Source of the DNA: Takakia lepidozioides
Lineage: Eukaryota; Plantae; Bryophyta
Direction: 5' to 3'
Assembly (NCBI GenBank): GCA_030704615.1
Contig: CM060734.1
Coordinates: 12,028,001-12,092,000 of the forward strand
DNA: 64,000 nucleotides
Part shown: positions 1-64,000 of the stretch, in pieces
Position numbering within the stretch: the first letter of the stretch is position 1
Layout: the number at the start of each line of letters is the position of its first letter
Position numbers and translations under genes: made by a program
Notes under the pieces: model-generated
Databases searched by the model: none
The model's input: only the letters and a program-made list of their open reading frames with translations
Told to the model about the DNA's origin: nothing

Positions 1-501
1 AATAATAGAAATTTTTGGTTCAGATTTAATTTTAGGATTATTTAGTGCATTTCCTGCTCGATATACTCTGTGATACTATCGATACAAATTCGATATAGTA
101 ACATTGCTCGATATTTTATGACGATCGATAGTCTGACTTGAATCGATAATAAAGAAAATGGATGAATGAATATTCTGGATGACTAGAAGAAGTTAGACGG
201 TTATAGAAGTTGTTGAGACAGATTGTTATAATTGAGCTTCGGGACAATAGATCATTGTCAGATGAGCCAAAGAGCCGTGACCAGAGTGAGTATGTGTGTA
301 GGAAATAGAAAATAGAGTAATTTTCTCAATGGTAGATTAGTCATGTGATGTTGCAACGTAATGTTTACGAATCATAGAAGAAGACAAGAAAAAGAAGGAA
401 GTTCAATTCAATCTATTTTGTGTGAAGAAATGGAATGATGGAATGTGAATCTGATTCTGAATGTAATGATTGAGTAATTATGATTGTATGAGATGGTGAG
501 A

Positions 502-774
502 ATGTGCATCATTGAAGGAGATGAGAATTCTGTGCGTGAATTAATTCTTGGGCTACTAAGAGATGTATCGATTCTGATATAAGAGTCTATCCCACAATGA
601 TGCGAATTAGTGCAATTAGAGAGTGTAAGTAAAGCCTGGTACAAGGAGTTATCAATTCTATACAAACATTGTCATCTGCAACGTAAGTGGATCCAGATGT
701 GGTGTCGTCCTTTAGATGGATATTCAGAATATATGAAGGCACGGATCAAAAACTTTGGAGTAGGAAGACCTTGA
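502..774 (+). pseudogene. Short F-box-like pseudogene, paralog of the 7292-7600 ORF
   Basis: Manual translation MCIIEGDENSVRELILGLLRDVSILI*ESIPQ*CELVQLESVSKAWYKELSILYK... has two in-frame stops and aligns with ELITNLPDNLSIDIFKKL...QLQLVSKGWYRELSTIYK of the 7292 ORF. Confidence 0.6.
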
Positions 775-793
775 TTGAATTAGACAGGGGAGA

Positions 794-1519
794 TGTCGCG
801 GCCCTTTGCCTTAAGGGCAGGGGGTCGGGACACGTGAGGGGCTGCCCCTGTGGTGGGGGCAGTGGCAACATTAGTTGTGGGGGCTGAAGCACCCTTGAGT
901 GCCCAAGGCACTCAAGGAGGCGGAGGCGCTCACTAGGTGGAGCCCCGCACACCGGGTTGCGGTGGGGGTGGTTCCACAAGGGGTGGTGATAGCTTAGTGG
1001 GACTTAGTGGGGGTGGCATAGGACTCACCATGGGGGCGGGGACCTTGTGGTGGGAGTCGTGGGGAGTCTTGGGACTCATCACGGTCCAATGGGACTGTGG
1101 TGGGTGGGCCAAGAGTCACCGCGACTCATCACCGGGAATCGAGGGTTTTTGTGGTGGTTCGCCATAAAATGGCATGGTTGTTTGTGAAACCCCCGCGGAT
1201 AGTCACAGAAGTATATATAGGGAGTAGTAACCCCGAGAACGGTGCAAGCCCGTTGGTGTCCAAAAACTAGTGAGTAAGCGTGTGAGCTGGAAAGCGACCA
1301 AGGTGTGGGGAGCTATTCCGGACTGCCATCGACCAAAGGGAATTTCCACTAGACCCAAATTGGGAGAGGGTCTTGTGGAGGAGTAAAGGGGGACCGTTAT
1401 GTCCCGGTGAGCAGCCGAAGCTCCGAGTTGGCCTGGCGGCCAGTTAGGGAGTTAGGCGCGCGCATCAAAGCGAGTAACTATGACTTGAAGGGGAGCTTAC
1501 CGAAGTGAGGTGCGCGACA
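794..1519 (+). repeat. 5' LTR
   Basis: Begins TGTCGCGG and ends GCGCGACA. About 21 substitutions versus the 3' LTR by eye (~97% identity). TATA-like GTATATATAG at ~1211. Confidence 0.95.
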
Positions 1520-1521
1520 CT

Positions 1522-1533
1522 TGGTATCAGAGC
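1522..1533 (+). promoter_or_regulatory. Primer-binding site (initiator tRNA-Met)
   Basis: TGGTATCAGAGC two nt after the 5' LTR; canonical plant tRNA-iMet PBS. Confidence 0.93.
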
Positions 1534-1574
1534 TTAGAGTTCAGTACGCGATCGTCCTTGGGATCGGCCTCATC

Positions 1575-4500
1575 ATGGGGTCGGGCAAGTCAAAGCGAAA
1601 GCGGAACGGCCCGAAAGATGATGCTCCTGATGAGCCCGATGGGGGGATGTGTCACCGAAGCGGCCATTTGAGGAAGCAATTCATGCCTTTGGAAGTGAGG
1701 CCGCTCAAGGATAGGAGGAATCTGAGGAGTCGGAGCCCGAGGAATTCCTGAGAGCTCCGACAGACCAACAGATGCCTCCTATGCCAGCATCCTTTTGGGA
1801 AGGGTTGTTGGCGCAATTTGGCGGGACGTTGAAAGACGTGTTGAAGGCGGCTAATGCCACTTCCACTAAGACAAAGTTTAAGGTGAAGCCTAAGGAACCT
1901 GACACCTTCAAGGGCGTCTGAAATTGGAAGGCACTCAACACCTGGCTCTTGGAGCTAGAGCAGTACTTCCGGGCGGCCAAGTTGAGTGACGAGGATCGGG
2001 TGGAAGTGGCTCCAACCTATTTGAGGGGCTATTCTCAACAATGGTGGCAGAAATGCCTTCACGACCGAGGTCCAAACCCAGAATCCTTGAATTGGGGTGG
2101 GTTCAAGGAACTTATGAAGAGACAGTTTGTGCCCATCAACGCGTCCTGGCTCGCCTGGGTCAAGATGAGGAATTTGAAGCAAACGGATGACATCCGGGGA
2201 TATGTTCAGGCTTTCAATGTGCTGTTGCTCGAAGTCGCAGACATGGCAGAACTAGAAATGGTCTTCAACTTTGTGGCGGGACTGGCCCCATGGGCCAGGC
2301 GGAAGTTGGAGGAGAAGCCACTTAAGACTTTGAACGAGGCAATTGAAAGGGCTGAATGTTTCTCGGATGTCCCTAGGGGCGAAAGGCAAGGCCGTACGGA
2401 GCTGAACCACAAGAAGGTCCGGTGGGAGGGTGACTCCTTCCAACCGGAAAAGAAGTGGGATAGGCCACGCGGCGACAATGGCACATGGAAATCGAAAGGA
2501 GGGCCCTCACACGTCAAGACGGCACCCGGTGCCTCGAAAGGAAAACCAGGTGCGACGGCTTATGGCGGGCAGAAGGCGACCTTCGATGGAGTGTGCTTTA
2601 ATTGCGGGGAACCCGAGCACATGGCCAAAAAGTGCGCGAAACCCCGACAATTGAACATGACTCGGGCAACCACGGAGTTGTCCAAGGATTCCATTAGCCG
2701 CTTGGTGGAGGCAGTGGTTGCCAAGACTTGCAAGGTAGGCAACTACTCTTGTGAGTTGTACCAGGAAACTGGCGCCCTGCGCAAAGGGAGTCAGTTATTG
2801 TTCGTGAGTGGGATAATTTCCGGAACTAACATGTCGTTGTTGGTGGACACAGGAGCGTCACACTCCTTCATGACACCGGCAACGGCACGGAAGCTGGGAC
2901 TCCCGACAAGTGAAGGGGGGGCTTCTATTGAGGTGCGTTCTGCTAAAGGAGAACCACAATTGGCGACGAGGTTGGCATTCAATGTTCCTCTTCAGCTCGG
3001 GAGTTGGGAGGGACGTGAGAACTTCACCATTTGCAAGATCGATGGAGTGGATCTCATTTTGGGGATGACCTTTTTGAGCAAATCAGGAGCGGTCATAGAT
3101 GGCCGCAAGAGAATAGTCACGCTACTGTGTGGGAATGGTGGCGAAGTTTTAAGAGTGTCGGAAACGCCCAACCCAGTGGGAGGGCGAATAAACCTATTGT
3201 CAGCAAAAGAGTGGGCCGTGGAGGAGCAACACGAGCCCCAATTTTTGCTCTACGTAAGACAAGTGAAGGGAGAAGGCGATGGGGAGCCGAGCCCATATTG
3301 GATCAAGGGGATTTTGGAGAAATATCAGGATGTGATGCCGGAGGATTTACCAAGCGGCTTGCCACCGCGAAGAGGAGTTGACCACAAGATTGAGGTGATA
3401 CCGGGATCGGCGCCGCCTGCCAAGGCGCCCTACTGGTTGAGCCACAAAGAGTTGGTCGAGCTGAAGACTCAGCTCAAGGATCTAATGTCAAAGGGGTACA
3501 TCCGGCCGAGTAAGTCACCTTACGGAGCCCCGGTGTTATTCGCGGATAAAAAGGACGGGACGCTGCGGATGTGTGTCAATTACAGGGCTCTGAATAAGGT
3601 GACTATCAAAAACCGATACCCTTTGCCGAGGATCGATGACCTCTTCGATTGGTTGGCAGGAGCGAAATATTTCAGCCGGATCGATTTGCGCTCCGGGTAT
3701 CAAAGTATGTGAGAATTTTTGCCAAGATCGCGGGGCCGCTGTCAGACCTCCTGTGTAAATCCAAAGTCTGGGTATGGAACACCTTTTGTGGCCAAACTTT
3801 TGCCGAGTTGAAGCAGTGGATGACGGAAGCTCCAATCCTAAAAATCCCGGAGTTCGATCGCCCATTTGAGATTCATACAGATGCGTAGGACTTTGTGATT
3901 GGAGGTGTACTCATGCAGGATGGACGTCCAGTGGCTTACGAAAGTAAGAAACTGAATGAAGTGGAGCGGCGGTGGCCAACGCACGAGAAAGAGATGAAGG
4001 CAGTGGTGCATTGCCTTGAGCTTTGGCGCCACTATGTTGGTTCCAACCCAGTGAAGGTGTTCACGGACAATGTCACGGTGAAGTATTTTGTCACGCAACC
4101 TAAGTTGTCCCCAAAACAACTTAGGTGGCAAGACACTTTGGCGGTGTTCGACGTGGATATCCAGTACAAACCGGGACGAAACAATGCGGTGGCCGATGCT
4201 TTAAGTAGAAAGCAGCAGCTCATGTTAGTGTACAAGGGCGAGAATGCGCTCCAGAGGAAGATCCGGAAGGCTTATCGGAAGGATGAGATGGCGAAGTCCG
4301 TGATGCGGGACTTGAGGATGGGGGTTAAATCGCAGTTCCACTTGCAAAATGGACTACTCCGGTACAAGCAAAAGCGTCTCTACGTGCCGAAGGGAGGGAT
4401 CAGAGATAGTCTTTTGAGAGAATGCCATGATGGTCCGCTTGCGGGCCACGGTGGAGCCAAGCGCACTGCAACACTCTTGAAAAAAGAGTATTTTTGGCCC

Positions 4501-5628
4501 AAACTCAGGGAGGAGGCCGAGGAGTATGTCAAGACATGCACCACATGCCAACAAAACCGGAGTGAGTACAAAAAGCAAGCGAGGCTGTTACAACCCTTGC
4601 CGATTCCAGAGGGGTCTTGGGAAAGTGTCTCGATGGACTTCATGACTATTATGCCGCTGTCAAAAGGATTCGATGCAATCATGGTGGTGGTGGATAGATT
4701 CAGTAAAATGGGCCATTTCATCCTCACCAAGGAGACGACAACGGCGCAGGAGACGGGACGACTTTACTTCGCCCACGTCTTCAAGCATCATGGACTCCCG
4801 AAGGATATTATCTCGGACCGCGATCCAAAGTTTACTAGTAAATTTTGGAGGGTACTTTGGAAGAAAATGGGGACGAGGCTCAAAATGAGCACCGCCTTCC
4901 GACCTACAATGGACGGCCAAATGGAAAGGGTGAATTCCGTGGTGAAACAGATCTTGCGGAATTACGTGTCGGCGGATCAATCGGACTGGGTGGAGCACTT
5001 GGATGCGGCAAAGTTTTGTTATAATAACACAAAACACTCCGCAGCGGGAGTTTCCCCTTTCGTATTGGTCTATGGAAAAGCACCTCTGGTGCCGACAAGT
5101 TGGGCCGCCCAAGACGTTGAGGAACCGGCAGCAGTGGCAGTGCTGGAAGAACGCGAGTGTTTGTTGAAGCTCGCAAAGTACAACATTGCCAAAGCTAGGA
5201 AACGGTATGAACGGCAGGCGAATCGGAAGCGGAGGGGGGTTAAGTTTGAGGCAGGCATGGAGGTCTGGTTGAACATCAAGAATTTTGACTACCATTCTTG
5301 AATCTCTTCGACTTAAGCAGTGCCTCCACCTCGTACTCAGGTTCATTTTCATGATCCAACAGCACAGGTGGCGGACGCAACACTTGATGCCGATTCGGAC
5401 GCGCTTCATCTTTAAAGTAAGGCTTCAAAAGGGAGACGTGGAATACCGGATGCACCTTGCTGTTTGCTGGCAGCTCCAATTCATACACACCCTCATTCAT
5501 AACCTTCCGGATGCGAAAGGGTCTTGCGTACGAAGGTACGAACTTGGGTGCGTGCCTTAGAAATGGGAAACGAATCTGAGGCGGTTACAACTTTTGAAGG
5601 GCGACCTCAAAAGCGGAAGAAGCGTTGA
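1575..5628 (+). pseudogene. gag-pol polyprotein, disrupted
   Basis: Gag with [14 protein letters not shown] knuckle; protease [10 protein letters not shown]; RT start to IDLRSGYQ, then deleted; RNase H EIHTDA*...YESKKL; integrase H2C2 plus SMDF/SDRDPKF/DGQME core; GPF/chromodomain segment inverted at ~5290-5560; stops and frameshifts. Confidence 0.92.
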
Positions 5629-6534
5629 TGGGGACATCAACCTTGGATCGTGGGGGAGGAAATGCATGCTTAGCCCGACTTAGCTAGCTCAGGAATCCGA
5701 TTGCAAAAACTTGTATTGTACAAATTTTGTTATAAATGAAATGGTTTCCAAATGTAGTGCGTCCTATTTTGTTTGGAATGGTGATGCATGGTATGATTGG
5801 CTAGTGTGTAGAATGCATGCTAAGCTTACAAAGTGGGAGAGGTAAATTGGATTAATCGTGTGTTTGTGTAGTGCCGAAATCGGGCGACTCCCACCCAAGG
5901 GGCAAGGAAACTTGCACCTTCGTTGGGAGTTCACGTGCTAGTGCGCACCTGGCGCGTGCGCGTACTATAACTGCGCTACCGAGGGGGTTGCCTTGTAGTG
6001 CGGGCTAACGCGGAAGCTACGTGCTTCTGTTCACGTACTATAATCGTGTAACCTCGGGACGAAGTCGTAGTGCGGCTTCGGCGTGTTCCCGTACCTCAGG
6101 CCAGCATTCCAAGGCGGACCCAATTGTAGTGATTGGGGCGCACGGTTGGTTCAAGGTTATCTTCCTAGTAAAAAAGGGTTCAAGGCGAACCCTTGCTCAA
6201 GGTGATGCCAAAAGCGACATAACGAGCGGTCGCAAGCAAATGTTGTTGCAGTAAGGCGATTCGATCCTCGGGGAGCATCGTTCATTGGCCCTGAAGTGGG
6301 TCAAGAAGAGTGCACTGGGAGGAGCTTGAGAGGCTCCACCCTTGGCCGGGACTTGGAGGAAGTCGGCCGAACTAGCTAGTGGAGAGTAGAGTCAAGTGGG
6401 GGTTTGGTTCTTAGCCATGGGACGCCATGGTGTGGAAACAAACTCCTTGATGTGGGACGCCACAACTTGGGATGTTCGTTTCTACAAAATGGACAAGTCG
6501 ATGAGGACATCGACTCCCTGTTGGTAGGGGTGTG

Positions 6535-7260
6535 TGTCGCGGCCCTTTGCCTTGAGGGCAGGGGGTCGGGACACGTGAGGGGCTGCCCCTGTGGTGGGGG
6601 CAGTGGTACCATTAGTTGCGGGGGCCGAAGCACCCTTGAGTGCCCAAGGCTCTCAAGGAGGCGGAGGCGCTCACTAGGTGGAGCCCCGCACACCGGGTTG
6701 CGGTGGGGGTGGTTCCACAAGGGGTGGTGATAGCTTAGTGGGACTTAATGGGGGTGGCATAGGATTCACCATGGGGGCGGAGACCTTGTGGTGGGAGTCG
6801 TGGGGAGTCTTGGGACTCATCACAGTCCAATGGGACCGTGGTGGGTGAGCCAAGACTCACCGCGACTCATCACCGGGAATCGAGGGTTTTCGTGGTGGTT
6901 CGCCATAACATGGCATGGTTGTTTGTGAAACCCCCGCGGATAGTCACAGAAGTATATATAGGGAGTAGTAACCCCGAGAACGGTGCAAGCCCGTTGGTGT
7001 CCAAAAACTAGTGAGTAAGCGTGCGAGCCGGAAAGCGACCAAGGTGTGGGGAGCTATTCCGGACTGCCATCGACCAAAGGGAATTTCCACTAGGCCCAAA
7101 TTGGGAGAGGGTCTTGTGGAGGAGTAAAGGGGGACCGTTATGTCCCGGTAAGCAGCCGAAGCTCCGAGTTGGCCCGGCGGCCAGTTAGGGAGTTAGGCGC
7201 GCGCATCAAAGCGAGTAACTATGACTTGAAGGGGAGCTTACCGAAGTGAGGTGTGCGACA
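6535..7260 (+). repeat. 3' LTR, preceded by a PPT-like tract at ~6521-6534
   Basis: Direct repeat of 794-1519; ends GTGCGACA followed by the GGAGA TSD. Confidence 0.95.
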
Positions 7261-7291
7261 GGAGATTAATAGAGAAGGAACAGGAATTTGA

Positions 7292-7600
7292 ATGGAAAAG
7301 TCAATTGATGAGGAAGTAAAAGAATTGGCCGAGTTGATTACTAATCTACCAGACAATCTTTCGATAGATATCTTTAAGAAGCTTTGTTGCAGCGATAAAG
7401 AGATACTACAATTACAGTTGGTGAGCAAAGGATGGTATAGGGAATTATCGACCATCTATAAAGAAGACTATTGGAGGAAAAATATAGTTGAGCAATGGTA
7501 TTTAATTTCAGCTGATGGAGCAGAGTTAATAGAGGATGGAGAAAATATTTATGAAACTGGAAGAATGATGATCGTGTTAGATAAAGATGACTGGTGGTAA
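7292..7600 (+). CDS. Short intronless F-box-like ORF (102 aa)
   Basis: LPDNLSIDIFKKL...LQLVSKGW matches the F-box pattern LPxxxxxxIFxxL...VSKxW. No recognisable C-terminal substrate-binding domain; functionality unknown. Confidence 0.55.
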   Translation: MEKSIDEEVKELAELITNLPDNLSIDIFKKLCCSDKEILQLQLVSKGWYRELSTIYKEDYWRKNIVEQWYLISADGAELIEDGENIYETGRMMIVLDKDDWW

Positions 7601-8329
7601 AAGTTGATCCAAGGAAGGGATAGAGAGAGATAGAATAGTCTAGCATCGTTATTTTACAATCGTATAGTGCTTTCCCTGCAAACGAACCTCGAAACTAATT
7701 GATCTTTTTTCCTGGGGTTCATTCTAGTTTTTTTTTCTATAATATGGCTGGTCATCACCCCAGCCTCACCACCGACAGCACGCTCTAGGATTGGCCGGTG
7801 CTCAAATCCGGACCAACCTCCTATGAAAACAAGCGCCCACACAAAACTAACATGACGCACAGTCAAGCATGCAGATGTGGTGGGGATCCAAACACAAGAA
7901 ACTCAAACAACAACTCCCCCACACCAAAAACTACTCCACGGTGTCGCTCTTGCAATGACACCCCAGCCCAAACCCGGACTGACTCTTTGCCTCCACCTAC
8001 GGAAAAGTTTTGGCCTACAGAGAGGGTGAAAGACTACAAGGAAGAAAGACTAAAACAATTCCTAATCCCAGCATGCTCTCATCCCACTATCATATCTCCA
8101 CACTCTCTTGCTGGAGCAATAGACAAGACTATCTTTCAAGGGTCTCTCAAATAACTCTCTAGGAGCCCTCAAGATGTCTCTCAAACAATCTCACTAAGGC
8201 TCCCAAACCTTGCACAGTGGGACTCCAAACAGTACACCAAGGCCCCAAGAGCCTGCGAAAACTTGGCCCTCGAGGGCCCCAAATAGTCCATCACACCAGT
8301 CACTAAGAACTCCTCAAGCTCGCCAAATA

Positions 8330-8485
8330 TTGGCCTCCAAGGACCCCAAATAGTCCTCAAGCTTGCCAAATGTTGGCCTCCAAGGACCCCCAATAGTCCT
8401 CCAAATAGTCCTCCAAACAGTCCTCCAAGGACCCCAAATAGTCCTCCAAGTAGTCCTCCAAGGACTCCAAACAATCCTCCAAGGA
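8330..8485. repeat. Degenerate ~12-bp tandem repeat (CCAAATAGTCCT-like)
   Basis: Repeated AAATAGTCCTCC / CAAGGACCCC units; generate the spurious low-complexity ORFs at 8181-8566. Confidence 0.75.
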
Positions 8486-8734
8486 CTCACTATGTTCCCA
8501 ATGCATCCCCAAGTTCCCAATAGGTTCCCAAAGTTTCCTAAGAATATTCATGAGAATATGCCATAGTATTCCCCCAATATTCCCGTGGGCCTATACATAT
8601 TTTCCTTGTATTTCCCTTGTATTCTCCTTAGGAATAGCCATTTCCCCCTCATAGAGTAGTTCATTTTCCCCTTGGTTTAGCCATTTCCCCCTAAGCCACT
8701 TCCCCCTCTATTTCCTTAAGGTTTAGCCTTACCA

Positions 8735-9220
8735 AGCTAGGGTTTGTGCTCCTGCTTAATCCCCTCAAGCATCCATGAATTCTATGGGATAGCAAGGCAA
8801 ATTCCCTTGATCTTCTTCATCTCAAGCTACTCAAGCTCACGTAGCAATGATTTTGCCACACAACAAGCTCCATCACTCATTGGAACTCAAAATCAAGCTT
8901 GTACCTCCTTTGGCAAGCCACCAAGCCTTGATCATTCAAGCTCCCTTCACTTACTAGCTCAAGAGCCACTCCTCTCAAGCTTGAAAGGGCAAAGCTCAAG
9001 CCAAAAGCATGCTCCACACATGCATCACAAGGGAATAAACTTGCTTCCTTCACCTTCTAGTTCTCTTCAAGCTTGAAGTTGGAAGCCACACTTGGGAAGC
9101 ATGCTTGAATGATGATCTCTCTTCAAGGACTTCACACAATTTGTTCTCCAATTAGCTCTTCCAATGCCCTAAGCTTGGCTCCACACCACCATCATTGGAA
9201 GATTCCTCCACATGCTCTCA
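8735..9220 (+). repeat. Interspersed repeat, diverged inverted homolog of ~12880-13700
   Basis: TAAGCTTGGCTCCACACCACCATCATTGGAAGATTCCTCCACATGCTC (~9170) matches the reverse complement of 12882-12930; GCATGCTCCACACATGCA (~9007) matches the reverse complement of ~13110. Confidence 0.7.
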
Positions 9221-9599
9221 AGGGGTCACGGCGAAAGCGGGTTATGGCAATCACTAAGGGCTTGGTCCATTATGATATCTTGAAAGATCTAGACTCGTTA
9301 CAACCTTGCGACAGTTGCGACAGTTGTTGGCTATTGCGCCTCAATGTCGATCATCTTTACAATCTTCTCTGGTTAGGAGACAATCATCAAACAATGGCGA
9401 TATCATCGGAGGTATCGGATGAATATCAAGATTAGCTGTTAACGATTCTAACACCTCATCGACTTGTCTAGGATTCACACTATCGGAATTCTTTGGAACA
9501 TATTCCTCTACAATAAGGTCCATTGGTAATAGCTTACGACCTCTTGTAGTCACTGCCTTGACCATGGAAACATCTAACTAGTGACCTCTTTCTATAGGG

Positions 9600-10390
9600 C
9601 TTCAACATATGGGAAATGCTAGCTGGAAACAGTGTGCGGCACCGCACACTATTTCAGCCCGTCATCATTGTTCTTTTTCTCTTTGAAATGTAGGCACTTA
9701 GCACATTCTTTCAGGCTACACTCACACTGAAATGTCAGCACTGTTTGTGCCCCTCTTCACTTCCGTTTTTTGCTTCAAAATGTACCCCTCCAGGAGTGTC
9801 TTACAGGCATGAATCAAACCGCACGAAACAGTGTGCGGCACCGCACACTGTTTGTGCCCCCCTGAAACAATCGTATTCGTTTGAACTTTGGCCCCCAACT
9901 CCTCTGTTTGAGTCCAGTCACCTCTGTGTATCCCCCTTGAATCACATTGAAATGCATGATGGAAACAGGGCTTGAATCATATGGAAATGCAGGCTGGAAA
10001 TAGTGTGCGGCACCGCACACTGTTTGAGCCCATCATCAATGTTCTTTTTTTCTTTCAAATGTAGGCACTTAGTACACTCTTTCAATCTTCAGCCACACTG
10101 AAATGTTAGCATGGAACAGTGTGCGGCACCGCACACTGTTTGTGCCCCTCTTTACTTTCGTTTTTTTTGCTTCGAAATGTACCCCTTCTGCATTGAGTTA
10201 AAGGCCTGAATCACACCAAAATGGAACCACAAAACAGTGTGTGGCATCGCACATTGTTTGTGCCCCCCTCAAACAATCGTTTATAGCCCCCAGGTCCTCT
10301 TTTAGAGTTCACTCACCTCTGTGTATCCCCCTTGAATCATATTGAAATGCATGCTCTAGACAGTGTGCGGCACCGCACACTGTTTGTGAG
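9600..10390. repeat. ~370-bp tandem duplication carrying six palindromes ACAGTGTGCGG-CA-CCGCACACTGT
   Basis: Palindromes at ~9629, 9828, 10001, 10116, 10234 (degenerate) and 10360; 9600-9970 is repeated at ~9975-10350. Confidence 0.85.
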
Positions 10391-10502
10391 GTAGTACATC
10401 AAAGGATGACAGTGCAATGTGCCACCCTCACAAATGTTCTAGAGCAAGCCACAACAGAAGCCAACAAGCAGAGGGAGAGATGTGTAAAGGGAGAGATGTG
10501 TA

Positions 10503-11189
10503 ATGGCAGAAACTGAGGTAGTGAAGCAAGTCAAACTCATTGTGGACCTGAAAAATACAATATGTCGCGACGAGGGTGCTTTGCAGCAATACAAACAGGT
10601 TGAAACAAACCAAGAGAAGTACATCCTGGAGTTGCAACACACAGTAATGGCCAATAGGAATCAGCTATCTGTGGCTAACAAGGCAGGGAAGGAAGCCAAC
10701 AATCTGGCTGCTGCCTATGCAAGCCTAGTTGAACCTCATGCGAAGCGCATGCAAGGTTTACAGCAGCAGTTAAGTGCCTACAGACTCCAGGAGGAGCAGA
10801 ATCTCAGGAGTGCTACACAGGACAGGGTGGATGATCACCTTATGAAGGTCTGGTTAGCACAAGGGCCAATTGAAGGGAGAGCACCGAGGAAACTCAACCA
10901 GGAGGAGATGAATGACCTCAGACAGCAAGTGCAAAACATTGCTACAACTACTATAGACAATGTCTATAGTAGGATAGCAGAGCTACAGGAGGATGTGGAT
11001 ACACTACAGACTCAAGTGGATGACTTGAGTTCAAACATTGACAAGAGGCTCATGATTCCTGAAGAACACCTAATGGATACTTACTTGAAGGCCAGAGCGC
11101 TTATTTTCCAATCTTCTTGCAAAGAGGTGCAGGAGGCACCAGTGGTGAAAGGGCCAGTGGTACCAATACCACAGCAGGTGGCAATGTAG
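10503..11189 (+). CDS. Hypothetical coiled-coil protein, probably a TE accessory ORF
   Basis: 228-aa open frame rich in Q/E/L heptads (IAELQEDVDTLQTQVDDLSS); the frame continues after a TAG into 11190-11462. No recognised domain. Confidence 0.4.
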   Translation: MAETEVVKQVKLIVDLKNTICRDEGALQQYKQVETNQEKYILELQHTVMANRNQLSVANKAGKEANNLAAAYASLVEPHAKRMQGLQQQLSAYRLQEEQNLRSATQDRVDDHLMKVWLAQGPIEGRAPRKLNQEEMNDLRQQVQNIATTTIDNVYSRIAELQEDVDTLQTQVDDLSSNIDKRLMIPEEHLMDTYLKARALIFQSSCKEVQEAPVVKGPVVPIPQQVAM

Positions 11190-12029
11190 GTGATTGAACC
11201 TGTTGTTACAACAACCACACAGTCAGAGGTATGGGGAGATGTTGCTTTCCACCCACCAAGGACTCCTGCTACACTGCAATACAATCGAGCTATGATCATG
11301 CCATTCAACGACATCCCCAATGTCTTGGATTTAGCTTGGAACGAATTTGCTCCTCCGCAATCATTTGCACATTACTACCAAATAATGCGCATTTGGTTGC
11401 CAGTGGCCACTCGAACTAAACACAAAACCCACAAAATTAGAAACAAACTAAAAACAAAATGACAAGCAAAGGAAAGAAAACAAGGTGAAGGAAAATGGCT
11501 CATCTTTGCGTCCATGAGCTCAATGTTGCCCTCGATCCCCGCTAGTGGTGCAGCCCCCAGAAGGCCCTCTCGGAATAAGGGTGGAAGCCTGTCCCATGCA
11601 CTCAATAGGCTTGCAGGTGGCGCCCCAAAGTCCAGGGTCTTCTTCATTGACCACTCAGGCGACGGACTTTGCAAGGGGCCCTCCAAAGCCAGTGTCACCC
11701 TCTCCTCTTCCCCCTCCCTTTCCCGTGCCCCCCTATTTCCCTCTTCCCTCTTCTTGTCTTCCTCCCTCTTCCTTTCCTCCTCCTTCCACTTCATTGCGGC
11801 CTCCTTTGAAGCCTCCCTCTTCTCCCAAGGTGAGGAGGAACCGCCCCCCCCCCTTATGAGCCCCCCCCTTATAAGCCCTCTTGGCTGCAGAAGAAGGGGA
11901 AAAGACATTGGTGGTGGGGATAAGCTCAAGTTGCCCATACCTGTGCCCAGATCTGAGAATGCGCTTCCCCGCGTAAGTGTAAGGGCCCTCCATCAGCTTG
12001 TCATGGTTTTAGTCATGGTTAACTAGAAT

Positions 12030-13700
12030 TACCTACTTCTAGTTAACTAGGACATTTTAGATATTTATATCTATATTTTGAGTGTTGGGACTTCATTTGG
12101 TCTCATATGCCAAGTGAGGTATCAAGCCTCACTTGGGACATGGGGATGGGTTTTCCCCTTGTGAGGGTTGAGGAGGGCTCATCTTCTTGTAGTTGAGCCT
12201 CCATGAGCCTCTCTCACCTCCATAGCTCTAGGTATTGAGTGGGAGTGTGTTGAGGGCTTTGTAGGGTGGATTCCTTTAGCAAAGGTGCCCTTGGCATGAC
12301 TTAGTTTATGTGATAGAGTGGATTTCACTTGGAAGGACTAGGGCTTGTTCTTAGTGTGATTGCTTCATGCTTTGAGAGCTTCATTGTCTTCCACTTCTCT
12401 CATTTCTCATCTCTTATCACTACAAGAAGATCACCTTATGCTTGTGAGTACGGAGTGTAAGAATTAGTTTTGCACTTGTATGTTAAAGAGGTTGAGAGCT
12501 AGGAGAATTTAGCTCTTGTATCACAAGGCTTGCAAGGGGTTGCAAGGAAAGATGCTCGAGTGTTACATGCACCAAGGAGTTGGAGAGCTTGAGAAGAAAG
12601 CTCTTGAGTCACAAGGATTGCAAGGAGGAAGTCTTGTGTGTGTGGAAGCATGGATTCTAGGATTTGTTTGTATGCATTATGGAGTCAATGGTACTATGCG
12701 CCATGGCTTGTGGAGAGTGACTAAAGGCTTGTTAGTGCTCATTTCACTATCAAGCTAGAGTTAAGCAAGTTCAAAGTGTGGATATTGTGGAAAAGAAGCC
12801 AAGGAGCTACATAGGCTTGGGCTTGAAGACAACAAGGGCAAGTACTTGGAGAGCACTAAGAAGCTCAAGAGGTTTTGAAAGGGAGCATGTGAAGAAATCT
12901 TCCAATCATGGTGGTGTGGAGCCAGCTTAGGACGCCATTGGAAGGGCTTAGAGAACATATGGTGGGAAATCCTTGAAGGGAAATCATCATTCAATGTATG
13001 CATAGCTTCACCCTAACTATGTAATGTGACAAGATGGGGAGGCAATACTTGGCTATTCATGCTCTTGGTAGTGTGAGCTTTGTGGTGGATAGTTGACCAA
13101 GCAAGTGGTGCATGTGTGGAGCATGCTCTCTTGAGTTTGTAAGTTCAAGTTTGAGAAGGGGAGCTCTTGAACTAGCAAGAGGTGAAGGCCTTGAGATCCA
13201 TTTGTGTGTGAAGTGGAGAGGTGTTGATTCATGTTACAATGAAGGAGAGCAACACATAGGCCAAGAGGTCATGGAACATGCATTCAATGACCAAGGGGAG
13301 CACATGGATGATGGATTAGTGCAAGACCCCAAAGGAGGCATATGACGTGAGAGTAGGATCCAAGGTGGATTGCTTGGGAGCATATTGTAAGTGACAAGCA
13401 TTGCTCCTACACATTGAGATAATTTGTGTTGATTTGGAGCAATTGGCAAGTGATAAGGAGACAAATGCATGATTGCTCGGTAATGGAGATATGGTAGTTT
13501 GCAATCAAATCCCAAAGACTAGAAGGGGGATTGATTTGGTGGCCAATGACTTGCAAGTTGAGTTGGACCACTTTTGGTTGTACATTGGGGTGGAAGAGAG
13601 CAAGAAGATGTCTCTTAACACCACCTAGAGACCATATTTTTGCTTGAGTAGAAGCATAGAAGTCAAGGATTTGCATTCTAGCTCTTTATTACAAACCCTA
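12030..13700 (-). repeat. Interspersed TE-like repeat, homologous in part to 8735-9220
   Basis: Shared blocks in inverted orientation (see 8735-9220); non-coding and GA-rich. Confidence 0.55.
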
Positions 13701-13713
13701 GTAGTGTATGCTC

Positions 13714-13965
13714 AGACTATACCTCTGTTAGTATACCAAACAGGAGTTTGTCCCTTGGACTATACCTTTGTTGAGGTATCAACATATATGAACATATATG
13801 AACCCTAATCTGAGACTATACCTCTGTTAGTATACCAAACATGAGCTTGTCTCTTTTACTATACCTCTGTTGAGGTATCACCATATGTGAACCCTAATCA
13901 GGTCAGACTATACCTCTCTTAGTATACCAAACATGACCTTGTCCCTTTTATTATACCTCTGTTGA
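13714..13965. repeat. Three ~95-bp tandem units, each with two ACTATACCTCTGTT sub-repeats
   Basis: AGACTATACCTCTGTTAGTATACCAAACA at ~13714, 13813 and 13905; TATACCTCTGTTGAGGTAT mini-hairpins. Confidence 0.8.
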
Positions 13966-14439
13966 GCACTAGAAGCATTTGTGTCTTTTCCGAATCGACT
14001 GGGTGTCCGCCAACCACTCCAGGAACCACTTGGCAGTAAGCGGGACTACTGGAGAGTCGAAACGGACAATGTGGGCCCACGGGGGCATTTCAGACGGCGG
14101 GCAGAAGCAGGGTCAACGACTCCGGAGTTGTAGCAAAAATCCGGACTATTTAATTAATTGCGTAAATACATAAAATTTGAAAAAAGCGGAAATTACAAGT
14201 GGTTCTAATTACTGCACATGCGACTATAAATTTTCATTCATAATTCGATTAATGGAATAAAGATATTTATTCATTAAAGTGAATATGTAGTCAACTCAAC
14301 TACTCCATGAACCACTGCGCATTGATTGCACCCGTGATTCGGGGCCACATTTGCTGACGTGTGTTTCACAAGAACAGGCAAACAAAATCTAGCCTTTGGG
14401 GGCTTGCATATTTTAATATGTACTGCCTCCACCTGGAAG

Positions 14440-17400
14440 TGACATGGAAGGTCCATGGTGACATCGTGAAAGCTGGAATTGTAGGGTTTGCCATTCTGAA
14501 CACCGCCATGGTGGACATGTATGCCGAATGCGGGAGCATTGAAGATGCAAAAGTAGTGTTCGACTGTGGCTCAACGAGATGTGGTGTCGTGGAGTGCGAT
14601 GATCGCATTGGCAGCAAGGCAAGGATGTATGCATGATTTGAGCAGAGGCAGTGATAGCTGAAGGAGCAGGATAGAGTGTGGGTCCATATTCATCTAAGAG
14701 GGTCGGATTTCAAGCTCCAGATTACATATAGATCCCTGTGGAAGGATAACTACAAGAAACCTCCATGGGTAGATGGTTAGCTGGAAGCGGCAGCTGTAGC
14801 GGCACAGTTGATAAAATCAGGCACCTCAACCATGACCACAGCTTCTGGAAGAGGATCAAGAGAGGGAGTCCACAATGCCTCTTCTGGCACTTATGGGCAT
14901 GTGAAGATGCTTTATGAGGCAGGCAGACTGAAAGAGGCTCTACAGATTTTAAACCAAAGAGGCATTTCAGCAGATGTAGATACGTATGTGTGTCTTGCCT
15001 AAGTGCATCAAGATGAAAGGCCTAGAAGTTGGAAAGCAAGTGCACACTCACATTGTCCAAAGTGGATTCACACCGAACGTTTTTCTACTCAACAACCTTG
15101 TCAACATGTATGTTATCATGGATGATCACCAAGTGTTCAACACAGAATGCTCAACGATCTTTGATCACGTGGAATATAATGTTGGCAGAATTACCAAGCA
15201 TGGGCGTGGTACGAATGCTTTGGAGACCTGTGAGCAAATGATGCGCGAAGGGGTGGAGCCCAACCACATCGCATTTGTATGTGAGCTGCCAGGGCAGTGT
15301 TCAGATTGACATTTGGTACAATTCCAGCTTTGATGATATCCCCATGCACCTCTTTGCGTTTCTCCAGGCCGGCTGCCAGGCTTGCACAAGCATAGCGAAT
15401 GCACACAACCATGATGTGCTTCCCCCATCATTTGCTCATAGGTCTCCAAAGCCTCCATTCCACATCCCTGTTGTGCATACCCTGCAAGCACATCATATCG
15501 CACTCCATGACACCACATGTCGTTCAGCCATAGTGTCGAACACTCCCTTTGTATCCTAGATGCACCCACATTTTGCAAACATGTCCACCAGGGTATTGTT
15601 CAGAATGTCATTTGGTACAATTCCAGCTCTAAAGATGTCGCCATGCACCTCTTTCCCCATTTCCAAAGCTGCCAGGGCAGTGTTCAGATTGACATTTGGC
15701 ACAATTCTAGCTTTGATGATATCCCCATGCACCTTTTGCTTTTCTCCAGGGCTGCCAGGCTTGCACGCACATTGCAAATGCACACAAACATGATGTGCTT
15801 CCCCCATCATTTGCTCATAGCTCTCCAAAGCCTCCATCCCACGTCCCTGCCGTGCATACCCTACAAGCATCGCACTCCACGACACCACATCTCGTTCAGC
15901 CATAGTTTCAAACACTCCCTTTGCATCCTAGATGCACCCACATTTTGCAAACATGTTCACCAGGGTATTGTTCAGAATGACATCAGGTACAATTCCAGCT
16001 CTGCAGATGTCGCCATGGACCTCTTTCCCCTTTTCCAAAACTGCCCAGGGCAGTGTTCAGATTGACATTTGGCACAATTCTAGCTTTGATGATATCCCCA
16101 TGCACCTTTTGCTTTTCTCCAGGGCTGCCAGGCTTGCACGCACATTGCAAATGCACACAAACATGATGTGCTTCCCCCATCATTTGCTCATAGCTCTCCA
16201 AAGCCTCCATCCCACGTCCCTGCCGTGCATACCCTACAAGCATTGCACTCCACGACACCACATCTCGTTCAGCCATAGTTTCGAACACTCCCTTTGCATC
16301 CTAGATGCACCCACATTTTGCAAACATGTTCACCAGGGTATTGTTCAGAATGACATCAGGTACAATTCCAGCTCTACAGATGTCGCCATGGACCTCTTTC
16401 CCCTTTTCCAGAGGTGCCAGGGCAGTGTTCAGATTGACATTTGGCACAATTCCAGCTTTGATGTCCCCATGCACCTATTGCCCTTCTCCAGGGCTGCCAG
16501 GCTTGCACAAGCATTGCAAATGCACACAAACATGATGTGATTCCCCCATCCTTTGCTCATAGCTCTCCAAAGCCTCCATCCCACGTCCTTGCCGTGCATA
16601 CCCTACAAGCATCGCACTCCACAACACCACATCTCGTTCAGCCATAGTGTCGAACACTCCCTTTGCATCCTAGATGCACCCACATTTTGCATACATGTCC
16701 ACCAAGGTATGGTTCAGAATGACATTTGGTACAATTCCAGCTCTGAAGATGTCGCCATGGACCTCTTTCCCCTTTTCCAGAGGTGCCAGGGCAGTGTTCA
16801 TAATGACATTTGGTAAAATTCCAGCTTTGATGATACCCCATGCACCTCTTTGCCCTTGTCTAGGGCTCAATGCACCCACATTTTGCATACATGTCCACCA
16901 GGATATGGTTCAGAATGACATTTGGTACAATTCCAGCTCTGAAGATGTCGCCATGGACCTCTTTCCCCTTTTCCAGAGCTGCCAGGGAGGTGTTCATAAT
17001 GACATTTGGTACAATTCCAGCTTTGATGATACCCCATGCACCTCTTTGCCCTTGTCCAGGCTCGATGCACCCACATTTCGCATACATGTCCACCAGGGTA
17101 TGGTTCAGAATGACATTTGGTACAATTCCAGCTCTGAAGATGTCGCCAAGGACCTCTTTCCCCTTTTCCAGAGCTGCCAGGGCAGTGTGCAGAAGGACAT
17201 TTGGTACAATTCCAGCTTTGATGATATCCCCATGCACCTCTTTGCCCTTGTCTAGGGCTGCCAGGCTTGCACAAGCATTGCAAATGCACACAAAGTGGCC
17301 GGGCTTCACCCCCTCCCCCATCATTTGATCATAGGTCTCCAAAGCCTCCATCCCACATCCCTGTTGTGCATACCCTGCAAGCATCACACTCCACAACACC

Positions 17401-18115
17401 ACATCTCGTTCAGCCATAGAGTCGACAACTCCCTTTGCATCCTCAATGCATCCACATTTGGCATACATGTCCAGGTCAGGGCAGTGTTCAGAATGACATC
17501 TGGTGCAATTCCAGCTTTGACCGATGTCACCATGGACCTCGTTCCCCTTTTCCAGGCTTGCACACGCATTGCAATTTGGAAAAGGGGAAAGAGGTCCACA
17601 TGGCGACATCTTCAGAGCTGGACTTGTACCAAGGTGAATGCCTGTCAGATTACCAGATGCAAAGAGGTGCATGGTTGCATCGCCAAAGGCAGCAGCTGCA
17701 GCGGCACAGTTGATAAAGTCAGGCACCTCAACCATGACCACAGCTTCTGGAAGAGGATCAAGAGAGGGAGTCCACAATGCCTCTTCTGGCACTTATGGGC
17801 ATGTGAATATGCTTTGTGAGCTGAAAGAGGCTCTACTGACTTTAAACCAAGGAGGCATTTCAGCAGATTCAGATACGTATGTCTGTCTCTTGCATAAGTG
17901 CATCAAGATGAAAGGCCTTGAAGCTAGAAAGCAGGTGCACACTCACATTATCTAAAGTGCATGCCAAAAAAATTTCTACTCAACACCCTTGTGCGGGGCA
18001 TCATGGATGCTCACCAAGTGTTCAACAGAATGCCTCAACGATCTTTCATCACGTGGAACACGATGCTTGCAGGGTGTGCACAACAGGGGCGTGGTATGGA
18101 GGCCTTGGAGAATGT
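14440..18115 (+). pseudogene. PDF-motif + PLS-class PPR pseudogene, copy A (15284-17574 inverted)
   Basis: IHLRGSDFK...SLWKDNYKKPPWVDG*LEAAAVAAQ linker, then GRLKEALQIL..., KQVHTHIVQSGFTPNVFLLNNLVNMY, VFDSMAERDVVLWSAMLAGYAQQG and LVDMYAKCGCIEDA (P-L-S motifs); many frameshifts. Confidence 0.88.
15284..17574 (-). repeat. Inverted block of tandemly amplified PPR units (~372-bp and ~195-bp periods)
   Basis: ATGCACCCACATTTTGC recurs at 15560, 15932, 16305, 16674, 16870 and ~17065; PPR motifs read on the minus strand. Confidence 0.9.
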
Positions 18116-18209
18116 GTTGAGGGCACCTTCTTCTTCGACCTATTTCAGCCTGTTTTTCCCTCTCATCAGACTCGGCCCTGAATTTACATATTGAATTGTC
18201 AAGGACAAT

Positions 18210-19420
18210 GTGGTGAGGGCACCTTCTTCTTCGACCTATTTCAGCATGTTTTGCCCTCTCATCAGACTCGGCCTTGAGATGCATATTGAATTCTGTAAGT
18301 TAGCTCGTTGGGTGGATCTGTGGTGGTTTGGAATGACTATGACAAGTAACTGTCGATGTGGCAGCAGGAAAGTATCCAAAACAAATAACAAAGATGAGGA
18401 GAAGGTGTGGAATGAATACTTTGTTGACCCTAGTGAATGGTGGAACAACCGAGGCAAAAAGTTGAATGCCTATTAGATGACAGAGAGTAGCAGACGCAAT
18501 TCAGCATAGGAACTAGTGTGATTGGGTGTTTCCTAGGTTGTCATTGTCAGCTGCTAGCAGCAAGGGCAAAGATGAATGCATGATTTGTGCAGAGGCATGG
18601 ATAGCTGAAGGAGAAGGGATAGAGTGTGGGTCCAGATTCATCCAAGAGGGCCGGACTTCAAGCTCCAGATTACTTGTGATTCCATGTGGATCAATAGCTA
18701 CAAGAAACCTAAATGGGTAGATGGTCAACTAAGGGCAACAGCTGCAGCGGCACAGTTGATAAAATCAGGCACGTCCTCAACCATGACCGCAACTTCTGAA
18801 GAGGATCAAGAGAGGGAGTCCACAATGCCTTTTCTGCGGGGCATGTGAAGATGCTTTGTGAGGCAGGCAGACTGACAAAGGCTCTAGGTCTGGACGCTGG
18901 AATCAGGTGCACACTCACATTATCCAAAGTGGATTCATGCCAAATGTTTTTTCTACTCAACACCCTTGTCAACATGTATGTTAAGTGTGGGAGCATCATG
19001 GAAGCTCGCCAACATTTCTACAGAATGCCTTAGCGATCTTTGATCATGTGGAATATAATGTTGTCAGGATTTACCAAGGATGGGTGTGGTAGGAATGCTT
19101 TGGCGACCTATGAGCAAATATTGCGCAAAGGGGTGAAGCCCAACCACATCACGCTTGCGCATGTTTGCAATGCGTGTGCAAGCCTGGGACCTCTGGAAAA
19201 GGGGAAAGAGGTCCATGGTGACATCATCAAAGCTGGAATTGTACCAGATGTCATCCTGAACACTCCCCTAGTGGACATCTATGCCAAATGTGGGTGCATT
19301 AAGGATTTTTCAACACTATGGCTGAACCAAATGTGGTGTCATGGAACGCGATGCTTGCAGGGTATGCACAACAAGGACCTGGTATGGAGGCTTTGGAGTC
19401 CTATGATCAAATGATGGGGG
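18210..19420 (+). pseudogene. PDF-motif + PLS-PPR pseudogene, copy B (best-preserved architecture)
   Basis: Exon ...KDEEKVWNEYFVDPSEWWNNRGKK, intron (~18461-18635, ends TCCAG), IHPRGPDFKLQITCDSMWINSYKKPKWVDGQL, linker, then PPR motifs LNTLVNMYVKCGSIMEAR...WNIMLSGFTKDG...LVDIYAKCGCI. Confidence 0.8.
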
Positions 19421-19519
19421 AAGGGGGGCACCTTCTTCAATAGAACAACGGCTACAAGTGGGTAGATGGTCAACTGGAAACAGCAATGGCAGCAGCACAA
19501 TTGATAGAACAAGGCCCAC

Positions 19520-21446
19520 TGCTAATGAAGGTACCTTCTTCCCCTGCTATCAGAGTCGTCCCTAAATTTTCATGTTGAATTCTACAAGATAGCTCGTTGG
19601 TGGATCTATGGTGGTGTTGGAGTGATTTTGACATGTTACTGCCAATGTGGTCGACAGGAAAGTATCGAAAAACAGATAATAGAGATGTGGAGAAGCTCTG
19701 GAATGAATACGGTTCTGACCCCAGTCAATGGTGGAACAATCCAGGCAAAAAGGTGAATGTCTATTGGAAGCAGACGCAAGTTAGCATATGAACTAGTGTG
19801 ATAAGTAGGGTTGGGGTGTTTGCTGGAACAATTCTAGGGTGTTATTGTCAGCTGCTAGCATCAAGGTAGGATGTATGCATGATTTGTGCAGAGGCATGGA
19901 TAGCTGAAGGAGCAGGGAGCAGTGTGGGTCCAAATTCATCCAAGAGGGCCGGATTTCAAGCTCCAGATTGCCTACAATTCCCTGTGGAAGCAGCACACAC
20001 CTCGCACACACAAGACCTCTTGGGTGCATGGTCAGTCAAATCCTCTATGGGTCATGACACAAGGTTGAGGACAATGTGGTGAGGGCACCTTCTTCTTCGA
20101 CCTATTTCAGCCTATTTTTCCCTCTCATCAGACCCAGCCCTGAATTTACATATTGAATGTTGTAAGTTAGCTCGTTGGGTGGATGTGGGGTGGTTTGGAG
20201 TGAATTTGACAAGTTACTGCTGATGTGGCAGCAGGAAAGTACCCAAAAATAGATAACAAGATGAAGAGAAGCTTTGGGATGAACACTTTCCGACCCTAGT
20301 TAGTGGGGGGACAATGGAGACAAAAAGGTGAGTGCTTGTTCGACTACAGAGAGAACCAGTTGCAATTCAGAATTGGAACTATTGTTAAGTCCTAGGTTGG
20401 GGTGTTTTCTGGAAGAACTTCATGCCGTCACTATCAGCTGCTAGCAGCAAGGCTGAGGGATGTATTTGTGATCTGTACACGGGCAGGGATAGCTGAGGGA
20501 CCAGGGATAGAGGTCCAGATTCATATTCAGGTTCAGGCTGAGGGATCAATAGCTACAAGAAATCAGCTAGAGTAGATGGTCAATTGTTGTAAGTGGAAAC
20601 AGTAGCGACAACACAATTGATAGAATGAGGTGCTGCTAATGAAGGCACCTTCCTCAACACATTTCAGCCTATTTTTCCAAATAGGGTTGGGGTGTAAGAA
20701 CAAATCTAGGCTGTCATCATCAGCTGCTAGCAGCAAAGCAATGATATATGCATGATTTGTGCAGAGGCATGGATAGTTGAAGGAGCAGGGATAGAGTGTG
20801 GGTGCAAATTCACCCAAGATGGTCGGGCTTCAAGCTCCAGATTGAATCTATAGCTATAACAAACCTGCATGGGTAGATGGTCAACTGACAGCAACGGCAC
20901 AATTTATAAAATCAGACACTGCTAATGAAGGCATCTTCTTCAACACATTTCACCTTGTTTTTCCCTCTTATCAGAATCGACCCTAAATTTCCATGTTGAA
21001 TTCTGCAAGTTAGCTGGTTGAGTGAATCTAGTTTGGAGTGACTTTGACATGATACTGCCAATGTGACAACAAGAAAATATCAAAAAACAAGTAACAGAGA
21101 TGAGGAGAAGTTGTGGAATGAATACTGTTCTGCCCCAGTCAATGATGGGACAACCAAGGCAAAAAGGTGAATGCCTGTTACATTTCATAGACTAGCAGAC
21201 GCATTCAGCATAGGAACTAGCGTCAGAAGCTGAGTTGGATGTTTCCTAGAATAAATCTAGGCTGTCATTGTCAGCTACTAGCAGCAAGGCAAGGATGAAT
21301 GCATGATTTGTGCAGAGGCATGTGTAGCTGAATGAGCAAAGAGTGTGTGGGTCCAGATTCATCCAAGAGGGCCAGATTTCAAGCACAAAATTACCTATGA
21401 TTCCCTGTGGATCAATAGCTACAAGAAACCTGCATGGGTAGATGGT
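19520..21446 (+). pseudogene. Tandem decayed PDF-motif modules (leader exon + split PDF motif), 3-4 copies
   Basis: EKLWNEYGSDPSQWWNNPGKK|GTGAAT (19690-19757); similar halves at ~20260 and ~21100; intact second half IHPRGPDFKHKITYDSLWINSYKKPAWVDG at 21357-21446 after a CAG acceptor. Confidence 0.8.
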
Positions 21447-21479
21447 CTATTCCGTGGGACTCAATTTGTCACTGAGTCT

Positions 21480-23455
21480 TGCATTCAATGGGTGCAATAG
21501 CCGTGCACGCATTGCATGATTTCTTTTTCGCATTGAACAAAAACCAGATGACAAGTGAACGCCTCATTAGACAATGGAACGATTTTCGATTGATCTCGTA
21601 TTACACTGGGACGTATCAGAGAGTACATTGAACACACTGGCCAAGGTTTGAAAGCGAACGAAAATCATTTGGATGGGCAACCATCCGTTGGCCCATTGAA
21701 CGAATTTCGATTGGTCTCATATTACTCTGGGGCCTCTTACATGGCACATTGAACATAGTGGCCAAGTCTCAAAGCGAACCAAAATCATTTCGATGGCCAA
21801 CCATCCGTTGAGCCATCGAATGAATTTTCGATTGATCTGATATTAGTCCGGGACCTGTGAGAGGGTGTCTGGAACGTGCTGGCAAAGTTTGGAAGCTAAC
21901 AAAAATGATTTGGATGGGCAACCATCCGTTCACCTGTTGAATGTATTTTGTTGGAGCTACTATTGCTTTGGGACCTGTTGGACCGTGTTTCGCGTGCTCA
22001 CGATTTGTTTTTCATTCCGTTTTTGAATGGGGCGTGTAATGTAGCCATATGCAATGTGCGTGCCAAATTTGGGAGCGATCAAAATTCATTTGGACCCAAA
22101 ACCATAGTTTCTTCCCTGTTTTGCACTCCAAACTTGATTTGTGTTCTACTTCGTGCACTCTTCATAGAGAGTTCTGCAATAGTGAGCGAAAAGAGAACAC
22201 CTTTTTGGGGGGGGGGCATTTTTGATTGGTCCAAATTTTGGCGGGGGAGTAGCCGTGGGATGCTGGAAGCCGCAGAACAAAATTGAGCCAAAAACAAAAT
22301 CGATACGTGCCAGAAACCCCCACTGAAAGGCAGTGCAAACCTATTTATTGGCTTAAAATAAATTTAAATTCAATTAAAAATGTGGAATGGCTTGAGGGGG
22401 GAGCGCGTCGATGGGGAGGCAAATGATTTATTCGTCTGTTGTGTCTCCGCACATGTGTCGCACACACGTTCAAGCACGTGCGGGCAAAAGATGGGCTTCA
22501 ACCACAACCGTTCAATGGGTGCAATAGCCGTGCACGCATTGCATGATTTCTTTTTCGCATTGAACAAAAACCAGATGACAAGTGAACGCCTCATTGGACA
22601 ATGGAACGATTTTCGATTGATCTCGTATTACACTGGGACGTATCAGAGGGTACATTGAACACACTGGCCAAGGTTTGAAAGCGAACGAAAATCATTTGGA
22701 TGGGCAACCATCCGTTGGCCCATTGAACGAATTTCGATTGATCTCATATTACTCTGGGGCCTCTTACATGGCACATTGAACATAGTGGCCAAGTCTCAAA
22801 GCGAACCAAAATCATTTCGATGGCCAACCATCCGTTGAGCTATCCGAATGAATTTTCGATTGATCTGATATTAGTCCGGGACCTGTGAGAGGGTGTCTGG
22901 AACGTGCTGGCAAAGTTTGGAAGCTAACAAAAATGATTTGGATGGGCAACCATCCGTTCACCCGTTGAATGTATTTTGTTGGAGCTGCTATTGCTTTGGG
23001 ACCTGTTGGACCGTGTTTCGCGTGTTCACGATTTGTTTTTCATTCCGTTTTTGAATGGGGCGTGTAATGTAGCCATATGCAATGTGCGTGCGATTGATCT
23101 CATATTACTCTGGGGCCTCTTACATGGCACATTGAACATAGTGGCCAAGTCTCAAAGCGAACCAAAATCATTTCGATGGCCAACCATCCGTTGAGCCATC
23201 CGAATGATTTTTCGATTGATCTGATATTAGTCCGGGATCTGTGAGAGGGTGTCTGGAACGTGCTGGCAAAGTTTGGAAGCTCATAAAAATGATTTGGATG
23301 GGCAACCATCCGTTCACCCGTTGAATGTATTTTGTGGGAGCTGCTATTGCTTTGGGACCTGTTGGACCGTGTTTCGCGTGCTCACGATTTTTTTTTCATT
23401 CCGTTTTTGAATGGGGCGTGTAATGTAGCCGTATGCAATGTGCGTGCCAAATTTG
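21480..23455 (+). repeat. Complex tandem repeat (~120-bp sub-units in a ~1.03-kb higher-order unit)
   Basis: GATGGGCAACCATCCGTT motif recurs about every 120 bp; 21485-22070 is repeated at 22511-23090. Confidence 0.85.
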
Positions 23456-24710
23456 GGATGGCATGCATCTGGCTTTTTGTGTATCTTGGCATCGGGAGGT
23501 CAGGTTGGACCTACAACAGGGATGACTGTAGACGGAGTGTCTGAGGACCCTGAGGCTAGTGAGGAGCCAGGTGGTACCCGAGATATACATGAGGATTCGG
23601 CTGTGTTGGACTACCTCCGTACTGGAGACACGGCAGCCACTGTGACTGCCAAGGAGAGGGATCGGATCCTGCAACAAGCCAAGAGGTTCAAGTGGGAGGG
23701 GATACACCTGCTCCGAGTATGGGAGGATGGTCGGGTGAGGATTGTGCCTCACCCCACACAGCGTGCACGGTTAGTGCGGCATGCCCATGAGGAGTTGGGG
23801 CATTTTGGAGTGCGACGCACTCACAGTTTACTGCAGGGGCAGTATTGGTGGCGTGGTATGCATACAAAGGTGCAACAGTTCGTGGCTAGGTGCATGTTGT
23901 GTGACAGGGTGCGTGCTTTATTCAACGCCCCTACATCACAGTTGCATACTTTACCAATCATAAGATTGGGCTACAGGTGGAGTCTTGACTTCGCAGGACC
24001 GTTGTCACTGACTATGCGCCACCACATATATGTGTTGGTGATGGTGGAGCACTTCTCCAAGTGGATTGAGTTGGTCCATTGCCTGACAAGGCTAGTGAGG
24101 GGGCTGCGTATGCATTCTTGGATCGTGTGCTTAGCCGATTCGGTGCTCCAGCTGAGGTACTCACGGACCAAGGGAGAGAGTTCTTGGGGGAGTTTCAGGC
24201 TTTGTGTGATAAAGCCTTGATAGACCACCGCACCACTTCTCGGGATCATCCTGAGGCCGATGGCTTGACAGAGAGAGTTGTTCAGACAGTGAAGAGGGGT
24301 TTGCGCAAGTATGGCTTGCAGACGGGACACCTAGGAGATTGGGATCTTCAGGTGCCTTGGTTAGCCATGGGCTACAGGTTCAGCAAACAAGCATCACTTG
24401 CCTCTTTCTCACCGTATTTCCTTCTCTTTGGCCGAGAGCCGGATTTGCCTGCAGCCATTCGTAGGGACACTGCTCAAGTCCTTAATCTTGACGCCGGACG
24501 TGTGGGTACGTGCATGTGGTCAGTGTACAGAGTTGTTCAAGAAAGTCATGCCCATGGCTTTTGAGAACCTTGGCATTGCACAACACCGTGATACGTTGAG
24601 GTATGTCATTATACATGGTGGAGGATATCGTCATGGGGTTCGGAGGTTTAGCCCTGGTGACTATGTTTATTTACAGCAGACTGCTCTTACGACCTTGGAT
24701 GTCACTGCAT
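23456..24710 (+). mobile_element. Gypsy integrase fragment, frameshifted
   Basis: HAHEELGHFGVRRT...YWWRGM...CMLC zinc finger; WSLDFAGP, LTDQGREF and ADGLTER core motifs. Confidence 0.9.
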
Positions 24711-24938
24711 GACATGGGAGGCCAAGCTCATATGAGTCAATACACGAGATCCCAGGCTCAAGTTCACAGGTTGCAAGACAGCGACTAACGATGGGACAAC
24801 TCTTGCACCCGGCCTCTTGATCTATCGAGTTTGAGTGTAGTAGGGACAGTGGTGGAGGACTTAGTGAGGCTATCATCACTATCACATCTTGTGGCTACCT
24901 GGACTTAGAGGGACCTAAGCACCAGCTAGGGGGGCAAT

Positions 24939-25632
24939 TGTGTGGACTACTGACTGCCATAGTGGGCAGCATAGCGGCAGCCTAGTGACTGATTAGTTGT
25001 AGCCTAGTGGTTGGACTAGTGGCTGGACTAGTGGTGGACTAGTGGTATACTAGTGTGTGGCGTGCATATGTGTTGTGTGGTTTTGGACAGCGATGTAGTT
25101 GTGTAGCGATATGTATGCGCACGACAGCTGTCAAGTTATTTTACCACTAGTGTGAAACTTGCTAGGAAATAGCTAGCTTTTACATATTGACATTTGGGAT
25201 TGGCCCAAGTGTCAATTCAGGGGTCAAGGCAGATTTAGGCCCTGGAGTGGTTATCTTCACGGCAAGCGCGGGAGGCTAATCTTTCTCGAGTTGAGTCTCA
25301 CCGCGCCTAGCTATGGCACCATAGTATGGATTCCCCATGGCGTAGGGTGCACTTGGCTTGACTTGTATTTGAGTGATGAGGTTATATATGCATGAGTTCA
25401 TGCTTCAGCTTTGTGAGCTCGCATGAGCTTGTGCTTGTATTCTTCTTCTTTATCATTGTGTGGACTAGTGACTGCCATAGTGGGCAGCATAGTGGCAGCC
25501 TAGTGACTGACTAGTTATAGCCTAGTGGTTGGACTAGTGGTGGACTAGTGGTGGACTAGTGTGTGGCGTGCACATGTATTGTGTGGTTTTGGACAGCAAT
25601 GTAGTTGTGTAGCGATATGTATGCGCACGACA
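24939..25632 (+). repeat. LTR-like region with ~185-bp terminal direct repeats, after a PPT-like CTAGGGGGGCAAT
   Basis: TGTGTGGACTA...ATGCGCACGACA at 24939-25125 is repeated at ~25457-25632; TATA-like TTATATAT at ~25382 between them. Confidence 0.6.
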
Positions 25633-25649
25633 GAGTTAATGTCTCCATA

Positions 25650-26000
25650 GACCAAGAACATCTGGCCTTCCATAGATGCCATAGAGTGGCCTCCCCGAGT
25701 GCTTCAAAAACCGGACACTCGACGGCGATGGACTTAGCATTTTTGTCATAGTTGAGAAGTAGCACAACCCGATTGGATGGGAAAGGTTCCCAGGCACTGT
25801 ACAAAGACGCTACTAAAGGCCAGATCAGCAGTGAAGCCTGACAGTGGATGAGGCAGTGCTTAAGTGTCTCAATGGAACCTAAGTGGCAGCAAGAGCAGAG
25901 TAATGCCTCTGGAAAATTCAGGAACCGATCCACTTTAAAGCACTCTATTTGCAATCTGCCACAAGAATGCACTGACTTTGGTTGGTTTTTTCTTATCCAA
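25650..26000 (-). mobile_element. L1-type LINE ORF2 C-terminal (zf-RVT) fragment
   Basis: KVSAFLWQIANRVL...CSCCHLGSIETLKHCLIHC...LWHLWKARC, typical of the plant L1 C-terminus. Confidence 0.8.
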
Positions 26001-27421
26001 ATTAATTCGTAAGTTGTTTTTTTTTTTTTTTTTTCTTCGGTTAACCCTTAAGTTCCCAAGCGACCTGAATCGGGTCACTTCGAATTTGCAGTTCGACCTA
26101 ATTTTTGCAGATATCATCTGATGCCCAACCCTGAAGCTTTAACGACAAGGGATTTGTCTCGAGTATGATGCAAAAAACAAAATTAAAAAAAAACAAAAGC
26201 TACGACCTACAAAAAATATCTTAGATCTCTCATTTACATTTTGGGGCCTGAAAAGGGCTCGTTGACCGTTGACGTGGCAGGTAAACAAGCCCAAAACAGA
26301 TTGCACTCCAAAGGCCATTTTTGGCAGAAATTAGCAATTTTGGAGAAAAACATTTCACCTTGTGGTGTGTGAGCATTACATACACACATCCACCATTGGC
26401 TTTTAAAATTTTCGTAGAAAAAAAAGTACTTCATGTGGAGGCACATTTTCTCTTGTCAATTTTGAGATTTCAACCCCTATGTTATTGCATGCAAAGCAAG
26501 CATAGGTGAAAAAATCAGTTGGACCTGCGATTTAGTGGGGTCATAGCCACCCCACTATTGATTTGGAAATGGTGGGTCTTGGGGCAAGCAAAATTGGATA
26601 AAGCTAGGTTTTGATTTGGTCAAACCAATTTCTTTCTCATTTTTTTTTTGGGACTGATATTTGAGGTCCGGGCCAACGCTATAATCTCACAATTTCCACG
26701 GTGGACTTGGCTCATGTTTTGTTATGTCATGCATAAATGAGCTGGGCCCACTGCTAAGGCTAGAATCTGTGGATGATTTTTGGTAGGTTTCTAGGGGCAA
26801 TTTACTGCAGCTGGGTACCCAAAATTGGTAAAATGTCAAAAAAGGGCTTGGGAACTTAAGGGTTAACATGGAGATCCCTGTTTTTTTTCTTTTAATGAAG
26901 TATATTAGAAGTATATTAGAAACTTCATCAGGCAACGAACTTGAATTCCCATTGGTTCATTGACGTCAACTGTAAAATAATACAAATATCCGAGTCTAGA
27001 CTCGAGGTTTGGGAGATGCCGGGCCTGAACATGCATGCACGCATGCATGTGGTCATGGGCACATTCATAGGTGCCATACTCTGTTCTTCCTAAACCCTTC
27101 TCTCTCTCCCTTTCTCGATCAGTAAAAGCCACAGCGCTCTCTGTTTTCTGTCACATTCTTCAATAAAAGAGACTATCGTCTGCCTCACACTGCGTGCTGT
27201 TTCTCCTCCGGAAATCTCAAAATTTCCCAGTCCTACACTGTACTGATCACATACATAGCACGTTTGTCTCTGACACGGCATTGATGCTTAGGATTCGGCA
27301 GTCAGCCGGGGGCTTCGTCAGACTAGCATGGTCGGAAGGGGATTGCGTGCGGGAGCAGCACATGTGAGGCTGTAGGGATTGTAAAATCAGGAATTTCACT
27401 TCAGCATCTTCATTTGGCGCA

Positions 27422-30400
27422 ATGGTCGGCTTCGAGATGAACGACCGGAAAAGTAGGCGACCACTCCTGCTCGTCTCTGTCTCTGCTCCTATCTCGCTGC
27501 ATTAGTTTTAGTAGATCTGTATCGAAAGAATCTAGAGTTGTTGTCACGGTTGAATGTCTCATCTTCGATTCTTGAGGAAAATAGCAGAGGAGATTTGGTG
27601 CTTAGTTTTCAAAGTAATTTTGTTGCTTCAATACTAGTTAGTGTAGTCACTAATGTGATATTAACCTGCGTCAATCCATTAGCTGAAAATGTGGTCGACA
27701 TACAGCTACTATTCAAAGCAGCTTGATGCGAAGGTGGAACCTTTCAGTGTGTTGATTTTCCATCTTTCTTTCGTCTCGTAATCAATGTCGTAATTGACTC
27801 CACATTTGATTTGTGTCCAATCGGGCCTAGTTGATGGTGCTCAGTGAGGCTCTCAATGGCTTTCTCTAATTCCCAGCCAAGCCGAAACTGGACCCTTAGT
27901 ACAGGAAAGCTATCGCTAATTGGAAGGCAGAGATTTGAGCTCAATATACTTTTTGTTTTCATTCAAGGTGTTTCTCGCTAATTGTTTACGGAATTGTCCT
28001 AAAGCTGAACATACATGCACCAGTCTTTTAAGCTAGTAGCAGGAAGCTTGGTTAGTAGTGATTATTAACTGGAAAAATGTTGATCAAACTTACAGGTGGA
28101 TGACCCCATCAAAACACTGTGATCTAATCCTCACTAGCTGATGGTTGTATCTGGATGGAGTATATGAGACATATCATTACTTTTCTTCTCTTATGCTAAC
28201 ACCTGAATCCATGGCATCTGTGAGCTAAACAGGGTGGCCTGGGTGGATGGTACAGAGATTGGGATCGGGCTCACAGGTTTTGGGGTCCTGTTCTCGTTCC
28301 TTGGCATCATCTTCTTCTTCGACAGAGGTCTTCTGGCCATGGGGAATGTAAAGCTCTGCTATATTTGTGTTGGTGTCTCTTTCTGTCACAAATACAGGAG
28401 ACAATGTCAGCCCTGTGGCAACCGGAGATGGAAATTTGGCCTAAGTTCCATGTCCTGGTGCATTAAAATCCCCATAATTGGCTCCAAGGGGGTATATGTC
28501 TGACTGCCTACGACCTGTTCACAACCATCTTGTCTGTGTTAGTCCTGATGGATGCATTTTGAAATGACTTTCCATATGGCTGGCGGGATAAAATTCACAG
28601 AGCATTTCACAGCAAAACTTCACCTGTTTTAATCTTGTGTGACATACACATTTGGCTGACAGGCGTATTGCAGATTCTTTTTGTTGCAGGAGTAACACTC
28701 ACGATTGGCTTCAAGTCAACCATATCCTTCTTTCTCAAGCCTCGCAACTACAAGGTGCTTAATGGTAGCCACAACAGATAACCCTCAGCCAGAATAGCTG
28801 AGATCTCAGGTCTTGTATAAGAATAGGGCATGAGATTACGCTACTTTGAAGTCATGATGATCTGAAAAGTTGAGTCATGCTTATTGACAAATGCTCCTTG
28901 AATCTGGGGGTACATGCAGGGGTCCATATCATTTGCAGTAGGCTTCTGCCTGGTTCTGGTTGGTTGGACGGTTGTGGGCATGCTGCTGGAGGCATATGGC
29001 TTTATCGTTCTTTTCAGGTAAGCTGCACCTGGCCATATGTGCTCACAATGTTGGCCATGATTTGCCTCAAGGTTCTTGCATAGCCAGCCTTCACAAGGAA
29101 CAGTCTAGATTGCTCTCTTCTCTCTCTCTCTCTCTCCATCCCTGTTCTCCCCTCCTACACCTATCTTGGCGTTGAGTTTTCCTCCAACTGTAATTGGGAA
29201 GCACATATTCAAAGAGTGGTTCAATCTGGCAAACGCAAAGTGCTGGGGCTCACTAAATTTTTCCACTGCAGAGGGATCAACTCTGAAGTAAAAAAAACCA
29301 TGCTTTGCCGCGTTATCAGGCCGGCCTTGGAGTATGCATCTGCTGTATGGGTTGATAACTCCAACCAGGCTAAGTCTCTTGAATCCATCCAAGTCGGGGT
29401 GCTCAAGGAGTGCATGTCAGCATGCTCCAAAACAGCTAATGTGGCTGTTCGGGATGGGTTTGGCATTCCTCCCTTAAGCTCCCGACGCGATGAATTCAAA
29501 AATCAGATGGTGGGGTCAGCTTCAACGGATGGCTAATACCAGATATCCTAAGTTGATCGATTCTATATCTTGGAAGCAGGAACACCCTGTCAAACAGGCT
29601 AAATCCTGGCGGAAAAGGGTAGAAGAGATTTTCAAGGATCTGCATCTTAGTCCACTAGCCATGACCCTGCTGGATAAATCTGGCTTAGAAGCTGAAGTTT
29701 CCAAAGCAATGTCTATTGCCAGGAAATTGTCTGAAGAAAATGAAGTTAGGCAGAAAACTTCCCTGAACCTGTTCCAGTCTGTGACATGGGTGAGGCCATC
29801 ATGGATGACCTCAAGGGTCTACCACCCTCGGCACTAGACTGAAATTCAAACTCAGGGCGGGTAGCCTACCTTTGAACAACAAACAGTCGCAGAGAGGAAA
29901 GGGGGATTGTAAGTGCCCGTTGTGTGGGCAACCTGAAGACAATATTCACTTCCTGTTTCATTGTCCTGGGTACTCTCAACAACGGGACACCCTCTTCAAT
30001 GCCATCAAGGAAATTGTGCCTGTACCTCTGTTTAACAACTTCGAAAATCTTGAGGCTGAGCCAAAAGCCCAGGCCCTTTTGGGGTCTAGCTATTGGGCAA
30101 ATCACACACATCAGATTGACGCTTGTGTGAAGGGATTTCTGGAGGATATCTGGAAATCTCGGATCAACTGTTTATTCCAAGGTAAATCATACTACCGGCG
30201 TCAGCCCCTGACAAAGGTAGTTTCTGTCCCTTTATGTTCCGCTCAAACTGGGCGCGGGGTCAATGGCCACAAGGCTACGGCAAACAATGTCTTATGAGTA
30301 CATTCTCTCTCCATTGGCAGTGTGTAAGGTTCTTCTGGCTCCTCTGACTCTGTGCCCTGCTTCCATTTTGCAGTGGCTTCTGGCCAACGGTGGTGGTATT

Positions 30401-30867
30401 TCTCTATAGAGTCCCTGTTCTGGGCTGGTTTCTTCAGCAGCCTTTCTTATTGGCGGTGAGATATCAAGACACTGCTATACCATGGCCGTAGTCTTTTCTG
30501 ACTCTTGCTCCTTCCATTTATTCTCAGGCATATGAAGTTCGTTTTTCATTCTTTCTATCCCTTGAGCAGTAGTTGCTTTGGGGCTGCTTTCTGGCTCTGG
30601 TTTTGTCTCCTCTCCCTTGTTTTTTTCCCTTGTTTTTTTTCCATTTTGTCCCATAAGCTCTTCGAGCTTTCCGCGGCCGTTATAAAGTACCATTTCATTT
30701 CATCTCATTTCTTTCTTTTCGCTGATTTGCCTCACTGCTTGAGAATCTTGATTAACTGGATTATGTTGGAAATGACCACAAAGTGAAAGAGAAGCTGACT
30801 AAAGCACCTGGTGGAACTGTTGTGGCAGTTTTTTGACCGGTTCCGAGAACGAAGGGTGCCTGTTTGA
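27422..30867 (+). CDS. GOT1: Got1/Sft2-family vesicle transport protein GOT1, 140 aa, 6 exons (27422-27452, 28256-28347, 28674-28754, 28920-29017, 30374-30455, 30829-30867)
   Basis: All introns GT-AG; spliced CDS is 423 nt and in frame: MVGFEMNDRKKIGIGLTGFGVLFSFLGIIFFFDRGLLAMGNILFVAGVTLTIGFKSTISFFLKPRNYKGSISFAVGFCLVLVGWTVVGMLLEAYGFIVLFSGFWPTVVVFLYRVPVLGWFLQQPFLLAFFDRFRERRVPV*, matching plant GOT1. Confidence 0.96.
29140..30303 (+). mobile_element. 5'-truncated non-L1 LINE (RTE/RTEX-like) in GOT1 intron 4
   Basis: YLGVEF...VIRPALEYASAVW...ANVAVRDGFGIPPL RT thumb region; C-terminal CPLCGQPEDNIHFLFHCP zinc finger; flanked by direct repeat TCTCTCTCCAT (29129-29139 and 30304-30314). Clade assignment is tentative. 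Confidence 0.85.
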
Positions 30868-31791
30868 TGGCACCAAAGCTTTTGCTGCAAGTTCTCCGGA
30901 AGTTGAGTCTTCCGGATGTTACGTAAACATTCCAGCATGCTTTGCTTCATTTTTCCATGGGTGTAAAATGTAGATCCGATTAATTTGTGAAGTGCCAGAG
31001 CTAGAGTTGTCTTCATCAGAAGCATTACTCATTGTGGGCAAGCTCCCTCTCTCTTTTACAAACCCCCACCCCCCCCACCTGCACATCTGCAAGCAACAAT
31101 ATATCAACTCTCTTTGTCAGTTATCCTAGGCTGCAGTGGCAGTTTCAAGCTTGGTGGTAGAATATCCCACAACAATCCCTGGAATGCAAGATACTCAGCA
31201 GTAAGGAATTTGGCCATGGTCAGGGTCAACGAATTTGACTATATATATATATTTATATATGCATATGTTAACTTTTTTGTTTGGTCTTTTTGTTTTTTTT
31301 GTTTTTTCCAAAGAGGGGACAGCGGCCCTCAAGAAATATCATTTATAAAGGGGAAAAAAAAAAACCACCAGGGAGTCATGGAGTATATACACTTCGCGTC
31401 TCAAGAGACAAAGAGAACAGTCAAAGCGAGGAACGATAGAGCTCAACACAGGGGGTGCAACCAGAGATGCAACCAGAGAATATAGAAGTTGTGTGGAGAG
31501 GAAGTGAGGGGAGAATGAGTCTCCTTGGATACCCCCCCTCCCCTTTTTCATTATTCCACGACACGTGGAGAAGGAGGCCATTGGTTGGGTGGGGGTTATT
31601 TTTTACCGCGATTTCTGTGAGGTCGTTGCAGAATGTTTTCATAGGCCTTCCTCTGGCTTCAGGATCATTTTATTTTACAAAATTAGCTTTTAGGAATTAT
31701 TCTGACACCTACTTAAACTCGTTTAGGGTGAAGGGTTTAGAACTACGTTTTATTAGTAAACCTCGTTTAGTGTTGCTTTGATTGTTGCAGA

Positions 31792-32395
31792 ATGACAGAG
31801 GGCCAGAACGATGAACGTCATGGAAGAGATGACCCCAATGAACATGGACCTTCCCCTAAGAAAATCAAAGGGTAAAGGCAAGACTTGAATAAGGAAGTAT
31901 ATGGTGACCCTGGTATACTTGCAGAAGAGGGCTGGGAGGATGTTCCGGAAGAGTTCAGGTGGCCGATGGCGAGATGCAAAAAATTCGTGAAGTGGTACCA
32001 CATCAATCGATTGTGGCCTTTAGATAGGCATGACGTGCAAACCCGAAACAATTACACAGAATCCAGGTCTTGAACGAAAAGGGCCAACTCCCGTACACCT
32101 TGGCAGCCATGTTATACGTGGAGGTCATACTGTTGCGTTCAGTGAATTGGCAAACTGCTAGTAGGAAGAACGCAAGGATGCTATACGATTTGGAGTACAT
32201 CCCGGACACGTTTGGAATACAACCGGCTGCAACGTTAGAAGAACAACTGGTGGAAAGAGACCAGCGAATCAGGACCCTGCAGGACCGACTAGACTGACAA
32301 AAACTATGCATAGCCGAGTTGGAAGTTAGATTGCAAGACATGCCTCCAAACAATGAAGGCACTGTTGTCCACAATGAGGATCGAACAAACGTTGT
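31792..32395 (+). pseudogene. Frameshifted TE-associated hypothetical ORF
   Basis: Fragments NKEVYGDPGIL...KWYHINRLWPL and LPYTLAAMLYVEVILLRSVNW plus a coiled-coil tail; no firm domain call. Confidence 0.3.
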
Positions 32396-32399
32396 GGAC

Positions 32400-32735
32400 A
32401 GAAGAAAACTTCCCTGAACCTGTTTCCAGTCTGTGACATGGGGGAGGACATCATAGATGTGCTCAAGGGTCTATCCCACTCTCGGCACCAGACTGAAATT
32501 TAAACTCGGGGCAGGAAGCCTACCTTTGAACAGTAAACAGAAGCAGAGAGGAAATGGAGAGTGCAATTGCCCATGGTGTGGGCAACCTGAAGACAATATT
32601 CATTTTCTGATACACTGTCCGGGGTTCTCTTACCAAAGAGACGCTCTCTTCAAATCTATCAAGGGAATTGTGCCTATACCTCTGTTTACCAACTTTGAAA
32701 GTCTCGAGGCTGAGCCAAAACCCCAGCCCCTTCTG
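32400..32735 (+). mobile_element. Second fragment of the same LINE family as 29140-30303
   Basis: AGAAAACTTCCCTGAACCTG...GAGGCTGAGCCAAAA closely matches 29752-30066. Confidence 0.85.
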
Positions 32736-32738
32736 CTC

Positions 32739-32740
<2 letters not shown>

Positions 32741-32772
<32 letters not shown>

Positions 32773-33300
32773 CGGTTTCGTCATCTCTTCCTCTCTTCCC
32801 TCTCTCCCTCTCACTTTTGGTGTGCTTCCGCCAAAATCTTTTCTCTCTCTCTCTAATCTTCTCTGTAAAAACACATTGAGTCTAACTGGCATCCATGTAT
32901 CCACTGTAAGAAAGCAAGCAGCCAAAGAAGGAGCAACGAGAATGGTTGTCCCACCTCTAGAGTCTATAATTGTAGGGTTCCACCAAGCAGAGGCAGAAAG
33001 CCAGAGTGATTGCCCTAAAGAAGCAATTTTCCTAGCGTTAAGCTTGTGCTCTTGCAATAACAGAATACTATTGAGAAGTAGAAGAGATGAGGCCCAATTT
33101 CTTATTCTACTGCGCTTAGGCACGGATGCCTCGGAGCCAATTCCCCTGATATTCCTAGAATACACTTTCCAACTCATGGAGGCAGAACTGTAAAGCCCGT
33201 GATTGGGTCACGATTTGATGGCTGGAGGGGGGTAACTTTGAACGTCAGTCGGGGGTCGGCAGGAAGAAGAGAAGGCATCCATTTGTAACCCGGTGGAGCC
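32741..33300 (-). mobile_element. L1-type LINE fragment: ORF2 AP-endonuclease N-terminus joined to a poly(A) tail
   Basis: SRNIRGIG...LLLQEHK...SRGGTTILV are APE motifs; T-run of about 30 nt at 32741-32772. Confidence 0.75.
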
Positions 33301-33580
33301 AAAACTTTCAAGGAGCCCACAAACCAAATATTGACACAGTCAGGGCATGAGACAGCAATCTCCATAAAACCCCGGACTGACTGGCCTCCACCAAAAGAGG
33401 CTTTGGCAACTACAAGTACAAAGTAATGAAAATAGTAAAGAGATGGAGAGGAAGAATAGAAGCCCGACCAAGCAAGATCTAATCCTGATCTATGCTATCA
33501 ACTGCCAGACTTCTCTCAAAGTGCCTCGCTCTGCATGATGGTAAGGTGTAGGAGGTATATCTATGTCCAGAAACCTGCCA

Positions 33581-33688
33581 CAGCCAAAGCTTCGAGTTGG
33601 CCCGGCGGCCAGTTTGGGAGTTAGGCGCGCACATCAAATCGAGTAACTATGACTTGAAGGGGAGCTTACGGAAGTGAGGTGCGCGACA
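33581..33688 (+). repeat. 3' end (U5) remnant of the same LTR family as 794-1519
   Basis: CAGCC(A)AAGCT...GAGTAACTATGACTTGAAGGGGAGCTTAC(G)GAAGTGAGGTGCGCGACA matches 1412-1519; no PBS follows. Confidence 0.9.
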
Positions 33689-35051
33689 GCATATATACAA
33701 CCATGCAGGCACCCAATTCTCTGATCAACCATCTATCACAAGGATTCCCCCCACAACCTTCACCGCATGTGCCCTCTCCCTACAGCAAAGAACCCATCTG
33801 GTATTCTTTTCGTCTCATAGCTTACAACATTACACGAACACAATTACTTCCTAAGGTCACGTACTTCTTTTATTTATGCAAGTGCACATCAACAATCCAC
33901 AGCCAAGCATCAACACTCCGTCCAATAACAAGGCTTAGCTGCAGAGGGCTTGCCCACACTCTCTTATATCAAACCCACATTACCGGTTTGCACAATACGA
34001 TAAATTCTCATTGTAGCCCTTTCAACACCAACAGAATTCCCTACATCTCCAGCGATTCTACCGGCTACTTGCCTATCTCCACACTGTCCTTGAGAGAATC
34101 ACACCATAGTATGTTGAAAGCAACAAAACCCGCCTCCGAAGATGTCACGTACACACTCCTCCCAAAAAGACTGCTCTTGCCGCCATCCCCCTGGCACCAC
34201 GCACAACCACGATTATTACAACCTAATGTGTTTTACCTGATTCCCCTCATATCGTGCCACAAAGGTGACTCCCCTCTCCCTTACATCACAACAACAGCCC
34301 CTACTGCTCCATCACACTTCATAACACACCCTCATCCCCCAAATGGGATAACTACTCCGTCTCTCTGTAAAATCCATTCTCCCAAACATTCTCTCTTAAC
34401 TGTATATGCCACAACCACATTGTCACTCACCAATATCTTAACCGCCATGTTAACGTCGCCCTGCTACATCCACGCATACACGGCCCACTGTCACATAAAA
34501 CTAACGCCCATATTCAACATGCATAGCCCCCACTAGCATTACATCTATCATTACTTCCTCAAACTCGAATTATTAGCTCTGCCCGCCACAAAGCCAATCT
34601 CTCCTTCTGCACACAAACCACCTCTTCGTCTACTCCCCACTGACGGGGCCACCACATCACCCTGCACAAGGATTAAACTCCCCCATCCCTTCCATCATGT
34701 TAATAAGACACAAATACTGTCGTTGCGTACTCTGCTAACGGCCACACTTAAACCCCTCCGATGCCCAAGCCGGCACCACAATAAAAGCTATCACCCCTGC
34801 GTTATAATCTGCCTCCTCATACCGGCCGCCACGTTAAATGTGCCCCTCTCTCTCACCATTCTTATATATCCCCACAACACCAGCTACAAGAACTCATCTC
34901 CTCCTAGCTTCACTCACGTTGATCACACTCTCCTCCCAGCCGTTTCTCCATCTCTCTCCCTGTTCAGGGTATCACTACGTATATCTAGTTCTAAATCCTA
35001 TAGCATTCAAAAGCAAGCTGGTGTGGGGCTCAGAATTGACGTGTCTGTCGA

Positions 35052-35315
35052 TTACAAGGACATGCGGTTTGTTACACCAAAGGTGTACACGCTGGGATTT
35101 TTGTAGGTGAGCAAGGCCAGCCCTGAGTGTTTGTGCTTCTCCGTTGGGGCAACTTTGCTAAAGTGAATCTGTGCCAAGTTGTCTTTGCCGAAGATACTGC
35201 GAAACGCAGCTTCCGTCGCGGACTGAGAGTGCAGCTGGTTGAGATTTTTTACCACTAATGTAAGTGCGTCGCGTTCTGCTACCGCTTCCTGAGGTGTCGC
35301 TATAATCCCAAGCAT
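35052..35315 (-). other. Possible RRM-like fragment (LINE ORF1-like)
   Basis: TLVVKNL (RNP2-like) and HSGLALLTY (RNP1-like) with suitable spacing; weak. Confidence 0.25.
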
Positions 35316-35363
35316 ATTAGCCCATCAATTGCGAGGCTGTGGCTTAATCAGGGTGTGGCCGAC

Positions 35364-37490
35364 TCAAATTCGGACCAAACACAAATTTTTAATGAAAAAT
35401 AAAATAAAAATAAAAAATAAAAATCTTCGCTCAATATTGCAAAACTCTCTATGAAGAGTGCATGAAGTTGGAGACAAATCCACTTTGGAGTGCAAATGAA
35501 GCGCAAAAATCATGGTTTTGGGTCCAAATGACTTTTGATTGCTCTCAAATTTTTGCACGCACATTACATATGCTGTTGCTAAGCCAGTGGTTCAAGAATG
35601 GAGCAAAAAACAAAGCATGAGCAGGCGAAACACAGGTCTCAAGATGAAACAAAATTCATTCAATGGGACAACGGATGGTTGGCCATCTGAATGATTTTTG
35701 TTTGTTTTCAAACTTTGTCAGTATGTTCGGTATGCCATCTCACAGGTCCCGGACGAGTATGACATCAATCGAAATTTGTTCAATGGCCCAAATGACAATT
35801 GCCCATCCAGATGAGTTTGGTTTGTTTTCAAACTTTGCCAATATGTTCAACATACCATAAGACGGGTCCCAGTGTAATATGAGATGAAACGAAATTCGTT
35901 CGATGGGCCAACAGACATCAAAATGACTTTCGTTCGCTTCGAAACTTCCGCAGCATCTTCAGTATACCGTCTCACAGGTCCCTGAGTAATATGAGATGAA
36001 ATGAAATTGGTTGAATGGGCCAACGGCGCGTTCACGTGTCATACAGTTTTGCTCTATTGCGAAAAAGAAATCCTCTCATGGGTGAACGGCTGTTGCATCC
36101 ATTGAACGAATGTGGTTCACCCTCAACTTTAGACCACATGTGCTTGAATATATGTACAGCACATGCGCAGAGATTCAACAGAAAAAAAGAAAACATTTGC
36201 CTCCCCAACGACGCAATCCCTTTACAACCATTTTTGAATTAAATCGGTTTGAATGAATTTTAATTCAATAATTAGATTTAGAATGTCTACAATTGCGGGT
36301 TTCTGCTACGCAATGATTTTATTTCTGGGTCATTTTTGTAATATGAGATCAAACGAAATTCATTCGATGGGCCAACAGATGATTGCCCATCCAAATGATT
36401 TTTGTTTGTTTTGAAACTTTGGCAGTATGTTCAATGCACTGTCTCACAGCTCCCGGACTAATATGAGATCAATCGAAATTCATTCAATGGCCCAACGGAT
36501 GGTTGCCCATCCAAATGATTGTTGTTTGCTTTGAAACTTTGGCAGTATGTTCAGTATACCATTCAATAGGTCCCAGAGTAATATGAGATCAAACGGAATT
36601 AGTTCAATGGGTCAACGGATGGTTACCCATCCAAATGTTGTTTGCTTTGAAACTTTGGCAGTATGTTCAGTATATTGTTTCACAAGTCCCGGACTGATAC
36701 TAGGTCAATCAAAATTCATTCAATGGGCCAAGGACACGTTCACCTGTCATCCAATTTTGTTCATAGGGAATAAAAAATCCTCTCATGGGTGAGCGACTAT
36801 TGCACCCATTGAACGGATGTGGTTCAAGCTCAACTTTAGCCTACATGTGCTTGAATGTGTATGCAACACCTGTACAGGGATTCAACCAAAAAAAAAAACA
36901 CTTCCCTCCCCAACGATGCTCTCACCCTTCAACCAATTTTGAATTAAATCGAATTTAAATTAATTTTAAGTAAATAATTAGACCGAGAATGTCTATGATT
37001 GCGGGTTTCTACTACGTAATGATTTTGTTTTTGGCTCAATTTTGTTCTGTAAATTCAACCCTCGCACCACTACATCCCTGTAAAACTTTGGATCCAAAAA
37101 AATAAAAATAAAATAATCTTCGCTCATTATTGTAGTGAAAAGTGCATGAAGTTAAAGACAAATGGACTTTGGAGTGCAAATGAGGGAAGAAAAATGTGGT
37201 TTTGGGTCCAAATGACTTTTGTTCACTCCAGATTTTGTACGCACATTGCATATGCAGTCGTTAAGCATATGGTTCAAGAATGGAATTAAAAAAAAATCAT
37301 GTGTAGACGAAACGCAGTCCAATAGGTCCCACAGTAATACGAGATCAAACGAAATTCATTCGATGGGCCAACGGATGGTTGCCCATCCAAACCATTTTTG
37401 TTTGCTTTGAAACTTTGGCAGTATGTTTAGTATATTGTCTCACAGGTCTCGGACTGGTATGAGGTCAATTGAAATTCATTCAATGGGCCA
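35364..37490 (-). repeat. Diverged reverse-orientation copy of the 21480-23455 complex repeat family
   Basis: AACGGATGGTTGCCCATCCAAATGATT repeats are the reverse complement of the 21.5-kb motif; the shared TTTGGACCCAAAACC...TTTGCACTCCAAA block is also present. Confidence 0.85.
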
Positions 37491-38322
37491 GCGTTCATGT
37501 AGTCGTTGACTCGTGCCCCATCCACATGAATTTTTTTTGTGGTTTGAAAACTTTGTGGGTATGTGGTTCATACCTATGTGGTTCACATCCTTGTACGCCG
37601 CATTCATTTGGCGATGACATAATATAACATCTTCTATTTCCAACAACAACAAATGTCTCCCAATCGGTTGTCGGTCATATAATTTGTTCTGTTGCGGCAC
37701 CCATGGAACCTCTGGGAGTCGGAAAAACCTCCCCCTGGCCTCACTCCAATGCCCTCCCAAATTACAGCAAAATTGCTCTCTCTCTCTCCCACCAATCGAT
37801 TATGCCTCCCGCACGTATCGTTATCTCCCAGTCAGATGTGACTCATACATATTGGGGTGATGTACTATTGTATTCCAGTTTGCGGCATGTATGTTATGCA
37901 TTCCTCTGCCTGCATCCCACAACGAGTTTTTGCCCCAATGCACACAATTGAGAAATGAAAATGGTAACCCATCCAATGGGAGGTTGTGCCGATTGTATTC
38001 ATAACCTATCGGCATAAGATCCTCCAAGCCCACCAGCTCATAGAAACGGCAATGGATTGCTGCACAACATTCTGGGCAAGCGCTTTCCAAATTGCACGTG
38101 CTCGGACTTCGACAACACGATAAACAGCTCCATTGGAAAGAGAGGAAAATTTGTCCCATGCAAACATCTTTACTACATCTACATTCACAGGATGTGATCC
38201 TCAACGCAACACGTGCATTCACCAATGCACAATGGGTCCCAGTGATGTTCAGACACTTCTCCAGCGAGATAGGATAGTTCAAATCTGAGGCGCTGCATTA
38301 CACGCCATCTTATGTAGGAGGA

Positions 38323-41300
38323 GTGAGACCCTATGCCCTAGCAATGTCCCCGACACCCATAGTAGCGCCAACGGTGCCGCAATATACAAATGCTGTTCCT
38401 ACCAACTCACAGGCAGATTCAAGCGGTCAATCCTATTCGCGAGTGGGCCATCTAGAGGCACAAGTCACTTCTCTCATCAAGACCATTGAAACAATGGGCG
38501 ACCGCATGAGCTCAATCGGTGAGCAGATTACCAGCTATGTGGGGTACCGAGATGCGGCCCCAGTTAGAGAGTCCGGCCCCAACCCGGCCAAGGTATGGTG
38601 TTCCAATTGCAACAACTCGGGACATGTGTCTCAACACTGTCATTATCCCGTTCGGGAAAGGCAGGTCAGCCGGAACCCAACTTATCAAGATAGGCCAAAA
38701 ATGCAATTCAATCAATCTCGTAGAGGATGTCAAAAATGCAGAAGAACCACTCACCCAACTGAAAATTGTTGGAGTGACATTGTGTGTTTACACTGCGGCC
38801 AACGAGGTCACCCCTTGGACAATTGTCCCCATAGACAAGTGGACCAGCCTATGCCGGCCACCATTCAACAAGTAGAGAGGAATTTGGAAGGGCAGCGAGC
38901 ACCCTTCCCGGATCAGTATACCACTGAACCACCCAACCCTCTACCACAACAGCATAGCATGTATTTTGCTACTCCAACGCAAGTAGCGCAATGGCCTAGA
39001 TCAGATCAGGCAGGCCCATCATATTCTAGGGCAATGCAGCTATGGGACAGAATGCCCGGGCAGCCTCAAATCTTGCGGCTCAGATAGCCCAGGGTTCTTC
39101 TAATACGTGGTCTCCCCCTCAGGATGTAAGGGTGCAGGGAGGGCAGCAGCCGTCCACTTCGACGCCATCCCAGCAGCAGGCCAGTATGCATCCCGGTCAG
39201 TCGTCCCGTCAACAGGAGACGCAAAAGTCAATTGGATTTCAAATGAGCTCGGCACCACTCAAACTACGCAGGCTAGCCCAGAGGAAGGTAGCTATGCAGT
39301 AATGACCCGACAGCAACGAGATACGCTAGGGAAAGACCCTAGGTATGTGGTGTCGGAGTCAGCCACATCGGCATCAGAACAGGAAGATCTGAACTTTAAA
39401 GTCATGAAGTCGGACGCACGGAAGATGGCGGAAACTGTACTCAGGGAGGAAGAGAATACCCATCCCAAAGAGAAGGAGGTAGCATTTGCAGAGACCGAAT
39501 CTCCAGCAGTCCGGCCAACCATTTCTCGGCCACTTTTGACATCCAGAACAAAGAGTCCGGCCAATCGACCAGTAGCACCAGCGAAGCTTCCCAAAAGGAG
39601 AACACACTCCACTATGCACTTCACCGATGAGTTGGAGCCATATAATCTAATGGAAGATTTGCGCCACATTCAGGCAAACATTATATTTGCCCAACTCATA
39701 GCACTGGCACCAACAGTTCGACATGCTCTCAAGGCATCCTTGGTGAGGAAGCGAGTAGGTACTTTTGCTCAGACCCACCACATTAACACCCATGTCGATC
39801 CGGGCCCAGTAGAAATAGAAGTGGAAATTGTCGACCGTCTGATACGACGTTGTTTAGTGGATGATGGGAGCTCAGTCAACATCATGCCACTCTCCACCTT
39901 GTCAAAGTTAGGATTGAACATGACAAGGGAGTCTCCATTAACTATCAGACTGGCTGACCAACGGAAGATCAGACCAGTGGGTCACTTAGCGAATGTTCGG
40001 CTAAAGACCGAAGGCTACACGTACGCGGTAGATTTCCAGATCATAGATTTCCCCATCGATGAGTATTCCTACGCACTCCTACTAGGGAGGCCATGGTTGG
40101 TCCAGTCCCGAGCTCAAACGGACTGGGGGGCAGGTACCATCACTTATGGGATAAAACCTTACACGACTACAGTCGCTTTTCTTTCGGGAGCGCCTCACCA
40201 TGAAACAGATGAGGATGAGCTCAACATGATTGGTTCTGAAGAGGAATCTGCGGACTTGAGTGAGGAGGACTGATGGACAGATAGAGAGATCCATCCAACG
40301 TCACATGCCCACCGAGTATTAGCAACCAGCACCGCGCCTCGCAGAGAGGTTAAACGAAGGAAGGTAGGACTAGAGGACACTGTCAAGTCCCTAGGTCCGG
40401 GTTTATATGAATGCGAGTCTGATGCAAACTGCATCGCCTGGTTGTTCAGAGAAAACCAAGGCAAGGAGGTGATGGTACACTCGGTATCAACCGAGGCACT
40501 TCCAGAGTTCGAATCACTAACCGAGCTCTTCTCGATATCCGCCGAACAGGTTGGTCTGCAGGAACCAGAGATTCCTCAGGAGGAGAACGACGAGATTATT
40601 GAAATGAGAATTGTAGAGGAGGCCGACCTAGAAAGGGATGTGATGAAACATAGTGCCCCCTACATTCCATATTTACAACAAGGGTCAAACGGATCAAGGT
40701 TTGAACCACGATCAACCTTCACAGCCGAGCCAACAACGCAATTGGTCGATATGGCGGTGGGAGGAGAGTCACCCAAGATGGTGAAGGTTGGATCCCATTT
40801 GACAGTAGAACAGGCGGCAGAGTACCAGGCCTTGTTCAAAGAATTTAGAGACATCTTTGCGTGGTCCCACACCGAGTTGAAAGGGGTGCCCTCTTATGTG
40901 GCCATGCACTCTATTCCCTTGATTCCGGGAGCTACACCACGACAACAGCGAGAAAGGAGGGTGAATCCCAATCTGGCTCTTCTCATCAAAGCAAAAATCA
41001 AAAAACTGCTAGCCGCTGAGTTTATCTTTCCAGTGGAGACATCAGTCTGGGTGTCCCCCATGGTGATTATTCGGAAAAAGAATGGAGGATTAAGGGTATG
41101 CGTAGACTTCCGCCCCCTTAACAAGGTAACGCACAAGGATCATTTTCCCTTGCCGTTTATAGACATATTAGTGGAAGAAGTAGCAGGGAAGGAACTCTAC
41201 TCTTTCATGGATGGATTCTCGGGCTACAATCAAGTGTTGATCGACCCGAAAGATGTGTTGAAGACCACATTCACCTCACCCTGGGGAACATTTGCCTACA

Positions 41301-43512
41301 CAAGGATGCCCTTTGGCTTGTGCAACGCACCCCTGACATTTCAGAGGGTCATGATGTATGCTTTCTCGGACATTGTGAGAAAGAATCTAGTCATTTTCTT
41401 AGATGACTTTTGTTGCAACGGGGATGCGAAGGATCACGTTGTGGCACTACAAAAATGCTTCACTCGGTGCAGAGAAAATGGGATATCTCTCAATCCAATG
41501 AAGTGCGTATTCGCAATCACACATGGACTGCTACTGGGACACATAGTGTCCAGAGACGGCGTGGCAACAGACCCGGCAAAAGTAAGCGCCATCGTCGAAC
41601 TTCCCGCACCAGAGACGTCATCCAAAGTGAAGGGATTACTTGGCCACACAGGGTGGTATAGGAAATTTATGGACAAGTATGCAACAGACGCATTACCTCT
41701 GACTCGACTATTGAAAAAGAACCAAGTATTCTCCTGGGATGCAGGGTGTCAGGAGTCTTTCGAAATGCTCAAGGAACGGTTGGTGTCTGCACCAGTCTTG
41801 GCAGCTCCGGATTGGAACACGCATTTTCATGTTTATGTTGATGCTTCAGCGGTGGCAGTAGGATGTGCCCTTTGCCAACCAGACGCTGATGGCCATGATC
41901 ATCCGATATCTTTCGCCAGTCGACAGCTGACATTCGCTGAAACTAAGTACAACACCACGGAGTGAGAGGCTCTGGGAATGATTTTTGCCGTAAAGAAGTA
42001 TCGGCATTATTTATTGGAGACCCCATTTACATTTTTTGTTGATCACATGGCATTGCGATACTTGATCAACAAACCTGACCTGACAGGGAGAATAGCAAGA
42101 TGGGTCATTTTACTTCAGGAATTCGACTACAAGGTAGTCTACAAACCGGGAAGGCTTAACGCCAGGCCGACCATCTCTCGCGATTGTCAGAGAAGATGGG
42201 GGACGAGCCCATTGACAATGATTTTCCGGATGCCTTCTTATTCTCGATTGAGACGGTTCCTCCTTGGTACGAGCACATTGCTCAGTATCTTAGCACCCTA
42301 GAATTTCCACCAGGATTGGATCGACACGCACGAAGACGACTTCGATTGCACAACATGAAGTTTGCCCTTGTGGGAGGGCAACTTTATAGGAGGGGATTGG
42401 ATGGACTCTTGAGGCGATGCGTCACTCCAGAGGAGGTTCCCCAGATTTTAGAGTAAGCTCATGACAGCATGTGTGGAGGACACTTTGCAGGGCGACTCAC
42501 GGTCCAAAAGGCTTTGAGGGCAAGATATTACTGGCCCTCCATGTTCAAAGATGCGCACATACATGTGCAAAAATGCGACTCTTGCCAGAGGTACGCTAAA
42601 AGGGATAACAGGCTTGGAATGCCGTTAGTTCCCACTCTCCCCCTTGCTCCGTTTGAGAAGTGGGGAATCGACTATGTAGGGGAAGTGCACCCCGCTGAAA
42701 GTCGACAAAATTGCTACATCATCGTAGCCACTGAGTATCTGACCAAGTGGGCAGAGGCCAAGGCGGTCAAGAGGGCCAACGCCCAGGTAACCGCCTCTTT
42801 CATTTATGAATATATTATTTCCCGATTCGGGTGCCCCAAAGAGATAGTGAGTGACAGGGGCTCTCACTTTATTAACGACATCATCGAAGAAATGATGGCA
42901 GCATTCTCCATCAAGCATCGCAAGGCTACCCCCTATCACCCTCAGACAAGTGGTCAAGTAGAGCGCGCCAATCAGACCTTGTGTAACATCCTCTCCAAAA
43001 CAATTAGGGAGCACAAGCGGGACTGGGACACCAAGTTGATCTCAGCTTCGTGGGCGTTTCGCACTACACATAAGGTAACCACTCGACACACCCCCTTTTC
43101 ATTGGTTTACGGGGTGGAGTCCATTATGCCCATCGAAACAGAGATTCCCTCATTGCGACTGGCCATCACCGAGAGATTGGCAACATCCGAGTCCCTGAAA
43201 GAATGACCCGAGATGCTGGAGGGGTTAGACGAGCTTTGGCAGGCAACAGCTCAACACATTGAGGCCGTCCAGCGAAGGAGGAAGGCTCGGTTTGACCTGA
43301 AGCGCAAAAAGAGGATTTTTGATCCAGGAGATCTGGTATTATTGTTTGACAGTTGGAACGAGGAATTCAAGGCCAAGTTCGACTCATACTGGATGGGGCC
43401 CTATCTTGTCAAGACAGTCTTTGACAACGGCTCATTACAATTGGAGACACTGAGGGGAGTGGAGTTCCCCAATGTGGTGAACGGTGTCCGGTGCAAGCAC
43501 TACTACATGTGA
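38323..43512 (+). pseudogene. gag-pol of the above element (stops at ~41963, 42454, 43204; frameshifts)
   Basis: ORF track segments 38323-39087, 39107-40273, 40442-41965, 41978-42456 and 42469-43512 form one colinear polyprotein. Confidence 0.9.
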
Positions 43513-46500
43513 GTTCCTTTAACCAATGAATTATCCCCCCCCCATTAAGGGAAAGGTGCTAAGGGAGATCTTAGTGGCCTTTGCCCTGTCGGGAGAGATC
43601 TTTAGGATTTCTACCTGGTTGTTCGGAAGGAAATGTTGGTATTTCCTATCCATGATTCATTGGATATTGGAGCTCCATAATAGGTGGAGTGTGGGGCAAC
43701 TAAGTTGCAATCATCCAATGAAACTTCTCCACTGGGAAGAGGTCAATATGACTCTTACCCGTTAGGTTGTTGTACACCCTTTATTGGAATTCCAAAGGTA
43801 GACCTTGGGATGCGGGGCAACGTCGTTGCAGTAAAGAGGTGATTTGTTCTCCACTTATGTTTTGGGTAGTTATTGGAATTCACAAGGAAAGACCTTGGGA
43901 TGCGGGGCACATATAGTGCAATAATCTAACCCACGTTGTAGAATTAGAAATTTGTTGATATGGCATAAGCTATGAAAGCTATGACCATCCAATTGCCAAT
44001 GTAGAAGACTTCATACATCTTCGTTACTAATCACATGTTGTGAGTTTCTCTATTTTTCTTCTTCACCAAGTGAAGAACCACAGGTGTAGGAATGGGAACA
44101 ATGGGATGGCTAATATATGCACTCTTGTTCAAGGCACACTGTCGATCATTACTTGTCTTTTTATCACAGAATATATTTGTGTTTGCTCAAAGCATATCTC
44201 GAAAAAAAAGTAAGTGCTTGCTGCATCAAGCACTCCACAGTATACTGATGCTCCCTACATGGGGCACAGCGACTTCCCGCACGGGGATTCTAACCTTAAA
44301 CCTTTTGTCATTTTCACCTTGCCCCGCTGCAGCATTCCTTGAAGAGAGAGAAAAGTCAGAAGCAGTGAGGGGGTAAAAGGTGAGTTGTACAACAGTGGTT
44401 GCTGCTCCCCTCACATGAGTGAAGGATGTTCGGCACAGGAAAACCCAGAAGGGCCTGTGACCTTTTAGCATTAGGATTAGCATATGTTGGTTCGTCTATT
44501 ACTAGAGTGTGGTCCTCTGAGGTTCAGAAAGTATCCTATCTTTTTAGGTGTCTCACCATGAACTCTGCGATCCTACGAGTCATGAGGATAGTTACCAGAG
44601 TGTGGTCCTCTGAGGTTCAGAATGTATCCAATCTTTTCCATTGACGCGAGAGCTGCTCTTTAGCCCTCCCAGATGCTTCCTGTTTAGGGGCATTTAGGCC
44701 CGTCCGAGCTCGAGTCGAGGCCCTAGCATTTTACAATGAGCTGTGCAAATCCAGGAGAGGTTGCAAGCCATATCAGTAGTAGTATAGAACCAAAGTCCTT
44801 CCAAGGCTGTGTTAGAATAGGATTATCAAATTGCACCGTGCATATCTCTCTTGCATCATCTAGGGGATTCGAACCCAGTCCGGTGGGGGAGAATGGCGGT
44901 TTTGAAGTATTTTTTATCTGGGAACTCCAACTCTCTCTGAAGAGGGCGAGTCGGGTGGTTTTGAAGTATTTTTTGGCTTTTTTCTTTTATTTTTCTCTCC
45001 TCTCTCCCGGAAGACTTGAACTCTCTCCGAAGAGGGAGAGCCGAAGGGAATTTACTCTTCATCTTTTTCATGGCACTTAAGAGAGTCGTTGACTCCAAGG
45101 AATATCAGTGATACCCTAATAGGGGGATTGTGCGAACCAGAGATTTTGAGTTCTTTTACACTCGGGGCGAGTATTCCCCATTGGTCACCATATATGTAGA
45201 TGCATATATTGGTACATATTTATTTTCAAATCGTTTTTGATCTTAAGGCAGACAGTATGCATTGTATTGCCAAAGCAGGGCAATTTGCGAGTTATCTGGC
45301 AATCGCTGGTAAAGCACGTAGGAATTTAGATTATGTCTCAGATGACCATGGAGGAGCTCTGGCAGCTGCATCGACGGCGAGTTAGGCTGCCAATTCGGTA
45401 CCAGTAACGACAACATACACCTGTTCGAAACAATACATGGCGACTGTTCCAGTCCCGGATTGCGATCTCTCTATTCTCCCGCCTTTCAAGTCCAGTAGGA
45501 GCATGCGGCGAGGAGTCTTGGCAATTAGAGGAAACAATCTGTACAACGATGAAATATCGCGACAAAGCAAGTGCTGCATCGGAGCAAACGACGGATGAAG
45601 GAGCTTCCCGGCAAAGTTTTGAACTCCTCAGCGATGCAAAGTGTGTAGGAGGAGACTCCAGATGATCTGTGTCCCAGTGACAGGGCCAAAGACCCCCTGG
45701 GGACACCACCAGTATTTTTACTGCCAGGAAGCAGCAGACTGCCTATATGGCGAAACCATAGAAACCAACCAAAGATGTGGCTTTACTTCCCCGATTCCCT
45801 TGAGATTTTGTGGACAGCTACAAGCCATCTAATTATAATTTTTCACCAAGTTTGAGGATTTTTGGAGGTGATGAGAGACGGCATCAAATTATCACGCCAG
45901 AGGCAGTTGCGAAAGGCGATTAAATGGAATTCTAGATCATCCAATGGATGAAAACTGGAAATTCGACCTGCAAGTGGAGGGATGAGAAGACAACCTAGCG
46001 TCAACTGGTTATCCATTGGATGGATGAAAAACCAGATTTATCATTAACACCAAGGTTTTCCATCCATGGTTATTATTTTATGGTGTTCTATTGTTTTTAA
46101 ATTATAGATTCATTTAGGAAATAATAGTTTAAGTCTATCCTTCACTAGTTTAAGAGGCCCCAAAAACACAATAAAAGAAGAGCAGGCTCCTCTTGTTCTT
46201 CAATCTAGTCTCATTTCCTTGTTTTGGCCTCTTGCTTGTGTAGTTAGTTTTGAGCTTGAGGGAGCTAGTTCCTAGAGAGTTGAGCTTGTGGCTCTCTAGT
46301 ATTAGAAGCAAGCATAGTGAGAGCAGGATAGTCCTAGCTCAAGGCCTTGTGGCCATTTGAGGCAAGAAGTAGAGGAAGCGCTCTATGAAGTGGGAGACTT
46401 GAGGACGAGTAGGAGTGCCGGAGGAGGACCAAGCTTGAGTACCATTCTACCGAGCGATTTAGTGCATCCCAAGCACCACTTGTTTCAGAGGGTGACTTAC

Positions 46501-46980
46501 CATACATTCTTGACCTTTGAATTCATTTATTTCATTTATTGTTCAAGCTTTGTCCAAGAAGGGACCTTATAAGCATTGTTTGCTAAAAATCTATAAAAAC
46601 TAACCCTCTTTCAAAGAGGATGTGTGTGCATCTCTATGTACATGTGTGAAGAGCACAGGTGTGAAGCCCCAGGAGGCAGGGCCTTAGGAATCTAACCCAA
46701 TTACGTCATGGAAGTGAGGGTAGATGTCCATTATTATGTTTAAGGAGAGGGCGAGCTTGCATGAAGTGGCGAAGCTCTTGTCAAATTTCCCTTCCTAGCT
46801 TAGTGGCAACGGCCATATTGCATGAGACAGCGAAACTATCGCCAAAATTTCATATTATTAAGTTCATATCTATGATTCATAAGTCCCCTGGCCATAGAGG
46901 ACCATGGGAGGCGTTGCTAACTAGCTTTATAAGTGGTTAAGCTATTTTGTAGAGGGCTGCCAAAAAGGCAGAGCCCAGCA
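38323..46980 (+). mobile_element. 5'-truncated non-chromovirus Ty3/Gypsy element with 3' LTR
   Basis: Gag with three CCHC knuckles, protease LVDDGSSVNIM, RT (MDGFSGYNQ, MPFGLCNAP, FLDD), RNase H YVDASAVAVG, integrase WGIDYVG/SDRGSHF ending at 43512; PPT AATAGGGGGA at ~45118 followed by TG at 45129. LTR end (~46980) is uncertain. Confidence 0.88.
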
Positions 46981-48159
46981 CTTAAGTGTCGGCGCCCTTA
47001 GGGGCCTTTGGGTTGGAGGTCAACCAAGGAGGTTGCCTAGAATCGCCATGGAGAGGCGCATCTAACACGGGTGGCGCGGCCTTCCCCCGTGGGGGGAGTT
47101 GACCCCTGGAGCAAAGTACGGATTGCTGGTACACTGCGTGGCAGCACCAGGCGCCATAGCTGGGCCCGCGCAGGTACGACACGAGCGGCAGAGACGACGG
47201 AGCCTGCCTATTACCCATTGGACCCGCGCCGGCGGCGGGCCAGTCACGCCGCGCCACGTAGCGCTGGCCGCGGGGTATCGGTTTTAACCGCTGGATATTA
47301 CGACGGACCCCGCCAGGGACTGTTGGTCCCTCGGACGGGTATTTTAAGGGGATTTTCTCCCTATGCCTTTGATTTCTTGTGCACTATTCATGGTGTTCTT
47401 CTTGCATAGGAATGAGGGCGTGTTTTAGCAAAAGATAAGAAATGGTTGGAACCATTTGATAGGCCCCAGTGAGGCCATCAGTTTGATATGTATTCCGGGG
47501 TTTGTGAAAGCACGGCTCACGGGTGGATGCCACAGGCAGAGAGAGAGAGCCCAAAGACAAGGGGGAGAGAATCCCTGGTGGGGGTTTCACAAGGTAGAAG
47601 ATGACATGTTTCAACTTCGTTCTAGGGCTGGTTGCCTGCATAAATTAATCAGATTATATTGGAAGTAGGTGGAAGAGGCGCAGGGAATGGACCTTGGGAC
47701 CCACTGAATGTTTAATCATTGTTTACACACCAGGGTGGCGAGCAGATGAGAAACTGATGGGCGGCAGATTTCATTCATCCTGGCCCGGTGATGGTTTAAG
47801 TTGCTAATGCATTCTTGAGTGGTTTGGTATAGGAATTTAGGGGCGCTCCCAAGTGGAGAGCGGTTCCCCAATGCTCCCGACATAAAGGGCGTTCCCAGGG
47901 CGTTCCCCTGGTACCTTGAGGGTAATTTAGTTAGCTCCAGCACCCTACGATGATTCTCTATTTCTACGAATTTCATGCATTTGTAGGAATATTTTAATGA
48001 TTTGTTCTTTATTATTTAGCAAGGTAATTCACCTTTATTAAGGGATTTTATCCGGACCCCCTTAACTTAAAAACAGAAGTTTTAATGGCGGTATCGCCTC
48101 CCTTCCGCCGAGGACATTTGAAGTCAAGTACCTCGCCGCTGGGGGGGGGGTGGTGGGCA

Positions 48160-49340
48160 AGGAGCTCATATGAGGGAGAGTGTTTAGCTGCAGTGTAGGC
48201 CATGACACACTTCAGGTGCTATTTATACAACAATCTCTTCACCCTTGTCATGGATCACCAGCCACTCAAGTGGTTGATAGAGTCAGACAAGCTTATAGGG
48301 AAGCTTGCACGGTGGGCACTCATACTCCAGGAGTATGATTTTTAGGTGGTGCATCGACCGGGTTTGGTCAATCGGGATGCGGATGGATTGAGTCGCAATC
48401 CATGCACGAGCCAGCATGATGACACTGGAGCTCGGTGGCATGGTGAGACGGACGAGGAGATGGTGTCGGGATGGCACGCATCTGCATTTCTGTGTATCTT
48501 GGCAGCGGGAGGCTAGATTGGACCTACAACAGGGATGACTGTAGACGGAGTGTCTGAGGACCCTGAGGCTAGTGACGAGCCAGGTGGTGCCAGAGATATA
48601 CATGAGGATTTGGCTGTATTGGACTATCTTCGCACTGGGGACACGACAACCACTGTGACTGCCAAGGAGAGGGATCGAATTCTGCAACGAGCCCAGGGGA
48701 TACACCTGTTCCGAGTGTGGGATGATGGTCGGGTGAGAATCATGCATCACCCAACACAACGTGCACGGTTAGTGCGGCATGCCCATGAGGAGTTGGGGCA
48801 TTTTGGGGTGCGACGCACTCACAGATTACTGCAGGGGCAGTATTGGTGGCGTAGTATGCATACAGAGGTGCAACAGTTTGTGGCTAGGTGCATGGTGTGT
48901 GACAAGTATGGCTTGCAGAAGGGATACCTAGGAGTTTGGGATCTTCAGGTACCTTGGTTAGCCATGGGCTACAGGTTCAGCAAGTAAGCATCACTTGCCT
49001 CTTTCTCACCATATTTCCTTCTCTTTGGCCGAGAGTTAGATGTCTGCAGCCATTTGTAGGGGACGCTACTCAAGTCCTTGACCTTGACGATCCGGACATG
49101 TGGATACGTGCATGTGATTAGCGTGCAGAGTTGTTCAAGAAAGTCATGCCCATGGCTTTTGAGAACCTTGCCATTGTGCAGCACCGTGATATGTTGAGGT
49201 ATGCCACTATACGTGGTGGAGGATATCGTCCTGGGGTTAAGAGGTTTAGCCCTGGTGACTATGTTTATTTGCAGCAGACTGCTCCTACGACCTTGGATGT
49301 TACTGCGGGGCATGTTATCCTGAGGGTTCGAGAGGTGTTG
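48160..49340 (+). mobile_element. Gypsy RNase H/integrase fragment, same family as 23456-24710, integrase core deleted
   Basis: SSYEGECLAAV...DHQPLKWL...LARWALILQEYDF; 48470-49310 closely matches 23456-24710 except for the deletions. Confidence 0.88.
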
Positions 49341-49429
49341 CAGCGCGGCCAGCCCCCCGTTGCTGCAAATTGCTTGATAGAGATGGTGAGGGAGAGAGAG
49401 AGGGTGACTGCATCACCAAAAATAAAACA

Positions 49430-49750
49430 GTGTTTCGCCCAATGACCCGTTTTTCCACATCTATTGCAGTTGTAGGGCAACATCTTCTTCTGCGACCTTG
49501 TACCGCCTCCAAAGCTGCGATCTCCTTCCCTCTGGTGGAATTTCTTGAATTTCACACAATTTCACTCATAAGGCCTCATCTTTGTTGTTCAATGACTTCT
49601 TGTTGATGTTTTTGAGCTCTCGCCGGTTCTCCTCATGCAGCAACATACCTGTCAATTCTTCAAGAGAAGGCATCTCCCTCTGAGTCATAATAGCTTGTGT
49701 GTAATGATCATACGAATCAGGCAAGGCATTCAAGACCATCTCTACGAGAT
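49430..49750 (-). mobile_element. Ty1/Copia gag fragment
   Basis: VLNALPDSYDHY...LEELTGMLLHEE (UBN2-type gag) followed by a CNRCGKTGHWAKHC knuckle; flanked by copies of the 120-bp satellite. Confidence 0.75.
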
Positions 49751-52700
49751 CCCATGTGGGCTGGGGTGCATGCGCGCACCAGTGCACCCCCCCCCCCCCC
49801 CCCCCCTTTTTTTTGCTGCGAATTGCTTGACAAAGGTGGTGAGGGAGATGGAGAGGGTACCTGCATCACCCAAATTTTTTTTTTAGTTGGGATTCATTAT
49901 GTACCTTGCCTGTTTGATTGGTACTGACCCTGGTTCCTGTTCAATCTTATGCTGACAGATCTCAGGTGGTATCCCTTTCAGATCCTCGTAGCTCCAAGCA
50001 AATACATCTCTGTATTTGATGAACAGACTTTTAGCTTCCTCAAAGAATTCTGGCTCCAAATCAGCCCCTACCTTCACCATCCTCGGTTCCTCTTCAGTTC
50101 CCACATTCACTTCTCTCACCTGCTCATCAGCTGTGATTGTCCAACCAATCACCACTTCATCCTGTAAACTCACAGTGGCTGGTTCCTCTAGGATTTCCAT
50201 TTCTCCCTCTCTTTCTTCATAGAAATGTGGTGGGTAACTGCTTGTTTCACCCTCAATTGGTGTTGCTGTCACTACACCACAGCAGATACCTTTTAAACAA
50301 CTTAGGCCTTCCAGTTGCATCTCTGCAACCTGCTCCCACTCTGGGTGTGCAGCAAACAGGGTAGCTTCCTGCTCCTCATCAAGTCCTCCCCTCCAGTCAT
50401 ACTCCCTGACCCCTCGAGGTCTTCTCGTAGCAGGTAGTCTACTAGATTTCTTAGTGGTGATTTGTATCTTGTGCATCCCATCATGCACAGTTAGTAACTG
50501 GGAATTCTAGTCATGGAATACCCTGGCCTGTTTCAGCCACGGTCGACCTAGCAATAAGGAGTAAGCTTCCATGACTTCATCCATTTTCAACACAGTTACT
50601 GTGATTTTAAAGATCATCTTTTGAATCTGTATCTTAACTCCTCTTATCAATCCCAATGGCTGAACACTTCTTTGATCTGCCATTGTTACTGTAAATGGGG
50701 CTGGTTTCATGTTACTTAGACCAAGCTTCTACCTTAATTGGTCTGTCATGATATTCACTCCAGAGCCTCCATCTATCAGTACATCAGTTAGTTCTATGCT
50801 TCCAATTCTCAATTGGATTACTGGCATAGAATCATCAAAGTCCATGACTGTTTTTCGCCCTTCCGGCTTCACATTATAACTGGTCACCTTACTGTTCAGG
50901 TCTGTGTTCCCTGTCACATGGGCAATCTGATTGATTGCTTGATACAGCCTGTGCCTACAATAAGGTGCCACAACCAATAGTTGTCCAATGGTAATCTCCG
51001 CTTTGGACTGGCATATTACTTCAGCCAAAGTCCCTTCATTACTCTGCATTTCTGCAGCTTCTTTTTTCCCTTCATCCTCACTCACTTCCTCTTCTCTTTC
51101 AGAATCAGAGGAATCTGCCATAGGAATATCAGTACTCTTCTGCATTTCCCTTATGGTATCTGCCACTTCCTTGTGCAGTTCCTTCTCATCTCTCCAAGCC
51201 TCATCATCTTCAGGCACATCACTGCCATCTTCATTATCATCACCTTCCTCATCTACTGGAGGTATTAATTTAGCTTTGCTTCTGGTTACTATCATTGTAC
51301 TTACTTCTGGTACAACACATGGCCTAACCATGTGAGCTGCCACCACTGGCCCCTCATTCACAGGAGCTCTCATCTCATTCTGGTGTCTGATCCAGAATGG
51401 ACAGGCTGCCTTGCGATATCCTGCCTGATTACAATAGTAACACAGTTCTTCCCCATTAGGTCCTCGCCCTTGGTCTGTTCTGGGATTGTTTTTGTAATCT
51501 TGATTCCCTGGCTGGTAATTCCCCCTTGGATTACCCTGATAGTTGCCTCTAGAATTTCCTTGGTAATTCCCTCTTGGATTACCTCTCCCTTCCATGCCAT
51601 TGTTATAACCACCAGGCCTACCATAGTGGTCCTGATCACTGTTTCTTGTTGGCTGGGGCTGCACTTGATGCACCCTTACTTGCCTAGGTTCTCTTGCAGC
51701 TGTCCTTCTGTTGTAGTAACAATTCTCAGTAGAATGGTTATCCATTTTACAGATAGTACAGTGTTTCTCCTTCATGTGGCATTCAGTGGTGGTATGGCCT
51801 TCATTCTGGCATTTTGCACACCAAACACCCTTCCTCCAATGTGTTGCAGCCTCTGTGGCATACTTCTTCAAGATTTCTTCTAATCTTTTCTCATAGTTAT
51901 CCCTCTTCAACTTTTCCTTCCTCTTACTCTTCCTCTTAAGCTCTTGCTCTTCTTCCTCATCTGACTCATCCTCAGAGTCCTCATCATCCATTTTCTCTCT
52001 CCTGAGCATTCCCAATTGCTCAATTCTGTTCGCTGTTTCAAATGCCTCCTCCACTGTATTATGGGGTAACATATCCACTTTCTTTTGCAAAACTGGTCTT
52101 AGTCCACACACAAACCAAGTCTTCTGTAAACCTGGTGCTGGTACAGCAGCCAGTTTTTTCATCATCAATTCCATCTTTTCCATATACTCCTCAACAGTTT
52201 CATGCTTCTTTTGCTTTAACTGTTGTAAACTTCCATACACTTCATCCTCAGTTTTACTTGTCCTGAACATATTTCGGAATGTTGTATTCAAGCCATTCCA
52301 GGTTAGGAAATGATTATCAGGGAATCTTGCATACCATTCACTTGCTTTCTTTATAAGTGAACAAGAAAACAGTCTCATCTTGGCATCATCATCATTCTCA
52401 TTGTTCACAATACACATGTGCTCAAATTGGCTAATGTGTACATCAGGATCCCCTTTTCCTGAATATATTGGAAAAGGTGGTTTTGCCCATGTTGGTTGTA
52501 ACGCCATCTGTGGCCCTACCCCCTGCCCACTGACAGGTGCTGGCCCCCTTGCTGGTGCTGGTCCTCGAGGACCTGTGGTAGTTGTGGTGGAACTTCCACC
52601 AAGTGCTGGCCCCTGAGCACTCCTTGCTATTGGCCCCACTATATTCACAGTATTCCCAGCTCCAGTTGCACTACTTCCCACACTCCCTGTCCCCCCAGAG

Positions 52701-53925
52701 CCAGATCCAGGCTGCCTGCCTGATCCCCCTGAGCCGACACCTTCGTTGGCCTGTGATCCAAGTGCTCCACTTGATCCAGGTCCAACGGGTTGGGATGTCC
52801 TGGTTATAGTCTCAACCTCAGCTGTTGGGTCTACTTCTTCATACTCTTCATCTTCCAATTTCTTCTCCCTGTTTTCATCTTCCAAGTTCTGCCCTTGGGT
52901 TTCTTCTTCTTCACTCATGTAACTCAATTGCAATGGTGTTGGAGAGTTTGAACTCTCCGTTGGCTCTGCCACATCCTCTCCTCCTTCTTCATCTTCTGTT
53001 TCAGAAACTGGAGTTCATGCTTTTGGTGTTCCATGCCAACTCTTATCAAAGAATTCTGTCAAATCTTTTATCAGGGATGTACCTCAGATCTTTCACCTCG
53101 TGGTTGATCTTCTTCCTGTACCAATTCCCTTAATCTTTCTTGCAAAGAAAAAGGAGTGGCATCCAACTCTAGTTCTTCCGGTATGGGTGATGTACTCTCT
53201 GATCTTAATGGTGTGAGAGGTCCAGATGATTCCCCTATGTCTATTCCTCTCTCCCAAAGATATGGATAATTAGCTTTCAGATAACTTTCTCTTTTTGCTG
53301 AATATCTCTGGAGTCTAGTTTCTCTTTCATCACTCATGTCCCATGTCTTTCATTTCTTTAATGTGGCAATAACCAAAACTCTCTTCTGTAGTATCTCTCG
53401 TATATACCTGGGTTTCTTTCAAGCTTCAATGCACCCTTGGCTATACTAGAAGTCTCCGTTACCATATAACCATATGGCAAACAAGTCTGAAAAGCTGTTC
53501 TTGGTGTGAGTTTGATCCACAGAATATCCTTTGAAATCCAATTCTTTACCAGTATAAGCTCATCATGCATATGAGTATAAACATTCACCTTCCTTTTCTC
53601 CCAGCCTTCAAACTCTACTCGCTTAATGGATAGCAATGCTATCACATAAACCAGTGTTGGTAACCAACGTGCTCTTCCTCTACAGGCCACCTGATAAATC
53701 TTTATCACTTCTTTCTCCAGACCCCACTCAGGGTCAACATCATGCACTCTCTTAAGAATGTTTTTTTTACAACCGTCTGGCAATTCCAAGAACCTCTGAA
53801 AGAATTGTTTGGACAATCTTTCCTTCTCAGTTCCACAGGGAATTTGATTCACATCAAATTCTTTAATTCTCCAACCACCATGATCCCACCAGATGTCTGT
53901 CACATCTGGTTGTTCATGACCCAGT

Positions 53926-53943
53926 TCCCCAGTATGGTCGCCA
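53926..53943 (-). promoter_or_regulatory. Primer-binding site (tRNA-Arg-like, Ogre/Tat type)
   Basis: TGGCGACCATACTGGGGA two nt after a CA end; resembles TGGCGACTCTGCTGGGGA-type PBS. Confidence 0.65.
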
Positions 53944-54574
53944 AATGTCGAGCGGCTTTTACTCACCCATCCCTTCGCTATCCGAGGTGGAAACTCCAAG
54001 ATAGAAGAGTTGGATATCTCTAAGCACTCAGCTTGCTCAGAACAATCAGTCATGACCTACAGCTAGTGAATCATGGTTGTGCTTCCTATTTGTATTCCTT
54101 CTTGCCTTCATGTTATCAATTTACCTTACCGTGTATACTGAAGCATCAGATTGCTTCAGTATCTACTAAGTTCCAATTAATCATGCATTCATTCCACAGC
54201 TTCTCTCATGTCTCTCTACACAGTATGTTTGTATCGATTCTGTATCGGATTAAGATTAATCATGTATCATGCCTATGCCATGGTGTCCCTAATCTACCCT
54301 ATTGTATAATTTTACAGCTTGCATGAAGTAAGCCTCAATCAAGTCATCATCTCCTCTTCACTATTTCCGCTCTCTGTTACGTCTCCTCCTCTCCTGAGCA
54401 AGTCGCCCTCCTCAAGAAGTGATCCTCTTCCTGTTGCCGCCCTGCCTAATCTACCCACAAGCTGTTCTAACCACCTAACTAACTAACCGTCACCCCTGAA
54501 GTAACACGTTCCCTCTGCAGATGTCGTTCCCACACAGTCGTTCCCTGTCAATGATAACTGTTCCCCATGTACAC

Positions 54575-54880
54575 TGTGACAGGCTGTGTCAAGCTGTGCC
54601 GAGCTGTGACTGGCTGTGTAAAGTTGCGTCAGGCTGTGACTGGCTGTGCAAAGCTGTGTCGGGCTGTGTCAGACTGTGTCTGGCTGTGATAGACTGTGAT
54701 GGGCTGTGTAAAGCTGTGTCGGGCTGTGACTGGCTGTGCGAAGCTGTGTCGGTTATGTCAGACTGTATCTGGCTGTGATAGACTGTGACGGGCTGTGTAA
54801 AGCTGTGTCGAGCTGTGACTGGCTGTGCGAAGCTGTGTCGGGCTGTGTCAGACTGTGTCTGGCTGTGATAGACTATGACA
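54575..54880. repeat. 10-bp-period minisatellite (GGCTGTGTCA / TCACAGCC family)
   Basis: About 30 CTGTG-core units; the reverse-complement family recurs at 59960-60075. Confidence 0.85.
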
Positions 54881-55025
54881 AGCTGTCTACCCCCCCTAAA
54901 GCCTGTGCCTGCCACTCCTAAGGCTCCTGTTGGTCTCAGTCTACCATTCATAAGTCTGCGCAAAAATTAAGGGTACCCCACAGAACCCGTAAAAGCGTCT
55001 AAGTCCCAAGCAGCCCTCTAACACA

Positions 55026-55220
55026 TGGTCTACCCGGCAAAGCTTCGGATTCCTCTCTGCCGCTTGGTATCATTGCAGGTGGTCACACCTGCCCTCCCAG
55101 GCGATATCGCACTAGAAGCATTCGTGTATTTTCCGAATCGACTAGGTGTCCGCCAACCACTCCAGGAACCACTTGGCAGTAAGCGAGACTATTGGAGAGT
55201 CGAAACGGACAATGTGGGCC
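55026..55220 (+). pseudogene. Possible N-terminal fragment of a ParB/Srx-like domain protein
   Basis: MVYPAKLRIPLCRLVSLQVVTPALPGDI resembles, from recall, the IPLCR...VVRPAL..DI start of bryophyte TE-associated ParB-like proteins. The DGNHR signature is not present, so the call is tentative. Confidence 0.4.
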
Positions 55221-56655
55221 CACGGGGGCATTTCAGACGGCGGGCAGAAGTGGGGTCAATGACTCCGGAGTCGTAGCAAAAATCCGGGCTATTTAATTAA
55301 TTACGTAAATACATAAAATTTGAAAAAGCGGAAATTACAAGTGGTTCTAATTACTGCACATGCGACTATAAATTTTCATTCATAATTTTGATTAATAGAA
55401 TAAAGATATTTATTCATTAAAGTGAATATGTAGTCGCTTCAACTACTCCATGAACCATTGCGCATTGTTGCACCCGTGATTCGGGGCCACATTTGCTTAC
55501 GTGTGTTTCACAAGAACAGGCAAACAAAATCTGGCCTTTGGGGGCTTGCATATTTTAATATGTACTGCCTCCACCTGGAAGTGACATGGAAGGTCCATGG
55601 TGACATCGTGAAAGCTGGAATTGTAGGGTTTGCCATTCTAAACACCGCCGTGGTGGACATGTATGCCGAATGCGGGAGCATTGAAGATGCGAAGGTAGTG
55701 TTCAACTGTGGCTCAACGAGATGTGGTGTCGTGGAGTGCGATGATCGCATTGGCAGCAAGGCAAGGATGTATTCATGATTTGTGCAGAGGCAGTGATAGC
55801 TGAAGGAGCAAGATAGAGTGTGGGTCCATATTCATCCAAGAGGGTCGGATTTCAAGCTCCAGATTACCTATGGATCCCTGTGGAAGGATAACTACAAGAA
55901 ACCTCCATGGGTAGATGGTTAGCTGGAAGCGGCAGCTGTAGTGGCACAGTTGATAAAATCAGGCACCTCAACCATGACCACAACTTCTGGAAGAGGATCA
56001 AGCGAGGGAGTCCACAATGCCTCTTCTGGCACTTATGGGCATGTGAAGATGCTTTATGAGGCAGCAGACTAAAAGAGGCTCTACAAACTTTAAACCAAAG
56101 AGGCATTTCAGCAGATGTAGATACGTATATGTGTCTCTTGCATAAGTGCATCAAGATGAAAGGCCTAGAAGTTGGAAAGCAGGCGCACACTCACATTGTC
56201 CAAAGTGGATTCACGCCAAACGTTTTTCTACTCAACAACCTTGTCAACATGTATGTTAAGGGGAGCATCATGGATGATCACCAAGTGTTCAACACAGAAT
56301 GCCTCAACGATCTTTGATCACGTGGAATATAATGTTGGCAGGATTACCAAACATGGGCGTGGTACGAATGCTTTGGAGACCTGTGAGCAAATGATGCGCG
56401 AAGGGGTGAAAACCAACCACATCGCGTTTGTATGTGTTTGCAATGCGTGTGCAATCCTGGAAAAGGGGAACGAGGTCCATGGTGACATCGGTCAAAGCTG
56501 GAATTGCACCAGATGTCATTTTGAGCACTGCCCTGACCTGGACATGTATGCCAAATGTGGATGCATTGAGGATGCAAAGGGAGTTTTCGACTCTATGGCT
56601 GAACGAGATGTGGTGTTGTGGAGTGCGATGCTTGCAGGGTATGCACAACAGGGAC
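55109..56655 (+). pseudogene. Segmental duplicate of 13966-15283 plus the un-inverted PPR continuation (PDF-PPR copy C)
   Basis: Closely matches 13966-15283; 56425-56655 equals the reverse complement of ~17355-17574. Confidence 0.9.
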
Positions 56656-57109
56656 ATGAGAGGGAGAGGCGCCTTCGGTACTATGAGATGCATCATGCCA
56701 TGAAGAACTCCCCAATCTTTCAACAGGAGCATCATTTGGGCCAAGCGGCCTAGCTACCTCGCCACATATGGGATCCCTCTCCACCCTCTCTCTCTCTTGT
56801 GCATTGATCAGCAAATCCCGTTGATGAGGTCATAACCCTCCTAACCTCGGTGGTTGGAGAAACACCGGGAGCAATGTCCAATTGGCCCATCCTAGGACCA
56901 TCTTGAAAAATCTTTATATTATCCGTATATAATGCTTCTAACGAAGGAGAGAGGGTAGCGCTAGATACTGCAGGCCCAATGGAGGACTCAACAATAGTAC
57001 CAGTAGTATCCGGCACAGGAGCCACTTCAACTACAACACCTTGGCCCAAGAGGGGGGCATCATCATAAACACGGTAACCTCTTGATAAGGTTCCTGATGG
57101 AGATTGGCT

Positions 57110-58332
57110 ATTTTTTTAAATTTGGGTGGTGGCATGCACCCTCTCTATCACGCATGCTCTCTGTCAAGCAATTCGCAGCAAGGGGAGGGGGGGGGGGGGG
57201 CTGGTCGCAATGGTGCGCACAGCCACACCAGTGCACTTGGGCTTTTATTTTTTCAAATTTGGATGATGGCAGGCACCCTCTCTCTATCACCCTAGCTCTC
57301 TGTCAAGCAATTTGCAGCAATGGGGGGGCTGGCCGCGCTGGTGTGCGTAGACACCCCAGCCCACATGCGCAATTGTTTTTGGATTTTGGGTGATGTAGGC
57401 ACCCTCTCTCTCACTCACCACCTCTGTGCAGCAATTCGCAGCAACACGGGGGCTGGCGCAGCCACCCCAGCCCACATGGTTTTTTAGTTTTTTTTTTTAG
57501 TTTTTTTTAATAAATTTTGGGTGATGCAGGCACCCTTTCTCTCTCCCTCACCACCTCTGTGCAACAATTCGCAGCAACAGGGGGGTTGGCGCAGCCATTC
57601 CAGCCCACATGGGTTTTTTTTTTAAAATTTTTTTTGGGTGATGCAGGCACCCTCTCTCTCTCCCTCACCACCTCTGTGTAGCAATTCGCAGCAATAGGGG
57701 AGCTGGCGCAGCCACCCCAGCCCACATGGTTTTTTTTTATAAAAAAAATTGGGTGATGCAGGCACCCTCTATCTCTTCCTGACCAACTCTGTGCAGCAAT
57801 TCGCAGCAACAGGGGGGCTGGCGCAGCCACCCCAACCCACACGGGTTTTTTTTTTTTTTTTTTTTGGGTGATGCAGACACCCTCTATCTCTTCCTCACCA
57901 CCTCTGTGCAGCAATTCGCAGCAACAGGGGGGCTGGCGCAGCCACCCCAGCCCACATGGGTTTTTTTTTTTTTTTTTGTGATTTTGGGTGATGCAGGCAC
58001 CATTTCATCCTTCCTCACCACCTCTGTGTAGCAATTCGCAGCAACAGGGGGGTGGGCGCAACCACCCCAGCCCACAAGGGTTTTTTTTTTTTTTTTTTTT
58101 TTTGGATTTTTGGTGATGCAGGCACCCACTGTCTCTTCTTCACCACCTCTGTGCAGCAATTCGCAGCAACAGGGGGGCTGGCGCAGCCACCCTAGCCCAC
58201 ATAAGTTTTTTATTTTTATTTTTATTTTTATTTTGGGTGATGCAGGCACCCTCTCTCTCTCCCTCACCACCTCTGTCAAGCAATTCGCAGCAACGGAGGG
58301 GGCAATTCGCAGCCACCCCAGCCCACATGGTT
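57110..58332 (+). repeat. ~120-bp tandem satellite (~10 units, variable T-tracts); reverse copies at 49345-49425 and 49752-49883
   Basis: GGGTGATGCAGGCACCCTCTCTCTC...CACCACCTCTGTGCAGCAATTCGCAGCAAC...GCAGCCACCCCAGCCCACATGG repeated. Confidence 0.92.
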
Positions 58333-59830
58333 TCATCATCAGGCTCTGATTTATTTGGTGAACAAGCCTTTGATAAGTGGAATAATAGCAAGGTGGTTAA
58401 TAATCTTGCACGAGTTTGAGTTCGAAGTTGTTTACAAGCCTGGCCGTTTGCATCTTGTGGCAGATCACCTGTCACGCCTATCAACAGGAGAGCCCGCTAC
58501 AGGAGTAGACGACCAACTACCTGATGCGAGTTTGTTTGCAGTGGAGGTGCAGGGAAGTGCAGATGACTAGTTAGATTGGCAGTGGCCAATCAGATACTAC
58601 CATACTCATGGTCAGTGCCCACCTAGTTATGGAAAGGAGCAGAGGAAGAGAATTGCTATCAAGGCTTTACCTTATACTATGGTAGGGGGCAGAATGTATA
58701 AGCTAGGACCTGATGGAGTACTTAAACGATGCTTGTACCACCATGAAGTAAATAAAGTTTTGGAGGAAGTTCATAAAGGAGTGGCTGGAGGTCATTTTGG
58801 AAAAGAGACTACCAGTAGAAAGATACTACTTGCAGATTACTGGTGGCCTACTTTGTTCAAGGATGTACACAAATATTGTAAGAGTTGTGATGAGTGTCAG
58901 AGGCTAGGACCATTGCAGAGATTTGGGAAGATGGCTTTGCATCCTACGATGCTTGCTGAACCATTTCAGAAATGGGGACTAGACTTTGTTGGACCAATTA
59001 ACCCACCAGCCAAGAATACACAGAACAAGTATATAATCACAACCACTGATTATACTACAAAGTGGGTGGAAGCTAAAGCTCTGAGGGACAACACAACTAA
59101 GTCCACAGCAAGGTTCCTGTATGAGAACATACTTACAAGATTTGGCTCTCCCCTGGAATTTATCAGTGACCAGGGAAGTCACTTCATTAATGAGACCATA
59201 GAACTATTGACTAAAGAGTTCATGATTGTGCGTAGGAAGAGTACAACTTATTACCCACAGGGTAATGGGCAGGCAGAGGCTACCAACAAAATACTATGTA
59301 CTATCTTGGCTAAGATAGTCAATGCAAACAAAATAGATTGGGATACAAAGTTGTTGACGACTTTGTGGTCATACAAGACTTCATATAAAGTCACCACTAA
59401 GTATACACCATTCCAATTAGTTTTATGGTATGGAAGCTTTACTTCCAGTGGAGTTCTTGTTACCTACCATGAGAACGGAATGGGGAAGGAGAATGGAATT
59501 GGAAGATTCAATTAAGGTCAGGAAACATGAATTATATCATGTGGAAGAAGTACGTGCTGATGCAGCAGATAACATGACCATAATTCAGATTAAGAGGAAG
59601 GATCAATTTGATGAAGGTAAACTGAAAACTTTTAAGACGGGTGATTTGGTTCTATGGTTGCAGAAGAAGGGGAAGATTAAGGCTTCTAAGCTTAAATCAC
59701 CATGGAAAGGACCTTATGTCATATAGAAGATATATGATAACAACATCGCCATGTTACAAACCATTAACAAAGAGATGTTGGGAAGAGTCAATGCCAATAA
59801 GTTGAAAGGATACAGTGGTATCCACGACAA
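58333..59830 (+). mobile_element. 3' half of a non-chromovirus Gypsy pol (RNase H end + integrase)
   Basis: HQALIYLVNKP...RWLIILHEFEF; HKGVAGGHF...YWWPTL...CDEC; WGLDFVGP, SDQGSHF, GNGQAE; WKGPY; one stop and one frameshift. Confidence 0.9.
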
Positions 59831-61491
59831 ACCATTGCAACACGATTTGCATATTGAAACACAGACACAGTCACGGGCTGCACCGGTAATACCAACGGAG
59901 CATGAAGCACTTGTCGTAAAGCCGAATGTGTATGGCCTGAGCGGAGAACACGGGTGTTCGCACAGTTATCACAGCCCACCATAGCATCACACAGCCTATC
60001 ACAGCCCATCACAGTGTCACACAGCCTATCACAGTCCACCACAGTTAGACACAGCCCATGCGGGTTACACAGTCCATAGGGTCAGTGACAGGTGGACGCG
60101 GGTTAACGTCAGAAAAGTGGCCGTCAAGTGAAAGAGAAGTTTGGAAGTCAAACTCGGAGAATGTGCCACGCAAACAGGGGAAGTCAGAGGCATGTCTAAA
60201 AACGAACACGTGGTCACTAGGGCGAAGCACACCGCTGTGCATAAATTATAGAAGTGGGTATCATCATGCAAGAGAACAAATCGGGCCGTCAAAGTACCTA
60301 CCCGGTACATCAGCCAAAACTATTTGTGGGCCCATTAATTCATTCGGGGCAGGGGTAACGGAACCCTTTCCGAGTACAGAAAAGAGGGATTTTTACCACA
60401 TGTGCTGTCCTACTGGACATTCCAGGTGGGAATGTCCACGGAGGGGGAAAGAATTAAAAAGTTACCCATGCAGGCAACAGCCAATCAGGAGCGAGAATTT
60501 CATGCAGGTGGTTCCCTCCAAGAAACAAGAACAAGAAATCGGAAGAGTTATGAGCGGAAGAGTCGAGGTGGCTCTGAATAGCCCGTGTCTCGACGGGAGG
60601 GGCAATCAAAGCTATAGCTTTGTAGCTATGGCGGATATAACGGATTACACGCTCGCTTTACTACTCACGCAGTGGCGCAAGGACGAACGAATTGAGAGTA
60701 CATTCTCTCTCACTCGATACTTGCAAGCCCCACAGGCTTACACGGGGGAATGCTTGCGCGTGAGCCTGTGAGCCTATGAGCCTGGCTAGGCTCACGCCAC
60801 GTCAGCAATCATCCACGTGTGCAGGTCCTAATTCCGTGCTCCCCCCCCCCTAATTACCGCGGATCAGTTGTCGCCTATGTCCCTTTCATCGCCACCACAT
60901 GAATATTCTTTCCGACCGAGAACAATGGTAGGTTTGTGGATGGTTTAGGATCGAGGACATGATTTTTGAATGAGGAGATCGTCCGCTAGAGAATTGAATA
61001 TTAACAGCAAACCCTTTTTTTTGCAAAGTAGTTCATTCATTCCAACCCACAAACATTTTTCAATGTTGGAATCTGAAGACCTACCCCAGGCAATCCCTAA
61101 CTGTACTTACGGGAACGCGCGAAGATCTTGAAAAATGAACTACTTCCAGAGTCTGCAGCAATATCATCTATGAACACAGCAACCCCTCCTTGACGTTTTT
61201 TTCCTCCGCGACCCCCATGGAGAGGCGAATGCATTGTTTGTTGGGACAACACCCGTGCGCAAGCTTCCGCGTAAACCGGCAAGCGGTAAGCTCTAGGGGG
61301 ACTCGGGGACATGTAGTATCCTTGGAAACCGAAAGGTGTCCGCGTATTCGATGACACCTGCCGAACTCTGGAAAGCAAGAAGAGGAATGGTGGTAGATGT
61401 TATCATCCAGAAATAGACAATGTAAGCAACCATCTGTCGAACGGGAATGACACAATGAAATGCAACATATTTTGCACGACTAGAGCCGAAC

Positions 61492-63227
61492 TTACTCACA
61501 CTCAAAATCGGAGTCCACGTCGAGATCCTCGTCAGGCGCTTTGGGCTCCTCAAGAAGTCCCTCCGTGGATGGGGCAGAAGTAGTGCCCGACTCAAGCTGA
61601 TGAAGCTCACTTGAGAAGAGCTCCGTATCAGCCTCCATGCCGAAGAAGTGCCTTCCGGCGCTTTTGCACGCATGAAAAGATGCTCCTGCAAATCGAAGAT
61701 GAACGAGAAATCAGAACATGGCTTCCCTAAGCTCACTGCCCACATTTCAAACACAGTGTTGAGGGCCCCACCTGTTCCCATAGACAAGTCAACCACTCGT
61801 CCACCGTGACGGCTGCATGTCTCCACCAAAAGTCTGCATGAAAGATGGGGATTTCTCCCGTGCACCTCTCCAAGGGATACCAGTCGACCTTTTTGTGGTA
61901 TGACCCGAGTCCACGTAATTGAAGATTACATCATCCTCCACAGGCTCGCAGGTGGGGTCAATGTGAGCTGCAAGGTCCCTCAACTGGAACTCAGCAATAC
62001 CAGGAGGAAGAGTGTCCTTACGCACCCTCGCCAGGCACAAAGCTTCGAACACCCGAGTCTGTCAATAATCACGAAGAGAGCATGAGGCAAAAGACAAAAC
62101 CAACTTTTGACATGTACATCAGAACTACTTTAATTCAAAGGAACAACTCACTTTCGGCCCCGGGAACTCGCCCTTCGTAAGAGGCAGAGTGTTGATGCAT
62201 GTCCAAGTTTTGATGACACGAAACCCGGAAGCTTTCATGTAGCTGAAAAGAGTTCTTCGTGCCGACATGTCATTTGACTGCATGAAAAGAAGAGCCCCCG
62301 AGTCAGAAAGGAATTTGCTGCTGAATGAGAAGGCCCACTGCCAGTAACGAGAATCCGATTTGTTCCAAGTGGGGGTTGAATTGGAAGGCAACACATCAGG
62401 GACAGGGAAACCGTCAGGAATGTCCAGCACCACAAGGTCAGTCGCGTATGCCTGCTGAACTCCATTCACCCAATCCGGCCTTTTTGTGACCTATAGCCAA
62501 AAACAGGAGACAGTGTCACAAGCCCAATCTTGATCCAACAGGAAATCAATCCCATCGACAAGCCAGAACAAGTTGCCAAAACAAAATTATTCACACAACA
62601 GTTAAGACATATGTGCTTACCTGAGTGAAGAACAAAACAAGCATGTCCCATGATTTCGAGGGCACCCCTTTGAATGTCGACTTCCTGGATTCCATCATTG
62701 CCAGAAAACTTTCATTCACCACCTTACGATGGAACTGGCCCAAAACCCTGGATGGATGTTCTCTCGCATCGAAAGGTTGCTCCCTCGACTTTGCTGTTCT
62801 CTTATCCCTCCTAGTTGGAGAAGGCTGTCTTTCAGCGACCTCTGACGGGCCCTGTTCCTGCGGAGCTGCACTCTTCCCCTTCCCCTTCGGATCCCCGGCA
62901 ATCTTCCCCTTCCGTTTTGGAGTAGCAGATTTCTCAGGCTCTTTTGCAGCCAGAGCAGCAATGATTCTGTCCTGAATGTCTTTGTCAGCCAGTGGGGCAA
63001 ATGCCACGGCGTTGTCGTTAAGGTTTCTCAAAACAACTTCATCGAATGGTGTGTCCTGTTTTGGTAGATCGAGGTACCACCCACAGTCTCTGAAGTGCGC
63101 CCTGCTCCAGTCTCTGGCAATACCAGCCGTGTACATTGTCTTGTCATTGGAGGGGTCAGCCCACGAGTAGATGAAGTCTGGGTCATTGCTAAGGTACTTT
63201 CTCGGTATGAGGACATGATACATATAC
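61492..63227 (-). pseudogene. Spliced beta-class amino-DNA methyltransferase (N6-adenine/N4-cytosine family) gene, 3' exons, one frameshift
   Basis: Exons ~63227-62621, 62490-62152, 62058-61772 and 61686-61492 with GT-AG introns in compatible phases. Catalytic-position motif DLVVLDIPDG precedes REKS...RVVDLSMGTGASFHACKSAGRHFFGMEAD (motif I onward). One extra T at ~61830. 5' end not found. Confidence 0.8.
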
Positions 63228-63354
63228 CTCAATGACACACACACCCAAAATCTAGACAGTCAATCGATCTGATCAGGACACAGATCACACATCACGAGAA
63301 GTGTATTGGCATGCAGGTCAGTAACACTGATAAACCAACGTTTGAAAGCCCGAT

Positions 63355-64000
63355 TCAACATTGCGTTGACGCAATGTTGATTCGAGCTGAAATGGAAAAC
63401 ACCAAATTTGGAGAACTGCACTTTCAACAAGCACGTACGAGATGGAAAGCCCATTATCCTAAAACATCTCATGCACAACATTGGAACCCCAATCAACCTT
63501 GCGTTGACGCAAAGAAGATTGACGGATACACCTATGATAATGTAGCATTGAAAGAGACAGTGCTTGGCAACGGAATTCAACATTGCGTCAACGCAAGGTT
63601 GTTTTCATTAACAGAGGAAATGGAAAACAGTGATTGAAAACCACCATCCGAATATCTGTTGGTATGGATATTCAACCTTGCGTTGACGCAAGGTTGAATT
63701 CCTCTGTTGAAACAACTGTCCAGGGTATTTTTGATAACCTTAACTTTCCTACAATTGTATGGAAATCGGGGTATTTTGGCAGGATTAATCTAGCAATCCA
63801 TACCGTCAAACAATGTTGCGTCAACGCAAGGCTGTTTGATGGTACAGTGTAAGCTCTAAACAACATTTCAAACAGACTCCAAACCGACTTTAAGTTCATC
63901 CTGGCAGCATTGCAACTGGAAACCACAAAAAAAACAGCCCAAGAACAAAGGAAAACCTACACAGCCAGGCCCTTCATCAACCTTGCGTTGACGCAAGGTT
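63355..64000. repeat. Array of six ~26-bp palindromes (TCAACCTTGCGT-TG/CA-ACGCAAGGTTGA) with unique 55-140-bp spacers
   Basis: Copies at 63355-63380, 63493-63514, 63577-63601, 63670-63699, 63806-63839 and 63977-64000 (runs off the window). Confidence 0.9.

Follow-up and report, generated by a model that had tools for sequence, protein, structure and literature searches.

A spliced methyltransferase-like gene with an altered catalytic loop, probably borne by a DNA transposon family, in Takakia lepidozioides and other non-seed land plants

Introduction

Why would a land plant genome contain an intron-bearing gene for a bacterial-type DNA methyltransferase among fragments of retrotransposons, and would its protein still be an enzyme? 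The question is raised by a locus in Takakia lepidozioides, on the minus strand at 61492-63227 of a 64,000-nt stretch of contig CM060734.1 (assembly GCA_030704615.1, positions 12,028,001 to 12,092,000), which we call the window and by whose positions all features are given here. A preliminary description had read the locus as a beta-class amino-methyltransferase gene lying antisense to a Gypsy retrotransposon.

The background to this question comes from algae. The Sola1-1 element of Ectocarpus has been described as encoding, on the strand opposite its transposase, an accessory protein that combines a ParB-like region with an N4C/N6A methyltransferase. Work from 2025 predicted ParB-methyltransferase accessory genes of algal transposons, and its authors proposed that the products bind and modify the element that encodes them. 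Plavaka elements of red algae carry PAG2, which has PF01555 and SET domains, and PAG3, which has ParB-like and 2OG oxygenase domains, and tandem inverted-repeat arrays lie beside PAG3 (bioRxiv 10.1101/2025.02.11.637652). Here we describe the structure of the Takakia gene, the fold and the catalytic loop of the protein family to which it belongs, and the kind of element that may carry it.

Results

Exon-intron structure

Contigs of public sequencing runs were aligned with positions 61300-63400. Run X1 is a low-coverage DNA run from the same organism; that X7 and X8 are RNA runs is only a guess. The window contains the 3' (rear) two-thirds of a spliced gene, with the 5' part beyond base 64000, and the four phase-compatible GT-AG exons of the preliminary description are found at exactly the coordinates that it had assigned to them. 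The first visible exon (63227-62621, 202 aa) is preceded by an AG at 63229-63228 and encodes a conserved region (..DCGWYLDLP..) followed by a linker rich in lysine and glycine. It is collinear with the relatives P0034, P0165, P0008, P0026, P0104, and P0039, and an X7 contig that spans 62762-63229 ends at the acceptor. The intron that follows (62620-62491, GT..AG, 130 nt, phase 0) is exactly removed in an X7 contig (joint 62488>62619, cut +2). The second exon (62490-62152, 113 aa) encodes the N-terminal half of the methyltransferase-like domain: it contains DLVVLDIPDGF, with the DIPD variant of motif IV at 62413-62424, and then P-T-W-N, an instance of P-x-W-N, and a strand reading ..SDSGALLF... 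The next intron (62151-62059, GTGAGT..CAG, 93 nt, phase 0) is predicted from the sequence, with none of the contigs guessed to be RNA reaching across it, and the exons on either side of it are collinear with a relative that is uninterrupted there, L013:18071-19099.

The third exon (62058-61772) encodes WRGAREKSPSFMQT and, after a slip of frame, LVETCSRHGGRVVDLSMGTG; it includes ..WRGAREKSP.. from the motif X region and ..VVDLSMGTG, the start of motif I. The intron behind it (61771-61686, GT..AG, 86 nt, phase 1) is spanned by the joints 61685>61773 in X7 and 61684>61771 in X8, and its position right after ..TG is common to many relatives, whose open reading frames stop or read through at that point. 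The last exon (61685-61495) begins with ASFHACKSAGRHFFGMEAD... and contains the remainder of motif I, ..GRHFFGMEAD.., and an acidic tail; with its stop codon, read from the sequence at 61494-61492, it occupies 61492-61685, and it is 65% identical to L013 over 23 aa. In the 3' untranslated flank (61300-61491), only 61300-61339 is common to a transcript-like contig of another copy: X7 has a joint 61339>61500 with 28 other letters, and loose contig ends fall at 61486-61500. Among the contigs aligned with 61300-63400, copies elsewhere part from the window copy directly after the stop codon. Within the 64-kb window, tblastn found no further copies.

Two of the three predicted introns, at 62491-62620 and 61686-61771, are thus exactly removed in contigs of X7 and X8, and the spliced joints are absent from the DNA run X1. 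The gene is spliceosomal, and the family is apparently expressed, spliced contigs being present in both of the runs guessed to be RNA.

State of the window copy

The third exon measures 287 nt, whereas the phases of the flanking introns require 286 nt. The extra base lies in a four-base run at 61828-61831. One letter is absent at 61828 from contigs of other copies in X7 and X8 and from roughly half of the X1 DNA depth; relative to the family, the +1 frameshift already noticed in the preliminary description is therefore real. The window copy is most likely dead, a broken relic. It could instead be intact and functional, if misassembly of a four-base homopolymer had created the frameshift: this is the sole defect seen in the 474 visible codons, and the extra letter is missing from about half of the DNA depth. 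That depth, however, says nothing about the window locus, because it is drawn from many paralogous copies. The 3' flank of the window copy is also unlike that of the expressed copies, and four-base runs are seldom miscalled in modern assemblies. We therefore consider an intact window copy quite unlikely.

Fold of the C-terminal domain

Profile and structure searches used the window exons singly, and uninterrupted natural relatives stood in for the spliced product. A Pfam scan of single window exons gave no match at any threshold and a PDB phmmer search with them gave chance matches only, as is expected because the exons are fragments of 27-202 residues. Relatives were plentiful: a HMMER search with a 121-aa reading of the second exon retrieved 144 cluster representatives at E<1e-3, mostly exon-sized open reading frames from plant contigs, together with some long proteins that include two hypothetical proteins of Ceratodon purpureus. 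Word-index protein searches from P0039 and from the N-terminal open reading frame of the family retrieved only three proteins each.

Searched against the PDB, the family profile matched the beta-class N6-adenine methyltransferase CcrM (6PBD) with an E-value of 5.7e-4 over profile positions 15-200, nearly its full length; the match is collinear and places the family's DLiiaDiPeglp on DLIFADPPYNL of CcrM. An AlphaFold model of the relative P0039 (residues 300-590; pLDDT 77, pTM 0.75) has a Rossmann-like amino-methyltransferase fold, and Foldseek ranked CcrM (1.2e-7), M1.HpyAVI, M.BceJIV, and M.PvuII first for it, with MT-A70 enzymes next. All 10 of 10 structural neighbors of a relative's model in the ESM Atlas were PF01555 clusters (TM 0.53-0.55 by query). 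In direct comparison with PF01555, whose gathering cut-off is 26.7 bits, L013:18071-19099 scored 30.6 bits (E 4e-7) over profile positions 1-216 of 221, and P0039 scored 20.8 bits, under the cut-off. The passing relative retains DIPDG and ..DLSVGTGASFHAAKESERHIFGFEAD. Phage DNA-methyltransferase families match the stretch from motif X to motif I in the relatives; tblastn with the methyltransferase domain of L013 found no match for phage relatives, and metagenome contigs searched with the window exon gave no confirmed relative.

The order of motifs in the window is permuted, with DIPDGF upstream of KSP...VVDLSMGTGAS...GRHFFGMEAD, and the SAM-binding motif I reads VVD-L-S-M-G-T-G-A-S ... G-R-H-F-F-G-M-E-A-D. 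In long relatives, the SAM-binding elements are invariant at the acidic residue D, the second glycine, and R..F/A.G/L.E.D; among relatives, motif I is variable at its first glycine. From the modeled fold, the permuted order, and the SAM motifs of the relatives and the window, the C-terminal domain is assigned to the N6_N4_Mtase type, a predicted permuted beta-class amino-methyltransferase fold of the PF01555 kind. The earlier proposal of an intron-containing gene with a beta-class N6A/N4C-type fold, motif IV ahead of motif I, thus agrees with the profile, Foldseek, and PF01555 results on relatives, by which the likeness to amino-methyltransferases exceeds chance. In fold, motif order, and motif X/I sequence, the family resembles the bacterial enzymes CcrM (6PBD), M1.HpyAVI (5HFJ), M.BceJIV (8URK), and M.PvuII (1BOO). 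It differs from the bacterial beta-class enzymes in sharing only ~15% identity with them, in having no DPPY or SPPY, and in being encoded by a eukaryotic gene that has introns, is fused to other conserved regions, and is apparently transposon-borne.

The catalytic loop and the question of activity

The canonical motif IV, (D/N/S)-P-P-(Y/F/W), is found neither in the window, which has D-I-P-D, nor in the family as a whole. Across ~130 cluster representatives, the loop reads instead D-hydrophobic-P-[E/D]-[G/N]-L-P-V-P, with D in 108 of 129, P in 108 of 132, and E or D in 110 of 134. The second position is hydrophobic rather than proline; the fourth is glutamate in 72 representatives, aspartate in 38, lysine in 9, serine in 6, asparagine in 5, and aromatic in none; and the W-N downstream of the loop is nearly invariant. 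Selection on the family was estimated from two relatives from different samples (82% amino acid identity), which gave a dN/dS of 0.05 for the whole comparison and of 0.04 for the methyltransferase-like part; since synonymous sites are saturated, only 'far below 1' is safe. By these sequence comparisons the family is judged to be under strong purifying selection and functional. The replacement of DPPY by DIPD that the preliminary description had pointed out is present as stated, but its suggestion that DIPD is decay of this copy does not hold, since ~130 representatives share the loop and the family is under purifying selection; judged by the alignment, DIPD is a conserved family motif.

Loss of the canonical motif may mean that methyltransferase activity has been lost, and, going by sequence, we give about even odds to a loop that would still support methyl transfer and to a domain that would serve only as a DNA-binding or base-flipping module. 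In the stricter form of the second option, the family protein would be a catalytically dead pseudo-enzyme whose domain is a DNA-binding or dimerizing scaffold, with no base methylated. METTL14 and MTA9-type partners are examples of such scaffolds. In ~80% of 130 representatives, the motif IV aromatic residue is replaced by glutamate or aspartate and the first proline by a hydrophobic residue, the variable first glycine of motif I points the same way, and the PF01555 scores of most members are under the cut-off. The substitute motif is itself strongly conserved, however, and the invariant SAM-binding elements of the long relatives are hard to reconcile with the general tendency of pseudo-enzymes to lose the cofactor pocket first, as is the dN/dS of 0.04 in the methyltransferase-like domain. 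We regard a dead scaffold as quite plausible, though somewhat short of an even chance. A fully active form of the opposite option, in which the protein would be a SAM-dependent DNA modifier whose unusual loop sets its chemistry or target apart from those of known N6A/N4C enzymes, recruited through its N-terminal domain to the palindrome array of its own element, so that land-plant DNA transposons would write on themselves a private non-5mC mark to escape or redirect silencing, is possible but on balance doubtful.

N-terminal domain and palindrome arrays

The relatives start with a conserved domain of ~170 residues, in which P-L-C-R, V-R, and G-N-H-R are invariant. A ParB-like PHROG family matches the G-N-H-R stretch weakly (E 0.15), and feature matches in the Atlas are led by DUF3723 and include one ParB_N cluster at 0.92. 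The domain gave no match in Pfam (E up to 5), in NCBIfam, or in two PDB profile searches, and an AlphaFold model built from four sequences reached a pLDDT of 39. We could not confirm that this putative binding domain is ParB-like.

Palindromes lie in or beside the gene. In the window, an array at 63355-64000 consists of six palindromes with 12-nt arms and a 2-nt TG/CA center, spaced 84-167 nt apart; it occupies the intron that precedes the first visible exon and continues off the window. The 14-nt core of its palindrome has 6 matches, against 0 expected from 100 shuffles. The only other array of the same design in the window, at 9600-10411, is built from a different palindrome. Each lineage of relatives has an array of its own at an equivalent place, with a different palindrome: CTGTCGGATCCGACAG in L004, AGCTCGTGCACGAGCT in L011, TGTGCGCTAGCGCACA in L013, and an imperfect one in Ceratodon. 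As in the window, the L004 array occupies the intron that precedes the exon encoding the C-W-Y-L-E region.

The carrier of the gene

The gene had been taken for antisense cargo of an adjacent Gypsy LTR retrotransposon, whose retrotransposition introns in antisense orientation would survive. An integrase open reading frame with PF17921 and PF00665 does lie on the plus strand at 58679-59515, convergent with the gene and ~2.0 kb from its stop codon, close to the 1.7 kb given earlier, and the region is rich in Gypsy fragments. This integrase, however, stands alone as a fragment, with a tandem repeat and a PPR fragment ahead of it; no direct repeat of at least 60 nt brackets the gene within 43-64 kb of the window; and the divergence of other copies directly after the stop codon also speaks against a shared Gypsy context. 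Relatives in mosses and other plants adjoin a gene for a DDE-type, apparently MULE-like transposase and not a reverse transcriptase, and the argument from antisense introns is therefore unneeded. An LTR retrotransposon was rejected as the carrier on three grounds, namely the lack of a flanking LTR pair, the isolated integrase, and relatives with no reverse transcriptase as neighbor, and we give the Gypsy reading next to no credence.

The element that carries the gene can be seen only in relatives, because the window ends before the 5' side of its copy; an exact look-up of the window's 217-aa open reading frame in public assemblies returned no record. Two Ceratodon loci, each on a different chromosome, have a block of at least 15 kb in common at ~99% identity, the gene included. 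The other strand of this shared block holds at least most of a 714-aa open reading frame, partway through which the second locus starts. The 714-aa frame is transposase-like, and its homologs fall into 130 clusters, of which many have tens of members. By language-model features it matches MULE transposase clusters (0.95), and a sub-threshold SWIM finger is present, in three independent loci, in the open reading frame behind it. A Pfam scan of the moss transposase-like frame gave no MULE match. On the basis of the language-model features and the weak SWIM match, the transposase of the carrier is putatively MULE-like. On the ENA contigs L011 and L013, the transposase-like gene stands head-to-head with the gene at a distance of 5-8 kb, and L013 holds a second full copy; at the L012 transposase locus, no linked copy of the gene was found.

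In Takakia itself, 652 DNA contigs of X1 match the gene at 85-100% identity over 2.1 kb, and since they come from one low-coverage run, the family is high-copy in this organism. This number bears on a further reading, that of a domesticated host gene, a plant writer of 4mC or 6mA comparable to Marchantia DN4MT1 that only happens to be located among transposons. A host gene would fit the splicing, the signs of expression, and the purifying selection, and Marchantia, a land plant, does have a bacterial-type N4C methyltransferase (bioRxiv 10.1101/2021.02.12.428880). Against it stand the 652 contigs, the nearly identical copies on two moss chromosomes, the recurrent linkage to a high-copy transposase-like gene, and the frameshift of the window copy, and we judge a host gene very improbable. 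The linked transposase-like gene of the relatives, together with copy number, thus supports the earlier claim that a mobile element has the gene as cargo, with a different carrier from the one first named. The explanation that we favor as a whole, and hold to be probable, is that a high-copy family of DNA transposons in non-seed land plants carries the gene as an accessory, a context taken from the relatives and from copy number.

Discussion

If the gene is the cargo of a DNA transposon, its domains and the palindromes suggest how it may serve its carrier. The N-terminal domain would bring the family protein to the palindrome array of the element's own DNA, where the SAM-binding methyltransferase-like domain would act in cis on the DNA or chromatin of the transposon, and this action might mark the element or shield it from host silencing.

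Several known systems share parts of this design. Like the accessory gene of Ectocarpus Sola1-1, as that gene has been described, the family appears to be an accessory gene of a DNA transposon, on the strand opposite the transposase and with a bacterial-type N4C/N6A domain; unlike it, the family has a land plant as host, is linked to a MULE-like rather than a Sola transposase, and has the loop D-hydrophobic-P-[E/D]-[G/N]. With PAG2 and PAG3 of Plavaka it shares the status of transposon cargo, a PF01555-type domain, a putative ParB-like binder, and inverted-repeat arrays within the element. In the red algal elements, however, which are of the EnSpm/Plavaka type, the methylase and the ParB-like domain belong to separate proteins with other partners, whereas the family is a single spliced gene in which no SET or 2OG domain was detected. 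MpDN4MT1a/b of Marchantia, itself a non-seed land plant, and N4CMT of bdelloids are likewise bacterial-type amino-methyltransferase domains in eukaryotes. By description, these writers have proven 4mC activity and are encoded by host genes of low copy number, in contrast to the high copy number, the apparent transposon carrier, and the altered catalytic loop of the present family. In our literature search, we found no paper on such transposon-borne accessory genes in land plants; what is new here is the land plant host, the putatively MULE-like carrier, and a catalytic loop that is altered throughout the family.

The window copy is of little consequence in itself. Its value is that of a dated member of the family with a clean exon structure and an intronic palindrome array. 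The consistently altered loop poses a clear biochemical question that can be tested. Transposons that combine a DNA-modifying enzyme of their own with the sites for its recruitment would constitute a self-directed epigenetic system, one that has hitherto only been predicted, and only in algae. The family described here appears to show the same design in land plants, where it is old, abundant, apparently expressed, and under selection.

Repeats of the window

A Gypsy element occupies 794-6834, where a pair of 300-nt direct repeats (794-1093 and 6535-6834, 97% identical) encloses ORFs for gag-protease-RT and for RNaseH-integrase. Other Gypsy fragments occur at 23.4-24.2 kb, at 38-43 kb and, with gag on the minus strand, at 50.7-53 kb. 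The window also holds a segmental duplication (14326-15283 and 55468-56436, 96-98% identity) containing PPR-repeat coding sequence, and the ORF at 56172-56753 matches PF01535 and PF13041. Nested direct repeats of 84 nt and ~370 nt fill 15283-17465, a block spanned by long ORFs on both strands. At 57356-58351, immediately upstream of the isolated integrase ORF (58679-59515, plus strand), sit eight tandem units of ~120 nt, and a simple repeat block with a 10-nt period is found at 54547-54919.

Six copies of a second palindrome, in which 11-nt arms (ACAGTGTGCGG / CCGCACACTGT) enclose a 2-nt centre, form an array at 9600-10411 with a spacing of 116-199 nt. The array upstream of the methyltransferase-like gene, at 63355-64000, shares this design, with different palindrome sequences, and the palindrome TGTGCG..CGCACA at L013, a contig locus with a relative of that gene, is similar to the arms of the 9600-10411 array. 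In tblastn, neither the methyltransferase-like gene nor the N-terminal domain of its relatives had a counterpart near the latter. This array may be left over from an element of the kind that carries the gene, or may belong to a non-autonomous relative of such an element.

Elements and introns of the gene's relatives

At the moss (Ceratodon) locus L001, a hAT transposase gene (19932-23378; DUF659 and hAT dimerisation domain) is flanked by GC-rich repeat arrays. It is an element distinct from the ~99%-identical 15-kb repeat shared by two Ceratodon loci, which it adjoins outside the repeat boundary.

The methyltransferase-like domain is a single uninterrupted ORF in the L013 relative (18071-19099) and is interrupted by introns in the window copy (61492-62490), whose intron directly 3' of ..TG is common to many other relatives. 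The transposon family carrying the gene has thus gained or lost introns.
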